From positions 1-13,894 of IMG/VR virus record IMGVR_UViG_2645728091_000007: a stretch of 13,894 nt of DNA, one strand, 5' to 3'. The notes below the pieces were generated by a model, which made no database searches, was not told where the DNA came from, and worked only from the letters and a program-made list of their open reading frames with translations. Positions 1 to 13,894 of the stretch are shown piece by piece. The DNA comes from a virus (lineage: Duplodnaviria; Heunggongvirae; Uroviricota; Caudoviricetes). The position numbers and the translations under genes were made by a program. Positions within the stretch are counted from its first letter, which is position 1, and the number at the start of each line of letters is the position of its first letter.

Positions 1-1
1 C

Positions 2-1063
2 GGGGAGGAAGGAAACTACCGGATGGAAAGAGTCCCCCTAAAGCAGACTGACAGACATCACAAATCCCCGGGTGGGGATTTGTGTATAAGAGACAGACCA
101 GTAGCAGGGGAAAACATCCGCGATAATGCGCCAAATTTCCATAAATGGCTTGAACATGCTGCAAGAAAAGACCCGCGTAAGATGATGCGTATATGTGCCG
201 CGTTATACATGATTATGGCGAACCGCTACGACTGGCAGATGTTCATTGAGGCCACCGGAGACGGGGGAAGCGGTAAGAGTACATTTACCCATATTGCCAC
301 CCTGCTTGCTGGCAAACAGAACACCGTAAGCGCGGAGATGACATCACTCGATGATGCAGGAGGGCGCGCGCAGGTTGTCGGGAGTCGTCTTATCGTCCTT
401 GCCGATCAGCCGAAATATACGGGGGAAGGCACGGGCATCAAGAAAATCACGGGAGGCGATCCCGTTGAAATTAACCCGAAATATGAGAAGCGATTCACGA
501 CGATAATAAGGGCGGTGGTACTGGCAACCAATAACGACCCGATGATCTTTACCGAACGGGCCGGAGGTGTGTCACGCCGTCGGGTGATTTTCCGGTTCGA
601 CAACATTGTAAGGGAGGACGAAAAAGACAAGGAATTACCGGAAAAGATAGCGGCAGAAATCCCCGTAATTATCCGCCGCTTGCTGGCTAATTTTGCTGAC
701 CCTGAAAAGGCACGGGCTTTATTACTGGAACAGCGTGACGGTGATGAAGCTCTGGCAATAAAGCAGCAAACGGATCCGGTTGTTGAGCTTTGCGCGGCGC
801 TGGAGTTTCTGGAGGAAGCTCGTGGGCTAATGATGGGCGGTGGTGGTGACACCGTGAAGTACACGACCAGAAACAGCCTTTACCGTGTCTATATGGCCTT
901 CATGGCATACACAGGAAAGGGGAAATGTTTGAGCGTGAATGAGTTCGGAAAGGCTATGAGGTCAGCGGCGAAAGTTTACGGATATGAATATATTACGCGA
1001 AAAGTTAAGGGAGTCACGCAGACCAACGCAACGACTACTGATGATTGCGATGCGTTTTTATAA
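2..1063 (+). CDS. Primase-helicase, P4 alpha/D5 family, C-terminal portion (5'-partial; frame is open from the window edge)
   Basis: Walker A motif GDGGSGKST about 80 codons into the ORF, preceded by a D5_N-like segment (NFHKWLEHAARKDPRKMMRICAALYMI) and followed by a C-terminal region typical of P4-family primases. First in-frame ATG is at 23, but the frame is open from position 2. N-terminal primase domain is absent from the window. Confidence 0.7.
   Translation, partial: GEEGNYRMERVPLKQTDRHHKSPGGDLCIRDRPVAGENIRDNAPNFHKWLEHAARKDPRKMMRICAALYMIMANRYDWQMFIEATGDGGSGKSTFTHIATLLAGKQNTVSAEMTSLDDAGGRAQVVGSRLIVLADQPKYTGEGTGIKKITGGDPVEINPKYEKRFTTIIRAVVLATNNDPMIFTERAGGVSRRRVIFRFDNIVREDEKDKELPEKIAAEIPVIIRRLLANFADPEKARALLLEQRDGDEALAIKQQTDPVVELCAALEFLEEARGLMMGGGGDTVKYTTRNSLYRVYMAFMAYTGKGKCLSVNEFGKAMRSAAKVYGYEYITRKVKGVTQTNATTTDDCDAFL
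78..96 (-). mobile_element. Tn5/IS50-like 19-bp end sequence (element body would lie to the left)
   Basis: Reverse complement of 78-96 is CTGTCTCTTATACACAAAT. The first 16 nt equal the Tn5 mosaic end exactly; 17/19 match both the outside end (CTGACTCTTATACACAAGT) and the mosaic end. A 9-bp-stem palindrome CAAATCCCC-gggt-GGGGATTTG containing a SmaI site lies at 61-82. Confidence 0.3.
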
Positions 1064-1077
1064 AAAATGGCAATGGT

Positions 1078-1305
1078 TATCTACCTTGTCTACCTGACTG
1101 AAAGAAAATACTTTTATTTCAATGTATTAATGCAGGTAGATAACTATTTTTCACTGTCTACCTGTTATCTACCTTATCTACCCATTTTTGTAGACAGGTA
1201 AGGAGACGGGTAGAGATGAGGTAGACAGCTATTTGGGGCTGTCTACCTCCCTGAAACCCGCGCCATTACTGGCCTGATAACTAATCAGGTAGACAAGGTA
1301 GACAA
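1078..1305. repeat. Iteron cluster, about 11 copies of GGTAGACA / TGTCTACC in both orientations (putative ori or crr)
   Basis: Copies at about 1078, 1087, 1135, 1155, 1167, 1175, 1190, 1209, 1220, 1240, 1288 and 1297, including a direct tandem GGTAGACAAGGTAGACAAGG at 1288-1307. AT-rich context immediately downstream of the primase gene. Confidence 0.6.
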
Positions 1306-1352
1306 GGTGGTGGTGCACAAAAAACTTTTTAAACGAGGGGGTAAAAATAAAA

Positions 1353-1610
1353 ATGCACACATCAGGAAAACTGAACAAACATATAAAGCCACATTACCGC
1401 GCCCTTGATATGGCTGAACACTGGCTAAGGGTGGCGATTAAGGCAATAGACCGCAACGCCGGGGAAGGATACGCGAAAGCACATCCCGAACTGATAAGCG
1501 CATTCATGACAACGGCGGCTGCAAACTTTGCCACGCTGACCGAACGGGAGATTGCTGAAGCGGAGGAAGTGACAACAATCAATATTAAGTCCGGAGAGCT
1601 GGCAGCATGA
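1353..1610 (+). CDS. Hypothetical small protein (85 aa)
   Basis: ORF with a GAGGGGG Shine-Dalgarno about 12 nt upstream; its stop overlaps the SSB start (ATGA at 1607-1610), suggesting translational coupling. No family recognised. Confidence 0.5.
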   Translation: MHTSGKLNKHIKPHYRALDMAEHWLRVAIKAIDRNAGEGYAKAHPELISAFMTTAAANFATLTEREIAEAEEVTTINIKSGELAA

Positions 1611-2056
1611 CGGCGCAAATATCAGTTTACGGGCGGTTGGTGGACGACCCGCAGACAAAACAGACCAGCAAGGGCACCCCCATGACGCTGGCGCGTATGG
1701 CGGTATCACTGCCCTGCAGTCAGTCGGATGACGGTCTGGCGACGTTGTGGTTATCTGTCCTGGCGTTTGGCAGACAAGCCGACGCGCTGGCAAAGCATCA
1801 CAAAGGCGAACTCCTGAGCGTGGCGGGTAACATGCAGATGAGCCAGTGGACTGGACAGAACGGCGAAACGCGGCAGGGCTGGCAGGTTATCGCAGACAGC
1901 GTAATCAGTGCGCGATCGGTGCGACCGGGCGGCAAAAAAGGCCAACAGGGGCAGGCTACTGACGCACTGAACAGAGCAAAACAACAGGCAGATCAGCAAG
2001 GAAGCCAGCCACCAGAGGGAGATAATGAGCAATGGGGAGATGATATCCCGTTTTAA
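1607..2056 (+). CDS. ssb: Single-stranded DNA-binding protein
   Basis: N-terminal OB-fold-like region (ISVYGRLVDDPQ...), Q/G-rich linker, and C-terminal WGDDIPF matching the acidic tail of E. coli SSB (DFDDDIPF). Confidence 0.8.
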   Translation: MTAQISVYGRLVDDPQTKQTSKGTPMTLARMAVSLPCSQSDDGLATLWLSVLAFGRQADALAKHHKGELLSVAGNMQMSQWTGQNGETRQGWQVIADSVISARSVRPGGKKGQQGQATDALNRAKQQADQQGSQPPEGDNEQWGDDIPF

Positions 2057-2074
2057 ATATTGCCAATAAAAAAA

Positions 2075-2098
2075 GCCGGAAAAAATAAATTTTCCGGC
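2075..2098 (-). terminator. Stem-loop with a 9-bp perfect stem (GCCGGAAAA / TTTTCCGGC); looks like an intrinsic terminator on the minus strand
   Basis: On the minus strand the hairpin is followed by a run of 7 T (complement of the A-run at 2068-2074). On the plus strand no U-run follows. Sits in the SSB-capsid intergenic region. Confidence 0.3.
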
Positions 2099-2272
2099 AT
2101 GCTACATAAATCCCGACCAAAGGGAGTGAAGATATTAACACTAATTGTCCGCACTGAAGTTGTCACCCCAAAACTTTATACAACATTGCACTCGGTTGCA
2201 TGTGTTCGCATGACAAATATCGGTGATAGCATATATCCACAATTATTTTTAATGAATGCAAAGAGGATGCGT

Positions 2273-3313
2273 ATGGTTGATTTATATTCGCCTACTCAGC
2301 TTGTACAGGTAGTTAATGCTGTAGATGTACAAAAACAACTAAATGCGTTGTTTACCAGTTTGTTTTTTACTCGCTCGGTAATGTTTGAATCGCGCGATAT
2401 TATTCTTGATACAATCGACGATCCAAATATCCCAATTGCAGCGTTTTGTTCTCCTATGGTGGGTAGTAAAGTTTCACGTGACGAAGGGTACGAATCAAAA
2501 ACAATTCGTCCAGGCTATATGAAGCCGAAAAGCAGCATTGATCCAAATAAGTTAGCTGTGCGCCCTGCTGGTGTATCACCTGAGCAATACAATTCTTTTG
2601 GGGCGCGTAATATTAAAGTTAAACAGGCGATTGTAAATCAGGCTAAAGCTATTCGTGCACGTATTGAATGGCTTGCCGTTCAGGCAATCACAACGGGGAA
2701 AAATATCATTGAGGGCGATGGTATTGAACGTTATGAGCTGGACTGGAATATTAAACCACAAAATATCATCACTCAGTCTGGCGGTGCTGAGTGGTCAGGT
2801 AAGGATAAAGAAACTTTTGATCCAAATGATGATATTGATAGCTACGCAGAATTTAGTGAGGGCGTCACTAATATCATCATTATGGGCGGTAATGTATGGA
2901 AGAAATACCGTTCATTCAGAGCGATAAAAGAGGCTCTGGATACCCGTCGTGGTTCTAATTCCGAACTGGAAACGGCCCTTAAAGACCTTGGTGATTCGGT
3001 GAGTTTTAAAGGGTATATGGGCGATGTTGCGATTGTTGTATATAGCGGGCGTTATACCGACGAGGACGGAACTGAAAAACATTTCCTTGATCCTGATTTG
3101 ATGGTGCTTGGCAATACGGCTCTTCAGGGGATTGTCGCCTATGGAGGTATTCAGGATCCGGAGCTAATCCGAATGGGGCTGACTAAAGCCGAACTTGCAC
3201 CGAAAAACTATATTGTGCCTGGTGATCCGGCTATTGAATATGTGCAGACACATTCAGCACCACAGCCAATACCGGCCCGCATCAATCGTTTTGTTACCGT
3301 TCGCATTGGCTAA
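2273..3313 (+). CDS. Major capsid protein, lambda gpE family (divergent homolog, 346 aa)
   Basis: Similarity to lambda gpE along the full length (LFF near the N-terminus; QSGG.EWS..DK.T.DP.DDI; LDTRRGSNSELETA; GDVAIVVYSG). Start at 2273 chosen from the AAGAGG Shine-Dalgarno at 2261-2266 and alignment to gpE MSMY; the ORF track's upstream extension to 2060 has no homology. Confidence 0.8.
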   Translation: MVDLYSPTQLVQVVNAVDVQKQLNALFTSLFFTRSVMFESRDIILDTIDDPNIPIAAFCSPMVGSKVSRDEGYESKTIRPGYMKPKSSIDPNKLAVRPAGVSPEQYNSFGARNIKVKQAIVNQAKAIRARIEWLAVQAITTGKNIIEGDGIERYELDWNIKPQNIITQSGGAEWSGKDKETFDPNDDIDSYAEFSEGVTNIIIMGGNVWKKYRSFRAIKEALDTRRGSNSELETALKDLGDSVSFKGYMGDVAIVVYSGRYTDEDGTEKHFLDPDLMVLGNTALQGIVAYGGIQDPELIRMGLTKAELAPKNYIVPGDPAIEYVQTHSAPQPIPARINRFVTVRIG

Positions 3314-3322
3314 GGGGGAGCA

Positions 3323-3664
3323 ATGGCTACTCATTACACTGAACTCATGGCTGGCACTGAAGCACTGGTGACTACGCTGGGGATATTTTCAGCTAATAAA
3401 GGGGTAATTCCTGCATTTACGCCACTGATGCAGGAAGATGCAACAGGTGCACTGGTGGTATGGGATGGTTCGAGCGTAGGTAAAGCGGTTTATGTTTCCG
3501 CTGTACAAATCGACACCGCGAAAAAAACACAGGCTCAGGTCTATAAGACAGGTGTCTTAAATGTTGATGCTCTGAACTGGCCTGAGTCTGTTAAAGAACT
3601 GTCAGTAAAGGTTGCAGCGTTTGTTGGCTCAGGTATTTCTGTTCAGCCGCTGGCTCGTGTGTAA
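3323..3664 (+). CDS. Head decoration protein, lambda gpD family (113 aa)
   Basis: Alignable to lambda gpD (THY; TPLM; VVWDGS vs VAWDGT; YKTG vs YKSG; WPE; AF.G..IS). AAGGGGGAG Shine-Dalgarno directly after the capsid gene stop. Confidence 0.75.
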   Translation: MATHYTELMAGTEALVTTLGIFSANKGVIPAFTPLMQEDATGALVVWDGSSVGKAVYVSAVQIDTAKKTQAQVYKTGVLNVDALNWPESVKELSVKVAAFVGSGISVQPLARV

Positions 3665-3675
3665 AGGGGGATACA

Positions 3676-4059
3676 ATGCAGAATGATTACAATGACCTTA
3701 AGCCAATTGCCGAAATGATGTACCCGAATCCAGCTGTAGAGGAATTAAAAGCTATCGCTGACAAAATGTGTTTAAGCGAGCGCCTTGTTGATATGAATCA
3801 GGTGATGGAAATTACAACCCTGAGTCGTCGTACACTGCTAAACCTTGAGGCTAGTGGAGAGTTCCCGGAGCGTGTGCAGGTTACGGAAGGGCGTAAGGCC
3901 TGGTATTTAAGTGAAGTGATCGACTGGATAAATAATATTCCTCGCGCTTCTGAATATTGCCGCGTACCTGTCCCAAAAAAGCCAGATGCGGCGCTATGCC
4001 TCAAGATTGAGCGTGTACGCCGCAATGCACGGGATGGTCGCTATAAGCTGATTGGTTGA
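3676..4059 (+). CDS. AlpA-family (phage transcriptional regulator / excisionase-like) HTH protein with a ~40-aa N-terminal extension
   Basis: Segment MEITTLSRRTLLNLEASGEFPERVQVTEGRKAWYLSEVIDWINN resembles the AlpA/MerR-like HTH domain. Strong Shine-Dalgarno AAGGGGGAT before the ATG at 3676. Confidence 0.6.
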   Translation: MQNDYNDLKPIAEMMYPNPAVEELKAIADKMCLSERLVDMNQVMEITTLSRRTLLNLEASGEFPERVQVTEGRKAWYLSEVIDWINNIPRASEYCRVPVPKKPDAALCLKIERVRRNARDGRYKLIG

Positions 4060-4079
4060 TGAAATTAGGGCCCGCTCTG

Positions 4080-4149
4080 GCTGGCGGGTCCTTTCCGGTG
4101 ATCCAGAACGTTACGGGGCGGAAGGCGCGCGGGTTTTCGCTATTTATGA
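4080..4149 (+). other. Lambda-type cos site (cosQ/cosN-like) with a variant cohesive-end sequence
   Basis: GGCGGGTCCTTTCCGGTGATCC...GTTACG, then a 12-mer GGGCGGAAGGCG at 4116-4127 (lambda cosN is GGGCGGCGACCT), then CGCGGGTTTTCGCTATTTATGA matching the lambda left end as I recall it. Lies directly upstream of the Nu1-like gene. Confidence 0.6.
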
Positions 4150-4260
4150 GCATTTTAAGGGGACTGGTGGTGGTTTTGTTGTTCGCTGTATCTGTATGAA
4201 TAATAAGAGAAAAATACAATCAATACACCAACCTGAAACAGTAATTAAGTTGTGGTATCA

Positions 4261-4803
4261 ATGAAATTACACCTGATGAACAAAAAAAACATGGCAAAAA
4301 GTTGCCGTGTAAGCGCCACTGCGTTCGATAAGTGGGGAGTGATTCCCGTCGAGCGTAAGGGCCGTGAGGCGTTCTATGATGTTGCCAGTGTAATAGATAA
4401 TCGGGTTAACAATGCAATCAGCCAGATTACAAACGAAACGGGCGATATTGATGACGATGAACTTTTACGCGTCAGGATCAGATTACTGACAGCACAGGCA
4501 GAGGCGCAGGAGCTTAAAAACGAGCGCGAACGCGGCGACGTTATTGATACAGAGTTTTGTATGTATGTTCTTTCCAAACTGGCGAGTCAGATTTCATCTA
4601 TCATGGACAGCCTGCCGCTTACCATGCAAAGGCGCTTCCCACAGATGACTCCGGCTATGCTGGATGGACTTAAAAAGGAAGTGGCTAAAGCCTGTAATGC
4701 CAGTGCCGGCGTTGCTGACAACCTCCCACAGATACTGGCTGATTATCTGATGGAAAGTACAGGAAACGTACCGGATAAGTTGCAGCTGAATAAGGATAAG
4801 TAA
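4261..4803 (+). CDS. Terminase small subunit, lambda Nu1-like
   Basis: Similarity to lambda Nu1 in the middle and C-terminal parts (LTAQAEAQELKNERERGDVIDTEFCMYVLSKLASQISSIMDSLPLTMQRRFPQ vs lambda LTRAQADAQELKNARDSAEVVETAFCTFVLSRIAGEIASILDGLPLSVQRRFPE). N-terminal HTH region is divergent. Start is ambiguous: ATG at 4261, 4276 (best alignment to Nu1 MEVNKK) or GTG at 4252. Confidence 0.8.
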   Translation: MKLHLMNKKNMAKSCRVSATAFDKWGVIPVERKGREAFYDVASVIDNRVNNAISQITNETGDIDDDELLRVRIRLLTAQAEAQELKNERERGDVIDTEFCMYVLSKLASQISSIMDSLPLTMQRRFPQMTPAMLDGLKKEVAKACNASAGVADNLPQILADYLMESTGNVPDKLQLNKDK

Positions 4804-4814
4804 CGTAGTACGCT

Positions 4815-5090
4815 ATGACTGAATCCGAACTACTGAAAGTAATCTGCCATGCTGGTGGAGTCAGCCACCAGCATGACGAACAGACCACGCAGCCGGGCAG
4901 TGTCACCGCTGAAAATTACGCTCGTGTGGTTGCTGAGGTTATGTGGCGTGACGGTATAGAACTGAACGGACAGGATTGCTTAGTCATCCGCACCAAAGTG
5001 CTGGCTATACTGGCAGCTAGGCGGAGGCAGGGACAACGCCAGAACGTTGCATCGTACCAGTGGAAGAAGCCTGACAGACTGCGGCGATAA
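4815..5090 (+). CDS. Hypothetical protein (91 aa) in the position where a large terminase gene would be expected
   Basis: ORF only; no similarity to the lambda gpA N-terminus; weak RBS. Confidence 0.35.
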   Translation: MTESELLKVICHAGGVSHQHDEQTTQPGSVTAENYARVVAEVMWRDGIELNGQDCLVIRTKVLAILAARRRQGQRQNVASYQWKKPDRLRR

Positions 5091-5492
5091 CTCTTTGATT
5101 TTCTCGACGGCCCCAAAATGGGCCTTACCATAGCCAGCTAATAAATGAGCAAGCCTCAAAAGTGAGGTTTGTGGCCGTTTGGCCTATTCATATGCTAACT
5201 CGTTGATATTCCTGACGACGCAAATTTACGCCTTGTGGCTGGTAGTCGAATTGCAAATTTGCAACTCAACTATGAAACTACAGGTAGTTTGGGTAGTAAA
5301 AGCAACACACTGATTTTGGGGCTTCTTCGCGATACCTAATATTATGGTATCGGTGGAAGAGATATCGTTTCTCATAGGTTAGCACCGAGGGCGGAGTTCC
5401 GCCCTCATCGAAAAATTGCTTACGAGTCGTCAAAATAAATTAATCGACTGAGTATAATGATTAACTAATTGCTCGTGTTACTTCATTATACG

Positions 5493-6254
5493 TTATTTCC
5501 CATCTTTAAGGTTTAACCAAGTGTTAATTAAAAAAAGAGCCATTGAACCTGATAAATTTACTGCAAGTTCGGCATGCCTTGGGGATGGCTTAATTGATGA
5601 GCTGTTCGTTCCATGTGCATCACCGAGTTTATTACGAAGAGTACCTAACCCATTTACAACTGCAGAACAACCGCCGAGAATTTGTTTGAAGATATTTTCA
5701 GTATGTTGGTCGGCAGATAGGTTAAGTTCTTTTGAAAGAGTTTTATAAAGCTCTGACATTTCAATATTTTTATTATTATACTGAATGCCCATATCATCAA
5801 GAATGTGTTTGCAAACTGTTTCAAGAAGTGTTCTTGCGGAGGTTATCGCACCATCCGGATCTGTATGGCGCCGTTCAAGTGCTTTTATCCAAACGGCGTG
5901 GACTCCATCCTCGTTAAACTTTCTTAATACATCAGATATGTCTTCATCCGCTGGAGCTTTATTTTTCCCTTCTAGATAGTCCAGCATCGGCTGAAATGCC
6001 TTATAAATCAAATCTCTCCGGGGGGCATACTTTTCAGTCTTTTTTATAAATCCCCAAAATTCTTTTAGTGAGCGATTAGTTCTCACAAACTCTGGTAATA
6101 GCTGATGTAAAGGAGGATTTTGTAAGAAATATGTTCTTAGAAGCAAATAATCATTATTAGCTTCATCCTGGGCTCCTGTAGCTCTTGCAATTAGTATGTT
6201 TTGAAGCGCTACTGCGCGCTCTAGGTCATTTTGAAGGGTATCTATAATATTCAT
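5493..6254 (-). CDS. Abortive-infection-like protein with a C-terminal HEPN-type Rx6H motif (Abi_C-like)
   Basis: 253-aa ORF on the minus strand. C-terminal GTLRNKLGDAHG fits the HEPN Rx4-6H motif and my recollection of Abi_C-family proteins. AT-rich gene flanked by noncoding DNA, consistent with acquired cargo. Confidence 0.5.
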   Translation of the reverse strand: MNIIDTLQNDLERAVALQNILIARATGAQDEANNDYLLLRTYFLQNPPLHQLLPEFVRTNRSLKEFWGFIKKTEKYAPRRDLIYKAFQPMLDYLEGKNKAPADEDISDVLRKFNEDGVHAVWIKALERRHTDPDGAITSARTLLETVCKHILDDMGIQYNNKNIEMSELYKTLSKELNLSADQHTENIFKQILGGCSAVVNGLGTLRNKLGDAHGTNSSSIKPSPRHAELAVNLSGSMALFLINTWLNLKDGK

Positions 6255-6314
6255 AACAAATCTTTATTCACTTCATTTGTGGGTTGATAATTGAATGGTT
6301 TGTACATTGATTTC

Positions 6315-6337
6315 TGTGTATTGCAGTGTGTATTGCA
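6315..6337. repeat. Tandem direct repeat TGTGTATTGCA(G) x2 in the putative promoter region of the Abi-like gene
   Basis: TGTGTATTGCAG followed by TGTGTATTGCAA at 6315-6337, upstream of the minus-strand start at 6254. Confidence 0.3.
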
Positions 6338-6427
6338 ACATAGCCATTCAGGTAGAGATTATGCTCTATTTTTCCTCTTATATCATTCACATACTTACAC
6401 CATTGACTCATGTAACCCAAGCATGAG

Positions 6428-7204
6428 GTGAATCCGCAGATGACCCTGCGTCGCCTGCCGGATGAAGATCCGCAGAATCTGGCGGACCCGGCTTACCGCC
6501 GCCGTCGCATCATCCTGCAGAACATGCGTGACGAGGAGCTGGCCATTGCCCAGGTCGAAGAGATGCAGGCCGTTTCTGCCGTGCTTAAGGGCAAATACAC
6601 CATGACCGGTGAAGCCTTCGATCCGGTTGAGGTGGATATGGGCCGCAGTGCGGCGAATAACATCACGCAGTCCGGCGGCACGGAGTGGAGTAAGCGTGAT
6701 AAGTCCACGTATGACCCGACCGACGATATCGAAGCCTACGCGCTGAACGCCAGCGGTGTGGTGAATATCATCGTGTTTGATCCGAAAGGCTGGGCGCTGT
6801 TCCGTTCCTTCAAAGCCGTCAGGGAGAAGCTGGATACCCGTCGCGGCTCTCATTCCGAACTGGAGACAGCGGTAAAAGACCTGGGCAAAGCGGTGTCTTA
6901 TAAGGGAATGTATGGCGATGTGGCCATCGTCGTGTATTCCGGACAGTACGTGGAAAATGGTGTCAAAAAGAACTTCCTGCCGGACAACACGATGGTGCTG
7001 GGCAACACTCAGGCACGCGGTCTGCGCACCTATGGCTGCATTCAGGATGCGGACGCACAGCGCGAAGGCATTAACGCCTCTGCCCGTTACCCGAAAAACT
7101 GGGTGACCACCGGCGATCCGGCGCGTGAGTTCACCATGATTCAGTCAGCACCGCTGATGCTGCTGGCTGACCCTGATGCGTTCGTGTCCGTACAACTGGC
7201 GTAA
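6428..7204 (+). pseudogene. E: Major capsid protein gpE, 5'-truncated (C-terminal ~260 codons, lambda-like)
   Basis: Translation matches lambda gpE from about residue 82 (NPQMTLRRLPDEDPQNLADPAYRRRRI...) to the C-terminus (...FVSVQLA). In-frame upstream codons KHE are preserved but a TAA occurs at 6413-6415 and homology ends near 6410. The N-terminal ~80 codons are missing. Confidence 0.8.
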
Positions 7205-7206
7205 TC

Positions 7207-7224
7207 ATGGCCCTTCGGGGCCAT
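7207..7224 (+). other. Stem-loop ATGGCCC-TTCG-GGGCCAT after the E stop, followed by a T-rich tract
   Basis: Perfect 7-bp stem with a TTCG tetraloop; matches the E-FI intergenic hairpin of lambda as I recall it. Confidence 0.5.
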
Positions 7225-7245
7225 TTTCTCTCTGTGGAGGAGTCC

Positions 7246-7641
7246 ATGACGAAAGATGAACTGATTGCCCGTCTTCAGGTGCTGGGTGAGCAACTGAACC
7301 GTGATGTCAGCCTGACGGGGACGAAAGAAGAACTGGCGCTCCGTGTGGCAGAGCTGGAAGAGGAGCTTGATGACACGGATGACGCTGCCGGTCAGGACAC
7401 GTCTGTCAGCCCGGAAAATGCGCTGACCGGGCATGAAAATGAGGTGGTGTCAGCGCAGCCGGGTACCGTGACTGATACGGCTGATCTGGTCACGGTTGTG
7501 GCACTGGTGACGCTGCATACTGATGCACTTCACGCCACGCGGGATGAGGCTGTGGCATTTGTGCTGCCGGGAACGGCGTTCCGTGTTTCTGCCAGTGTGG
7601 CAGCCGAAATGACAGAACATGGCCTGGCCAGAATGCAATAA
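7246..7641 (+). CDS. FI: DNA packaging / head assembly protein FI
   Basis: MTKDELIARLQ...GLARMQ matches lambda gpFI. GGAGGA Shine-Dalgarno at 7236-7241. The ORF-track start at 7207 is an upstream in-frame extension. Confidence 0.85.
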   Translation: MTKDELIARLQVLGEQLNRDVSLTGTKEELALRVAELEEELDDTDDAAGQDTSVSPENALTGHENEVVSAQPGTVTDTADLVTVVALVTLHTDALHATRDEAVAFVLPGTAFRVSASVAAEMTEHGLARMQ

Positions 7642-7652
7642 CGGGAGGCGCT

Positions 7653-8006
7653 GTGGCTGATTTCGATAACCTGTTCGATGCTGCCATTGCCCGCGCCGAT
7701 GAAACGATACGCGGGTACATGGGAACGTCAGCCACCATGACATCCGGTGAGCAGTCCGGCGCAGTAATACGTGGTGTTTTTGATGACCCTGAAAATATCA
7801 GCTATGCCGGACAGGGCGTGCGTGTTGAAGGCTCCAGCCCGTCCCTGTTTGTCCGGACTGATGATGTGCGGCAGCTGCGGCGCGGCGACACGCTGACCAT
7901 CGGTGAGGAAAACTTCTGGATAGACCGGATTTCACCGGATGATGGCGGAAGCTGTCATCTCTGGCTTGGGCGTGGCGTACCGCCTGCCGTTAACCGTCGC
8001 CGCTGA
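7653..8006 (+). CDS. FII: Head-tail joining protein FII
   Basis: GTG start with GGGAGG Shine-Dalgarno; MADFDNLFDAAIARADETIRGYMG... matches lambda gpFII (117 aa). Confidence 0.9.
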   Translation: MADFDNLFDAAIARADETIRGYMGTSATMTSGEQSGAVIRGVFDDPENISYAGQGVRVEGSSPSLFVRTDDVRQLRRGDTLTIGEENFWIDRISPDDGGSCHLWLGRGVPPAVNRRR

Positions 8007-8017
8007 AAGGGGGATGT

Positions 8018-8596
8018 ATGGCCATAAAAGGTCTTGAGCAGGCCGTTGAAAACCTCAGCCGTATCAGCAAAACGGCAGTGCCCGGTGCCGCCGCAATGGC
8101 CATTAACCGCGTGGCCACAACCGCAATAAAGCAGTCGGCGTCACAGGTTGCCCGTGAGACAAAGGTACGCCGGAAACTGGTAAAGGAAAGGGCCAGGCTG
8201 AAAAGGGCCACGGTCAAAAATCCGCAGGCCAGAATCAAGGTTAACCGGGGGGATTTGCCCGTAATCAAGCTGGGGAATGCGCGGGTTGTCCTGTCCCGCC
8301 GCAGGCGTCGTAAAAAGGGGCAGCGTTCATCCCTGAAAGGTGGCGGCAGCGTGCTTGTGGTGGGAAACCGTCGTATTCCCGGCGCGTTTATTCAGCAACT
8401 GAAAAATGGCCGGTGGCATGTCATGCAGCGTGTGGCCGGGAAAAACCGTTACCCCATTGATGTGGTGAAAATCCCGATGGCGGTGCCGCTGACCACGGCG
8501 TTTAAACAGAATATTGAACAGATACGGCGTGAACGTTTGCCGAAAGAACTGGAATACGCCCTGAAACAACAACTGAGGATTGCGATAAAGCGATGA
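8018..8596 (+). CDS. Z: Tail completion protein Z
   Basis: 192 aa, MAIKGLEQAVENLSRISKTAVPGAAAMAINRVA... matches lambda gpZ. AAGGGGGAT Shine-Dalgarno. Confidence 0.9.
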   Translation: MAIKGLEQAVENLSRISKTAVPGAAAMAINRVATTAIKQSASQVARETKVRRKLVKERARLKRATVKNPQARIKVNRGDLPVIKLGNARVVLSRRRRRKKGQRSSLKGGGSVLVVGNRRIPGAFIQQLKNGRWHVMQRVAGKNRYPIDVVKIPMAVPLTTAFKQNIEQIRRERLPKELEYALKQQLRIAIKR

Positions 8597-8988
8597 AACA
8601 TACTGAACTCCGTGCAGCCGTACTGGATGCACTGGAGAAGCATGACACCGGGGCGACGCTTTTTGATGGTCGCCCCGCTGTTTTTGATGAGGCGGATTTT
8701 CCGGCAGTTGCCGTTTATCTCACCGGCGCTGAATACACGGGCGAAGAGCTGGACAGCGATACCTGGCAGGCGGAGCTGCATATCGAAGTTTTCCTGCCTG
8801 CTCAGGTGCCGGATTCAGAGCTGGATTCGTGGATGGAGTCCCGGATTTATCCGGTGATGAGCGATATCCCGGCACTGTCAGATTTGATCACCAGTATGGT
8901 GGCCAGCGGCTATGACTACCGGCGCGACGATGATGCGGGCCTGTGGAGTTCAGCCGATCTGACTTATGTCATTACCTATGAAATGTGA
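8593..8988 (+). CDS. U: Tail terminator protein U
   Basis: 131 aa, [22 protein letters not shown]... matches lambda gpU. ATGA overlap with the Z stop. Confidence 0.9.
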
Positions 8989-8995
8989 GGACGCT

Positions 8996-9736
8996 ATGCC
9001 TGTACCAAATCCTGTAATGCCGGTGAAAGGTGCCGGGACCACCCTGTGGGTTTATAAGGGGAGCGGTGACCCTTATGCGAACCCGCTTTCAGACGTTGAC
9101 TGGTCGCGTCTGGCAAAAGTTAAAGACCTGACGCCCGGCGAACTGACCGCTGAGTCCTATGACGACAGCTATCTCGATGATAAAGATGCAGACTGGACTG
9201 CGACCGGGCAGGGGCAGAAATCTGCCGGAGATACCAGCTTCACGCTGGCGTGGATGCCCGGAGAGCAGGGGCAGCAGGCGCTGCTGGCGTGGTTTAATGA
9301 AGGTGATACCCGTGCCTATAAAATCCGCTTCCCGAACGGCACGGTCGATGTGTTCCGTGGCTGGGTCAGCAGTATCGGTAAGGCGGTGACGGCGAAGGAA
9401 GTGATCACCCGCACGGTGAAAGTCACCAATGTGGGACGTCCGTCGATGGCAGAAGATCGCAGCACGGTAACAGCGGCCACCGGCATGACGGTAACGCCAG
9501 CCAGTGCTTCCGTAGTGAAAGGGCAGAGCACTACGCTGACCGTGGCATTCCAGCCGGAGGGCGTAACCGACAAGAGCTTTCGTGCGGTGTCTGCGGATAA
9601 AACAAAAGCCACCGTGTCGGTCAGTGGTATGACCATCACCGTGAACGGCGTTGCTGCAGGCAAGGTCAACATTCCGGTTGTATCCGGTAATGGTGAGTTT
9701 GCTGCGGTTGCAGAAATTACCGTCACCGCCAGTTAA
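8996..9736 (+). CDS. V: Major tail protein V
   Basis: [36 protein letters not shown]... matches lambda gpV (246 aa), including the C-terminal Ig-like region. GAGGA Shine-Dalgarno; the ORF-track start at 8966 is an upstream extension overlapping U. Confidence 0.9.
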
Positions 9737-9751
9737 TCCGGAGAGTCAGCG

Positions 9752-10174
9752 ATGTTCCTGAAAACCGAATCATTTGAACATAACGGTGTGACCGTCACGC
9801 TTTCTGAACTGTCAGCCCTGCAGCGTATTGAGCATCTTGCCTGGTTGAAAGAGCAGGAAAAAAAGGCTGAATCCAGTGGCAACCTGCAGGTGTCTGTAGA
9901 GGATCTTATCAGAGGCGGGGCGTTTCTGGTGGCGATGTCTCTGTGGCATAACCATCCGCAGAAGACAAAGCTGCCGTCCATGAATGAAGCCATTACGCAG
10001 ATTGAGCAGGAAGTGCTTACCACCTGGCCCACGGAGGCAATTGCTCAGGCTGAAAACGTGGTGTTACGTCTGTCCGGAATGTCTGAGTTTGTGGTGAATA
10101 ATGCCCCTGAACAGGCAGAGGACGCCGGGCCTGCAGAGCCTGTTTCTGCGGGAAAGTGTTCGACGGTGAGCTGA
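9752..10174 (+). CDS. G: Tail assembly chaperone G
   Basis: 140 aa, MFLKTESFEHNGVTVTLSELSALQRIEHLA... ending ...PVSAGKCSTVS as in lambda gpG. Middle region differs from lambda at several residues. Confidence 0.9.
   Translation: MFLKTESFEHNGVTVTLSELSALQRIEHLAWLKEQEKKAESSGNLQVSVEDLIRGGAFLVAMSLWHNHPQKTKLPSMNEAITQIEQEVLTTWPTEAIAQAENVVLRLSGMSEFVVNNAPEQAEDAGPAEPVSAGKCSTVS
10150..10156 (+). promoter_or_regulatory. Programmed -1 ribosomal frameshift slippery heptamer G GGA AAG (G into T frame)
   Basis: Heptamer GGGAAAG lies in the G zero frame as G-GGA-AAG near the 3' end of G. The T frame (10156-10590) is -1 relative to G and has no start codon of its own with an RBS. Confidence 0.85.
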
Positions 10175-10590
10175 GTTTTGCCCTGAAACTGGCGCGCGAG
10201 ATGGGGCGACCCGACTGGCGCGCCATGCTTGCCGGGATGTCATCCACGGAGTATGCCGACTGGCACCGCTTTTACAGTACCCATTATTTTCATGATGTTC
10301 TGCTGGATATGCACTTTTCCGGGCTGACGTACACCGTGCTCAGCCTGTTTTTCAGCGATCCGGATATGCATCCGCTGGATTTCAGTCTGCTGAACCGGCG
10401 TGAGGCTGACGAAGAGCCTGAAGATGATGTGCTGATGCAGAAAGCGGCAGGGCTTGCCGGAGGTGTCCGCTTTGGCCCGGACGGGAATGAAGTTATCCCC
10501 GCTTCCCCGGATGTGGCGGACATGACGGAGGATGACGTAATGCTGATGACAGTATCAGAAGGGATCGCAGGAGGAGTCCGGTATGGCTGA
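10156..10590 (+). CDS. T: Tail assembly protein T segment, expressed as a G-T fusion by -1 frameshifting (fusion would span 9752-10590)
   Basis: Translation FDGELSFALKLAREMGRPDWRAMLAGMSSTEYADWHRFYSTHYFHD... matches lambda gpT; frame is -1 relative to G. Confidence 0.85.
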   Translation: MFDGELSFALKLAREMGRPDWRAMLAGMSSTEYADWHRFYSTHYFHDVLLDMHFSGLTYTVLSLFFSDPDMHPLDFSLLNRREADEEPEDDVLMQKAAGLAGGVRFGPDGNEVIPASPDVADMTEDDVMLMTVSEGIAGGVRYG

Positions 10591-13144
10591 ACCGGTAGGC
10601 GATCTGGTCGTTGATTTGAGTCTGGATGCGGCCAGATTTGACGAGCAGATGGCCAGAGTCAGGCGTCATTTTTCCGGTACGGAAAGTGATGCGAAAAAAA
10701 CAGCGGCAGTCGTTGAACAGTCAATGAACCGGCAGGCGCTGGCTGCACAGAAAGCGGGGATTTCCGTCGGGCAGTATAAAGCCGCCATGCGTATGCTGCC
10801 TGCACAGTTCACCGACGTGGCCACGCAGCTTGCAGGCGGGCAAAGTCCGTGGCTGATCCTGCTGCAACAGGGGGGTCAGGTTAAGGACTCCTTCGGCGGG
10901 ATGATCCCCATGTTCAGGGGGCTTGCCGGTGCGATCACCCTGCCGATGGTGGGGGCCACCTCGCTGGCGGTGGCGACCGGTGCGCTGGCGTATGCCTGGT
11001 ATCAGGGCAACTCAACCCTGTCCGATTTCAACAAAACGCTGGTCCTTTCCGGCAATCAGGCGGGACTGACGGCAGATCGTATGCTGGTCCTGTCCAGAGC
11101 CGGGCAGGCGGCAGGGCTGACGTTTAACCAGACCAGCGAGTCACTCAGCGCACTGGTTAAGGCGGGGGTAAGCGGTGAGGCTCAGATTGCGTCCATCAGC
11201 CAGAGTGTGGCGCGTTTCTCCTCTGCATCCGGCGTGGAGGTGGACAAGGTCGCTGAAGCCTTCGGGAAGCTGACCACAGACCCGACGTCGGGGCTGACGG
11301 CGATGGCACGCCAGTTCCATAACGTGACGGCGGAGCAGATTGCGTATGTTGCTCAGTTGCAGCGTTCCGGCGATGAAGCCGGGGCATTGCAGGCGGCGAA
11401 CGAGGCCGCAACGAAAGGGTTTGATGACCAGACCCGCCGCCTGAAAGAGAACATGGGCACGCTGGAGACCTGGGCAGACAGGACTGCGCGGGCATTCAAA
11501 TCCATGTGGGATGCGGTGCTGGATATTGGTCGTCCTGATACCGCGCAGGAGATGCTGATTAAGGCAGAGGCTGCGTTTAAGAAAGCAGACGACATCTGGA
11601 ATCTGCGCAAGGATGATTATTTTGTTAACGATGAAGCGCGGGCGCGTTACTGGGATGATCGTGAAAAGGCCCGTCTTGCGCTTGAAGCCGCCCGAAAGAA
11701 GGCTGAGCAGCAGACTCAACAGGACAAAAATGCGCAGCAGCAGAGCGATACCGAAGCGTCACGGCTGAAATATACCGAAGAGGCGCAGAAGGCTTACGAA
11801 CGGCTGCAGACGCCGCTGGAGAAATATACCGCCCGTCAGGAAGAACTGAACAAGGCACTGAAAGACGGGAAAATCCTGCAGGCGGATTACAACACGCTGA
11901 TGGCGGCGGCGAAAAAGGATTATGAAGCGACGCTGAAAAAGCCGAAACAGTCCGGCGTGAAGGTGTCTGCGGGCGATCGTCAGGAAGACAGTGCTCATGC
12001 TGCCCTGCTGACGCTTCAGGCAGAACTCCGGACGCTGGAGAAGCATGCCGGAGCAAATGAGAAAATCAGCCAGCAGCGCCGGGATTTGTGGAAGGCGGAG
12101 AGTCAGTTCGCGGTACTGGAGGAGGCGGCGCAACGTCGCCAGCTGTCTGCACAGGAGAAATCCCTGCTGGCGCATAAAGATGAGACGCTGGAGTACAAAC
12201 GCCAGCTGGCTGCACTTGGCGACAAGGTTACGTATCAGGAGCGCCTGAACGCGCTGGCGCAGCAGGCGGATAAATTCGCACAGCAGCAACGGGCAAAACG
12301 GGCCGCCATTGATGCGAAAAGCCGGGGGCTGACTGACCGGCAGGCAGAACGGGAAGCCACGGAACAGCGCCTGAAGGAACAGTATGGCGATAATCCGCTG
12401 GCGCTGAATAACGTCATGTCAGAGCAGAAAAAGACCTGGGCGGCTGAAGACCAGCTTCGCGGGAACTGGATGGCAGGCCTGAAGTCCGGCTGGAGTGAGT
12501 GGGAAGAGAGCGCCACGGACAGTATGTCGCAGGTAAAAAGTGCTGCCACGCAGACCTTTGATGGTATTGCACAGAATATGGCGGCGATGCTGACCGGCAG
12601 TGAGCAGAACTGGCGCAGCTTCACCCGTTCCGTGCTGTCCATGATGACAGAAATTCTGCTTAAGCAGGCAATGGTGGGGATTGTCGGGAGTATCGGCAGC
12701 GCCATTGGCGGGGCTGTTGGTGGCGGCGCATCCGCGTCAGGCGGTACAGCCATTCAGGCCGCTGCGGCGAAATTCCATTTTGCAACCGGAGGATTTACGG
12801 GAACCGGCGGCAAATATGAGCCAGCGGGGATTGTTCACCGTGGTGAGTTTGTCTTCACGAAGGAGGCAACCAGCCGGATTGGCGTGGGGAATCTTTACCG
12901 GCTGATGCGCGGCTATGCCACCGGCGGTTATGTCGGTACACCGGGCAGCATGGCAGACAGCCGGTCGCAGGCGTCCGGGACGTTTGAGCAGAATAACCAT
13001 GTGGTGATTAACAACGACGGCACGAACGGGCAGATAGGTCCGGCTGCTCTGAAGGCGGTGTATGACATGGCCCGCAAGGGTGCCCGTGATGAAATTCAGA
13101 CACAGATGCGTGATGGTGGCCTGTTCTCCGGAGGTGGACGATGA
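10583..13144 (+). CDS. H: Tail tape measure protein H
   Basis: 853 aa, MAEPVGDLVVDLSLDAARFDEQMARVRRHF... matches lambda gpH in length and sequence. AGGAGGA Shine-Dalgarno. Confidence 0.95.
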   Translation: MAEPVGDLVVDLSLDAARFDEQMARVRRHFSGTESDAKKTAAVVEQSMNRQALAAQKAGISVGQYKAAMRMLPAQFTDVATQLAGGQSPWLILLQQGGQVKDSFGGMIPMFRGLAGAITLPMVGATSLAVATGALAYAWYQGNSTLSDFNKTLVLSGNQAGLTADRMLVLSRAGQAAGLTFNQTSESLSALVKAGVSGEAQIASISQSVARFSSASGVEVDKVAEAFGKLTTDPTSGLTAMARQFHNVTAEQIAYVAQLQRSGDEAGALQAANEAATKGFDDQTRRLKENMGTLETWADRTARAFKSMWDAVLDIGRPDTAQEMLIKAEAAFKKADDIWNLRKDDYFVNDEARARYWDDREKARLALEAARKKAEQQTQQDKNAQQQSDTEASRLKYTEEAQKAYERLQTPLEKYTARQEELNKALKDGKILQADYNTLMAAAKKDYEATLKKPKQSGVKVSAGDRQEDSAHAALLTLQAELRTLEKHAGANEKISQQRRDLWKAESQFAVLEEAAQRRQLSAQEKSLLAHKDETLEYKRQLAALGDKVTYQERLNALAQQADKFAQQQRAKRAAIDAKSRGLTDRQAEREATEQRLKEQYGDNPLALNNVMSEQKKTWAAEDQLRGNWMAGLKSGWSEWEESATDSMSQVKSAATQTFDGIAQNMAAMLTGSEQNWRSFTRSVLSMMTEILLKQAMVGIVGSIGSAIGGAVGGGASASGGTAIQAAAAKFHFATGGFTGTGGKYEPAGIVHRGEFVFTKEATSRIGVGNLYRLMRGYATGGYVGTPGSMADSRSQASGTFEQNNHVVINNDGTNGQIGPAALKAVYDMARKGARDEIQTQMRDGGLFSGGGR

Positions 13145-13470
13145 AGACCTTCCGCTGGAAAGTGAAACCCGGTATGGATGTGGCTTCGGTCCCTTCTGTA
13201 AGAAAGGTGCGCTTTGGTGATGGCTATTCTCAGCGAGCGCCTGCCGGGCTGAATGCCAACCTGAAAACGTACAGCGTGACGCTTTCTGTCCCCCGTGAGG
13301 AGGCCACGGTACTGGAGTCGTTTCTGGAAGAGCACGGGGGCTGGAAAGCCTTTCTGTGGACGCCGCCTTATGAGTGGCGGCAGATAAAGGTGACCTGCGC
13401 AAAATGGTCGTCGCGGGTCAGTATGTTGCGTGTTGAGTTCAGCGCAGAGTTTGAACAGGTGGTGAACTGA
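13141..13470 (+). CDS. M: Tail tip assembly protein M
   Basis: 109 aa, MKTFRWKVKPGMDVASVPSVRKVRFGDGYSQRAPAGLNANLK... matches lambda gpM. ATGA overlap with the H stop. Confidence 0.9.
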   Translation: MKTFRWKVKPGMDVASVPSVRKVRFGDGYSQRAPAGLNANLKTYSVTLSVPREEATVLESFLEEHGGWKAFLWTPPYEWRQIKVTCAKWSSRVSMLRVEFSAEFEQVVN

Positions 13471-13894
13471 TGCAGGATATCCGGCAGGAAACACTGAATG
13501 AATGCACCCGTGCGGAGCAGTCTGCCAGCGTGGTGCTCTGGGAAATCGACCTGACAGAGGTCGGTGGAGAACGTTATTTTTTCTGTAATGAGCAGAACGA
13601 AAAAGGTGAGCCGGTCACCTGGCAGGGGCGACAGTATCAGCCGTATCCCATTCAGGGGAGCGGTTTTGAACTGAATGGCAAAGGCACCAGTACGCGCCCC
13701 ACGCTGACGGTTTCTAACCTGTACGGTATGGTCACCGGGATGGCGGAAGATCTGCAGAGTCTGGTCGGCGGAACGGTGGTCCGGCGTAAGGTTTACGCCC
13801 GTTTTCTGGATGCGGTGAACTTCGTCAACGGAAACAGTTACGCCGATCCGGAGCAGGAGGTGATCAGCCGCTGGCGCATTGAGCAGTGCAGCGA
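13470..13894 (+). CDS. L: Tail tip protein L (3'-partial; runs off the window end)
   Basis: ATG at 13470 overlaps the M stop by 1 nt. Translation MQDIRQETLNECTRAEQSASVVLWEIDLTEVGGERYFFCNEQNEKGEP... matches the lambda gpL N-terminus. Not in the ORF track because no stop is reached. Confidence 0.9.
   Translation, partial: MQDIRQETLNECTRAEQSASVVLWEIDLTEVGGERYFFCNEQNEKGEPVTWQGRQYQPYPIQGSGFELNGKGTSTRPTLTVSNLYGMVTGMAEDLQSLVGGTVVRRKVYARFLDAVNFVNGNSYADPEQEVISRWRIEQCS

Follow-up and report, generated by a model that had tools for sequence, protein, structure and literature searches.

A Tn5-like end in front of a truncated primase is very probably the terminus of a natural ISEc13 insertion

Within the first 96 bases of the 13,894-nt stretch of viral DNA analyzed here (hereafter, the window) lies a near-copy of the terminal sequence of transposon Tn5, directly in front of primase-homologous DNA. 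A preliminary description of this locus offered three origins: a real IS4-family insertion truncating the primase, an engineered mini-Tn5 insertion, or a library or assembly artefact. The locus also serves as a warning: when a contig ends near a 19-mer resembling Tn5, the source may be a native IS50-type element or a real adapter remnant, and we saw both in public assemblies. The bases just upstream of the 19-mer distinguish a native insertion sequence (IS) from an adapter remnant.

In the window these bases belong to a known element, represented by the ISEc13 copies in E2348/69 (L001 4001-4096) and FDAARGOS_144 (L002):

1-96, minus strand: last 96 bp of ISEc13 on its transposase-proximal ("left") side, identical at 96/96 positions to L001 and L002

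The gene adjoining the identical ends carries the PGAP label "IS4-like element ISEc13 family transposase", and it is from this family label, together with the identity to the E2348/69 copies, that we take the name ISEc13. Comparison of two insertion sites set the boundaries of the reference copy at L001 2547-4096, and the element measures 1550 bp end to end at L001, L002, L186, L190 and L196, within the 1350-1550 bp range of the IS50 subgroup; this length comes from the reference copies, the window itself carrying 96 bases only. At the L001 and L002 loci the transposase gene starts 165 nt inside the tip on the opposite strand, and in the window copy it points leftwards, out of the window, with about 1454 bp of the element beyond the edge. 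The preliminary description had placed a transposon or adapter-derived segment on that side, which is where the rest of ISEc13 lies. The window copy is like the known copies in its orientation to the transposase gene and its CT... ends, with zero differences in 96 bases, and only its location in a primase gene is particular.

ISEc13 is annotated in E. coli O127:H6 E2348/69 and in many other E. coli, Shigella and Salmonella replicons. Of 5426 complete E. coli genomes, 1376 (about 25%) contain its end sequence, at up to 31 places per genome, and it is also present on 325 plasmids. Most likely, the window begins inside the IS because this repeat, present in many copies, interrupted a short-read assembly. 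An exact 31-mer of the ISEc13 end had no match in GTDB representative genomes, where a shorter 19-mer found relatives and adapter remnants and not ISEc13 itself. Window 1-1100 had no match in a phage collection, and a whole ISEc13 copy searched on both strands had none in Rfam at E <= 1.

The outermost 19 bases of the element read ATTTGTGTATAAGAGACAG at window 78-96, the reverse complement of CTGTCTCTTATACACAAAT. We compared them with the Tn5 mosaic end (ME) and outside end (OE), using the reference sequences in PMC2566895:

78-96, minus strand: 19-bp terminal end CTGTCTCTTATACACAAAT, a putative outside-end-type site for transposase binding and cleavage, 17/19 to OE and 17/19 to ME
82-90, minus strand: TTATACACA, read from the sequence as identical to positions 8-16 of Tn5 OE/ME, the region with a single DnaA site

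Positions 81-96 are a 16-nt exact match to the ME, and the suspicion that such a resemblance would hardly arise by chance was well founded: the match occurs once in the window and not at all in 200 dinucleotide-preserving shuffles. The end fits the IS50-subgroup signature CW------Y---CA-A--W- (PMC2266710, Table 1) at C1, T2, T9, C13, A14, A16 and T19, with the 5'-CT present. Tn5 ME and OE each contain one DnaA site (PMC3347997); the near end of ISEc13 keeps this region and differs from the OE at positions 4 and 18, and DnaA may act on ISEc13 as well. By analogy with Tn5, the tip would be bound by the ISEc13 transposase.

Since the transposase gene lies outside the window, transposase tests were run with L001 2558-3931 from the reference copy, which ends in the same bases as window 1-96. 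Against Tn5 transposase structures, phmmer gave E = 7e-83 over residues 6-453 with the DDE and Y-R-E-K motif residues aligned (EDTT, CDREAD and Y..RW.IEE.HKAWK). Pfam placed Tnp_DNA_bind and DDE_Tnp_1 (E 1.3e-7) above cut-off and Dimer_Tnp_Tn5 slightly under it. The reference copy encodes its DDE transposase in a single ORF and shows the DDE and Y(2)R(3)E(6)K motifs by which the IS4 family is recognized. The far end of ISEc13 is CTGTCTCTTGATCAGATCT, identical at 19/19 positions to the IS50 inside end (verified beside aph(3')-IIa in L199); this sequence also contains the stop codon of the transposase gene. An OE was also sought in L199 and not found, the IS50L copy there being truncated; a literal literature search with the inside-end sequence found no paper.

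ISEc13 and IS50/Tn5 are thus alike in their three-domain transposase layout and DDE/YREK residues, and similar in the length of the target duplication (8-9 bp in ISEc13, 9 bp in Tn5). They differ in other respects. The ISEc13 transposase is a homologue of the Tn5 protein without near-identity, and the element is a distinct one; its leader is about 165 nt long with a hairpin abutting the tip, whereas the IS50 leader is shorter (about 90 nt); and its target, CCCC-N8/9-GGGG, is unlike the weak target preference of Tn5, with its consensus A-GNTYWRANC-T. Window 1-96 contains no GATC sites. Although the element works in the manner of IS50, we rejected IS50/Tn5 itself as the source because the exact outside end CTGACTCTTATACACAAGT is absent (17/19) and the transposase is not near-identical.

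The same comparisons bear on the two artificial origins. The 19-mer could be left over from a Nextera/mosaic-end adapter or have arisen by chimeric assembly. In favour of this, the window starts only 96 bases from the motif, as is typical of contig ends, and such remnants do exist: about 20 of 124 GTDB-representative 19-mer hits were real ones, directly after GTCTCGTGGGCTCGG or TCGTCGGCAGCGTC. Here, however, the tip matches the mosaic end at 17 of 19 positions rather than 19, an exact ME preceded by either of these sequences is absent, of the two adapter arms one has no match anywhere in the window while the other matches at no more than chance level, at a distance of kilobases, and the 77 bases upstream of the tip are 100% native ISEc13. 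Moreover, an independent public contig (NCBI NKPB01000069.1) shows the same junction, with 0 mismatches over 4063 nt, and includes a further 360 nt of IS sequence up to the contig end. We give an artefact practically no credence. An engineered mini-Tn5 or EZ-Tn5 insertion from mutagenesis fares equally badly. The orientation and the sharp junction do resemble a transposon mutant, and 16 nt are common to the tip and the mosaic end, but engineered derivatives carry an exact OE, IE or ME followed by vector or marker sequence, whereas this tip differs at two positions from each of these ends and adjoins the natural IS so widespread in E. coli; the probability is close to nil.

What the comparisons return for 1-96 is ISEc13, and not an uninterrupted primase lacking any IS hit. 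The first of the three proposed origins therefore holds, with 1-96 identical to annotated ISEc13 copies and a transposase that is a full-length homologue of the Tn5 enzyme: with high confidence, a natural ISEc13 (IS4 family, IS50 subgroup) is inserted in a primase gene, and window 1-96 is its transposase-proximal end.

On the other side of the junction, the window is homologous to intact primase genes from base 97 exactly, right after the Tn5-like end as the preliminary description had it, at 99.9% over 97-1100 and in hundreds of E. coli genomes. The intact gene encodes a 583-aa primase-helicase (D5_N/DUF5906). The IS stands between codons 262 and 263, inside D5_N (residues 152-281 according to Pfam), so that the first 262 residues are cut off from the NTPase half. 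It leaves behind an open reading frame that crosses the junction:

23-1063, plus strand: chimeric ORF of 24 IS codons, the junction codon AGA (95-97), primase residues 263-583 and a stop

ORF residues 26-346 match the intact protein at 263-583 without a single difference (321/321), and Pfam finds in the ORF the D5_N tail, DUF5906 and the Pox_D5 C-terminal region. A consensus scanner found no promoter-like site upstream of it on the plus strand. Judged by its sequence, the ORF is an accidental in-frame fusion of the IS end to the primase, and therefore the ATG at 23 is not the native start, as had been suspected; in the intact gene the native start codon is 785 nt upstream of the insertion point. 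The 346-aa "primase" predicted from this ATG is a truncated pseudogene fragment fused to an IS, which matters mainly for annotation. The gene sits in a satellite-like prophage island, which has probably lost autonomous replication. An IS insertion that splits a prophage-type primase is an ordinary event, and the element is already known. Within the collections searched, this site is occupied in the window and in the one NCBI contig and in 0 of 5426 complete E. coli genomes; the junction 29-mer had no match in metagenome contigs.

If ISEc13 arrived by cut-and-paste DDE transposition, as its kinship with Tn5/IS50 suggests, transposase bound to the 19-bp tip would have carried out strand transfer, cutting the target with a stagger of 8-9 bp. 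The bases that follow the tip are these:

97-105, no strand assigned: predicted right-hand copy of the target-site duplication, the first primase bases (ACCAGTAGC if 9 bp; 97-104 if 8 bp)
106-110, no strand assigned: AGGGG, right arm of the preferred target motif; native primase sequence, the same in the uninterrupted gene

The intact gene reads ...ACACGCC ACCAGTAGC AGGGG... (L003 2994-3014), and the tip abuts the primase precisely, with no bases lost or gained relative to it. We considered whether the G-run after the tip could be part of the IS and rejected this, as AGGGG is also present in the uninterrupted primase gene. The duplication at the primase insertion is predicted from other ISEc13 copies: seven of them have target duplications, five of 8 bp and two of 9 bp, in agreement with the description of the IS50 subgroup (PMC2266710).

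The element also has a marked taste in targets. A GGG starting at +9 to +12 is found in 31 of 36 distinct ISEc13 right flanks, against a background of 3.3% (binomial P about 3e-41), and a C-run lies to the left of the duplication in all seven full copies (7/7). Statistically, then, ISEc13 strongly prefers CCCC-N8/9-(A)GGGG targets. Given this C-run/(A)GGGG preference, the primase site was probably chosen for its ACCAGTAGC-AGGGG, although it fits the motif on the right half only. Among the relatives of ISEc13, we also observed insertions into terminator-like palindromes; marine relatives appear to use ordinary terminators.

A simple insertion predicts a left junction of the form ...GAGTACACGCC-ACCAGTAG(C)-CTGTCTCTTGATCAG..., a pattern that had no match in viral contigs, and the left junction of the primase insertion was not found in any collection searched. 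A protein search with the N-terminal 264 residues of the primase brought up two candidates for its product, both rejected: P0001 is truncated elsewhere (...EFSHKR) and P0039 is a primase-capsid fusion. The IS end could thus be real and the junction secondary, produced by an IS-mediated rearrangement (deletion of adjoining DNA, inversion, or recombination of one ISEc13 copy with another), in which case the N-terminal half of the primase would not be on the other side. The missing left junction and the half-matched target motif speak for this, and rearrangements do occur, since among the nine ISEc13 copies with both flanks, two (L185 and L192) lack a matching duplication. The other seven are duplicated, however, and the exact abutment of tip and primase and an (A)GGGG at the distance typical of primary insertions argue for a simple insertion. 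We consider a rearranged junction improbable.

We turn to the hairpin-forming DNA just inside the tip:

59-84, no strand assigned: subterminal palindrome CACAAATCCCC-GGGT-GGGGATTTGTG, with 11-bp arms and a 4-nt loop, overlapping the inner 7 bp of the 19-bp end; supported by folding
1-47, minus strand: section of another hairpin, irregular in form, in the ISEc13 5' leader, from the fold of the L001 3920-4096 minus strand and L124 241-300

The palindrome mentioned in the preliminary description is real and slightly longer than stated there, but it lies in IS DNA and not in primase-derived sequence; it is "inside the reading frame" only formally, the chimeric ORF happening to be open through the IS end. 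As RNA it folds at -19 kcal/mol on the plus strand (z -2.75), and within a 61-nt stretch of the minus strand the value is -24.5 kcal/mol (z -4.3), some flanking pairs included. The second hairpin lies about 50 nt further in, with its closing stem and a T6 tract (GCGATTTTTTGAAC) just outside the window; it may have a function in the leader.

Relatives of ISEc13 point to what the first hairpin may once have been. In 28 distinct sequences the same AAATCC...GGATTT frame recurs (AAATCC-stem-loop-stem-GGATTTTTT), with covarying, G+C-rich stems of 7-9 bp followed by A+T6-8 in 28/28. By a stem-anchored pair count, designed after the hairpins had been seen, 98.3% of 235 stem cells are paired, against 70.9 +/- 3.0% with shuffled 3' arms, and each of stem positions 5-7 shows four to six pair types (the four standard ones plus G-U/U-G variants). 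A MAFFT-based pair count was dropped because of register shifts, the named structure and a -1 slide scoring alike. The relatives' hairpins have a median core energy of -12.7 kcal/mol and a median tail of 7 T in 9 nt. The ISEc13 hairpin has a G+C core of only 4 bp, which A-T and CAC/GTG pairs extend to 11 bp, and its tail, ATTTGTGAT, holds no clean T tract. On this comparison of sequences, the ISEc13 palindrome is a shortened counterpart, at the same position, of a putative inward-facing intrinsic terminator of canonical form in its relatives.

The closest parallel is IS200, whose left end carries a bidirectional terminator against impinging transcription (PMC4513863). As in ISEc13 relatives, the IS200 hairpin lies roughly a dozen nucleotides in from the tip on the transposase side; the relatives' layout is likewise an A tract, a G+C hairpin and a T tract, 19 nt from the tip. 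By analogy, the relatives' terminator would most likely serve to stop transcription from a neighbour before it reaches the transposase gene. IS200 belongs, however, to the IS200/IS605 family, whose transposase family and mechanism are unrelated to those of ISEc13. Moreover, in ISEc13 most of the G+C stem is gone, as is the T tract, and termination in its clade is putative. Because the hairpin is shortened and without a clean T tract, terminator activity of ISEc13's own hairpin is doubtful, with roughly even chances.

The palindrome at 59-84 may then be no terminator at all, and instead a feature acting at the level of DNA (bound by transposase or a host protein, or forming a cruciform that modulates use of the end), an mRNA-stability element, or a functionless relic of an ancestral terminator. 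The overlap of its right arm with the transposase-binding end, the core stem of four G-C pairs and the want of a T tract are all compatible with this. The far end of ISEc13, too, has a perfect 13-bp palindrome overlapping its tip, which hints at a DNA-level role. A consensus terminator scanner returned nothing at the palindrome or elsewhere at the ISEc13 end, on either strand; it also returned nothing at two relatives' ends and, in our own reading, misses their hairpins because the maximal stem absorbs the A/T clamp. Against these points stand the 28 relatives, in which the stem sequence varies freely while pairing is kept and T6-8 always follows, the signature of an RNA terminator rather than of a sequence-specific protein site. 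A non-terminator role thus has a serious claim, at somewhat less than an even chance.

Taking targets and hairpins together, we offer a tentative proposal, which we regard as possible and rather unlikely: ISEc13 and the gammaproteobacterial clade sharing its 19-bp tip may be palindrome- and terminator-seeking Tn5 relatives with an undescribed target rule (CCCC-N8/9-(A)GGGG for ISEc13, the loop of GCC...GGC-TTTTT terminators for marine relatives) and an insulating terminator of their own 19 nt inside the tip. If so, the built-in terminator would protect the transposase gene and also stand in for the host terminator destroyed by the insertion; if, in addition, the transposase reads the arms directly, it would be a naturally site-biased Tn5-type enzyme. 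The by-products, namely the strong ISEc13 target motif and the conserved terminator in relatives, are modest leads for transposon biology and hold no surprises. That palindrome-targeting is possible within the IS4 family is known from ISRm22 (PMC1525189, PMC2266710). Like the ISEc13 clade, IS1397/ISKpn1, IS621, ISPpu9/10 and ISRm22 insert at the centre of hairpin-forming palindromes. These elements target REP/BIME repeats, whereas the ISEc13 motif is a short pair of a C-run and a G-run that also occurs inside genes.

The match to a Tn5 end at the window edge is confirmed and falls at window 78-96. The 19 bases there are ATTTGTGTATAAGAGACAG (reverse complement CTGTCTCTTATACACAAAT). In the latter orientation they differ at two positions from the Tn5 mosaic end CTGTCTCTTATACACATCT (17 of 19 alike, with a 16-nt exact run) and at two from the Tn5 outside end CTGACTCTTATACACAAGT (also 17 of 19), both ends as given in PMC2566895. 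A search for Tn5 ends with up to 3 mismatches returned this single site in the window and none in 200 shuffles. Searched on its own, window 1-110 has matches on 325 plasmids and at 1775 places in complete E. coli genomes, spread over 1376 of the 5426 covered, with as many as 31 in one genome. The neighbouring gene in E. coli E2348/69 and FDAARGOS_144 is annotated “IS4-like element ISEc13 family transposase” and runs on the opposite strand, with the match 70 nt upstream of it; both copies of ISEc13 agree with window 1-96 base for base, and similarity to their unrelated flanks drops off past position 96. Comparison of the two insertion sites places ISEc13 at 2547-4096 of the E2348/69 locus (L001), a length of 1550 bp. 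Its far end is CTGTCTCTTGATCAGATCT, identical to the IS50 inside end; as a check of that identity, the same sequence stands directly upstream of aph(3')-IIa in a Tn5-carrying plasmid, followed by IS50 sequence.

The 457-aa ISEc13 transposase matches Tn5 transposase structures over its whole length (E = 7e-83), with the DDE residues and the YREK motif aligned, and Pfam reports three Tn5-type domains: DNA-binding and DDE above the cut-off, and dimerisation slightly under it. De Palmenaer et al. (PMC2266710) define an IS50 subgroup to which the element conforms in size, 5'-CT ends, end signature, and 8-9 bp duplications. By sequence, the identity to known copies, the boundaries, the transposase, and the subgroup fit together identify window 1-96 as the transposase-proximal end of ISEc13, with the remaining element to the left of the window, as the preliminary description had proposed when it gave a real IS4-family insertion as one of three options.

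Two further features of ISEc13 were seen in passing. Its far end holds a perfect 13-bp palindrome, GTCTCTTGATCAG-ATCTC-CTGATCAAGAGAC (L001 2549-2579), which overlaps the inside-end-type tip and the transposase stop codon and folds at about -23 to -25 kcal/mol. Three copies on metagenome contigs (L129, L135, L145) are internally deleted (reference positions 431-1019, 165-293, 1056-1098) with both tips kept, and are possible non-autonomous derivatives.

The alternatives of an adapter or assembly artefact and of an engineered mini-Tn5 did not hold up. Neither Nextera arm adjoins the motif, the tip is not an exact mosaic, outside, or inside end, and the 77 bases upstream of it are native insertion sequence (IS). 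An exact-protein look-up recovered the same chimeric open reading frame (ORF) on NCBI contig NKPB01000069.1 (GCA_002460965.1), which is identical to the window over 4063 nt and extends 360 nt into ISEc13 before ending. Because two differently broken contigs carry the same junction, they argue for a real junction and for contigs that end by assembly breaks in a repeat. The adapter concern was nonetheless reasonable, as the 19-mer ATTTGTGTATAAGAGACAG has 124 matches among GTDB representative genomes, of which about 20 are true remnants of adapters; these stand at contig ends and are told by an adapter arm directly upstream. These remnants (in genomes or MAGs, on contigs L006, L010, L031, L037, L044, L053, L063, L069, L099, L116, L121, and others) read GTCTCGTGGGCTCGG or TCGTCGGCAGCGTC, then the mosaic end miscalled as ATTTGTG..., and represent untrimmed adapter contamination in deposited public assemblies.

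When window 1-1100 was compared by megablast with the same 5426 genomes, hundreds of matches at 99.9% came back. Every one of them begins at base 97, and the genes they fall in carry the annotation “DNA primase family protein”; the primase homology thus begins where it had been reported to. The interrupted gene and its setting are as follows.

Features of the intact primase gene, the island, and the adjoining prophage
L003 (locus with the intact gene) 2216-3967: primase, 583 aa; D5_N 152-281, DUF5906 315-416, Pox_D5 C-terminal match
Intact relative's island, in order: integrase, HTH, Icd-like, DUF4222, primase, SSB, lambda-E-type capsid, decoration protein, AlpA-like regulator, Nu1-type small terminase, Abi gene on the opposite strand
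Window 1353-6254: island part, SSB to Nu1-type small terminase, Abi on the minus strand
Window 6428-13470: lambdoid prophage, directly adjoining the island
Window 6428-7204: prophage major capsid gene, 5' part missing
Downstream of the capsid remnant: FI, FII, Z, U, V, G, T, H (tape-measure), and M homologues

At the insertion site, the intact gene reads ...ACACGCC ACCAGTAGC AGGGG..., and the ISEc13 tip adjoins L003 base 3001, the third base of primase codon 262, so that the gene is split within D5_N. Residues 26-346 of the window ORF are identical to intact primase residues 263-583 (321 of 321), preceded by 24 IS-derived codons (MERVPLKQTDRHHKSPGGDLCIRD) and a codon 25 that spans the junction. 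This excludes the ATG at 23 as the native start, as had been suspected; the intact gene starts 785 nt ahead of the insertion point, and no promoter-like site was found on the plus strand ahead of the window ORF. The primase sits in a satellite-like island, which has probably lost its replication function and which stands in place of the phage head and packaging region. Elsewhere, a 272-aa protein (P0039) fuses the first ~83 residues of the primase to a Phage_cap_E capsid domain, implying a deletion variant of the island without primase, SSB, and intervening genes, and a 247-aa protein (P0001, 62 member sequences) marks a recurrent truncation at about residue 243 (...GEFSHKR), away from the ISEc13 site.

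The window junction was not found in the complete E. coli genomes searched, nor in the metagenome, viral, and representative-genome collections. For the left junction, a protein search with the N-terminal half of the primase returned only other truncations, and the predicted DNA pattern had no match in viral contigs; because that junction was not found, the target duplication (97-105 or 97-104) is a prediction. An IS-mediated rearrangement in place of a simple insertion is improbable; the duplication is absent from 2 of 9 other ISEc13 copies with both flanks available. What stands at this contig edge is a catalogued insertion sequence that interrupts a gene of a prophage island (real, ordinary, and already known), and the overall diagnosis of the preliminary description was correct. 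Two modest leads emerge: the ISEc13 target motif and a putative terminator built into the clade.

For the target, the ISEc13 end was collected 77 times, from the window, the NCBI contig, two genomes, and contigs of metagenomes and viruses (L001, L002, and L125-L197 included), which leaves 36 distinct right flanks. G is the prevailing base from +10 to +13: 26 of the 36 flanks have it at +10, and 31 at each of the next three positions. A GGG with its first base at +9 to +12 is present in 31 of the 36, versus 3.3% of random positions of the same loci (P about 3e-41, a few flanks being near-duplicates). Seven copies have recognisable duplications (8 bp in five, 9 bp in two), with a C-run, CCC(C), directly to the left. 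Together, the G-rich right flanks and this C-run give CCCC(T)-N8/9-(A)GGGG as the preferred target. In the primase, the right arm is present as AGGGG (106-110), which belongs to the gene itself, and the left arm (CACGCC) is weak; it is because of the motif's G-rich right arm that some matches to window 1-110 run on to 109-110.

The 19-mer tip is common to many elements (among the GTDB matches L004-L123), in Vibrio, Pseudoalteromonas, Neiella, Shewanella, Alteromonas, Serratia, Klebsiella, Scandinavium, and others. Among the distinct flanks of these relatives, 46 of 75 carry at least five T at +12 to +21, against an 11% background, and the first and last bases of their putative 9-bp duplication tend to be complementary (e.g., GCATGTTGC-GGCTTTTTTT and CCCAAAAGG-AGAGGGG). 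The whole clade appears to insert into palindromes, either terminator-like or of repeats, at their loops. Tn5 (weakly) and, in the IS4 family, ISRm22 are known to use palindromic targets (PMC1525189). Palindrome-loop targeting by the IS50 subgroup is not described in the text of PMC2266710, nor in a paper naming ISEc13.

The palindrome noted beside the tip is present and slightly larger than first described, spanning 59-84 with 11-bp arms (CACAAATCCCC-GGGT-GGGGATTTGTG). Inward from the tip, most relatives read CTGTCTCTTATACACAAAT-CC..stem-loop-stem..GG-ATTTTTT(T)GAAC; the hairpin stands 19 nt inside the tip and has T6-8 after it. Across the 28 distinct sequences, core stems measure 7-9 bp with a median energy of -12.7 kcal/mol, loops measure 3-6 nt, and the nine bases past the hairpin hold a median of 7 T. 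When stem pairs are counted from the conserved AAAT/ATTT clamp towards the loop, pairing holds in 98.3% of 235 cells versus 70.9 +/- 3.0% when 3' arms are shuffled among sequences, and each of stem positions 5-7 has between four and six kinds of pair (the four standard plus G-U/U-G variants). Because pairing is kept while the stem sequence varies, the hairpin bears the signature of an RNA structure maintained by selection, in the form of an inward-facing intrinsic terminator. Such a terminator would most likely halt read-through from flanking genes ahead of the transposase gene, as the left-end terminator of IS200 does against incoming transcription (PMC4513863). Against the terminator reading, Rfam gave no match and an ordinary MAFFT alignment of the relatives gave an ambiguous pair count with register shifts; a simple scanner flagged no terminator at the ends of ISEc13 or its relatives. 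In ISEc13 itself, the clamp and CCCC/GGGG remain, but the T tract and the variable stem are gone; ~50 nt more towards the inside comes a second, irregular hairpin with T6 after it, part of which falls in window 1-47, and both hairpins are candidate terminators. In a comparison of NCBI contig L124 (241-300) with L015, a GTDB match of the tip, the ISEc13 leader, set beside its closest relatives, looks like the ancestral terminator with ~57-66 nt inserted, its T-tract half (CCCCGGCAGCGATTTTTTGAAC) shifted inward and a new short hairpin at the tip.

Follow-up and report, generated by a model that had tools for sequence, protein, structure and literature searches.

The window, a stretch of 13,894 nt (positions 1–13,894 of the IMG/VR virus record IMGVR_UViG_2645728091_000007), displays a cluster of short repeats in the intergenic region that follows the 3′ part of a primase-helicase gene (pri-rep). 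The upstream open reading frame has the Pfam domains DUF5906 and Pox_D5. The intergenic region is 289 bp in length, between the primase stop codon (positions 1061–1063) and the start of the next open reading frame (position 1353), and the first repeat begins at position 1078, 15 bp past the stop codon. Genes for a hypothetical protein and an SSB follow, and further downstream are genes for a lambda E-type capsid protein, a lambda D-type decoration protein, an AlpA-like HTH protein and a Nu1-like TerS (positions 4252–4803). The features of the region are listed in Table 1.

Table 1. Features in and around the repeat array of the window
Feature	Positions	Strand	Remarks
Terminal 96 bp of ISEc13 (IS4-family)	1–96	.	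ends with ...TGTGTATAAGAGACAG; interrupts the primase gene
pri-rep, 3′ part (primase-helicase)	97–1063	+	approx. aa 262–583 of the intact 583-aa protein; Walker-A helicase core and C-terminal DNA-binding domain
C-terminal winged-helix domain, putative iteron reader	770–1045	+	aa 487–578 of the intact protein
Left outer tandem iteron pair	1078–1094	-	GGTAGATA and GGTAGACA on the minus strand, 9-bp register; hexamers invariant in 8/8 aligned elements; mirrors 1288–1304
AT-rich spacer, putative DNA-unwinding element	1095–1134	.	28% GC
Central-left iterons	1135–1182	.	1135–1142 (+), 1155–1162 (-), 1166–1173 (-), 1175–1182 (-)
Central-right iterons	1189–1247	.	degenerate 1189–1196 (+, TGTAGACA), 1209–1216 (+, GGTAGAGA), 1220–1227 (+), 1240–1247 (-)
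GC-rich box CTGAAACCCGCGCCATTACTGG in the right spacer	1251–1272	.	near-invariant across 8 elements
Right outer tandem iteron pair	1288–1304	+	GGTAGACA twice, 9-bp register; invariant hexamers
Block AAAACTTTTTAAACGAGGGGGTAAAAATAAA with the RBS of the next gene	1321–1352	+	invariant in the alignment; right edge of the replication module
85-aa hypothetical protein	1353–1610	+	next gene after the array
SSB	1607–2056	+	Pfam SSB, E = 2e-15

The octamer GGTAGACA is found six times in the window as exact copies, all of them within positions 1087–1304 (expected number 0.28; none of 200 shuffles reached six). The degenerate form GGTAGAYA is present in ten exact copies, all within positions 1078–1304 (expected 0.41; shuffle maximum 3). 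Two additional copies with one mismatch lie inside the array, at positions 1189 and 1209, and the eight other one-mismatch matches are isolated singles across the remaining 13.6 kb. The array has 12 octamer-like sites in all, and 11 of the 12 carry the hexamer core GGTAGA, with six core sites on the minus strand (1078, 1087, 1155, 1166, 1175 and 1240) and five on the plus strand (1135, 1209, 1220, 1288 and 1297). The twelfth octamer, on the plus strand at position 1189, is without the core. The order and orientation of the iterons across the array is - - [AT-rich] + - - - + + - + +. A preliminary description of the window, made from the sequence alone, had reported a dense octamer array in both orientations, and this is confirmed by the counts. 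It had also reported one tandem pair; there are instead three pairs at 9 bp (1078/1087, 1166/1175 and 1288/1297) and two at 11 bp. The AT-richness ascribed to the entire ~230 bp holds for the left part, where the GC content is 28–29% over positions 1051–1200, but not for the right part, with 51% over positions 1201–1300. A 30-mer within the left spacer (positions 1100–1129) is among the 0.13% least stable of the window.

The array is organised as a dyad. Five inverted pairs (1080/1297, 1089/1288, 1135/1242, 1157/1220 and 1168/1209) share one exact common centre at position 1191, and an exact common centre did not occur in 20,000 random placements. The region of the right outer pair forms a 21-nt inverted repeat with positions 1077–1097 (95% complementary), and perfect 12-nt inverted arms are present at positions 1218–1229 and 1238–1249. 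Each half of the array resembles a P4 ori unit, i.e. facing iterons, a spacer of ~41–46 bp and then a tandem pair.

Origins of the iteron-plasmid type (RepA/Pi/TrfA) display direct repeats of 17–22 bp, DnaA boxes and often Dam GATC sites. The window array is not of this type: its repeats are 8 bp and mostly inverted, and a scan of the array region found no GATC and no DnaA box within one mismatch of TTATCCACA. A search for host-factor sites (GATC, DnaA, IHF and Fis-like) yielded only TTATCTACC, which is the iteron itself with two mismatches, and a weak IHF-like site at position 1117. A scan of positions 1–6500 matched no Rfam family, thus a known structured RNA is unlikely.

The sequence at positions 900–1700 of the window has matches in 864 of 5,426 complete E. 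coli genomes, some with 99.9% identity (megablast), and relatives that cover at least 80% of the primase-ori-SSB segment are present in 561 of the 5,426. One relative, in strain EC4 (L001), is 99.9% identical over positions 900–1700 and will be used to show the complete element. It is ~11.3 kb in length, with the gene order int, HTH, Icd-like, DUF4222, primase (583 aa), intergenic region, hypothetical protein, SSB, capsid, decoration and HTH, and it sits between the two halves of the major capsid gene of a lambdoid prophage (positions 9745–9990 and 21316–22104). The window itself covers the island only from mid-primase rightwards, and it is via L001 that the hallmarks of a phage-inducible chromosomal island (PICI) are seen (int, an alpA-type regulator, pri-rep, unidirectional genes and a size of ~10–20 kb).

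The window island is likewise inside a major capsid gene (a lambda E homologue, ~6420–7204) and is co-oriented with it. At the right junction, Pfam Phage_cap_E positions 94–328 resume at nt positions 6428–7204, and FI and tail genes follow. The same right junction with the same cargo is present in 41 complete genomes. A helper-embedded PICI, 11capE, has been described as an insertion in capsid gene E, and such embedded islands carry their own primase and origin (NAR Genom Bioinform 2023, PMC10111431). By its sequence, the window element is of this known helper-embedded configuration. The window copy differs from 11capE in its AbiJ-like and terS cargo and in the disruption of its primase gene by an IS, and the 11capE study concerns the integration configuration, without a dissection of the ori (PMC10111431).

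The primase sequence in the window is 100% identical to the L001 primase over 321 aa. Positions 219–441 of the intact protein match 7OLA (E = 4.9e-15), which has been identified as the SaPI5 PriRep (PMC9371898). Positions 487–578 match 1KA8, the origin-binding domain of P4 alpha (phmmer, E = 2.2e-7). The P4-alpha-like C-terminal domain predicted in the preliminary description is thus present, and by analogy with P4 alpha it may bind the iterons.

In SaPIs, the Rep proteins bind iterons via a C-terminal winged helix, and the ori consists of 6–12 short iterons directly after rep; these point in opposite directions and flank an AT-rich region, two or more per side (PMC9371898). The window region resembles the SaPI ori in the location of the array directly after the initiator gene, in iterons opposed around an AT-rich region and in a homologous helicase core (7OLA). 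It differs in that SaPIs belong to Gram-positive bacteria, their penta- or hexanucleotide iterons are unrelated in sequence and their regulatory architecture is different, and there is no DNA homology.

EcCICFT073 (L009) provides a homologous origin that has been tested. Origins of E. coli PICIs are found immediately 3′ of pri-rep, with two iteron sets that flank an AT-rich region, and plasmids with the pri-ori segment of EcCICFT073 replicate, but those with a deletion of ori or of pri do not (PMC6092414). The array region of the window aligns with EcCICFT073 positions 11997–12284 with ~79% DNA identity. The GGTAGA core, the 11-site layout and the exact dyad are the same; the spacers differ. 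The gene order is also that of the window, with the origin between pri-rep and the hypothetical protein-SSB genes in an intergenic region of 288 bp, and the primases are ~80% identical. The published primer for deletion of pri in EcCICFT073 includes CAGGTAGACAGGGTAGACAG, which is the first iteron pair. Downstream, EcCICFT073 encodes capsid (c1499) and decoration (c1500) homologues (PMC6092414), as does the window island. The two islands differ in location, i.e. EcCICFT073 lies upstream of phoQ, whereas the window island lies within a prophage capsid gene and its primase gene is cut by ISEc13. The suggestion that the array is a PICI-style origin next to rep is thus supported by homology to a tested ori.

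The window and EcCICFT073 were aligned with six other elements (alignment A1; eight elements in all, 73%–82% identity). TCTACC or GGTAGA is invariant at nine positions, in the same place and the same orientation, and the spacers drift. Within positions 1064–1310, 56 of 66 core-hexamer columns are invariant across the eight elements vs. 53 of 181 columns elsewhere (Fisher p = 3e-15). The hexamers at 1168–1173 and 1177–1182 are invariant in all eight, and those in the octamers 1135–1142 and 1155–1162 are variable in the group L005–L007. The number of GGTAGA cores per relative is 10–11, and the synteny of primase, intergenic region, hypothetical gene and SSB is kept in all relatives. Conservation of the repeats in related elements, on which the preliminary description had staked its proposal, is therefore found, with the hexamers kept in place across eight elements.

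In L005–L007 (intergenic regions at ~1965–2315), iteron positions 7–8 are GG (GGTAGAGG) and not YA. The primase C-terminal domain of this subgroup displays three clustered substitutions, from LNVNDFGK to LNVAEFSK or LNVADFSK. The cluster is a possible candidate for a determinant of fine specificity, but the link with the iterons is weak, since L006 has the same protein as the subgroup and yet is heterogeneous at iteron positions 7–8.

In some E. coli islands, which carry other primase alleles, the match to the window begins at about positions 1366–1400 and extends only rightwards. L010 is one example. Its hypothetical protein and SSB are 95% identical to those of the window, and its HTH regulator (WP_001178671.1) and decoration protein have the same accessions as in L001. 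Its primase allele is different and its iterons are wholly different: GGTAGA is absent, and GGTGAA occurs at 11 sites with the layout preserved. The GGTGAA offsets in L010 are -17, -27, +68, -91, -110, +142, +152, +163, -186, +228 and +236, and the GGTAGA offsets in the window are -17, -26, +72, -94, -105, -114, +146, +157, -179, +225 and +234 (signs denote strand). The exact dyad is present in the window and EcCICFT073; in other iteron alleles the symmetry is approximate only. L011 (hypothetical protein and SSB 87% identical) has a primase allele like that of L010 and the same GGTGAA iterons. L012 (~84% identical) has a RepA-helicase allele and AAGTGAG repeats. Two other islands share only gene order with the window: L013 (primase, intergenic region, hypothetical protein and SSB) has a P4-family primase and the repeat GTAGGGATA, and L014 (DUF4222, primase and intergenic region) has another primase allele and GGTATACA. 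The C-terminal 100 aa of the primases show 81%–83% identity within the GGTAGA group and 33% vs. the L010 group. Thus the iterons change with the primase allele and travel with the primase, not with the neighbouring regulators, DUF4222 or terS.

These comparisons bear on a different interpretation, in which the repeats are operator/promoter sites through which a transcription factor (AlpA-like HTH, PerC or DUF4222) controls the hypothetical protein-SSB-capsid genes, with no origin present. It is an intergenic inverted-repeat array directly upstream of a gene block, and the island encodes several small DNA-binding proteins. However, the iterons do not follow the downstream genes: the identical downstream HTH protein accompanies different iterons in L010 and L001. 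DUF4222 also fails as the iteron reader, as the L012 protein (AAGTGAG) is 93% identical to that of EcCICFT073 (GGTAGA), and the L010 and L011 proteins are only 31% identical despite their common iterons. In addition, no sigma-70-like promoter or intrinsic terminator was found in positions 900–1500, and 11 sites over 230 bp around an AT-rich core are origin-like. An operator function in place of an origin is thus very unlikely.

A Nu1-like TerS is among the island proteins, and since proteins of this type bind repeated sites, the iterons might be cosB or pac-like sites for recognition by the terminase small subunit in packaging. A lambda-like cos is however found elsewhere (positions 4084–4156). 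TerS is also rejected as the iteron reader because L001 has identical iterons with no annotated terS in the island, and EcCICFT073, with the same iterons, lacks terS and its cos sites have been mapped (PMC6092414). The likelihood of a packaging role is negligible.

The iteron of L010 and L011 (positions 2679–2965 in each) is identical to the annotated P4 type 1 repeat, TGTTCACC (P4 repeats were taken from record X51522). The C-terminal domain of their primases matches 1KA8 with an E-value of 2e-24 and shows 47%–48% identity to that of P4 alpha; the domain of the window-type primase is only ~30% identical to it. The L010 region matches the P4 ori by BLAST, in the half that corresponds to the right half of the window array. 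Judging from these identities, cross-talk between P4 and PICIs of the L010/L011 type at origin recognition is a possibility. A literature search with the iteron TGTTCACC gave only unrelated primer matches.

The window array itself shares several properties with P4: a primase-helicase initiator with a homologous C-terminal origin-binding domain (structure 1KA8), 8-bp iterons in both orientations, and, in its right half, a layout like that of the P4 ori (plus sites, one minus site, a spacer of ~41–46 bp and a plus tandem pair). The iteron differs, GGTAGAYA (TRTCTACC) in the window vs. TGTTCACC in P4, and the window 9-mer GGTAGACAG differs from the P4 sequence GGTGAACAG at two positions. The motif comparison with P4 that had been proposed gives agreement in the layout of the right half and disagreement in iteron sequence.

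P4 has an ori and a crr that are 4.5 kb apart, and the preliminary description had left the choice between a putative ori and a putative crr. The window array holds the position of the P4 crr, directly 3′ of the primase gene, and the primase has a P4-alpha-like origin-binding domain. The array might thus be a crr-like enhancer, an auxiliary site required in cis that works only together with a true origin located apart from it in the island. The P4 crr, however, consists of two 120-bp direct repeats, and long direct repeats of this kind were not found in the window array, where the layout is a dyad. It is the P4 ori that the right half of the array resembles, and that the matching half of L010 matches by BLAST. 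No second GGTAGAYA cluster, exact or with one mismatch, is present in the complete element (L001, positions 10153–21316). With only one cluster per element, a single origin of the SaPI/PICI type is indicated and not an ori plus crr of the P4 type. The EcCICFT073 pri-ori segment alone drives plasmid replication (PMC6092414), thus no second cis site is needed. On the basis of the single cluster and of this sufficiency the crr-only interpretation is rejected as highly improbable. The ori alternative of the preliminary description stands, through homology to EcCICFT073 and the co-variation of iterons with primase alleles.

Bases 1078–1304 therefore appear, with a probability of about 0.9, to be the replication origin of a Gram-negative PICI of the EcCICFT073/11capE type that is read by Pri-Rep. 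In the proposed process, induction of the island would lead to synthesis of Pri-Rep, a fused primase and self-loading hexameric helicase, and its C-terminal winged helix would read the GGTAGAYA iterons. The dyad around position 1191, with five inverted pairs and outer tandem pairs that face inwards, may position helicase assemblies on both sides. The AT-rich spacer at 1095–1134 would then be opened, the primase domain would prime, and a host polymerase would copy the excised circle. Pri-Rep binding, the site of melting and the loading of a double hexamer are proposed by analogy to P4 alpha and SaPI Rep. Because the breakpoints of the module swaps lie to the right of the array, it is conceivable that the iterons have an additional primase-linked function, e.g. 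autoregulation or copy control.

The conserved GC-rich box in the right spacer is a point against the origin model, which does not explain it. A similar box, CTGAAAGCCTTGCCATTCGTGG, is present in L013, whose iterons are unrelated, and the box is absent from the P4-iteron allele L010. It could be a candidate priming site or host-factor site.

The window origin belongs to a kind that is already described and tested in EcCICFT073; the finding is correct and ordinary. Its main value is a correct annotation, as the cis-acting origin for a family of phage satellites that is widespread in E. coli. Three properties may be useful to work on PICI replication: the iteron layout is an exact dyad; a change of primase C-terminal domain is accompanied by a clean switch of iteron sequence within a constant layout, with one allele being the P4 iteron; and the origin contains a conserved GC-rich box. 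These results leave the present view of the working of PICI origins unchanged.

The preliminary description placed a primase gene upstream of the array. This gene is indeed found there, but it is not intact. Bases 1–96 are 100% identical to part of a multicopy element, present at 29 places in E2348/69, and the match adjoins an annotated ISEc13 transposase. The alignment with the intact element breaks at base 96/97, and primase homology begins at exactly base 97. The sequence at 82–97 (TGTGTATAAGAGACAG) was considered as a Nextera or Tn5 mosaic-end adapter artefact; this was rejected, the sequence being the natural ISEc13 terminus. The ISEc13/primase junction was not found in any complete E. 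coli genome of the collection. The primase gene of this island copy thus appears, from sequence, to be interrupted at about codon 262 and insertionally inactivated. With its cognate primase gene broken in the window, the origin is of doubtful function in this genome, and it is probably orphaned or inactive unless a Pri-Rep of the same specificity comes in trans. A more speculative and rather unlikely scenario is that the intact origin fires on Pri-Rep supplied in trans by a co-resident PICI of the GGTAGA type; full-length relatives of the primase-ori-SSB segment are found in about one of ten complete E. coli genomes. In this case the defective island would parasitise another satellite. In a broader version of this idea, the iteron alleles could represent replication-specificity groups among E. 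coli PICIs; within one fixed dyad layout, GGTAGACAG and the P4 sequence GGTGAACAG differ at two bases only.

A megablast search of positions 1–6000 against deposited phages gave a single 73-bp cos-like match, with 90% identity to two Escherichia prophage records, thus the element is not a deposited phage. The lambda-like cos of the window (ACGGGGCGGAAGGCGCGCGGGTTTTCGCTATTTATGA) at positions 4084–4156 is located just upstream of the Nu1-like terS. At the right end of the island, a cargo gene on the minus strand (positions 5493–6254) encodes an Abi_C/AbiJ-like abortive-infection protein (Pfam E = 1e-23; PADLOC AbiJ E = 2e-21). In L001 this position is occupied by another hypothetical gene, thus this is a variable defence slot.

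Follow-up and report, generated by a model that had tools for sequence, protein, structure and literature searches.

The 13,894-nt window (positions 1 to 13,894 of IMG/VR record IMGVR_UViG_2645728091_000007) comprises the right two-thirds of a phage satellite of ~11 kb and the helper genes next to it. We are nearly certain that this island is a Gram-negative PICI of the helper-embedded type (HE-PICI '11capE', site E:Phage_cap_E_80), residing in gene E of a lambda-like prophage. It carries an intact major capsid gene of its own, designated E', and a head decoration gene, D'. Satellites embedded in the capsid gene of their helper are already known from the literature, as are enterobacterial PICIs with capsid and decoration genes, and the window is a further instance of a published element type (Tommasini, Mageeney and Williams 2023, PMC10111431). 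What it sharpens is a puzzle: a parasite of ~11 kb spends 1.4 kb on a complete, satellite-specific, linked and constrained capsid/cement pair for which standard assays of transfer and interference reveal no phenotype.

The island is integrated by site-specific recombination at codon ~80-82 of helper E and is co-oriented with the prophage late operon. The attR core, which forms the satellite/helper E junction (6416-6423), was located by comparing attR in the window with attL in a relative (L001) and with lambda E; all three line up at AAGCCGAAGCA followed by TGAGGTG, and the GC content rises from 0.39 to 0.56 at this junction. On its right side, the 3' fragment of the helper lambda-type E gene (6416-7204, forward strand, codons ~80-341, Pfam profile positions 94-328) has a translation nearly identical to lambda E residues 80-341, and its equivalent is labelled by PGAP as 'major capsid protein, missing N-terminus'. 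A second lambda-type E fragment downstream of the capsid pair had been predicted; the fragment is real, although it represents the attR side of the interrupted helper gene rather than a second satellite gene. It is followed by the helper late genes FI, FII, Z, U, V, G, T, H and M in lambda order (7207-13470, forward strand), as seen from the ORFs and from the annotation of the collinear region in L001. On the satellite side, a doubled TGTATTGC motif, typical of HE-PICI att arms, occupies 6317-6336 on the forward strand (exact match to TGTATTGCAGTGTGTATTGC, 0 expected by chance). HE-PICI att arms have a doubled motif at a fixed distance from the crossover (PMC10111431), and the window agrees in both motif and position, with the doubled tgTGTATTGCantgTGTATTGCa ending ~84 bp short of the attR core, ~85-90 bp upstream of the crossover.

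Relatives of the window supply the left boundary of the island. In E. coli STEC711 the same island (98-99% nucleotide identity) is flanked by the two parts of a lambda-type E gene, 82 codons of its 5' end on one side and the 3' fragment on the other, with Nu1-A-W-B-C-D upstream of the split gene and FI onward downstream. In near-identical relatives, helper Nu1-A-W-B-C-D and the 5' 82 codons of E directly precede the island integrase, a region that falls outside the window. A complete split E gene was found in three loci (L001, L008 and L009); joining the L001 fragments gives a full lambda-like E, and the island is about 11.1 kb long there. Islands embedded in E in this way were also found in Cedecea and Kosakonia, and where the right half is shared, the relatives encode a tyrosine integrase beside attL that is 84-89% identical between genera. 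The primase segment of the window is a different mosaic, positions 1-1400 being unmatched in the STEC711 relative. For 11capE, precise excision that restores the helper gene was shown experimentally (PMC10111431). Altogether, the exact Abi-attR-E junction is present in 40 complete E. coli genomes, at least 80% of the window is covered at one place in 160, and the allele group occurs in 395 of 5,426 (~7%).

In the relatives, the portal, protease, D and an E fragment lie ~11 kb upstream, as might be expected if E' and D' were merely a rearranged conventional phage head operon or decaying prophage debris. This reading has almost no chance of being correct. The helper head genes are parted from E'/D' by the integrase, AlpA, regulatory genes, the primase, ori and SSB, E' is just 41% identical to the E gene that it interrupts, and both ORFs are intact and under purifying selection. 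Moreover, chromosomal PICIs at cspD/clpS contain the same E'-D' module at 96-97% nucleotide identity with no phage genes around it. A standard head module directly upstream of the pair was not found, the helper head genes being separated from it by the island. As originally predicted, no portal, protease or scaffold gene adjoins the pair: none is encoded in the island, and the helper's own lie beyond the integrase in the relatives.

The genes directly upstream of E' form a replication module. It includes the C-terminal part of a primase/D5-type replication protein that is truncated by the window start (23-1063, forward strand; Pfam DUF5906 3e-10, Pox_D5 3e-4; ~90% amino acid identity to the C-termini of the EcCICFT073 and MEW PICI primases), an iteron-type replication origin (1072-1305), a small ORF, and a satellite SSB (1607-2056, forward strand; Pfam SSB 2.1e-15). 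The origin is composed of repeated GTCTACCT / ATCTACC units in direct and inverted orientation (families D2, D5 and D12; inverted pairs I1-I3), and its position agrees with the GN-PICI arrangement, in which ori is placed just 3' of pri (PMC6092414).

Downstream of this module, the late zone has the order E'-D'-AlpA-like HTH-cos-Nu1-type TerS', E' and D' being its first genes. The AlpA-like HTH protein (3676-4059, forward strand; Pfam Phage_AlpA 7.6e-9; PHROG 2790 'excisionase and transcriptional regulator' 1e-49) completes a triad with E' and D', and its gene is kept after D' in nine loci (L003, L006-L009, L014, L015, L019 and L020). A putative cos-like site (4084-4156) aligns with the helper cos of L001 over 73 nt (83.6% identity) and was checked by eye against the lambda left end. 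Its cosQ/cosN flanks resemble those of the helper, whereas the cosB side is unrelated, and the position of the 12-nt overhang (4116-4127) reads GGGCGGAAGGCG versus GGGCGGCGACCT in lambda. The exact lambda cosN is absent from the window, the variant having been found through the alignment. TerS', a satellite small terminase of the Nu1 family (4261-4803, forward strand; Pfam Phage_Nu1 1.1e-24; PHROG TerS 3e-53), has a diverged N-terminal DNA-binding part and a C-terminal half that resembles lambda Nu1, as judged from the alignment with lambda and helper Nu1. Its assignment as an Rpp was considered and found unsupported: it has full Nu1 length and the Pfam Nu1 match, with no PDB match at E <0.1 even though RppC has been solved. 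The right end of the island is occupied by accessory cargo, an AbiJ-like abortive-infection gene within a low-GC block (5493-6254, reverse strand; Pfam Abi_C 1.3e-23; PADLOC AbiJ 2.2e-21). An Rfam scan of the window gave no family at threshold.

The prediction of a phage satellite with its own capsid gene is borne out by an element that also has its own cos-like site and Nu1-type TerS. Gram-negative PICIs (Fillol-Salom 2018) are defined by a pri/rep gene with an ori behind it, a size of ~10-15 kb, unidirectional genes and a lack of lysis and tail genes. A primase with an iteron ori, a length of ~11.1 kb and the absence of portal, tail and lysis genes characterize it as a Gram-negative PICI; protease, scaffold and TerL genes are likewise absent from the island according to its ORFs and Pfam matches. 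With published 11capE it shares the ~11 kb size, the location in lambda-type E at codon ~80, the late-operon orientation, an E-family capsid gene of its own, the doubled TGTATTGC arm motif, and the integration, regulatory, replication and late zones. In contrast, published 11capE is without terS and has 258 bp in common with the helper cos at 90% (PMC10111431), whereas the island in the window has a Nu1-family TerS and only 73 nt of helper cos similarity at 84%, in addition to the AbiJ-like right-end cargo and a different primase mosaic. The cf-PICIs (e.g. EcCIEDL933; 10.1101/2022.09.08.507074) resemble it in an int-alpA-rep backbone with head genes of their own, but they encode a full set of capsid, protease, portal, connectors, HNH, TerS and TerL, as compared with capsid, decoration and TerS only in the window island. 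Portal, protease, head-tail connector and TerL genes that define a cf-PICI are missing from it, and a Lelliottia relative has the protease only.

E' (2273-3313, forward strand, 346 aa, preceded by AAGAGGA) is a satellite-encoded major capsid protein of the lambda gpE family with an HK97 fold, and D' (3323-3664, forward strand, 113 aa) is a satellite-encoded head decoration (cement) protein of the gpD/SHP family. These assignments, already made in the original prediction, are confirmed by Pfam, PHROG and PDB matches and by the structural model of E'. The Pfam Phage_cap_E profile (PF03864) is matched at full length (7.8e-41, positions 4-327 of 329), and E' also matches PHROG 'major head protein' (1e-88), PDB 3BQW (3.8e-121) and lambda gpE (6.5e-76). 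Its AF2 model (pLDDT 83) superimposes on 3BQW with a TM of 0.90 and on gpE with a TM of 0.87 over 346-351 columns, the sole low-confidence stretch being residues 55-72, the presumed E-loop tip. For D' the matches are Pfam HDPD (PF02924, 4.5e-15), PHROG 'head decoration' (1e-25), phage-21 SHP in the PDB (4.7e-16 over residues 8-107) and lambda gpD (1e-11). Both proteins thus share Pfam families, folds and collinear full-length alignments with lambda gpE/gpD and phage 21 SHP; E' is collinear with lambda E from end to end with no indel of more than 5 aa. They differ from gpE and gpD in sequence (41% and 37% identity for E' and D', respectively), in being satellite-encoded beside replication genes, and in gene order, which is E then D as opposed to D then E in lambda. 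The reversed order next to a replication module is as had been predicted.

The two genes are tightly linked. After the E' stop codon TAA (3311-3313) comes GGGGGAG, and D' starts with ATG 9 nt on, which makes translational coupling plausible; of the translational linkage originally claimed, the tight junction is established and the coupling itself is plausible. All 8 loci examined for this feature have a similarly tight junction, of -1 to 14 nt. Across 13 loci at seven kinds of integration site, D' always follows E' and both genes are intact, and the two proteins co-diverge (r = 0.91). This pairing, invariable in the loci compared, is reported here as new, and it bears on the original question of whether other genomes carry the pair together with the replication module; in EcCICFT073, for example, it comes after pri-ori-SSB. 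In the Lelliottia PICI (L012), D' is directly followed by an S49 head protease gene. Upstream of E', a conserved element (2186-2234, forward strand) includes three TTGCAY repeats in 10-bp phase (2186-2211), then TGATAGCAT, resembling an extended -10 at ~2223-2231. The TTGCAY repeat occupies the same position in the window and in 7 other loci, where it is usually the sole copy in ~20 kb, and the element may serve as the E' promoter. A consensus sigma-70 scan upstream of E' found no match.

The pair is under strong purifying selection over its entire length (dN/dS ~0.09), which we also report as new. The dN/dS of E' is 0.09 at a dS of 1.2, and that of D' is 0.095, as compared with 0.25 for lambda E versus a myovirus E; the constraint is at least as strong as between these phage proteins. 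The per-window conservation averages 0.70 in the PICI E' clade and 0.71 in genuine phage E proteins, the N-terminal 100 residues included, which is the pattern of an ordinary capsid protein.

E' belongs to a monophyletic clade of 45 cluster representatives, and the closest capsid protein among 50,697 phage records is 41% identical to it. The E'-D' cassette was found in PICIs at fis, at or beside tRNA-Pro, at cspD/clpS, beside roxA, in a portal gene and in a P2-like tail module. A genome-collection scan with the E' alignment gave just 4 loci because the peptide patterns were strict. By these comparisons, the lineage is satellite-specific and kept intact across Enterobacterales PICIs at any integration site, and the clade is reported as new. 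Recent capture of E' from the local helper was ruled out by its 41% identity to the interrupted E, the lack of any closer phage record and the monophyly of the clade. A role purely as a backup of the interrupted E was ruled out as the origin of the cassette by PICIs at non-E sites; PICIs that leave E uninterrupted carry the cassette equally, and backup is therefore not its original role. Gene conversion between E' and helper E was also considered for a shared patch of 105-135 nt. The patch has 74-77% nucleotide identity with longest exact runs of 14-17 nt, so it reflects nothing beyond shared protein constraint, and gene conversion was rejected.

With respect to function, the closest studied homologues of E' and D' are c1499 and c1500 of EcCICFT073 (54% and 55% identical, respectively), the same pair in the same order and position after pri-ori-SSB. 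The crystal structure of c1499 (PDB 3BQW) has the same fold as E'. However, EcCICFT073 is chromosomal, located beside roxA (roxA/phoQ region) rather than in a prophage, it has RppA instead of a Nu1-type TerS, and the gene in third place, c1501, has no relationship to the AlpA-like gene of the window. Deletion of c1499 or c1500 changed neither transfer nor lambda interference (Fillol-Salom 2018, PMC6092414), and transfer required neither gene, whether the resident helper, lambda or phi80 mobilized the island (PMC6092414). By analogy with these homologues, the capsid-remodelling and interference roles originally proposed appear to be unsupported.

We tentatively propose, with some leaning to doubt, that E' and D' function as shell and cement proteins, supplied to the head assembly that the helper drives, and that their contribution is redundant in the assays used in the laboratory. 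The explanation as a whole, that is HE-PICI identity together with this mechanism of supply, comes close to an even chance without quite reaching it. Both proteins would be made during helper late growth, either from the island's own activator-type promoter or by helper late read-through, and would enter head assembly driven by the helper portal, protease/scaffold and TerL. The satellite would thereby have a source of its own for the two head proteins of highest abundance. As long as helper E and D are in full supply, this source would be redundant, and the absence of a phenotype in the laboratory would be explained; it would become important if helper E and D came late, ran short or were defective. 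Before excision of the island, no intact capsid gene other than E' would be present in the composite. Packaging would fill the heads with concatemers of the satellite (about 4 x 11 kb), which TerS' and helper gpA would cut at the satellite cos. On the other hand, E', at 41% identity, may be unable to use the helper Nu3 scaffold and portal, and purifying selection this strong and long-lasting is poorly explained by a supply that is purely redundant.

That a complete, constrained capsid protein is always paired with a co-evolving cement protein, in an old and satellite-only clade, would also fit shells specific to the satellite, built from E' (with D') on the helper portal, protease and scaffold and either smaller or preferred by TerS'-gpA. 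As a PICI that is partly capsid-forming, the island would then stand between the classical type and cf-PICIs. The head protease of the Lelliottia clade member and the cos and Nu1-type TerS of the window's sub-clade point in the same direction, and there are precedents: PmCI172 encodes a capsid homologue and makes small heads (PMC6092414), and Ccm forms the pentons of small SaPIbov5 capsids (Hawkins 2021, PMC8569155). Ccm is comparable in that a cos-type satellite encodes a homologue of the helper major capsid protein. However, it shrinks the capsid and causes interference, effects not seen for the c1499 homologue, and it has no paired decoration protein and belongs to an unrelated lineage from a Gram-positive host. 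All DNA packaged from EcCICFT073 with lambda was phage-sized (PMC6092414), and deletion of c1499/c1500 did not reduce transfer. A head of lambda size would hold four copies of the ~11.1 kb island (about 44 kb), no sequence feature predicts a different T number, and virions of 11capE/50icd escaped detection altogether (PMC10111431), which also weighs against the supply mechanism. We consider such shells unlikely. The idea is improbable in its more specific form, in which E'/D' would make satellite-owned shells of a smaller T for one ~11 kb genome, or shells preferred by TerS'-gpA, and embedding in E would keep the rival shell protein switched off until head assembly has served the satellite. 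If this were true, the widespread E'-D' PICIs would be an evolutionary bridge from classical PICIs to cf-PICIs.

Interference with helper assembly is common among satellites, faulty co-assembly is conceivable for a capsid protein with 41% identity to that of the helper, and the island has other defence cargo in the AbiJ-like gene. E' and/or D' might accordingly be a dominant-negative poison of head assembly in the helper or in competing lambdoid phages, acting as a satellite-borne defence. This is very unlikely, because an inhibitor would require no decoration protein evolving along with it, and constraint need not extend evenly over its entire HK97 fold. Furthermore, among the overexpressed post-ori genes of EcCICFT073 only c1503 (RppA) blocked lambda plaques, and its deletion fully restored them (PMC6739421), while deletion of c1499 or c1500 gave no relief. 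The combination of strong selection with no phenotype in the two assays tried could instead indicate a non-structural role, such as a capsid-sensing immunity decoy or trigger, a regulator or chaperone of helper head proteins, or a function confined to the natural helper or host. We rate this as unlikely, since PADLOC gave no match for E' or D' and their conservation is that of an ordinary capsid protein.

Since ~7% of complete E. coli genomes carry the allele group, the function of E'/D', whether the supply of shell and cement proteins that we favour or another, bears on very common satellites that exploit lambdoid phages. It also bears on how capsid-forming satellites arose.

Two protein records with unusual E arrangements were inspected as well. 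An E::E' hybrid (P0044) is confined to one metagenome scaffold (0 of 5,426 complete E. coli genomes) and is possibly an assembly chimera rather than a natural recombinant. P0088, a match resembling an E+D fusion, was considered as a phage with the E-then-D order; it is actually D-then-E, a normal phage head module.

Genes in the window were called from an ORF listing and Pfam scans. Those on the + strand include a D5/DUF5906-type primase, represented by its C-terminal part (23-1063), a conserved small ORF (1353-1610), SSB (1607-2056), a capsid gene of the lambda gpE family (E', 2273-3313; 346 aa, Phage_cap_E at 7.8e-41), a decoration gene of the gpD/SHP family (D', 3323-3664; 113 aa, HDPD at 4.5e-15), an AlpA-like HTH protein (3676-4059), a full-length Nu1-family small terminase (TerS', 4261-4803; Pfam 1.1e-24) and another small ORF (4815-5090). 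An iteron cluster of dense direct and inverted GTCTACCT/ATCTACC units, presumably the satellite ori, lies directly 3' of the primase gene (1072-1305). The right end of the island, which differs among relatives, is a low-GC block with an Abi_C/AbiJ-like gene (5493-6254), likely anti-phage cargo. This gene is on the - strand, opposite to every other island gene. It is followed by a 5'-truncated lambda-type E gene (6416-7204) and by FI, FII, Z, U, V, G, T, H and M in lambda order. At ~6400 the GC content rises from 0.39-0.50 to 0.53-0.61. Both the E-then-D order and the downstream lambda-type E fragment of the original prediction are confirmed by this map. The ATG of E' is preceded by a Shine-Dalgarno sequence, AAGAGGA, and GGGGGAG comes right after its stop codon, with the ATG of D' 9 nt beyond the stop.

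The truncated E gene belongs to a helper prophage. In the closest E. coli match, STEC711 (98-99% identity across window 1400-13894), the annotation to the left of the island reads lambda-type nohD(Nu1)-A-W-B-C(S49)-D, then an 82-codon 5' fragment of E. The island follows in the order integrase, HTH, regulatory genes, primase, SSB, capsid, decoration, HTH, TerS and Abi, and to its right lie the 3' fragment of E, FI and the tail genes. Joined together, the two fragments give lambda E in sequence comparison, and attL (~8885 in L001, the STEC711 relative) and attR (window 6416-6423) have a common short core around AAGCA within ...AAGCCGAAGCA|TGAGGTGAAT.... Therefore, an island of ~11.1 kb is inserted at E codon ~80-82, co-oriented with the late operon. 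The same embedding was found in Cedecea and Kosakonia, whose E genes are 59-91% identical to lambda E. The exact Abi-attR-E junction is present in 40 complete E. coli genomes, and in 160 genomes a single place covers 80% or more of the entire window. The satellite reading of the original prediction thus stands, while its second E fragment proves to be the helper's interrupted E, an embedding that it had missed. The portal and protease genes upstream in STEC711 are the helper's and lie beyond the integrase-to-SSB segment; together with the chromosomal PICIs described below, this refutes a conventional head operon that was merely rearranged. The window primase segment (1-1400) has no match in the STEC711 island yet is ~90% identical (aa) to the primases of the model E. 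coli PICI EcCICFT073 and of the tRNA-Pro PICI of strain MEW, so the replication module is mosaic.

The island represents a published element type, 11capE, described by Tommasini, Mageeney and Williams, who reported 491 helper-embedded PICIs at 14 late-gene sites, with 201 instances at the E site (PMC10111431). Upon induction, the composite of helper prophage and island excises and replicates; satellite excision then follows late, as observed for 11capE (PMC10111431). The att arms of helper-embedded PICIs contain a doubled TGTATTGC motif (PMC10111431), which is present at window 6317-6336 with a chance expectation of none. The capsid/decoration pair is likewise already known, and the novelty is low: a capsid gene occurs in 21 of 29 reference PICIs (PMC10111431), and c1499 (capsid) and c1500 (head decoration) were noted earlier in EcCICFT073 by Fillol-Salom et al. 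(PMC6092414), in a locus with the same pri-SSB-E'-D' layout as the window. In contrast to the window island and its full-length TerS of the Nu1 family, 11capE is described as lacking terS (PMC10111431); the discrepancy reflects either an annotation difference or a variant late zone in which TerS' replaces Rpp.

E' matches PDB 3BQW, the crystal structure of a CFT073 "putative capsid protein of prophage", at 3.8e-121. Its AF2 model (pLDDT 83, pTM 0.83) superimposes over essentially the full chain on 3BQW (TM 0.90), monomeric lambda gpE (7SJ5; TM 0.87) and procapsid gpE (7VI9; TM 0.83). The sole low-confidence stretch, residues ~55-72 of the model, is taken to be the E-loop tip. E' and lambda E align collinearly, and no indel exceeds five residues; therefore, the N-arm and E-loop, whose comparison with gpE had been proposed, are both present. 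Nearly all of D' aligns with phage-21 SHP (4.7e-16) and with lambda gpD (1e-11). E' is 41% identical to lambda E and to the interrupted helper gene, 54% to c1499 and 83% to its counterpart in the MEW tRNA-Pro PICI; the corresponding values for D' are 37-39%, 55% (c1500) and 95%.

The E'-D' cassette was inspected in 13 loci. In all of them both genes are intact, D' directly follows E' with a gap of -1 to 14 nt, and a replication gene precedes the pair; each island is of the int-AlpA kind and ~10-12 kb long. The pairing with a replication module, which the original prediction proposed to look for in other genomes, is thus seen at these loci; the replication gene itself varies (D5 primase, DUF927 or AAA_25). 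The identities of E' and D' co-vary (r = 0.91, 78 locus pairs). Integration sites include lambda-type E, fis, sites at or beside tRNA-Pro, cspD/clpS, and a roxA-adjacent site in the roxA/phoQ region (EcCICFT073). In Edwardsiella tarda (L010 765-12681), the island is inside a lambda-type portal gene, downstream of which the helper keeps intact D and E genes of its own; in a Salmonella locus, it lies within a P2-like tail module. Because the E'-D'-HTH-TerS' module also occurs at 96-97% nucleotide identity in ordinary chromosomal PICIs, the cassette is not an adaptation to interrupting E. Its allele group was found in 395 of 5,426 complete E. coli genomes. In a Lelliottia fis-site PICI (L012 10001-12752), the late zone reads E'-D'-S49 head protease, which is lambda C-D-E in reverse gene order and the same orientation; the protease is 50-57% identical to helper proteases. 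This late zone suggests that head genes are gained or lost stepwise in these satellites.

Both genes are under constraint, with dN/dS of 0.09 for E' (dS 1.2) and 0.095 for D', compared to 0.25 for lambda E versus myovirus E. In an alignment of 66 sequences, mean conservation was 0.70 in 37 PICI-type and 0.71 in 29 phage-type proteins, and the profiles track over the entire length. The closest capsid protein among 50,697 phage records is 41% identical to E'. A search of 5.8 billion proteins returned a continuous series of E' matches from 99% to 50% identity (768 to 351 bits), below which the next matches are phage-type, at no more than 43% identity and 283 bits. With one chimeric sequence left out, the 45 PICI-type cluster representatives form a monophyletic group in a neighbour-joining tree. 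Altogether, the element is a satellite embedded in the E gene of its own helper, and E' and D' are intact, constrained capsid and cement genes of a satellite lineage. On one metagenome scaffold (L018 2801-3829, protein P0044), B-C-D is followed by a hybrid of lambda E (1-~222) with the C-terminal third of E', and then by D'. The crossover lies within a 17-nt identical stretch. None of the 5,426 complete E. coli genomes contains the hybrid, which is a chimera produced by assembly or, alternatively, a rare recombinant between phage and satellite.

Functional data come from c1499 and c1500, homologues 54-55% identical to E' and D'. Deletion of either gene left transfer and lambda interference unchanged, and the DNA packaged by EcCICFT073 was all phage-sized (PMC6092414). 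Among the post-ori genes, overexpressed c1503 (RppA) alone blocked lambda, and its deletion fully restored plaques (PMC6739421). A satellite with its own shell genes, as originally predicted, is upheld, but these experiments speak against the functions proposed for them, and no capsid-forming, remodelling or dominant-negative action is demonstrated. Constraint extends over the whole HK97 fold, the cement protein is obligatory and co-evolves, and a protease is occasionally gained; these features argue for a part in real shell building, not for an inhibitor or relic. The main competing explanation, which we regard as unlikely, is that E' and D' form satellite-specific shells with altered size or packaging preference. 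The sole basis for altered preference is that lambda E mutations reportedly bypass gpFI (Murialdo and Tzamtzis, in 1997), which suggests that the shell protein influences terminase docking. Precedents for satellite-specific shells are Ccm of SaPIbov5 (PMC8569155) and the small heads of PmCI172 (PMC6092414).

We infer, as the simplest reading that accommodates the null phenotypes, that the satellite would supply for itself the two head proteins that are most abundant, and that these would feed helper-driven assembly. This supply would be redundant with plentiful helper E and D and useful when these are late, limiting or defective; until island excision, E' is the only intact capsid gene in the composite's late transcription unit. 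For packaging, the island would rely on a cos-like site of its own (4084-4156) and on the Nu1-type TerS'; given the packaging behaviour of EcCICFT073 (PMC6092414), a lambda-size head would by arithmetic be filled by four copies of the island (about 44 kb). We favour this mechanism tentatively, at somewhat less than even confidence, and the function of so common and strongly conserved a cassette is worth an experiment. The cos-like site has helper-like cosQ/cosN flanks and an unrelated cosB side, with GGGCGGAAGGCG at the 12-nt overhang position versus GGGCGGCGACCT in lambda and the helper. In TerS', the C-terminal half resembles lambda Nu1, where this half binds gpA (PMC6739421), and the N-terminal DNA-binding part has diverged.

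Upstream of E' lies a set of three TTGCAY repeats, in 10-bp phase with one another (2186-2211), and 11 nt beyond it stands TGATAGCAT. This element (2186-2234), judged by its sequence, is probably an activator-dependent promoter of the E'-D' operon. Eight loci that span five genera (the window and seven others) keep it ~70-100 nt before E', and the repeat is usually the sole copy per ~20 kb locus. The TGTATTGC motif of the att arms is similar to its ATTGCA core but differs in spacing. Between SSB and E', a perfect 9-bp GC-rich hairpin (GCCGGAAAA...TTTTCCGGC, 2075-2098) is flanked by an A-run on the + strand, so that only for the - strand does it score as a terminator; no gene is evident on the - strand there. 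At window 6425-6442, the helper E 3' fragment begins with GAGGTGA and has an in-frame ATG 8 nt later (Met of ...NPQMTL...), from which, speculatively, an N-terminally truncated E might be translated while the island is integrated.

Follow-up and report, generated by a model that had tools for sequence, protein, structure and literature searches.

A short segment of the 13,894-nucleotide stretch of phage DNA analysed here (the whole of which we call the window) raises a simple question: what purpose is served by a cos site followed directly by a gene for a small terminase (TerS), when the gene that comes next does not encode a large terminase (TerL)? A reading made from the sequence alone had taken TerS and cos without TerL to be a satellite packaging module that relies on the TerL of a helper, and the genomic context supports this. 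[quoted passage not shown] The element belongs to the class of HE-PICIs with site type E:Phage_cap_E:80, described by Tommasini et al. 2023 (PMC10111431); the arrangement is real and has largely been described before, since PICIs with TerS and HE-PICIs at this site have both been published.

The satellite and its helper prophage

A lambda-like prophage carries the satellite, approximately 11 kb long, in its gene E, which is interrupted at codon 80. The elements in E. coli relatives likewise lie inside gene E of such a prophage, bounded by an integrase and att repeats, with a tyrosine integrase at the start of the insert and a 10-bp att core at its end. Within the window the right end is marked by an attR (Table 1) with the very sequence published for E_Phage_cap_E_80 elements, and directly downstream come gpE residues 80-341, a remnant that is annotated in relatives as a partial gene without its N-terminus. 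The left end (integrase and attL) is seen in the closest relatives, the window itself opening inside the primase gene. The relatives' equivalent of the first 1.4 kb differs from the window, and positions 1-1400 contiguous with the remainder were matched by no complete RefSeq E. coli genome.

Two PICI zones are present in the window, replication (primase and SSB) and late (MCP, decoration protein, AlpA, cos and terS); the remaining zones (integration and Bro) are present in relatives, and the gene order of the satellite is that of a canonical PICI, i.e., int, alpA, pri, capsid, terS. Relatives carry the annotation 'DNA primase family protein' at the primase position. The gpE-like protein, the start of which was set at 2273 following the RefSeq annotation of relatives, has 41% identity to lambda gpE along its entire length, while the AlpA-type protein beside cos is kept at 68-72% in the HE-PICIs of other genera. 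The position occupied by the abortive-infection gene is a cargo slot, filled by other genes in relatives. A scan for promoters and terminators gave a result no better than shuffles.

Table 1. Positions of the satellite and helper prophage features in the window
Feature	Position	Strand	Basis or remark
Satellite primase/helicase, C-terminal part, truncated by the window start	23-1063	+	Pfam DUF5906 E=3e-10, Pox_D5 E=3e-4
Satellite single-strand DNA-binding protein	1607-2056	+	Pfam SSB E=2e-15
Satellite gpE-like major capsid protein homologue	2273-3313	+	Pfam Phage_cap_E E=8e-41
Satellite gpD-like head decoration protein	3323-3664	+	Pfam HDPD E=4.5e-15; 38% identity to lambda gpD
Second AlpA-type HTH protein, adjoining cos on its upstream side	3676-4059	+	Pfam Phage_AlpA E=8e-9, PHROG 2790 E=1e-49
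cosQ and conserved flank, core GGGTCCT at 4086-4092	4086-4104	+	Alignment with lambda, N15 and the resident helper prophage
cosN cohesive end GGGCGGAAGGCG (lambda: GGGCGGCGACCT)	4116-4127	+	Alignments
Candidate TerS binding site (R3 equivalent) GGTGGTGGTTTTGTTGTT	4166-4183	+	bp 51-68 from the cohesive end
Satellite small terminase, Nu1 family, 180 aa	4261-4803	+	N15-like, predicted wHTH domain; conserved middle; divergent C-terminal domain
Conserved 91-aa protein, found after both terS-type and rpp-type modules	4815-5090	+	PHROG 1561 (function unknown) E=2e-45
Cargo: abortive-infection protein (Abi_C / AbiJ-like)	5493-6254	-	Pfam Abi_C E=1e-23, PADLOC AbiJ E=2e-21
attR core AACCCAAGCA, satellite right end	6414-6423	+	Alignment with lambda E and attL of a relative
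Helper prophage major capsid gene E, 3' part (residues 80-341)	6416-7204	+	97.7% identity to lambda gpE residues 80-341
Helper prophage FI, FII, Z, U, V, G, T, H, M (head completion and tail, lambda-like)	7207-13894	+	ORF list, annotation of relatives

The sequence-only reading had treated an intact TerL, portal and protease set close by as the mark of an ordinary mosaic lambdoid prophage. Such a set does exist in relatives: the left end of the satellite is immediately preceded by Nu1, TerL, W, portal, protease and D, the Nu1, TerL, portal and protease genes at a distance of 1-6 kb, and tail genes follow downstream on the same strand. The set is owned, however, by the interrupted helper and not by the satellite, and the locus is therefore not an ordinary mosaic prophage. 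The helper carries its own lambda-type cos and Nu1, and the TerL of the helpers is intact and 99.4-99.8% identical to lambda gpA. The satellite is oriented so as to lie in the same late operon as the TerL, portal and protease genes of its helper. Searches with gpA, gpB, gpC and gpW of lambda (tblastn) returned nothing better than E>1, whether run against the window or against a relative's complete satellite.

It is the failure of TerL to follow TerS that marks the satellite copy. The open reading frame in its place was correctly read as unrelated to gpA; it encodes a protein with no similarity found to gpA, which is 61% identical to a homologue from an O157 PICI and 56% identical to that of EcCICFT073. 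The possibility that this frame is an N-terminal fragment or decoy of TerL was rejected, because it has no gpA similarity and also accompanies rpp-type modules.

Precise excision restoring E has been measured experimentally for the type element of the E:Phage_cap_E:80 class, and neither the virions of the type HE-PICI nor those of its helper were recovered by its discoverers (PMC10111431). The same backbone is also found at chromosomal sites that no prophage surrounds, beside phoQ and beside a tRNA-Pro gene.

The cos site

The proposal that a lambda-type cos lies directly upstream of terS was borne out by alignment. Positions 4084-4156 align at 83-90% identity (E 1e-18 to 9e-13) with the cos region of lambda and of its lambdoid relatives among the phages, one of the matches being the 'cos site' annotated in phage DE3. 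The alignment covers 4110-4149, the stretch on whose homology to cos the proposal hinged, with cosN at 4116-4127. Positions 4086-4150 correspond to cosQ-cosN-I2 of the lambda type with exactly the spacing of lambda; from GGGTCCT to the first base of the cohesive end there are exactly 30 nt in both. cosQ is invariant in the nine PICI cos sites compared, and the flanks of cosN (4110-4115 and 4128-4150, the latter being the block CGCGGGTTTTCGCTATTTATGAG) are conserved. These flanks and the left half of cosN are identical to lambda, and the cohesive end differs at 5 of its 12 positions, both from lambda and from the resident helper of relatives. A 35-nt pattern spanning cosQ and cosN occurs once in the window and not once in 200 shuffles. 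A variant cohesive end is not a general trait of embedded satellites, because Enterobacter-type HE-PICIs carry the lambda sequence. The cohesive end has five differences and its cleavage by lambda TerL is putative, which counts against the explanation of packaging that we come to favour below.

An alignment of the satellite cosB with the R3-I1-R2-R1 array of lambda found no R sequences. The sole cosB block conserved between the terS PICIs of E. coli and those of the Enterobacter type is an 18-nt block, present as a single copy in the window, which we consider the candidate TerS binding site on the strength of footprinting across just two divergent groups (Table 1). Its position is comparable to that of R3, which occupies bp 50-65 in lambda and bp 48-60 in N15 (PMC9026076). 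When 4040-4900 was searched for R-like repeats or for a remote second site in the style of N15, only short pairs at chance level were seen. The cosB is the satellite's own, with one conserved block at the R3 position and with the IHF site, R2 and R1 absent. The single-R3 cos of N15 is unusable by lambda TerS, and N15 TerS can act on a single R3 (PMC9026076); since lambda TerS fails there, the satellite cosB would need an N15-like TerS of its own.

The small terminase

That the gene downstream of cos encodes a Nu1-like TerS was confirmed by a match to Pfam PF07471 (E=1e-24, 87.4 bits against a cut-off of 30) and by a full-length match to PHROG 57, 'terminase small subunit' (E=9e-53, residues 2-174 of 180); the protein is 35% identical to lambda Nu1 over 178 aa. 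Its start is likely to be the ATG at 4261 and not the GTG at 4252, as RefSeq calls it in relatives and as the family alignment suggests.

We could not uphold the further claim that the C-terminus is lambda-like and the N-terminus divergent. Compared with lambda Nu1, the DNA-binding domain has 29-35% identity, according to the alignment used, the linker 37% and the self-assembly region (100-140) 51-54%; the C-terminal 41 residues, which precede a 13-residue extension, are the least lambda-like, at 29%. In lambda it is the C-terminal residues of Nu1 that bind gpA, and the lambda and phage-21 classes of TerS are subunit-specific; the C-terminal value of 29% is comparable to that between lambda and phage-21-type TerS (32%). 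The closest phage C-terminus is that of PhiR5_1, a rarer terminase type, the Nu1 of which is 51% identical over the 41 residues, as against 29-32% for lambda, N15 and the 21 type. The domain has the length expected and a sparse motif remains, in which P156 and Y162 are invariant across the family. It is also the fastest-evolving part of the family, with several variants. That the C-terminal 41 residues diverge in the manner of the phage-21 type, yet the observed helpers are of the lambda type, is a further point that counts against our favoured explanation, as are the resemblance of the C-terminus to a rarer terminase type, the basis of the candidate R3 in just two groups and the unrecovered virions of the type element.

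Comparison with chromosomal PICI copies gave a dN/dS of 0.10-0.13 for TerS overall, with 0.04 in the DNA-binding domain and 0.34 in the C-terminal domain. In sequence the DNA-binding domain is N15-like, the most constrained part of the protein and unlike that of the resident lambda-type helper; in the alignment, S-C-R stands in place of the residues I11-F12-G13 of the lambda dimer interface. In a set of 50,697 phage records, the best match to the satellite TerS did not exceed 47% identity. A search of the PDB with the single sequence found nothing at E<=1, while a family profile, which contained lambda itself, hit N-terminal domains of lambda-type TerS and nothing else, aligning residues 6-47 with the lambda TerS domains 6hn7_B, 1j9i and 7lw0. 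An AlphaFold2 model built from 24 family members had a mean pLDDT of 55.5 and a pTM of 0.31, with pLDDT <50 at residues 6-47, a quality insufficient for structural conclusions.

Distribution of the cassette

The satellite terS is present in 694 of 5426 complete E. coli genomes (approximately 13%), ordinary chromosomal PICIs included, and terS elements also occur in Enterobacter/Citrobacter, Kosakonia and Superficieibacter. At the loci compared, the gene always lies directly downstream of cos and is never followed by TerL, and the order of cos, cosB block and terS is kept across genera. The identical TerS protein occurs alongside helpers of the lambda type in two different satellite backbones. 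A strict 69-nt cos-cosB pattern had no match in species-representative genomes; a looser pattern had two, in Kosakonia and Superficieibacter, each with the same cassette, which is too few for statistics. Anti-phage cargo, of which Abi, TIR and HEPN genes are examples, travels with the cassette.

One slot, three alternatives

Among otherwise syntenic elements the type of cosB matches the protein found in the slot that follows it. In NRG857c 11capE the slot has the lambda-type R3-I1-R2-R1 and TerS is absent; in EcCICFT073 it holds a PICI cosB and rppA; and at ten loci, including the window, it holds terS together with a cosB of the form GGTGGTGGT..GTTGTT.

The first of these, Eco567.11capE from E. 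coli NRG857c, is the type element (PMC10111431), and it shares with the window its integration site, the attR core and flank, and its orientation in the late operon of the helper; the gpE-like, gpD-like and AlpA-like proteins of the two are 99-100% identical. It is described without terS, its lambda-like cosB is approximately 90% identical to that of its helper over 258 bp, and it retains a stub of Nu1 of about 13 codons, whereas the variant in the window carries a full TerS, the 91-aa gene and another cosB. The two have different cargo as well, namely Abi in the window and HEPN with DUF262 in Eco567.11capE.

The second alternative is the Rpp system (Fillol-Salom et al. 2019, PMC6739421; Murialdo & Feiss 2022, PMC9026076), in which RppA acts through a heterocomplex with TerS (PMC6739421). 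The rppA gene of EcCICFT073 occupies the same syntenic place, after MCP, decoration protein, a small protein and cos, and before a 91-93-aa gene. Both elements have a lambda-like cosQ and cosN and a PICI-specific cosB that lacks R2, R1 and an IHF site, although the cosB sequence itself differs between them. To our knowledge, Rpp is the only packaging mechanism of E. coli PICIs to have been tested experimentally. RppA and, by prediction, the satellite TerS begin with a wHTH domain like that of TerS proteins, but Rpp proteins (139-154 aa) lack the middle and C-terminal (TerL-binding) regions of TerS and require the TerS of the helper, whereas the satellite TerS is a complete Nu1 homologue of 180 aa. 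No pairwise similarity between the satellite TerS and RppA was seen with BLASTP (E=6.3), and RppC in the PDB was not found by the TerS-family profile at E<=10.

The arrangement in the window has analogues elsewhere. SatelliteFinder treats TerS as a core component of PICIs that redirects packaging (PMC10085698), and the pac-type TerS-SP of SaPIs follows the same logic, the island's own TerS reading its own packaging site and TerL being borrowed from the helper. However, the SaPI proteins serve headful (pac) packaging in Gram-positive phages and are unrelated in sequence to Nu1, while the satellite in the window is of the cos type; they also work together with Ppi, a blocker of phage TerS, and a Ppi-like function was not identified in our satellite. 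The cf-PICIs similarly encode capsid proteins and TerS, but carry in addition TerL, HNH, portal, protease and head-tail connectors, none of which is present in the window satellite. The closest phage TerS is N15 gp1, at 47% identity overall and 56% in the DNA-binding domain, and both proteins have the recognition-helix motif AFDKWG. The cosB of N15 has a single R3-type site, that of the satellite a single candidate for one; both lack the IHF site, R2 and R1, and the core GTTGTT is common to both. Unlike the satellite TerS, gp1 is followed by its own TerL, and its C-terminal domain is 80% identical to that of lambda (32% for the satellite). The remote second site of N15 has no counterpart identified in the satellite.

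A model for packaging

The explanation that accounts best for these observations, and which we hold with some confidence, is that cos-terS is the packaging module of a helper-embedded PICI whose own TerS redirects the helper's TerL. On induction of the helper, the satellite would be excised and replicated, and the satellite TerS would bind the satellite cosB. It would then place the TerL encoded by the helper on the satellite cosN, so that satellite concatemers could be cut and packaged into heads built by the helper, or built in part by the satellite. Packaging of the satellite would in this way be independent of the cosB specificity of the helper. Because the argument from a lambda-like C-terminus fails numerically, the route to TerL is one that we infer, and recruitment directly through the C-terminal domain of TerS, or indirectly through mixed oligomers with helper Nu1, seem to us about evenly balanced. 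A more specific version, somewhat short of an even chance in our estimation, is that the terS cassette constitutes a third packaging route for cos-type PICIs, in which a complete, N15-like TerS reads a single-site cosB and recruits a lambda-type TerL without helper Nu1, despite a TerL-binding domain as far from lambda's as that of phage 21, the whole being exchangeable with rpp and its cosB or with a plain helper cosB.

The most serious competitor, although we regard it as rather unlikely, is that TerS operates in the manner of Rpp and does not itself bind TerL. It would co-assemble with helper Nu1 into hetero-oligomers combining DNA-binding domains from the satellite with C-termini from the helper; Nu1 would be indispensable as the bridge to TerL, and helper packaging would be inhibited as well. 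The occupation of exactly this slot in syntenic EcCICFT073 by rppA, which uses a TerS heterocomplex (PMC6739421), is consistent with such a mode, as are the self-assembly region being the part of TerS most like lambda Nu1 and a C-terminal domain as distant from lambda as that of phage 21 in elements whose helpers are lambda-type. However, BLASTP shows no similarity to RppA, which shares just the wHTH (aa 7-47) with the TerS profile that the satellite protein matches from end to end; the C-terminal domain has been retained at the right length, with P156, Y162 and a dN/dS of 0.34; and S-C-R stands at the dimer-interface residues I11-F12-G13 of the lambda DNA-binding domain.

It is improbable, to our minds, that the satellite TerS is instead tuned to another helper with a TerL like that of PhiR5_1, being a poor or non-working passenger in lambda-type helpers and mobilised mainly by other phages. 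The C-terminal match to PhiR5_1 Nu1 points in this direction, as do the distance of its TerL from gpA (65% identity, with 34/60 at the N-terminus) and the rapid evolution of the TerS C-terminus into several variants. Yet 51% identity is still no close match, the identical TerS accompanies lambda-type helpers in two backbones, and the PhiR5_1-type terminase occurs in 38 of 5426 genomes against 694 with the satellite terS, a rarity that is not itself decisive.

There is very little to recommend the view that terS and cos are non-functional leftovers of 'late gene capture'. PICI late zones are indeed dynamic and capture the late genes of helpers (PMC10111431), and the type element keeps a mere 13 or so codons of Nu1, but the terS frame is intact and constrained (dN/dS 0.10-0.13), the order of cos, cosB block and terS is conserved across genera, and phages offer no known close donor, 47% being the best match among them. 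Least credible of all, and hardly worth entertaining, is an ordinary mosaic lambdoid prophage to which cos-terS and the nearby TerL, portal and protease all belong: the adjoining head genes upstream and tail genes downstream in relatives would suit it, but the 5' and 3' fragments of E flank an 11-kb insert with an integrase and att core, the helper prophage owns a separate cos and Nu1, precise excision has been measured for the type element (PMC10111431), and the insert backbone is found alone at phoQ and at the tRNA-Pro gene.

Significance

In the literature that we searched, no work addressed the function of Nu1-type TerS proteins in cos PICIs, nor was there any report of three alternatives in one slot of syntenic elements. 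If the terS cassette is a third packaging route, these natural swaps define the minimal determinants of TerS-cosB and TerS-TerL specificity in the lambda system. The question raised is by what means lambda TerL is engaged by a TerS whose C-terminal domain is not of the lambda kind, and because the helpers are essentially lambda, it is directly testable by standard lambda genetics. An answer would also inform an old problem, the way in which TerS positions TerL at cosN.

Identity of the element and its insertion site

[quoted passage not shown] In that prophage Nu1, TerL, W, portal, protease and D are followed by the first 82 codons of E, the insert, E codons 80-341 and the tail genes; the 11.1-kb insert starts with a tyrosine integrase and ends beyond the Abi gene, and the same arrangement occurs in WP8-S17-ESBL-12 and NRG857c. 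The insert junctions share the common core (A)ACCCAAGCA. In the window, the satellite interrupts the helper's E at codon 80, residues 80-341 come next to the attR core, and attR with its flank is identical to the published attR sequences (PMC10111431). Their type element, Eco567.11capE (11capE), comes from NRG857c; 201 elements have been mapped to the site E:Phage_cap_E:80, and precise composite excision, its replication and then satellite excision have been measured for the type element (PMC10111431). The satellite backbone is also found alone at chromosomal sites: by phoQ in O157:H7 and in CFT073, the latter being EcCICFT073 itself, and by a tRNA-Pro gene in ATCC 25922.

The sequence-only reading had taken the cos region for a satellite packaging module, and had named TerL, portal and protease genes of the same element just outside as evidence to the contrary. 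These genes are indeed present in the relatives, but they are owned by the interrupted helper and not by the satellite; the integrase-bounded insert, the att core and the combination of cos and TerS without TerL all support the module.

Features of the window in order of position
Feature	Position	Strand	Remarks
Primase/helicase gene, 3' part	23-1063	+	
Small ORF	between primase/helicase and SSB genes	+	
SSB gene	1607-2056	+	
gpE-like capsid gene	2273-3313	+	
gpD-like decoration gene	3323-3664	+	
AlpA-type HTH gene	3676-4059	+	
cosQ core	4086-4092		GGGTCCT
12-nt cohesive end	4116-4127		GGGCGGAAGGCG; lambda, GGGCGGCGACCT
Block in cos alignment	4128-4150		CGCGGGTTTTCGCTATTTATGAG
Candidate TerS binding site	4166-4183		
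Nu1-family gene (terS), 180 aa	4261-4803	+	200-nt gap 5' of gene
91-aa ORF	4815-5090	+	PHROG 1561
Abi gene	5493-6254	-	Abi_C/AbiJ-like
attR core	6414-6423		AACCCAAGCA
Lambda-type E gene, last 262 codons	6416-7204	+	
Lambda-like FI, FII, Z, U, V, G, T, H, M	7207-13894	+	intact

No tRNA gene was found in the window. Relatives with 95-99% identity across positions 1400-13894 do not match the primase C-terminal region (window 1-1400), and among complete RefSeq E. coli genomes none matched the window without a break from base 1; the replication module is therefore mosaic. The AlpA-type gene at 3676-4059 encodes a second regulator of this type, placed in the late zone immediately 5' of cos; it is 68-72% conserved in the HE-PICIs of other genera, and is replaced by an unrelated 137-aa protein in the chromosomal PICIs (O157, ATCC 25922 and CFT073). 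The abortive-infection gene occupies a cargo slot between the packaging module and attR, which holds HEPN and DUF262 genes in NRG857c and FRG and DUF3892 genes in Enterobacter-type elements; WP8-S17-ESBL-12 has an additional TIR gene next after the integrase. This slot looks like a defence-gene hotspot.

The cos site

A lambda-homologous cos upstream of the TerS gene, as originally claimed, is confirmed. Window 4084-4156 is 83-90% identical (E 1e-18 to 9e-13) to the cos region of lambda, HK629/630, DE3 and many other lambdoid phages, and the DE3 match carries the annotation 'cos site'. In an alignment that also included lambda, N15 and a relative's resident prophage, the nick flank GTTACG is present and the first cohesive-end base lies exactly 30 nt further than the cosQ core, as in lambda. 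The window contains a single copy of a 35-nt cosQ-cosN pattern, which was absent from all of 200 shuffles. Similarity to lambda ends completely 3' of 4150, where neither alignment nor repeat search found the R3, IHF site, R2 or R1 of lambda.

The cohesive-end sequence differs among close relatives (compare L001, about 20715-20726, and L006, both comparison loci). STEC711 and NRG857c have GGGCGTCAGGCG, and the lambda sequence is found in chromosomal PICIs, Enterobacter HE-PICIs and helpers. Satellite and helper ends of the E. coli E:80 lineage would, from their sequences, not anneal with each other.

When terS-type cos regions of E. coli and Enterobacter-type elements were compared (TerS 60% identical, DNA-binding domain 73%), the only block conserved beyond the I2-like region was GGTGGTGGT(K)TTGTT(R)TT, which lies at bp 51-68 from the cohesive end and occurs once in the window. 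R3 lies at bp 50-65 in lambda and bp 48-60 in N15 (PMC9026076), so that the block is a candidate TerS binding site at the R3 position of both; the core GTTGTT is common to the block and the N15 R3 region. Murialdo and Feiss reported that a single R3 suffices for N15 TerS, and that N15 DNA is not packaged by lambda TerS (PMC9026076), because R3 plus R2 is needed. A helper TerS of the lambda type would then work poorly on a single-site cosB, and this would explain why the satellite has its own N15-like TerS. The terS-type cosB contains (GGT)n at bp 51-59 (window 4166-4176), and the rpp-type cosB of EcCICFT073 (L010, about 21545-21560) contains CACCACCACCAC, the reverse complement of (GGT)n, at a similar distance from cosN; the resemblance may be a coincidence, or the two may be related sites in opposite orientation.

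Cassette exchange after cos

11capE has no terS, and its 258-bp cos region is 90% identical to that of its helper (PMC10111431); we confirmed this in NRG857c, where R3-I1-R2-R1 is lambda-like and similarity to Nu1 is limited to about 13 codons that are joined to unrelated sequence. The window copy, in contrast, has a full terS and a different cosB. The slot after cos therefore has one of three contents in syntenic elements: nothing, with a helper-type cosB (11capE); rppA, with a PICI cosB (EcCICFT073, L010 21660-22094); or terS, with a third cosB. Carriers of the last type are, in E. coli, the window, STEC711, WP8-S17-ESBL-12 and the O157 and ATCC 25922 PICIs, and elsewhere four Enterobacter/Citrobacter-type HE-PICIs and elements in Kosakonia and Superficieibacter. 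RppA has no pairwise similarity to the satellite TerS, and its match to a TerS profile is limited to its wHTH domain (residues 7-47). Homologues of terS with at least 80% nucleotide identity occur in 694 of 5426 complete E. coli genomes. SatelliteFinder treats TerS as one of five core PICI components (PMC10085698), and some PICIs of Gram-negative bacteria had earlier been seen to carry terS homologues (Fillol-Salom et al. 2018).

The satellite TerS

The satellite TerS matches Pfam Phage_Nu1 (E=1e-24) and, end to end, PHROG 57 (E=9e-53), and is 35% identical to lambda Nu1 over 178 aa. Among 50,697 phage records its best relative is N15 gp1 (47%), and TerL follows the TerS gene in every phage match. 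That the satellite has instead an unrelated ORF next to terS, and no TerL, was rightly recognised at the outset: no gpA similarity was found in the 91-aa ORF, and tblastn with lambda gpA, gpB, gpC and gpW gave no match in the window or in one relative's complete satellite. The 91-aa protein comes after both terS and rppA in related PICIs (56-61% identity) and may also act in packaging or interference.

Identity to lambda Nu1 is 35% in the DNA-binding domain (lambda numbering 1-68), 37% in the linker (69-99), 54% in the self-assembly region (100-140) and 29% in the C-terminal 41 residues, to which a 13-residue extension is added. The DNA-binding domain is 56% identical to that of N15, with an identical AFDKWG motif, and almost invariant across the satellite family; in the C-terminal domain, P156 and Y162 alone are shared by all family members, lambda and N15. 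In a comparison with the O157 PICI copy, dN/dS was 0.13 for the whole gene, and 0.04, 0.12 and 0.34 in the DNA-binding domain, middle and C-terminal part respectively; the satellite TerS is intact and under purifying selection. The domain identities and dN/dS therefore show that the initial picture, in which the C-terminus was conserved and lambda-like and the N-terminus divergent, was the wrong way round. Judged by sequence comparison, this is a family with DNA recognition held fixed and the C-terminus varied. An AlphaFold model of TerS was poor.

A model for packaging

The helper has a lambda-type cos, Nu1 and a TerL 99.4-99.8% identical to gpA. We propose that the satellite TerS would bind the candidate site and bring helper TerL to cosN, leading to packaging of satellite concatemers. 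A head of lambda size would be filled by about four of the 11.1-kb units, unless the gpE and gpD homologues alter head size; multimer packaging has likewise been proposed for EcCICFT073.

TerL could be recruited indirectly, by an Rpp-like logic, if the better conserved middle of TerS formed mixed oligomers with helper Nu1, or directly, through the divergent C-terminal domain. This domain is 80% identical between lambda and N15, and 32% between lambda and the phage-21-type TerS of CFT073 prophage 4; the lambda and phage-21 terminase classes are known to be subunit-specific (PMC9026076). Alternatively, the satellite TerS may work for helpers of another class. The closest phage C-terminus is that of PhiR5_1 Nu1 (51%), a phage whose TerL is 65% identical to gpA and whose terminase type occurs in only 38 of the 5426 complete E. 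coli genomes. The Nu1 C-terminal domain of the PhiR5_1 terminase (L017 2096-4544) is 41% identical to that of lambda, and this terminase may represent a further TerS-TerL specificity class.

The reading as a satellite packaging module is supported, and both the element and the principle have been published before. The interest that remains is modest, and lies in a Nu1-type TerS of cos PICIs with a function predicted from sequence, in the mismatch between this TerS and the lambda-type TerL that the satellite's own helper encodes, and in a three-way cassette exchange at one locus.

Follow-up and report, generated by a model that had tools for sequence, protein, structure and literature searches.

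Positions 4086 to 4262 of the window (the whole stretch of DNA analysed, 13,894 nucleotides) probably form the cos site of a helper-embedded satellite (HE-PICI), whose own TerS would redirect helper packaging to satellite DNA. The site belongs to a satellite without TerL that is embedded in gene E of its helper prophage, and not to a phage. By its sequence, the TerS/cosB pair is predicted to work like that of the N15/Monarch class, as a relative of this class whose specificity may be its own.

A satellite inside gene E of the helper prophage

The right part of the window (6410-13894) corresponded to lambda 6364-13853 at 97.4% identity; it began in the middle of gene E and covered E (in part), FI, FII, Z, U, V, G, T and H. 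The non-lambda part (1-6409) encoded the C-terminus of a primase, SSB, a gpE-family capsid protein (2273-3313) and a gpD-like decoration protein, followed by an AlpA-like HTH protein, the cos site with TerS, a 91-aa ORF and Abi_C on the minus strand. Two features define the end of the satellite and the surroundings of its TerS gene:

6414-6423, plus strand: attR core AACCCAAGCA, where the satellite ends on its right side within helper gene E
4815-5090, plus strand: 91-aa ORF (PHROG 1561), directly after TerS

A fully annotated E. coli copy, TUM1886, carried a module with 98.9% identity to window 1400-6500 as part of an element of ~11 kb that started with an integrase gene. Gene E, the major capsid gene, was split in two by this element, with an intact Nu1-A-W-B-C-D cluster upstream, and the 10-bp sequence AACCCAAGCA was common to the element's attL and attR. 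Its gene order was int, HTH, Icd-like, DUF4222, primase and SSB, followed by MCP, gpD-like, AlpA-like, TerS, a hypothetical ORF and Abi. The complete copy supplied int, the HTH regulator and the primase (int lies outside the window), and the satellite element contained no TerL, portal or protease gene. In the window, the attR lay in gene E and the satellite genes ran in the direction of the lambda late genes. Positions 1-6423 of the window make up the right part of an HE-PICI that sits in gene E of a lambda-like prophage, and the element is of the type E:Phage_cap_E:80 of Tommasini et al., a site with 201 instances (Tommasini, Mageeney & Williams 2023, PMC10111431). The reading of the window as a defective lambda with a deletion was rejected, as the att sites and the full element point to an insertion. 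The cos/TerS type of the window was carried by 73 of the 5,426 complete E. coli genomes.

cosQ, cosN and the distribution of the cosN allele

The features of the cos region are as follows, with bp numbers counted from the start of cosN:

4086-4092, plus strand: cosQ-equivalent GGGTCCT (signal for packaging termination) within the conserved block GGGTCCTTTCCGG
4116-4127, plus strand: cosN with the predicted 12-nt 5' cohesive end GGGCGGAAGGCG, in register with the annotated lambda cos site and with the same flanks
4128-4149, plus strand: spacer between cosN and cosB, CGCGGGTTTTCGCTATTTATGA (bp 13-34, I2 region), identical to lambda
4164-4185, plus strand: R3-equivalent (R3') CTGGTGGTGGTTTTGTTGTTCG (bp 49-70), the proposed primary TerS site, by position and conservation
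4186-4220, plus strand: AT-rich spacer between R3' and R2', by position in the place of the IHF site I1 of lambda and 21
4221-4240, minus strand: R2-equivalent (R2') CAATACACCAACCTGAAACA (bp 106-125), predicted by position and conservation
4247-4262, plus strand: weak, tentative R1-like candidate AAGTTGTGGTATCAAT, abutting the TerS start codon
4261-4803, plus strand: TerS of the Nu1 family, 180 aa, a predicted N15-class winged-HTH protein with the recognition helix SATAFDKW

The heptamer GGGTCCT, which we take to be cosQ, lay within the block GGGTCCTTTCCGG (from 4086), which was identical to lambda and in the same register. No difference in the block was seen when the window was compared with lambda/DE3, PhiR46_1, the helper of TUM1886, EcCICFT073 and the satellites of Enterobacter/Citrobacter; PMC4669245 describes the 7-bp cosQ as strongly conserved. 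Downstream of it, the nick sites of cosN would lie at 4115/4116 on the top strand and at 4127/4128 on the bottom strand. The lambda/DE3 cos site is annotated in the record as GGGCGGCGACCT, the sequence that the preliminary description had given for lambda. Compared with it, the window cosN was the same at bp 1-6 and 11 and differed at bp 7, 8, 9, 10 and 12, which bears out the earlier reading of a conserved 5' half and a changed 3' half. The flanks described as lambda-like, GTTACG (4110-4115) upstream and CGCGGGTTTTCGCTATTTATGA downstream, were identical to lambda, and the left half of cosN was kept together with the CG dinucleotides at the nick sites (ACG/GGGCGG....../CGCGGG, nick sites as slashes). 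There was no indel from cosN to bp 70, and the spacing from cosN to R3 was preserved; the similarity to lambda stopped at about 4157. The resemblance is not due to chance, since the cos region matched lambda-like phages in blastn with E values of 4e-13 to 4e-19, and the cos pattern (at most 3 mismatches) was found once in the window and in 0 of 200 shuffles. With 5 of the 12 positions mismatched, the predicted cohesive ends are unlikely to anneal stably with lambda ends, as had been anticipated. This poor pairing matters for hybrid molecules only.

The window cosN was also found in deposited lambda-like phages. Both PhiR46_1 and YDC107_1 contained the 12-mer GGGCGGAAGGCG and had a wholly lambda-type cosB (R3, I1, R2, R1), followed by Nu1. 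An exact scan of IMG/VR located the allele in 77 stretches, and the cosB behind it was of the lambda type (56), the 21 type (18, recognised by CATGTCGG repeats) or the satellite type (3), with one unclassified. Alleles were also tallied in the 38 IMG/VR satellites that had the cosB/TerS type of the window. The lambda allele GGGCGGCGACCT was present in 25 of the 38 satellites, GGGCGTCAGGCG in 8, GGGCGGAAGGCG in 3, and GGGCGGCAGACG and GGGCGGCTGACG in one each. Furthermore, the helper cosN was unlike the satellite cosN in three composites: in TUM1886 the right halves were CGACCT in the helper versus GTCAGGCG in the satellite, in the contig with L136 they were AAGGCG versus CGACCT at sites 12.3 kb apart on one strand, and the two sites also differed in one further contig (L232 and L147).

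The preliminary description had treated cosN as one component of a specificity switch. This part of it did not hold, as the same allele occurred with lambda-, 21- and satellite-type cosB, the majority of satellites with the same cosB/TerS carried the lambda cosN, and the window cosN was that of known phages. Variation at bp 7-12 is common among lambda-like phages and not under selection (Feiss et al. 2015, PMC4669245): compared with lambda, the cosN of N15 differs at bp 9 and 12 and that of Gifsy-1 at bp 8, 9 and 11, and lambda TerL cuts lambda and N15 cosN equally. Mutations of the right half have a minimal phenotype because TerS bound at R3 anchors TerL, and selection acts only on the left half of cosN, the flanking CG dinucleotides and cosQ (PMC4669245). 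The window allele retained exactly the positions reported as constrained and differed at positions reported as free. Searching the literature for the 12-mer GGGCGGAAGGCG or its complement retrieved unrelated papers only. Judged from these comparisons, the AAGGCG right half is best described as a freely assorting natural allele at positions tolerated by TerL, one that does not set packaging specificity. The window cosN is a more pronounced case of a polymorphism already known to be tolerated, without linkage to cosB/TerS; right-half variants of cosN are ordinary and should not be read as changes in specificity.

One could still suppose that the window represents a phage in which cosN, cosB and TerS, the entire packaging system, changed specificity together, with cosN taking part in the switch. 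All three components were indeed unlike lambda in the window, and 13 of 38 satellites had a non-lambda right half, compared with 5 of 119 sampled sites of the lambda type, an excess with a Fisher p value of 6e-6 uncorrected for clonal sampling. We regard this explanation as very improbable. It is already contradicted by the allele distribution, as AAGGCG also occurred with lambda- and 21-type cosB, this cosB/TerS mostly went with the lambda cosN, and helper and satellite cosN were unequal in the three composites. In addition, the element is an 11-kb satellite in gene E that lacks TerL, portal and protease, and variant right halves are cut equally well by lambda TerL (PMC4669245).

cosB and the satellite TerS

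The absence of lambda R heptamers between cosN and the TerS start, stated in the preliminary description, was reproduced: neither CGTTTCC nor GGAAACG was present with at most one mismatch on either strand of 4128-4275. A repeat search in the same interval gave best pairs of 11/16 with many equal pairs, in a T/G-rich background. Because repeats within this single sequence were no stronger than background, conservation across satellites was used instead.

Two satellite subtypes were compared over the non-coding bp 35-145. The R3' and R2' blocks contained 0/42 mismatches versus 21/69 outside them (p = 2e-5, with block limits chosen post hoc on an alignment already viewed). R3', which contains GGTGGTGGT at bp 51-59 followed by TTTTGTTGTT, was thus unchanged between subtypes that differed at 21 of 69 surrounding positions. 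Its core GGTGGTGGTnTTGTT was also kept in the Enterobacter/Citrobacter satellites, despite a TerS only 60% identical, and its position matched the annotated R3 of phage 21 (bp 50-65). In N15, R3 has been mapped at bp 48-59, GAGGTTGTTGTT (PMC4669245). R2', likewise unchanged between the subtypes, holds CACCAACC, the reverse complement of which is GGTTGGTG, and is in this way inverted relative to R3'. Its position matched the annotated R2 of phage 21 (bp 107-122, opposite orientation); conservation of R2' was not found in the Enterobacter/Citrobacter group. The IHF consensus WATCAANNNNTTR was absent from the spacer between R3' and R2' at up to one mismatch. One match with two mismatches was found at 4218-4230, overlapping R2', and lambda's own I1 is a poor match to the consensus. 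The R1-like candidate matched the reverse complement of 4219-4234 at 11/16 positions, no better than other pairs, and was diverged in satellite subtype B.

The protein encoded next to this cosB matched the Pfam family Phage_Nu1 (PF07471) with 87.4 bits (cut-off 30) over residues 35-151 only, and PHROG 57 with E = 3e-53; PGAP placed its start at the same position in TUM1886. Among deposited phages the best match was N15 gp1 (47% identity overall), with about 60% identity in the DNA-binding domain and 47% in the middle part. Identity to lambda Nu1 was 43% in the DNA-binding domain and 41% in the middle part, and with the Pfam match beginning at residue 35, the N-terminus was as divergent as had been described. 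Structural searches added little. With phmmer, TerS retrieved nothing at E <= 1 from the PDB sequences, among which the published RppC structure is presumably represented. An AlphaFold2 model based on a 21-sequence alignment was of low confidence (mean pLDDT 59.6); its order of strand, helix 1, helix 2, two-strand wing and helix 3 fits a winged HTH at that same low confidence. Foldseek searches of the PDB with this model gave nothing below E = 0.28, and the top hits were MerR-type regulators. Homology to the N15 gp1 domain (60%) supports a winged-HTH fold for TerS.

The predicted recognition helix and the R3 sequence varied together among the groups compared:

lambda: helix SIRTIQNW; R3 core CGTTTCC
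N15 and two IMG/VR phage groups with TerL (P1/P2): helix SVQAFDKW; R3 GTTGTTGTT
satellites of the window type: helix SATAFDKW; R3' GGTGGTGGT at bp 51-59, then TTTTGTTGTT
Enterobacter/Citrobacter satellites: helix GVTAFDKW; GGTGGTGGT core kept

The helices SATAFDKW and GVTAFDKW went with GGTGGTGGT, and SVQAFDKW with GTTGTTGTT. This held although the Enterobacter/Citrobacter HE-PICIs had other replication and cargo genes (AAA_25; FRG and DUF3892). In the P1/P2 groups, GTTGTTGTT occurred in forward orientation at bp ~51-60 and as an inverted copy at bp ~109-118, with ACAACAACC at the place of R2', and one of them had a third forward copy; this layout appears to resemble the tripartite Monarch cosB. 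In these phages, TerS was followed by an ORF of 642-643 aa.

The pair in the window falls outside the lambda specificity class, as it has no CGTTTCC core and the helix SATAFDKW instead of SIRTIQNW. It also stands apart from the N15/Monarch class, though related to it, with 6 of 8 helix positions in common and a GGT instead of a GTT repeat. The earlier proposal of a cosB/TerS pair distinct from lambda was therefore upheld by the missing lambda R sites, the other recognition helix and the conserved blocks at the R3 and R2 positions. The conserved blocks, the co-variation of helix and R3, and the purifying selection on TerS together provide good support, at the comparative level, for a co-evolved non-lambda pair. 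As far as sequence relationships indicate, it is a relative of the N15/Monarch class and not wholly new.

TerS is under purifying selection, with a dN/dS of 0.18-0.21 overall and 0.06 (dN 0.039, dS 0.687) in the DNA-binding domain, the most constrained part. This bears on the possibility that the cos/TerS fragment is a decaying relic of an N15/Monarch-like phage that has lost its packaging function. For such a relic speaks that no excised attP junction or packaged form was found in the satellite loci examined, and that the exact combination of the window, with positions 1-1400 joined to the remainder, was present in 0 of 5,426 complete E. coli genomes (best cos-site identity 96%). Attempts by Tommasini et al. 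to detect virions of their model composite were also unsuccessful (PMC10111431). Nevertheless, a relic seems improbable to us: besides its low dN/dS the TerS ORF was intact, and cosQ, the left half of cosN and R3' were conserved in satellites of E. coli, Shigella, Enterobacter and Citrobacter, where nearby non-coding DNA diverges.

Proposed use of the helper terminase and relation to other satellites

Under the reading of the site that we consider probable, induction of the helper would lead to excision and replication of the satellite. The satellite TerS would then bind its own cosB through the N15-class winged helix-turn-helix, at R3' (bp 49-70) and at the inverted R2' (bp 106-125), and the bound TerS would bring the helper TerL (gpA) into place at the conserved cosN. 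Nicking and termination by the helper enzyme would be made possible by the lambda-identical cosQ, the cosN left half, the CG dinucleotides at the nick sites and the spacer of bp 13-34, so that packaging would shift from helper DNA with its lambda-type R sites to satellite DNA or concatemers. That helper TerL could act here is suggested by the satellite's retention of cosQ, the cosN left half, the nick flanks and the exact spacing. In SaPI1 and SaPIbov1, a satellite TerS acts together with the large terminase of the helper, and packaging of the satellite DNA starts at a site specific to it; these islands are packaged by the headful (pac) mechanism, have an unrelated TerS family and live in Gram-positive hosts. 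The route described here may be the cos counterpart of this SaPI strategy and an alternative to the Rpp of EcCICFT073. Replacement of cosB with conservation of cosQ and cosN is known from E. coli PICIs (PMC6739421, PMC9026076).

We put the chances of direct gpA binding by TerS, as opposed to action in mixed oligomers with the helper Nu1, at about even. Direct use of helper gpA is uncertain because the C-terminal ~40 residues of TerS were only 29% identical to those of lambda Nu1 and of NohD of the resident helper. This value is as low as that between lambda and 21, which are TerL-specific; identity to N15 over the same residues was 31%. The extreme C-terminus keeps the motif [IL]P.[IL]L..Y[IL].[EQ]S.G, which is found in lambda and N15 and not in 21, and P156 and Y162 were invariant in 21 homologues. 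This shared motif speaks for direct binding of TerL.

In the mixed mode, known from Rpp proteins, TerS would form dimers or oligomers with the helper Nu1 and would not bind helper TerL itself; the satellite domain would read cosB, Nu1 would supply the gpA-binding C-terminus, and helper packaging would be poisoned. We consider this mode doubtful, and yet a serious alternative. The weak C-terminal match is in its favour when set against N15, which has a lambda-like TerL and 80% identity to lambda in this domain, and the central oligomerisation region of TerS was 41% identical to Nu1. TerS also occupies exactly the position of rppA, between cos and a conserved ORF of 91-93 aa, and Rpps act in this way and are thought to be derived from TerS (PMC6739421, PMC9026076). 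Against it, TerS is full length, with 180 aa and the Nu1 domain, unlike the Rpps (139-154 aa, no TerL-binding tail); it keeps the C-terminal motif with its two invariant residues, and had no detectable similarity to RppA (BLASTP E = 6.3). Assignment as an Rpp was rejected for TerS and for the 127-aa AlpA-like ORF, as neither had similarity to one.

Among satellites, EcCICFT073 resembles the window in its cos1, which agrees with lambda in cosQ, cosN and the bp 13-34 spacer and has a replaced cosB; the redirection of the helper terminase there follows the logic proposed here. The gene order also agrees (MCP, decoration protein, small ORF, cos, packaging gene, 91-93-aa ORF). The 91-aa ORF, which followed TerS in nearly all satellites examined, was 56% identical to the 93-aa ORF behind rppA (E = 9e-35). 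The two elements differ in that EcCICFT073 has the lambda cosN and is integrated in the chromosome, whereas the window satellite has another allele and lies inside gene E. RppA has 144 aa and lacks both the Nu1 Pfam domain and the C-terminal tail of the 180-aa window TerS, and it has been reported without repeated R sites (Fillol-Salom et al. 2018, 2019; Murialdo & Feiss 2022). The bp 55-63 of EcCICFT073, ACCACCACC, are the reverse complement of bp 51-59 of the window.

A second likeness is to Eco567.11capE of E. coli NRG857c (PMC10111431), which is also located in and co-oriented with gene E, has a 10-bp att core, the same PICI gene order and its own capsid-protein homologue, and has cos in the same place. 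This element has been reported without terS and its 258-bp cos is 90% identical to that of the helper, which makes its cosB lambda-type (PMC10111431); the window satellite, in contrast, encodes a Nu1-family TerS itself, and its cosB is not of the lambda type.

The phages compared share different parts of the system. Lambda has in common with the window cosQ, bp 1-6 and 11 of cosN, the CG flanks, bp 13-34 and the positions of R3 and R2, and its Nu1 is of the same family and length as the window TerS; in the window, however, I1 was not recognisable, CGTTTCC was absent and no gpA gene followed TerS, nor was a TerL gene found downstream of TerS in this satellite type. The likeness to N15 and Monarch lies in the DNA-binding domain (60%), the helix xxxAFDKW and an R3 with a G/T triplet repeat at bp ~50-60, and the arrangement of R3', spacer and inverted R2' resembles a tripartite Monarch-type cosB. 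N15 also has a cosN right half unlike lambda (GGGCGGCGTCCG). It differs from the window in R3 (GTTGTTGTT versus GGTGGTGGT), in the helix (SVQAFDKW versus SATAFDKW), in its lambda-like C-terminus and in having a single R3 and a remote rR2, where the window has R3' and an inverted R2'. N15 and Monarch are complete phages with TerL, and the window element is without it.

HE-PICIs, PICI cos sites with a replaced cosB, the principle of a satellite TerS, the free right half of cosN and the N15/Monarch specificity were already known. In the searchable literature, no description was found of an N15-related full-length TerS with a GGTGGTGGT-type R3 in helper-embedded satellites with lambda-type helpers. 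A broader proposal, that the locus is an orthogonal cos packaging system, possibly an intermediate toward Rpp, with adaptive variability of the cosN right half, is unlikely in our judgement. An intermediate is suggested by the locus and the downstream ORF, both shared with Rpp, and by an R3 core that reads as the Rpp-type ACCACCACC in inverse orientation. If the proposal were true, the variable right half would make satellite ends incompatible with helper ends, and hybrids from unexcised composites, running from the satellite cos to the helper cos ~46 kb downstream, could not cyclise.

Cos-type PICIs of E. coli are known to hijack the lambda-like terminase by means of Rpp, and HE-PICIs have been described without analysis of their packaging signals. 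The locus in the window would provide, in the same genomic place, another solution that joins a full-length TerS of the Nu1 family, with its N15-related DNA-binding domain, to a conserved cosB that matches it. For genetic work on specificity it supplies a defined pair of R3 and recognition helix, in which GGT stands against GTT in the repeats and T against Q in the helix, and it may serve as a natural test for the questions of Murialdo & Feiss as to the origin of Rpp, whether TerS bound at R3 must carry TerL, and how much of cosB is needed.

cosN alleles and the R3' core

Five cosN alleles were found among satellites that carry the cosB and TerS of the window (IMG/VR loci L124-L178; positions 14716-14727 of L001, the complete copy of the satellite in E. 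coli TUM1886). One of the five, GGGCGTCAGGCG, is also altered at bp 6, and the right halves AAGGCG, (T)CAGGCG, CAGACG and CTGACG are one-step neighbours. A non-lambda cosN was present in 13 of the 38 satellites with window-type cosB and TerS, compared to 5 of the 119 lambda-type sites, counts that are uncorrected for clonal sampling.

The core of R3', the proposed primary TerS binding site, is GGTGGTGGT (window 4166-4174; bp 51-59 from cosN). It is the reverse complement of a stretch in the cos of the satellite EcCICFT073, at which an Rpp binding site was proposed (Murialdo & Feiss):

L250 (EcCICFT073) 2613-2621, bp 55-63 of cos: ACCACCACC

This inverse match may be due to chance or may be a trace of common origin.

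The element, its capsid genes and its integration site

The following features were assigned in the window:

1-6423: HE-PICI element, with the attR core at 6414-6423 (full copy at L001 5883-17024)
2273-3664: a capsid protein of the gpE family (346 aa) and a gpD-like decoration protein (113 aa), both encoded by the satellite itself
4815-5090: 91-aa ORF (PHROG 1561), after TerS
5493-6254, minus strand: Abi_C (abortive infection) gene, in the cargo slot that separates the packaging module from attR

Both in the window and in the full copy, the element matches the published HE-PICI type E:Phage_cap_E:80. The helper E gene is interrupted by a satellite that brings its own gpE-family and gpD-like proteins, and these genes may be linked to capsid size redirection or interference. 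At L172, a satellite with the cos/TerS module of the window has its cos at ∼3402, and an intact E attB follows further downstream, at ∼7905; in at least one satellite the module therefore also occurs at another integration site.

The ORF following rppA in EcCICFT073 (L250 3374-3655) is 56% identical to the 91-aa ORF of the window, and the PHROG 1561 ORF accompanies the packaging gene of either kind, TerS or Rpp.

Putative replication origin, mosaicism and cargo

At least ten copies of the 9-mer AGGTAGACA/TGTCTACCT, in both orientations, occupy the intergenic region 3' of the primase gene (window 1072-1308). The satellite appears to have its origin of replication here, of the iteron type. Among 5,426 complete E. 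coli genomes, none has window 1-1400, which comprises the primase C-terminus and the adjoining region, joined to the rest of the element. In relatives, the replication modules differ from that of the window, which makes the satellite a mosaic. In the slot held by Abi_C in the window, the Enterobacter/Citrobacter relatives carry FRG and DUF3892 genes (L254 6559-7916), which suggests that this slot is a variable anti-phage cargo position.

Follow-up and report, generated by a model that had tools for sequence, protein, structure and literature searches.

A conserved structured non-coding block at the right end of a helper-embedded phage satellite, possibly a 3′-UTR and terminator module

Introduction

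The window analysed here, a stretch of 13,894 nt of viral DNA, has between two convergent genes a segment (positions 5091–5492) with several palindromes and little coding capacity. This raises the question of what function, if any, such a segment may have. The initial annotation, made from the nucleotide sequence alone, proposed that it could hold terminators, a regulator binding site, an RNA antitoxin for the adjacent Abi-like gene, or the attachment site of the element. These proposals are considered below in the light of related elements, predicted folding and database and literature searches.

Results

The surrounding element

The window represents the right part of a helper-embedded PICI (HE-PICI) inserted in the capsid gene E of a lambda-like prophage. 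The 3′ part of the lambda-like gene E is at positions 6428–7204 and is followed by FI, FII, Z, U, V, G, T and H. In KMi006 the 5′ part of gene E is directly to the left of the satellite int gene, as expected of an HE-PICI residing within gene E of its helper prophage. The int gene lies beyond the window; it was found in L001 at 10516–11751. The initial annotation does not identify the element as a satellite residing in a prophage. HE-PICIs were described in 2023 by Tommasini, Mageeney and Williams, the prototype being Eco567.11capE, in a lambda-like E gene (PMC10111431).

In HE-PICIs the motif tgTGTATTGCantgTGTATTGCa occurs doubled, ~81 bp upstream from the centre of attP (PMC10111431). The window has the published doubled arm motif as two copies of TGTGTATTGCAG at 6314–6337, and the junction with gene E is at ~6409–6417 (attL in L001 is GCCGAAGCAC; attR in the window is ACCCAAGCAT). 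The boundary between the element and gene E is therefore 0.9 kb to the right of 5100–5492, and the proposal of an att site in that region was dropped.

Other cis sites of the satellite were also located elsewhere. A cos-like segment is present at ~4085–4160, upstream of terS, and is likewise placed in L003, L006 and the PICI EcCICFT073. A cos site in the region was considered because of the resemblance of GGGCGG in the GC hairpin to lambda cosN; it was rejected in favour of the segment at ~4085–4160, and no lambda cosN-like sequence (GGGCGGCGACCT) was found in 5100–5492 at up to 3 mismatches. The iteron field of the replication origin (TGTCTACCT/AGGTAGACA) is at 1072–1308. An ori or a P4-crr-like site was rejected for the region, as the ori iterons are elsewhere and vary between satellites, whereas the repeats of the region are constant. 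An oriT or other plasmid-borne site was also rejected: a plasmid search gave no match to a true plasmid, only an excised PICI and misfiled chromosomes.

Anatomy of the region

The region is a composite of a conserved non-coding block (5088–5406) and the 3′ flank of an Abi cassette (5407–5492). The block consists of two units, each an IHF-consensus box followed by a hairpin, a palindromic core of ~115 nt, and additional hairpins beyond the core. Table 1 lists the features and their coordinates.

Table 1. Features of the region and of the adjacent right end of the satellite
Feature	Position	Strand	Description
orf91	4815..5090	+	phrog_1561, a family of unassigned function; gene that nearly always precedes the block
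Unit a	5088..5126	+	orf91 stop codon, box TAACTCTTTGATT (5088–5100), hairpin GGCCC-CAAAAT-GGGCC (5109–5124)
Two small hairpins	5149..5184	+	CCTCA-AAAG-TGAGG (5154–5167), then TTTGTGG; GGCC-GTTT-GGCC (5173–5184)
Unit b	5196..5234	+	box TAACTCGTTGATA (5196–5208) and degenerate hairpin CGCAAATTTACG (5219–5230); 72% identical to unit a
Core start, palindrome GAATTGCAAATTTGCAACTC	5248..5267	.	one mismatch; contains the perfect palindrome TTGCAAATTTGCAA (5251–5264)
Head-to-head 9-bp repeats SGTAGTTTS	5273..5299	.	GAAACTAC / GTAGTTTG GGTAGTAA; hairpin AAACTAC/GTAGTTT (5275–5290)
Most conserved stretch of the core, AAGCAACACACTGATTTTGGGGCTTCTTCG	5300..5329	.	hairpin GAGTAA..CCCA..TGGG..TTACTC in relatives
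Hairpin/palindrome CGATACC-TAATATTAT-GGTATCG	5330..5352	.	arms 5330–5336 and 5346–5352; end of the 115-nt core
Small hairpin AGAGA-TATCG-TTTCT	5358..5372	.	helix 7, 100% of cells paired; A-U to G-U in the window lineage
GC hairpin GAGGGCGG-AGTT-CCGCCCTC	5387..5406	+	conservation of the block ends with it; lacks the outer stem and the U-rich tail here
AT-rich 3′ flank of the AbiJ-like cassette	5407..5492	-	inverted repeats GTATAATGA/TCATTATAC and AGTCG..CGACT
AbiJ-like abortive-infection gene	5493..6254	-	Abi_C domain; cargo at the 3′ end of the satellite
Doubled HE-PICI attP arm motif, TGTGTATTGCAG x2	6314..6337	+	matches the published motif and spacing
attR crossover region (..ccAAGCAtg..)	~6409..6417	.	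satellite meets the 3′ part of the lambda-like gene E

The structural description in the initial annotation was borne out. Sequence reading and a repeat search located all five palindromes and hairpins at the coordinates given there, e.g. the hairpin GGCCCCAAAATGGGCC at 5109–5124; orf91 (4815–5090, + strand) and the Abi gene (5493–6254, − strand) are convergent; and no open reading frame contained entirely in the region reaches 60 aa. Those present have 44, 49 and 51 aa, and a 71-aa open reading frame antisense to orf91 extends into the region only as far as position 5131. The repeat search additionally detected AAACTAC/GTAGTTT (5275–5290), GTATAATGA/TCATTATAC (5452–5491) and a 39-nt direct repeat (5088–5126 and 5196–5234).

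Exact matches to the IHF consensus (WATCAANNNNTTR) occur only twice in the 13.9-kb window, where 0.53 are expected. These are at 5088–5100 (the box of unit a, matching on the − strand) and 5196–5208; they are co-oriented and 108 bp apart, and the box is kept in relatives and in EcCICFT073. Together with several zero-spacer palindromes, the two matches make the proposed regulator-binding site possible.

The unit of box plus hairpin also follows orf93 homologues in other PICIs, EcCICFT073 included. At least nine unrelated and covarying stem sequences are found behind the constant box. Such variation fits selection on a folded single strand, and not on a sequence-specific duplex site. In unit b the hairpin shows the pairs ACGC/GCGT, GTGC/GCAC and GCCCA/TGGGT in relatives, and the hairpin at 5154–5167 is kept in L003, L005 and L007 with stem changes (CCTCA to GCGCA).

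The core of ~115 nt is at 5248–5352 in the window, where it is degraded; in relatives it runs from GAGTTGCAGATCTGCAACTC to GGGTATCGG. Its boundaries are sharp in L006, L033 and L135. At the core start, relatives have GAGTTGCAGATCTGCAACTC as a perfect 20-bp palindrome and the window lineage displays a symmetric change (G>A / C>T) at the centre. Relatives have one copy more of the 9-bp repeats than the window. These repeats stay unchanged while the ori iterons differ between satellites, and thus they are not Rep iterons. The hairpin at 5300–5329 is degraded in the window, with 4 of 10 pairs broken; the one at 5330–5352 shows compensatory variants in relatives (TGATACC/GGTATCA and GATCCCC/GGGGATC).

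Distribution and conservation

The segment 5131–5406 has matches in 714 of 5,426 complete E. coli genomes (~13%) with 74%–80% identity, and near-identical blocks are present in Salmonella and Citrobacter PICIs. The block was not found in phage records or in true plasmids. A scan of GTDB species representatives with the core gave only chance matches and two tiny MAG contigs, and thus no extra diversity for covariation analysis.

In 87 of 89 copies of the core, a co-oriented orf91/93 homologue ends less than 1.2 kb upstream; orf93 is missing in L006 and L062. The block always comes after the last gene of the operon and shares its orientation. It is located at the right end of PICIs, behind three unrelated capsid/packaging modules, and is common to PICIs whose integrases have unrelated targets (thiM, clpS, tRNA-Ile, and prophage genes A and E).

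The core is better conserved than the synonymous sites of the neighbouring gene. Among relatives, core identity is 91%–100%, versus 67%–87% at third codon positions of the adjacent gene; between the window and relatives the values are 83%–85% and 55%–65%. In EcCICFT073 the units are present and the core is absent, and the sister HE-PICI L135 retains the first palindrome alone. The core is thus dispensable for at least some satellites.

Folding, covariation and coding tests

The + strand of 5091–5420 has a predicted folding energy of −111 kcal/mol, as compared with −86 ± 5.5 for shuffled sequences (z = −4.6). For the − strand z = −6.3, and none of 100 shuffles folded as well. The consensus core folds into four hairpins (z = −7.6 vs. 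shuffles). Pairing is found in 94.7% of cells, versus 32%–45% with slid partners, and double changes occur at 4 pairs. The window copy has 8 of 51 pairs broken and uncompensated, and its core gives a z of only −2.6. A test for strand assignment favoured neither strand clearly (50 G.U cells vs. 40 A.C cells). The RNAalifold covariation energy is −0.72, i.e. almost none, because the copies are too alike.

No coding signal was detected: the variable columns of the block show no 3-periodicity. A recurrent 49-aa open reading frame (5226–5375, − strand) was rejected as a small protein gene, as it has no Shine-Dalgarno sequence and variable stops, and its ATG is lost in L006, L017 and L033. The Rfam covariance-model scan suggested in the initial annotation gave eukaryotic and archaeal families as best matches (E = 0.2–10, far below gathering scores), and no Rfam family was found in four complete satellites. 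There is no tRNA or tmRNA in the region, and no convincing sigma-70 promoter was found there. A sigma-54 promoter was rejected; TGG-N8-TTGCA is present, yet in the L002 type its spacing differs by one. For orf91 as an Rpp there was no PDB match, and its AF2 model is poor (pLDDT 56).

A lambda nut site consists of boxA, a spacer and boxB, a hairpin of 5 bp whose A-rich pentaloop is GNRA-like and bound by N, near the 5′ end of the operon. This candidate was rejected for the units. CTCTTT, which resembles boxA (CGCTCTTTA), is found in unit a only, the conserved part of the box being TTGATATT; the stems and loops vary inside one element, and the units are at the 3′ end of the operon.

The Abi cassette

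Homology with relatives ends exactly at position 5406, after which the GC content falls to 0.35–0.40; it is 0.37 for the cassette flank. The segment 5407–5492 is not conserved in satellites without the Abi gene, and the cassette is absent from the sister element L135.

Type III RNA antitoxins are tandem short direct repeats upstream of the toxin gene, with which they are co-transcribed. The layout here differs: the region follows the 3′ end of the Abi gene, to which it is convergent. No tandem-repeat array is present in the region, the sole tandem repeat in 4800–6500 being the attP arm motif. Moreover, 5088–5406 is also conserved where the Abi gene is lacking, in hundreds of elements. The only Abi-specific part, 5407–5492, folds no better than shuffled sequences (z = −1.1, not significant), which also counts against an antitoxin.

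Immune systems have been reported at the 5′ or 3′ ends of PICIs (PMC11364771). The AbiJ-like gene comes after the last conserved satellite sequence and before attR, a location like that of the defence-gene hotspots of satellites, i.e. the P4 hotspot (PMC9122126) and the PICI ends (PMC11364771). Unlike these, the block has no cargo downstream in most of its copies in the retrieved loci. The block is thus not simply the flank of a hotspot.

Terminator-like ends

In L003 the GC hairpin is longer, with 11 bp in its stem and TACTTATTGT behind it, and the terminator scan scores it as intrinsic on the + strand. Further T-tailed hairpins, of two different sequences, come after the GC hairpin in relatives (L132, L133 and L004). 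In the window the U-rich tail is replaced by the Abi cassette, and there is no U-tract behind any hairpin. The proposal of terminators is partly supported: relatives have terminator-like hairpins, and in the window no terminator was found on either strand of 5091–5492.

Discussion

Proposed role of the block

The reading preferred here, tentatively and from sequence comparisons, is that the block 5088–5406 represents a structured 3′-UTR and terminator module of the rightward operon of the satellite. It would act as RNA, terminating or stabilising the transcript. A transcript ending with orf91 would pass through one to three units of box and stem-loop and next cross the core of ~115 nt, which would form four hairpins. 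The GC-rich hairpin would be the transcript end; in relatives it has a U-rich tail and, behind it, a second, backup terminator. Such a module may keep transcription from reaching the attachment site and, once the element has been excised as a circle, from reaching int. It may also shield the 3′ end of the mRNA against exonucleases, and processing into a stable RNA is possible. In the window lineage, insertion of the AbiJ-like cassette at the 3′ edge of the block appears to have taken away the terminator tail.

Alternative explanations

Several properties of the block are less easily accommodated by a terminator. The zero-spacer palindromes (20 bp perfect and 26 bp near-perfect in relatives) with symmetric changes at their centres are more typical of sites for dimeric DNA-binding proteins, and the boxes fit the DNA consensus of IHF exactly. 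The window copy has its broken pairs, a weak core fold and no U-tract, the excess of G.U over A.C cells is small and RNAalifold covariation is close to nil. A near-invariant sequence of 115 nt also exceeds what a plain terminator needs, and L135 and EcCICFT073 do without the core. A rather doubtful alternative, drawn likewise from sequence features, is a nucleoprotein platform at the DNA level, where IHF would bend the boxes and a dimeric protein of the satellite, helper or host would occupy the zero-spacer palindromes and 9-bp repeats. It could be an accessory site controlling excision and integration, just outside the P arm of attP in cargo-free satellites, or could enhance replication or packaging. 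The only two exact IHF-consensus matches of the window, co-oriented and conserved in relatives, would be explained in this way. So would the centres of the 20-bp and 26-bp palindromes, which are themselves palindromic (GATC and AATT; the window lineage has switched the first from GATC to AATT), the four 9-bp repeats at 9-bp spacing, and the equally good folding of both strands, as expected of DNA palindromes. In cargo-free HE-PICIs the end of the block (L004) or its remnant (L135) is ~135 bp or ~55 bp, respectively, before the arm motif and core. A fixed intasome geometry is nevertheless a poor fit, as the distance from the block to the att core ranges from ~135 bp to ~1,000 bp, with the Abi cassette in between in the window. 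The unit hairpins are free in sequence yet still paired, which a protein reading the duplex would forbid. No candidate binder is common to all carriers beyond backbone proteins; L006 and L062 are without orf93 itself. A Rep/primase protein is not the binder because the 9-bp repeats do not track the change in ori iterons. The sole attP feature given in the HE-PICI paper is the doubled TGTATTGC motif (PMC10111431).

The high identity and sharp borders of the core could also stem from recent spread by recombination and not from constraint. It is unlikely that the block is only a by-product, of little function of its own, of exchange of late modules and cargo at the junction after orf93, with a recently spread 115-nt segment. 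Such exchange would leave tandem and truncated units of gene end plus hairpin, and the units do repeat the last codons of orf93 (..CGGCGGTAAC..) in arrays of one to three, the number differing by element. The core is doubled in L014, L033, L054 and L086, truncated past the first palindrome in L135 and absent from EcCICFT073; a Chi site (GCTGGTGG) abuts it in most relatives; and one block is found behind three unrelated late modules. What such a history leaves unexplained is that the deeply diverged window copy still has 83%–85% identity to the consensus, against 55%–65% at adjacent synonymous sites, that compensatory changes preserve the pairing of hairpins, that the consensus core folds 7.6 sd better than shuffles, and that orientation and position are constant in ~13% of complete E. 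coli genomes. Release of the core as a trans-acting sRNA regulating helper-phage or host genes, derived from the 3′ UTR or made from its own promoter, is quite improbable. The core is strongly conserved in primary sequence in both stems and predicted linkers, it is directly upstream of the terminator hairpins of relatives, and AUAUU in the box, beside the hairpin, may be an RNase E-like site; but there is no conserved promoter on either strand and no Rfam match, complementarity, either to helper prophages or elsewhere in the satellite, does not go beyond 12–13 nt, which is the level of chance, and the terminator tail that Hfq-dependent sRNAs need is lost in the window copy. A helper-derived sequence or decoy was rejected, as there was no match in phage records and no above-chance complementarity to helper prophages. 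An att site or an RNA antitoxin is barely credible: position near the element end and beside the Abi gene is all that speaks for either, and both are already refuted by the mapping of the junction and the distribution of the block.

Significance

No description of the block was found in the PICI papers searched or in Rfam, and a literature search with core sequence strings was also empty; the HE-PICI paper does not describe an orf93-linked non-coding block (PMC10111431). It is conceivable, if doubtful, that the core and units represent a functional non-coding element, new to the literature and specific to enterobacterial PICIs. It would be either a structured RNA or a protein-binding DNA platform, constrained above the neighbouring gene and with a dedicated role in the life cycle. 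Examples of such a role would be the gating of late-operon read-through over attP into int in the excised circle, or the assembly of an IHF-containing complex. The described cis sites of PICIs are att, ori and cos; the conserved non-coding module at the right end is a fourth. PICIs and HE-PICIs, frequent in E. coli, transfer genes for defence and virulence. A module that controls transcription across attP, or builds a DNA-protein complex, would bear on the timing of excision and of int, and on the way in which cargo, the AbiJ-like gene for example, is inserted. If the block is only an array of terminators the finding is an ordinary one, its value being the correct annotation of att, cos, ori and the cargo junction in the window.

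Comparison with known systems

The satellite resembles the HE-PICI Eco567.11capE in its target gene E, in its gene order (int-AlpA ... primase-SSB-capsid E/D homologues), in having the orientation of the helper late operon, and in the doubled motif (TGTGTATTGCA x2), which precedes the crossover by ~81 bp. It differs in having a Nu1-like terS, an altered cosN (GGGCGGAAGGCG) and the AbiJ-like cargo gene; 11capE is described as having no terS and a 258-bp cos segment in common with its helper (PMC10111431).

EcCICFT073 is the model PICI of E. coli (Fillol-Salom 2018 and 2019; PMC6092414, PMC6739421), and its right end is similar in that the last gene is an orf91/93 homologue. This gene is followed by three units of TAACNNGTTGATATT and a variable hairpin, integrase arm-type repeats and attR; EcCICFT073 has no 115-nt core. 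Its experimentally defined cis sites at this end, cos1 and cos2, are located on either side of rppA and upstream of orf93; the units are distinct from both (PMC6092414, PMC6739421).

The P arm of a lambda-type attP, with its IHF, Xis and Fis sites, is comparable in that the block is on the attR side, opposite int, has IHF-consensus sites and, in cargo-free HE-PICIs, abuts the arm-type motif. In contrast to a P arm, the block is at a variable distance from the att core, and it is conserved across PICIs whose integrases have unrelated target sites.

With respect to bacterial intrinsic terminators and structured 3′-UTRs, REP/BIME included, the 115-nt near-invariant core goes far beyond the needs of termination, the window copy is without a U-tract, and the block has no sequence similarity to REP. 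RIP/BIME-1 elements have IHF sites beside palindromes, as the IHF-consensus boxes of the block do. The block shares with terminators and structured 3′-UTRs an array of stable hairpins right behind the last gene, and in relatives it finishes, as intrinsic terminators do, with a GC hairpin and a U-rich tail.

The palindrome-rich region

On sequence comparison, the palindrome-rich region at positions 5100–5492 is two segments joined at 5406/5407: a conserved non-coding block (5088–5406) and the flank of an Abi cassette. Homology with all relatives ends exactly after CCGCCCTC, at 5406; the sequence from 5407 to ~6283 has a low GC content (0.35–0.40) and holds the AbiJ-like gene; and L135, a sister helper-embedded PICI (HE-PICI) at the same E site in strain GN06489, is without the AbiJ-like cassette. 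Thus positions 5407–5492 represent the cassette 3′ flank. The cassette separates the conserved block from the attP arm and is found in 41 of the 5,426 complete genomes of E. coli. Immune systems have been reported at PICI 5′ or 3′ ends (PMC11364771).

A reading of the sequence confirms all five palindromes and hairpins listed in the initial annotation at their coordinates, and a repeat finder adds a 39-nt direct repeat and further inverted repeats. The stretch has no internal open reading frame of 60 aa or more, and orf91 and the Abi-like gene do both point into it, as had been described. The fold of positions 5091–5420 is better than that of dinucleotide shuffles by 4.6 sd on the + strand and 6.3 sd on the − strand, thus the density of pairing is not due to chance. 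An RNA antitoxin for the Abi-like protein, also suggested initially, is rejected, since the conserved block recurs in hundreds of elements without an Abi gene, the region has no tandem repeats and the only cassette-derived part, 5407–5492, folds no better than shuffles (z −1.1).

Inside orf91 there is a 13-bp hairpin with a T-rich tail (− strand), which holds Chi both ways, at 4851 (+ strand) and 4865 (− strand). This hairpin is the sole terminator-like match in a scan of window positions 4700–6600.

Positions of features in the window
Feature	Position	Sequence or remark
Iteron field (ori)	1072–1308	
417-aa ORF as listed	2060–3313	TTG start
cos-like segment	~4085–4160	
orf91	4815–5090 (+)	
Hairpin inside orf91	4846–4877 (−)	
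Direct repeat (39 nt), two units	5088–5126, 5196–5234	
Hairpin	5109–5124	GGCCCCAAAATGGGCC
Hairpin	5154–5167	CCTCA-AAAG-TGAGG
Chi-equivalent position	5238–5245	GCTGGTAG
Core	5248–5352	
Palindrome	5251–5264	TTGCAAATTTGCAA
Inverted repeat	5330–5352	CGATACC/GGTATCG
GC hairpin	5387–5406	GAGGGCGG-AGTT-CCGCCCTC
AbiJ-like gene	5493–6254 (−)	
Doubled HE-PICI attP motif	6314–6337	TGTGTATTGCAG x2
attR crossover, satellite/gene E junction	~6409–6417	AAGCA
3′ part of lambda-like E	from 6428	

Distribution of the conserved block

A sensitive search of the 5,426 complete E. coli genomes with positions 5091–5492 as query gives full-length, near-identical matches in 41 genomes; ~670 further genomes match positions 5131–5406 only, with 74%–80% identity. 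In every context inspected the block occupies the right end of a PICI, between attR and a 93-aa homologue of orf91 (orf93), and a co-oriented orf91/93 homologue precedes the core in 87 of the 89 copies that have sufficient sequence upstream. Block-bearing PICIs differ in their capsid and packaging modules: a full HK97-type set (cf-PICI-like) in loci L002, which adjoins thiM, and L005, near ydgV/mdtJ; a lambda E/D/Nu1-type set in L003, which adjoins clpS, and L006 (tRNA-Ile); and a single protease-capsid fusion in L004, inside a prophage terminase gene. The L004 satellite (O157:H7 ECP19-198) is embedded, from position 9369 onward, in a large-terminase gene of the gpA type, and its host prophage has IS1203 in its own protease/capsid fusion gene.

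Salmonella and Citrobacter PICIs carry an almost identical block. It is absent from the phage records and true plasmids searched; L123 (NZ_CP148328.1, 10,790 bp), submitted as a plasmid, is an entire PICI in excised, circular form, with int, AlpA, Icd-like, primase, protease-capsid fusion, orf93 and the block. The block can be described as a conserved non-coding module at the 3′ end of a mobile element, and its function is putative.

The orf93-linked block is not mentioned in the HE-PICI paper (PMC10111431), where the doubled motif is the only attP feature reported, and it is absent from the PICI literature searched that defines ori and cos. No Rfam family matches it, and a full-text literature search with core sequence strings gave no match. 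The window copy is degraded and cut short by the Abi cassette, and the consensus block in the ~670 other E. coli genomes is the better object of study.

Anatomy of the block

The block begins with repeat units. At the start of each, the final codons of orf91/93 and its stop codon are inside a box, TAAC-NN-GTTGAT(A/T)TT, with a 5–7-bp stem-loop about 10 nt later. The window has two units, EcCICFT073 (the model E. coli PICI) three, and other PICIs between one and three. The box does not vary, yet at least nine unrelated stems occur across units, e.g. GGCCC/GGGCC, AACGC/GCGTT, AGTGC/GCACT, CCTCA/TGAGG, TTCGCC/GGCGAA and TCCCCC/GGGGGA. The two unit boxes are the only exact IHF-consensus matches in the whole window and are candidate sites.

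The core (~115 nt, with sharp borders) opens with a 20-bp palindrome. Next come head-to-head 9-bp repeats (four in relatives, but three in the window), then a highly conserved segment, which in relatives folds into a hairpin, and last the CGATACC(C)/(G)GGTATCG hairpin. Four hairpins form when the consensus core is folded (z −7.6 on the + strand, −7.3 on the − strand). The core is present twice in L014 (4577 and 5011), L033, L054 and L086, with copies ~434 bp apart, and the first copy in these double-core PICIs ends after a CGATACCC/GGGTATCG hairpin. Chi (GCTGGTGG) adjoins the 5′ edge of the core in most relatives, i.e. L003 (9104–9111), L006, L007, L017 and L135; the L002 type has ACTGGTGG there.

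The 3′ end of the block displays a short hairpin and then the GC hairpin. In relatives the stem of the GC hairpin measures 11 bp, with TACTTATTGT after it, and the hairpin is scored as a terminator on the + strand. Relatives have a second T-tailed hairpin 3′ of it, with two different sequences by lineage. The suggestion that the region holds terminators is supported in part, by the relatives; in the window the block is cut short by the cassette.

Constraint and possible role

When 31 distinct copies are aligned, pairing is kept in 94.7% of the cells versus 32%–45% with slid partners, and four pairs have changed on both sides. The variable columns of the block alignment have no codon periodicity, and the sole recurrent open reading frame in the block is without a ribosome-binding site, a stable start or a stable stop. 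Relatives compared with each other show 91%–100% identity in the core and 67%–87% at the third codon positions of the adjacent orf93; for the window versus relatives the values are 83%–85% and 55%–65%. Kept pairing, the lack of a coding signal and a core that changes more slowly than third codon positions indicate, at the level of sequence, purifying selection on non-coding sequence. The sharp core borders, and a core that is doubled in some elements, truncated in L135 and absent in EcCICFT073, would also fit a scar of recent recombinational spread, a genuine though less probable alternative to constraint. The window copy has diverged and is partly degraded (8 of 51 pairs broken, core fold z only −2.6). 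With the altered cosN described below, this suggests that the window lineage may be under relaxed selection.

The reading tentatively favored, which falls short of even odds, is an RNA-level role, as a structured module that would serve the rightward operon of the satellite as 3′ UTR and terminator. The fixed position and orientation after the last gene, the terminator-like ends in relatives and the lack of a promoter or open reading frame of its own argue for this, as do the unit hairpins, whose stems covary freely. Such a module would stop the rightward operon before attR, or, in the excised circle, before attP and int, which are 0.3–0.5 kb downstream of the block in the circular record; it would also shield the 3′ end of the message. 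A comparison of G.U with A.C pairs favored neither strand. The main rival, a platform of duplex DNA, is consistent with the boxes that match the IHF consensus exactly, the palindromes that have no spacer and stay symmetric at their centres, the 9-bp repeats and the position of the block next to the attP arm in cargo-free elements, but the distance from block to att core site varies and the unit hairpins covary free of sequence, and it is considered rather unlikely. A trans-acting sRNA is the least probable, as complementarity to helper or satellite sequences is no higher than chance and the Rfam search was without a match.

The host element and comparison with known HE-PICIs

In the genes upstream of the region, Pfam recognises a D5/DUF5906 primase (C-terminal part), SSB, capsid and decoration proteins of the lambda E and lambda D types, respectively, a regulator of the AlpA type and a small terminase of the Nu1 type; after the 3′ part of E come FI, FII, Z, U, V, G, T and H. 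The 417-aa open reading frame is probably over-extended: the E-type capsid homologue in RefSeq has 346 aa, and the Pfam match begins at residue 83. In E. coli KMi006, DNA of 99.8% identity forms an 11-kb element inside gene E of a complete lambda-like prophage, in the order int, HTH, ..., primase, SSB, capsid, decoration, HTH, terS, orf91, Abi. This configuration was described by Tommasini, Mageeney and Williams (PMC10111431), and the window element is an HE-PICI, a kind already known.

A doubled motif, tgTGTATTGCantgTGTATTGCa, 81 bp upstream of the attP centre, is diagnostic of HE-PICIs (PMC10111431). The doubled motif and the E junction in the window place the att site of the element ~0.9 kb to the right of the region, so the proposal of an att site within the region is discarded. 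The 5′ part of E (10108–10353 in L001, the sister copy of this satellite) is not in the window and is found to the left of the satellite int.

The cos-like segment is directly upstream of the Nu1-like terS, the same arrangement as in lambda, and its flanks correspond to cosQ and the beginning of cosB in lambda. In place of the canonical GGGCGGCGACCT, the 12-nt cosN is GGGCGGAAGGCG; L001 has GGGCGTCAGGCG. The canonical cosN is retained at the equivalent place in L003, L006 and EcCICFT073, and also by the helper prophage. The satellite cos site appears either to be decaying or to have a changed cleavage site.

The ori is an iteron field 3′ of the primase gene, with ~14 iterons (TGTCTACCT/AGGTAGACA) in two inverted sets flanking AT-rich DNA. 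On the same backbone, related PICIs instead have CTGTTCACC iterons, the P4 type I iteron. Since the iterons differ on a shared backbone, initiator specificity appears to have switched. Gram-negative PICIs are reported to have an iteron ori in the same place, 3′ of the primase (PMC6092414). In att motif, type of ori, position of cos and 3′ cargo slot, the window element agrees with published descriptions.

Follow-up and report, generated by a model that had tools for sequence, protein, structure and literature searches.

Whether a single small gene lodged between the packaging genes of a satellite and an interrupted capsid gene is a phage defence determinant in its own right is the question raised by the locus described here, which lies in a stretch of 13,894 nucleotides of viral DNA (hereafter the window). 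An earlier note, made from the letters alone, had pointed to a 253-aa minus-strand open reading frame at 5493-6254 with the C-terminal motif RNKLGDAHG, placed in low-GC DNA with long noncoding stretches on both sides, and had taken it for a solitary HEPN or Abi_C gene carried as anti-phage cargo. The gene, which we call abi, is as described: its 253 codons are intact and ATG-initiated on the minus strand, the motif occupies aa 207-215, the GC content is 0.35-0.40 over 5400-6400 compared with 0.45-0.60 on either side, and the gene is bordered by gene-free DNA of 402 bp to its left and 159 bp to its right. In our assessment, abi likely encodes a stand-alone protein of the abortive-infection type, which belongs to the Abi_C branch of HEPN proteins and is carried as accessory cargo by a helper-embedded PICI (HE-PICI). 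The gene and its protein are laid out as follows:

5493 to 6254, minus strand: abi gene, with an ATG start and its stop codon at 5493-5495, encoding a two-domain protein of 253 aa
5964 to 6254, minus strand: N-terminal domain (aa 1-97), a four-helix bundle without family assignment
5499 to 5945, minus strand: C-terminal HEPN module (aa 104-252)
5526 to 5753, minus strand: match to Pfam Abi_C PF14355 (aa 168-243)
5610 to 5636, minus strand: catalytic-type motif R207-N-K-L-G-D212-A-H214-G215 of the HEPN Rx6H kind

The protein is identical to RefSeq WP_001021158.1, 'abortive infection family protein' (identical protein cluster P0001), and a literature search found no paper testing or mentioning this accession. 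In a Pfam profile search, Abi_C PF14355 was matched with 83.3 bits and E=1.3e-23 over profile positions 2-82 of 83, well above the gathering cutoff of 24 bits, so that the absence of homology, which would have spoken against the earlier note, did not occur. AlphaFold2 modelled the protein as all-helical with a pLDDT of 83 and a low-confidence linker at about residues 95-110. In the C-terminal module, whose predicted helices span residues 104-112, 115-128, 133-154, 166-176, 187-210, and 225-252, the model has a HEPN fold, i.e., a four-helix up-down bundle with an Rx4-6H motif between the third and fourth core helices (187-210 and 225-252); the model confidence is lowest at motif residues 212-215. 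The HEPN/Abi_C assignment thus stands on the profile score, the modelled fold, and an invariant motif, whereas the original argument from the bare motif does not, because Rx4-6H is present in 67% of composition-preserving shuffles of the protein and is therefore no evidence alone. The extended form RNxxGDxHG is present in 0.005% of shuffles. Judged from its sequence, the protein is predicted to be a HEPN-type RNase of the Abi_C family.

The N-terminal domain is a candidate sensor or regulatory domain, for which a structural search returned no informative relative. No relative of the protein was found in a sequence search of the PDB (best E=1.1, spurious), and PHROG 23253, which matches it over the full length, is labelled 'unknown function'.

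Among characterized systems, SadR of S. aureus is the closest in design: this single Abi_C protein, whose motif reads RNEYGDAH, degrades RNA in vitro and blocks phages as well as plasmid uptake, and its R225A, N226A, and H232A mutants lose RNase and defence activity (PMC13590631). The R- and H-dependent, metal-independent cleavage of RNA that marks the HEPN superfamily has thereby been shown for an Abi_C protein. Its escape mutants map to a phage single-strand annealing protein, and its activating signal and the restraint of its toxicity were stated to be open questions (PMC13590631). SadR and Abi are both single-gene products of about 250-270 aa with a C-terminal Abi_C/HEPN domain, both are found on or near mobile elements, and both fall in the 'no recognised NTD' class, which comprises most Abi_C proteins. 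Their motifs, RNEYGDAH and RNKLGDAH, share one register, in which five residues separate the polar residue from H. SadR comes from Bacillota, whereas Abi comes from Enterobacteriaceae, and the likeness is one of motif and published description. For SadR, RNase activity and restriction of phages and plasmids have been demonstrated, whereas Abi is known here from its sequence and is carried by an HE-PICI.

The founding Abi_C protein, AbiJ (Abi-859) of Lactococcus lactis, likewise has a C-terminal HEPN/Abi_C domain and is, like Abi, a single-gene abortive-infection determinant on a mobile element. However, Abi has no match to roughly the first 160 positions of the AbiJ profile, and its N-terminal domain is a different four-helix bundle: the PADLOC AbiJ model covers aa 129-243 (E=2e-21) through profile positions 162-274 of 281 only, and the AbiJ_NTD3/4/5 Pfam families gave no match at E<=1. 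Abi was consequently rejected as AbiJ proper in the PADLOC/DefenseFinder sense, since the AbiJ N-terminal domain is not shared. Escape mutants of lactococcal AbiJ also map to a phage single-strand annealing protein (PMC13064643). Taranis, a single Abi_C protein from an integron cassette of Vibrio cholerae, has proven anti-phage activity, its type has been reported near integrases in Klebsiella and Burkholderia, and Abi_C systems were noted in Klebsiella PICIs (bioRxiv 10.1101/2024.07.02.601686). At its N-terminus, Taranis shows a distant relationship to AbiJ_NTD5, a domain for which Abi gave no match, and Taranis resides in an integron cassette, whereas Abi resides on a satellite. The other HEPN defence proteins compared, Tha/Ith of a S. 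aureus prophage (PMC11087260), in which the overlapping antisense gene ith controls Tha, and HepS of Gifsy-1 (PDB 9oik), belong to HEPN families different from that of Abi.

As for the carrier, positions 1-6423 of the window are island and 6414-13894 are helper; the window covers the right two-thirds of an HE-PICI together with helper head-tail genes and holds only the attR side of the insertion. The features around abi are:

4252 to 4803: Nu1-type TerS gene of the island, left of abi
4815 to 5090, plus strand: 91-aa hypothetical gene (PHROG 1561, function unknown), convergent with abi
5237 to 5281: conserved island segment with the palindrome AATTGCAAATTTGCAA, abutting the att arm in Abi-less islands
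about 5282 to 6281: cargo cassette of about 1.0 kb, made up of abi with 211 bp of flank on its 3' side and about 27 bp ahead of its ATG
5387 to 5406: perfect 9-bp GC-rich hairpin, GAGGGCGGA-gt-TCCGCCCTC, inside the cassette and 87 nt downstream of the abi stop
6282 to 6413: attP arm on the attR side, 93% identical to Abi-less HE-PICIs
6315 to 6337, plus strand: doubled motif TGTGTATTGCA x2, the HE-PICI-specific attP motif
6414 to 6423, plus strand: att core AACCCAAGCA (attR), the right satellite boundary, with the same 10-mer at the attL junction in L001
6428 to 7204, plus strand: 3' part of helper major capsid gene E (Phage_cap_E profile positions 94-328 of 329; PGAP 'major capsid protein, missing N-terminus')

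The whole island can be seen in a complete E. coli genome (L001), where it measures about 10.7 kb (10582-21324) and ends with abi. Its order is integrase, HTH, a putAbiC-family gene, an Icd-like gene, primase, SSB, and the island's own E-, D-, and Nu1-type genes, followed by an AlpA-type regulator, a hypothetical gene, and abi. The island sits in gene E of a lambdoid prophage. The position given in the earlier note, between a packaging module and gene E, was thus correct, but gene E is not a decayed remnant; the island split it by inserting site-specifically, and the core AACCCAAGCA marks each junction. The coding sequence of E resumes at about 6415, and homologues of FI, FII, Z, U, V, G, T, and H follow the E fragment. 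The island has its own lambda homologues (E at 2273-3313, D at 3323-3664, and Nu1 at 4252-4803) while helper E is interrupted, and it matches the 11capE type, in which the island capsid gene was proposed as a back-up capsid (PMC10111431).

The carrier is an HE-PICI at site E:Phage_cap_E:80, a published type exemplified by '11capE' (PMC10111431). The island is inserted in gene E in the same orientation, and its 10-bp att block has a counterpart in the 10-bp identity block reported for 11capE (PMC10111431). The attP motif of the type was published as tgTGTATTGCantgTGTATTGCa, located 81+/-2 bp from the attP centre (PMC10111431); in the window, the distance from the end of the doubled motif to the att-core centre is 81 bp, the motif occupies the positions 61-83 bp ahead of the abi ATG, and a second, degenerate copy occurs near attL in L001. 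The right noncoding stretch is the attP arm. While 11capE and the window island share the organisation, the site E:Phage_cap_E:80, the 10-bp att core, and the doubled attP motif, they differ in cargo. In the published description of 11capE, the non-hypothetical genes are all unidirectional and no defence cargo is reported, and the available part of the supplement text contains no Abi_C entry (PMC10111431), whereas the window island has an antisense Abi_C gene between its packaging genes and attR.

The gene occupies an att-proximal slot and is convergent with the island late genes. This slot is empty in five related islands (L016, L017, L018, L019, and L020), and only two states, 'empty' and 'abi', were seen in the islands examined. 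The gene content of this slot varies while its place, between packaging genes and att site, stays the same, as in a PICI accessory or defence cargo slot, and abi is present in some and missing from others among otherwise related islands, which bears out the view of abi as satellite cargo. Fillol-Salom et al. (2022, Cell) reportedly described an accessory immune-system slot in PICIs, with the defence gene at the att-proximal end; the defence gene of the window island is at this position described in general for PICIs.

The cassette was mapped by blastn and by alignment with the Abi-less E-gene HE-PICIs L016 and L020, in which the sequence reads ...CTATGAAACT|TAATAATCGAA... and the two halves of which are about 1.0 kb apart in the window. 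The segment 5237-5281 marks the left cassette junction, because it adjoins the att arm in Abi-less islands. The palindrome TAGTCGAATTGCAAATTTGCAACTCAACTA at 5243-5272 is about 79% conserved in Abi-less HE-PICIs and lies immediately next to their att arm, and its half-sites, TTGCAA, are similar to the core sequence of the doubled attP motif (TGTATTGCA); by this resemblance, it may be a further binding site of the same protein. In Abi-less PICIs, 600-800 bp without annotated genes stretch from the hypothetical gene after TerS to the att site or flanking gene (L016 5837-6566; L017 5837-6642; L018 6082-6791; L019 6081-6680).

Abi_C homologues occupy the same terminal slot of fis PICIs and cfPICIs. 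In K. oxytoca and Enterobacter, downstream of fis (L006-L012), homologues of 68-70% identity are found in two satellite architectures, one with a fused protease-capsid gene and a DUF927 or D5 primase, and the other cfPICI-like, with TerL, TerS, HNH, connectors, and portal; they read inward from the att site, as in the window. The gene has evidently been exchanged among satellite families. The primase region at 1-1400 of the window (ORF 23-1063, DUF5906/Pox_D5), the upstream part of which runs off the window, shows no megablast-level similarity to the otherwise 97% identical L001 island, and the replication module is therefore mosaic among islands with the same late genes and abi cassette. At the integrase-proximal end of the L001 island, antisense to its main direction, a second gene annotated for abortive infection was detected (Pfam putAbiC PF16872, 12240-12923, minus strand, E=2.8e-16), and both island ends may hold defence cargo; the gene was seen in L001, and the window begins downstream of that end.

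Within E. coli, abi was found in 41 of 5,426 complete genomes (0.76%), in all of which it is intact, unflagged, 99.9% identical, and in the same context, with isolates from human, poultry, pig, goat, dog, kite, and river sources. The att arm occurs in 46 E. coli genomes, 41 of which carry the cassette in this island and five of which do not. The near-identity over very different hosts and countries, together with the five genomes without the cassette, suggests that one successful helper-satellite-abi combination spread recently.

How the gene is expressed was addressed through the noncoding DNA. Only about 27 bp upstream of the ATG are cassette-specific, and the abi promoter would therefore have to use att-arm DNA at least partly. 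A promoter and terminator scan near abi gave nothing above shuffle expectation, including a single promoter-like match on the minus strand (6386->6358), which is not above chance. The hairpin at 5387-5406 lies between the convergent genes, and its 141-nt region folds better than all 200 shuffles (z=-3.45). As an intrinsic terminator it was rejected, for it has no U-tract on either strand and the terminator scan did not call it. A lambda-type cos site was also sought in the noncoding flanks and discarded, with no cosN-like match in 5091-6430 and chance-level matches elsewhere.

The contexts of abi homologues bear directly on the solitary status of the gene. The 86% identical orthologue of Klebsiella pneumoniae lies outside any satellite, at a chromosomal locus that resembles a defence island and also contains an IS element, a SIR2_2 gene, and a T6SS cluster; the K. 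oxytoca and Enterobacter homologues are at the end of fis-integrated satellites; and another homologue is chromosomal, between housekeeping genes, with no phage genes nearby. No neighbour gene is conserved across the five independent contexts examined. Nucleotide similarity to those loci starts 11 nt before the ATG and stops at the stop codon, so that no noncoding element travels with abi. The absence of an obvious partner, remarked on from the window, is thus found in the other contexts as well, and as far as genomics goes it is supported that abi acts as a single gene, in the manner of SadR and Taranis. In the Klebsiella pneumoniae locus (L002), a 672-aa protein without Pfam match is encoded at 7912-9930, 70 bp upstream of the abi orthologue and on the same strand, and the SIR2_2 gene then follows the orthologue. 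These two may form a separate defence system or be a local partner; the pair is missing from the window and the other contexts examined.

The solitary status is also what decides on the reading that abi is the toxin of a toxin-antitoxin or addiction module, which would stabilise the satellite or the satellite-helper pair through an unrecognised antitoxin. We regard this as improbable. No MNT antitoxin ORF was found in the cassette, in its flanks, or beside homologues, and neither MNT nor any conserved neighbour recurs in the five contexts, so that a HEPN-MNT type II/VII module was rejected. A type III partner RNA, as in AbiV, AbiF, or ToxIN-like systems, was likewise rejected: the only tandem repeats beside the ORF belong to the att motif of the island, conservation does not extend past the ORF into either flank, and Rfam at E<=1 over 4700-6600 returned only a chance miRNA match. 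An overlapping antisense inhibitor of the Tha/Ith type was considered and dismissed, as the stop-free antisense stretches coincide with the most conserved region of the protein and synonymous divergence among abi orthologues is saturated without a clear dip, which leaves no overlapping ORF under constraint. The sole adjacent small gene, the 91-aa neighbour at 4815-5090, was rejected as a partner because it occurs in Abi-less islands too; it is PICI core, since it was found after TerS in all Abi-less PICIs examined. Moreover, SadR works as a single gene (PMC13590631).

Somewhat less probable still, with only a slim chance in our view, is that abi encodes an RNase which tunes helper late expression or processes read-through transcripts in favour of satellite packaging, instead of providing host immunity. 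The gene adjoins the packaging module of a satellite that lies in the late operon of its helper, and helper-interference functions are common in satellites, as is generally known (PMC10111431). However, the closest orthologue (86%) resides in the non-satellite chromosomal locus beside SIR2_2, and relatives are distributed on plasmids across Proteobacteria (196 plasmid records for the family) and at chromosomal sites without phage genes nearby, contexts from which it follows that the function cannot depend on a particular helper. In addition, its orientation, antisense to the late operon, suggests that abi is expressed in lysogeny and not during induction.

Conservation of the protein speaks to the two remaining alternatives. 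A large protein database yielded 5,746 homologues at E<=1e-3, and among the best 120 of them nearly all are full-length (about 250 aa), all carry PF14355, and the names, where given, are 'abortive infection family protein' or 'abortive phage resistance protein'; among representatives of 50%-identity clusters, there were 3,440 matches at E<=1e-3 and 437 at E<=1e-30. Sequenced phage genomes almost lack the family, with four weak matches. In 58 homologues of 57-85% identity, the motif residues R207, N208, D212, H214, and G215 are invariant, as is a further block in the helices before the motif (R128, R129, D132, E145, C148, and K149). Against the 86%-identical Klebsiella orthologue, dN/dS is 0.084 at a dS of about 1 and equally low in both domains, both of which are under strong purifying selection. 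When five orthologues were compared, the N-terminal domain showed a non-synonymous divergence 2-4 times higher than that of the HEPN core, and some relatives exchange the region before about residue 95-100 or gain an extension of about 130 aa. Such a pattern would be expected of a variable sensing or regulatory domain joined to a conserved catalytic one. Family members such as P0143, P0150, P0151, P0156, P0157, and P0226 either have the complete two-domain unit preceded by a further 110-360 aa at the N-terminus or share the protein only from about residue 95, behind unrelated N-termini.

Some HEPN domains are non-catalytic, and it could be supposed that this one is a nucleotide- or protein-binding scaffold, acting otherwise than by RNA cleavage or having no defence role. 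We consider this very unlikely: the R, N, D, H, and G of the motif are all invariant, they stand in the register that is catalytic in SadR (PMC13590631), and constraint on the protein is strongest in the HEPN core (pN 0.09-0.19). That abi is merely a decaying passenger without current function, as its low-GC foreign DNA and its presence in only 0.76% of complete E. coli genomes could suggest, is contradicted by the selection data (dN/dS of 0.08 at dS of about 1), by its full length in all 41 genomes, and by thousands of full-length homologues, and can practically be set aside.

For abi as a stand-alone Abi_C defence protein, the solitary gene, domain, motif, selection, and cargo position described above are the starting point, from which we infer an activity, trigger, dimerisation, and outcome by analogy. 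Abi would be made from its own promoter in lysogeny and the protein held inactive, as in SadR and other HEPN RNases. Infection by a competing phage would activate it, probably because the variable N-terminal domain recognises a phage product, and single-strand-annealing or recombination proteins are the leading candidates for this trigger because SadR and AbiJ escape mutants map there; the same escape data hint at the possibility that the abi subfamily senses phage recombination (SSAP) activity. The HEPN domains would then pair, building an RNase site from two Rx6H motifs, and RNA cleavage would arrest the cell or the phage programme, by which the lysogen population, the helper prophage, and the satellite could be protected.

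More speculatively, since abi faces the late operon of the helper, whose transcription is presumed to run on through the island (PMC10111431), prophage induction could silence abi by transcriptional collision and thereby keep helper and satellite from being targeted by their own defence. By extension, the HE-PICI placement might constitute a built-in on/off switch of the defence gene, which we think unlikely, if less so than any of the alternatives weighed above. The gene is antisense to the helper late operon, and its promoter would be forced into the attP arm bound by Int/AlpA, with the doubled motif only about 60 bp away. The lysogen would express abi to ward off competitor phages, while upon induction, read-through and/or Int/AlpA binding and excision would shut it off, excision separating abi from its promoter context or rearranging that context, so that helper and satellite would need no dedicated inhibitor protein to avoid autoimmunity.

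The picture of phage defence is unchanged by this locus, in which an Abi_C/HEPN gene already named 'abortive infection family protein' in RefSeq joins a known family on a known type of carrier, and which extends the one to the other. If active, abi would add a defence gene to helper-embedded satellites, whose published description mentions no immune cargo, and would indicate that the same Abi_C subfamily moves among HE-PICIs, fis PICIs, cfPICIs, plasmids, and chromosomal islands in Enterobacteriaceae. Abi_C proteins of the 'no-NTD' class form a large group and are for the most part uncharacterised, and abi provides a compact E. coli model of them that consists of a single gene; its helper-embedded antisense geometry makes the autoimmunity question directly testable.

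Follow-up and report, generated by a model that had tools for sequence, protein, structure and literature searches.

The truncated major capsid gene of a lambda-like Escherichia coli prophage as the very probable attR of a helper-embedded satellite

The closest described system to the locus analyzed here is the "helper-embedded PICI" (HE-PICI, helper-embedded phage-inducible chromosomal island), named by Tommasini, Mageeney and Williams (2023, NAR Genom Bioinform; PMC10111431). In the HE-PICI Eco567.11capE of E. coli NRG857c, these authors described a 10-bp block at the 80th codon of the Phage_cap_E profile, and 201 further instances were mapped at the same E:Phage_cap_E:80 site (PMC10111431). 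The identity block of this site group reads aacccaagca or agccgaagca, and a doubled motif, tgTGTATTGCantgTGTATTGCa, flanks the attP centre, at 81 +/- 2 bp on the upstream side and at 132 +/- 2 bp on the downstream side (PMC10111431). With mitomycin C, the whole composite of the type element leaves icd and replicates; the satellite excises precisely and later, at 2 h, and the predicted attB (restored E) and attP are formed, while virions of the type element or of its helper were not detected by the authors (PMC10111431). It was argued in the same paper that expression of E has to await the departure of the satellite, that replication and late transcription of the helper run passively into the co-oriented satellite, and that an attP without replacement sequence represents "regulated gene integrity" serving the satellite (PMC10111431). 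The arrangement in which a satellite splits E is, thus, real and already known, having been published in 2023. Other systems used for comparison include the EcCICFT073-type PICIs of Fillol-Salom et al. (2018 and 2019; PMC6739421) and the capsid-forming PICIs (cf-PICIs), which encode all proteins required for building and filling their own capsids: portal, protease/scaffold, major capsid protein, connectors, TerS and TerL (10.1101/2022.09.08.507074).

We analyzed a stretch of 13,894 nucleotides, called the window below (IMG/VR record IMGVR_UViG_2645728091_000007), in which the lambda-like gene E begins abruptly. By megablast, with phage genomes and 5,426 complete E. coli genomes as targets, the left limit of the homology to lambda E was placed at 6410-6414. 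For window positions 5400-7400 compared to 50,697 phage records, the alignments begin only at query positions 1011-1015, i.e., at window 6410-6414, and show 96.8-99.6% identity to E of lambda-like phages, with phage 2B8 as the best match; a 165-nt probe spanning the junction aligned to more than 3,000 complete E. coli genomes only from 6410-6414 rightward. The letters at the junction are ...ccattgactc ATG TAA CCC AAG CAT GAG GTG AAT CCG CAG ATG ACC..., and translation in the frame of E reads ...HH*LM* followed by PKHEVNPQMTLRRL. The in-frame TAA occupies 6413-6415, and the first E-derived codon is P80, at 6416; 79 of the 341 codons of E are missing at the junction. The remaining part is a 3' fragment of the helper major capsid gene E (codons 80-341; 6416..7204, plus strand) that matches positions 76-328 of the PF03864 profile and is 99.6% identical to E of phage 2B8. 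The G+C content changes from 0.327 (6255-6413) to 0.599 (6414-6700). These results are in agreement with the initial annotation, which had the lambda-like sequence starting at about 6410-6416, E lacking its first ~80 codons, and an in-frame TAA and AT-rich unrelated DNA in front of it. Since further in-frame stops are located upstream of 6413-6415 in the frame of E, no upstream start yields a full-length gpE, and this alternative, which the annotation had named as a possible refutation, is ruled out. It should be noted that gene callers predict an N-terminally truncated E of 254 aa from the ATG at 6440; at 6425-6442 the native E sequence GAGGTGAATCCGCAGATG contains a Shine-Dalgarno-like GAGG 11 nt 5' of this ATG.

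We are highly confident that window positions 6255-6423 represent the attR of an HE-PICI of the E:Phage_cap_E:80 site group. The satellite-derived attR arm, i.e., the left arm of attP (6255..6413, plus strand), which is also the upstream region of the Abi gene, has the low G+C content given above and matches the published attR: a 52-nt satellite arm together with the E flank of the window is the attR of the models Eco955.11 and Eco7123.11, letter for letter (PMC10111431 supplement). The 10-bp attL/attR identity block AACCCAAGCA (6414..6423, plus strand), which was delineated by the alignment of attL, intact E and attR and contains the crossover region, is identical to the "aacccaagca" of Eco567.11.E_Phage_cap_E_80 (PMC10111431 supplement). 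In alignments with the intact E of phage 2B8, the E homology at attL of strain SCU-101 ends after ...GTCAAGCCGAAGCA, the E homology at attR of the window opens at ...AACCCAAGCATGAGG, and attL and attR have only the 10-bp block in common. The doubled motif TGTGTATTGCAGTGTGTATTGCA (6315..6337, plus strand), which is specific to HE-PICIs, has a single exact match in the window, compared to 0 in 200 shuffles, and the distance from its end to the block centre that follows is 81 bp. The downstream copy of the motif falls outside the window; in SCU-101 it is found 131.5 bp past the centre of the attL block, with 4 mismatches. Each feature defining the E:Phage_cap_E:80 HE-PICIs that can be assessed within the window was found there.

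The block has two variants: SCU-101 and STEC711 carry AGCCGAAGCA, and the window and NRG857c carry AACCCAAGCA. These variants track the synonymous K-P-K codon usage of the helper E allele, and attL agrees with attR in its variant in all three lysogens compared. The reconstructed attP core is TTGACTCATGTAACCCAAGCACTTAGCATGG (from window 6403-6423 and positions 10282-10301 of the SCU-101 locus, L001). Within it, CCCAAGCA is flanked by CATGTAA and TTAGCATG, which together make an imperfect inverted repeat, and this repeat may represent candidate core-type integrase binding sites.

The predicted attB junction in the restored E reads ...GTCAAACCCAAGCATGAGG..., and in silico recombination of attL and attR inside the block produces an E of 341 aa without stops; the joining of the 3' E fragment of the window to a 5' fragment likewise results in a 341-aa E. 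In the integrated state, the attL-side E fragment meets a stop after 9 foreign codons. The attP contains no replacement sequence, i.e., E is broken in the window and becomes whole again only upon (in silico) excision. The plus strand carries the E fragment from codon 80, the satellite genes, and E, FI ... H, and this co-orientation with the late operon is seen in the window on the attR side only.

Complete genomes of related strains were used to examine the DNA on the other side of the satellite. In SCU-101 (L001) and STEC711 (L003), the gene order is Nu1-A-W-B-C-D-E'(82 codons)-int-alpA-...-primase-SSB-MCP-D-AlpA-TerS-orf91-Abi-'E-FI.... The head module in these two strains is annotated as terminase small subunit, terminase large subunit, W-like protein, portal, S49 protease and head decoration protein, and the 82-codon 5' fragment of the major capsid gene is annotated as a pseudogene. 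The region between int and the primase includes an HTH (AlpA-like) gene, variable genes, Icd-like and DUF4222 genes, followed by the primase, an orf and SSB; the Abi gene is on the minus strand and is followed by the 3' capsid fragment, FI, FII and the tail genes. In four of four complete genomes (SCU-101, STEC711, EC931 and NRG857c), the satellite integrase is directly preceded by the helper head genes up to D and an 82-codon 5' piece of E, and Nu1 and A are also visible in the three loci that extend far enough. The element measures 10.7-11.1 kb in SCU-101, STEC711 and NRG857c, which places these head genes and the 5' piece of E at that distance to the left of attR. EC931 and NRG857c have the same design with other cargo. 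The integrase gene lies outside the window, and in those complete relatives sharing the attR arm of the window, Int is 99.3-99.5% identical to Int of 11capE. With regard to the four-zone order of Gram-negative PICIs, the Integration (int, AlpA) and Bro-type zones are seen in the relatives, and the Replication (primase, SSB) and Late (captured late genes) zones are seen in the window. From these relatives we infer that, in the source strain also, the satellite, of which the window contains attR and the right part only, is probably embedded in an otherwise complete helper prophage. As for the surroundings, the serum-survival gene iss is found just upstream of the helper head genes (2051-2344 in L001 and 1640-1933 in L004), and the SCU-101 prophage sits between ompC and the iron/manganese transporter genes sitABCD.

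The initial annotation interpreted the locus in a different way. It assigned the Nu1-like gene (4261-4803) to the lambda-like prophage and considered A, W, B, C, Nu3 and D, together with the start of E, to be absent or replaced, which describes a defective lambda-like prophage in which Nu1(3')-A-W-B-C-Nu3-D-E(5') has been deleted or illegitimately replaced, with orf91 and the Abi gene pasted in and only the head-completion and tail genes retained. The window taken alone is compatible with such a history: it contains no A, W, B, C or D, its E starts from codon 80, the source contig shows nothing upstream of the IS, and many HE-PICI helpers appear truncated in the chromosome, according to the authors of PMC10111431. 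However, the junction corresponds to an integrase attR from the published catalogue and carries both the identity block and the diagnostic motif, the Nu1-like gene is a satellite homologue (34% identical to helper Nu1, and located inside the satellite, after the satellite cos-like site), and the head genes up to D together with the 5' E fragment are present upstream of int in all four genomes, with Nu1 and A in three of them. The comparison to related strains, which the annotation had itself proposed, thus gave a full head module and a restorable E, and the apparent absence of Nu1 to mid-E is a consequence of where the window starts. The deletion or replacement of this segment was rejected on these grounds and appears very improbable; the accompanying statement that the lambda-like part lacks capsid and packaging genes of its own does not hold either, as the relatives carry these genes and excision restores E.

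A patch of similarity between the satellite capsid gene and lambda E, also pointed out in the initial annotation, is indeed present (2925-2985 and 6819-6879 agree at 47 of 61 bases; when extended, the identity is 73.7% over 137 nt, 2908-3043 versus 6802-6937). The suggestion that it served as a recombination substrate was not upheld. The crossover maps to the 10-bp integrase block, i.e., to E codons 79-82, and the patch is ~400 nt away, downstream of the junction; furthermore, the junction borders non-coding AT-rich DNA and not capsid-gene sequence, attL and attR share the 10-bp block only, and a 74% identical patch without a long exact run is a poor substrate. Homologous recombination between the two capsid genes as the origin of the junction can draw on the homology of the genes and on the 73.7% identity mentioned above, and it has, in our estimate, hardly any probability. 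The patch reflects the common ancestry of two Phage_cap_E genes. A chimeric assembly is equally implausible: this suspicion could arise because the sequence derives from a draft contig of short reads that breaks off in an IS, but the identical junction is found in complete E. coli genomes from unrelated projects (the attR arm alone in 45 genomes, and the junction over the full 2 kb in 40 chromosomes), the attR arm is present in the published catalogue, and precise excision, with read-level evidence of attB and attP, has been published for the type element (PMC10111431). The attachment site of an HE-PICI, therefore, is the interpretation that we adopt.

The satellite part of the window starts at base 97 and includes genes that are, with a single exception, on the plus strand. 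In the replication zone, the satellite primase gene is present with its 3' part (DUF5906 / D5-like; 97..1063; PF19263, 3e-10; PF03288), which is 99.9% identical to the primase of the EC931 HE-PICI. It is followed by orf85, a conserved satellite gene that is also found in 11capE and its relatives (1353..1610; phrog_1231, 7e-48), and by the satellite single-stranded DNA-binding protein gene (1607..2056; PF00436, 2e-15). The satellite major capsid protein, a lambda E family member of 346 aa (2273..3313; PF03864, 4e-41), has 40.7% amino-acid identity to the restored helper E over 337 residues, and the satellite head decoration protein of the lambda D family (3323..3664; PF02924, 4.5e-15) is 37.7% identical to helper D. 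The next gene encodes an AlpA-family excisionase / transcriptional regulator (3676..4059; PF05930, 7.6e-9; phrog_2790; PDB 8c3t, AlpA family, 2e-9). We also considered an Rpp (RppA/B/C) identity for this HTH protein, which found no support at the sequence level: in the PDB sequence search its sole match was to the AlpA family, with none to chains named Rpp. The Nu1-family small terminase subunit, i.e., the satellite TerS (4261..4803; PF07471, 1e-24; phrog_57, 9e-53), and orf91 (4815..5090; phrog_1561, 2e-45; no Pfam match) complete the plus-strand genes. The exception is the Abi_C / AbiJ-like abortive-infection cargo gene on the minus strand (5493..6254; PF14355, 1.3e-23; PADLOC AbiJ, 2e-21), which occupies a variable slot beside attR. 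Portal, protease and TerL genes are absent from the satellite part of the window, the Rfam scan of the window at gathering thresholds gave no hits, and in the promoter and terminator scan of 5050-6500 the number of sites did not exceed that in shuffles.

The slot between the packaging region and attR (5091-6254) is a hot spot of cargo genes, with equivalents at 18447-19763 in L004 and at 12279-14253 in L007. It contains the AbiJ/Abi_C-like gene here, HEPN and DUF262 genes in 11capE, and a gene for an unrelated 438-aa hypothetical protein in EC931, all on the minus strand. To the right of the junction, the helper late genes FI, FII, Z, U, V, G/T, H, M and the start of L (7246..13894, plus strand) were recognized by ORFs without internal stops, Pfam matches and the annotations of the relatives; genes FI through M are intact, and the truncated L is free of internal stops as far as the window reaches.

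The left end of the window does not belong to the satellite proper. Bases 1-96 are the terminus of an IS4/Tn5-family insertion sequence, the primase homology starting at base 97: they match at 100% a repeat whose copy number ranges from 1 to 31 among 1,375 E. coli genomes and which lies beside IS4/Tn5-family transposase genes. The IS end is Tn5-like (...GATTTGTGTATAAGAGACAG), the insertion junction 96/97 is inside the satellite primase, and an IS/primase fusion ORF of 346 aa extends over 23-1063. The source draft contig, NKPB01000069.1 (GCA_002460965.1), ends inside this IS in the primase and stops short of attL, int and the 5' portion of E. Because the IS interrupts its primase, this copy may no longer replicate alone; the split gene may indicate that the ability of this copy to replicate itself has been lost, or that the copy is decaying.

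The satellite in the window is a mosaic of three parts. The first part (97-1400) is a primase module that is 99.9% identical to that of the EC931 HE-PICI and barely related to 11capE; the second part (1400-4156) has 97.8% nucleotide identity to 11capE of NRG857c; the third part (4157-6401) contains the TerS/orf91/Abi cargo common to SCU-101 and STEC711. The best complete-genome matches span only 1400-13894.

The packaging region deserves separate consideration. A satellite cos-like site (4085..4163, plus strand) has 81% identity over 79 nt to the helper cos of SCU-101, and with the cos regions of two lambda-like phages the identity is 90%. Its cosN-equivalent 12-mer at 4116-4127, GGGCGGAAGGCG, differs at 5 positions from GGGCGGCGACCT, the 12-mer of the helper cos in SCU-101. 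The cosQ and the left cosN flank are kept in common with lambda-like phages, and the cosB-equivalent region (within the 4085-4260 span) is unrelated to that of the helper. The EC931 satellite has a third version of the cohesive end, GGGCGTCAGGCG, followed by a lambda-like R-site sequence. The low identity of the satellite TerS to helper Nu1 is distributed unevenly: the C-terminal half is better conserved, whereas the N-terminal DNA-binding half has diverged. In lambda, the C-terminal half of Nu1 binds gpA. The satellite TerS had no match in the PDB.

The cos/TerS pair would probably redirect the helper large terminase to satellite DNA. A more specific proposal, in which the own cos, cosB and Nu1-family TerS constitute a self-contained packaging module and the satellite hijacks the helper large terminase by a TerS swap, is put forward tentatively, as a possibility to which we give a little less weight than to its negation. 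If true, it would be a swap similar to that of SaPIs but in a cos system, and not the Rpp mechanism described for E. coli PICIs. For 11capE, the type HE-PICI, the absence of terS has been reported (PMC10111431). Mobilisation of the satellite is putative: among the 50,697 phage records, there were 0 cases of the satellite or of the composite, and the search returned only a 73-nt cos match.

We propose the following scheme for this satellite. A tyrosine integrase inserts the ~11-kb element at codons 79-82 of E, in the same orientation as the late operon. In the integrated state, the helper cannot make its own major capsid protein because E is split by the satellite, and the satellite is carried along by helper replication and, probably, by helper late transcription. 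Upon induction, the composite excises and replicates; Int and AlpA of the satellite then recombine attL and attR within the 10-bp block, and this excision restores the full 341-aa E and frees the circular satellite. With its own E-family capsid protein, D-family decoration protein, distinct cos end and TerS, the satellite would probably divert the large terminase, portal, scaffold and tails of the helper; its capsid protein would presumably be used in the particles.

These observations add no new biology, in that the element is another copy of a catalogued satellite type; they are, however, of use for annotation. A pair of split capsid pseudogenes flanking an integrase-to-Abi block should be read as a nested composite of satellite and helper, and not as a decayed prophage, and the helper prophage may be fully competent after the departure of the satellite. 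The variable slot by attR, occupied by the AbiJ-like gene here, is a site where anti-phage cargo is exchanged.

Compared to Eco567.11capE, the element of the window has the same integration site, the same block AACCCAAGCA, the same doubled motif and spacing, and the same orientation in a lambda-like late operon; the two also have 97.8% nucleotide identity over orf85-SSB-MCP-decoration-AlpA. The differences, which are confined to mosaic modules, include the primase, which is EC931-like and has only 78% identity over 84 nt to that of 11capE; the attR-side cargo (TerS, orf91 and the AbiJ-like gene here, versus a 65-aa ORF, HEPN and DUF262 there); the identity between satellite and helper cos, which is 81% over 79 nt here and was reported as 90% over 258 bp for 11capE; and the IS in the primase of the present copy. 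The cf-PICIs form a different class: of the structural and packaging proteins, the element has only the major capsid protein, the decoration protein and TerS.

The Gram-negative cos-type PICIs, represented by EcCICFT073, are similar in size class, in the int-alpA ... primase ... capsid-gene layout and in the use of lambda-like helpers (PMC6739421), and their cos likewise has phage-like cosQ and cosN with a different cosB (PMC6739421). In contrast to the present element, the EcCICFT073-type PICIs are located in chromosomal genes and interact with their helpers only in trans; they redirect packaging by the binding of Rpp to phage TerS, whereas here a full Nu1-family TerS is encoded and the sequence search gave no Rpp match. 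The TerS swap of SaPIs (Staphylococcus aureus pathogenicity islands) also involves a satellite-encoded small terminase, presumably paired with the helper large terminase (PMC6739421), a function that would be analogous here; however, SaPIs use headful (pac) and not cos packaging, show no sequence relationship to the present element, and do not reside within their helper. Finally, as in regulated gene integrity, or active lysogeny, a gene is disrupted without replacement sequence and is restored by precise excision; the distinction is that here the split gene is that of the helper prophage, and the switch benefits the satellite, not the cell.
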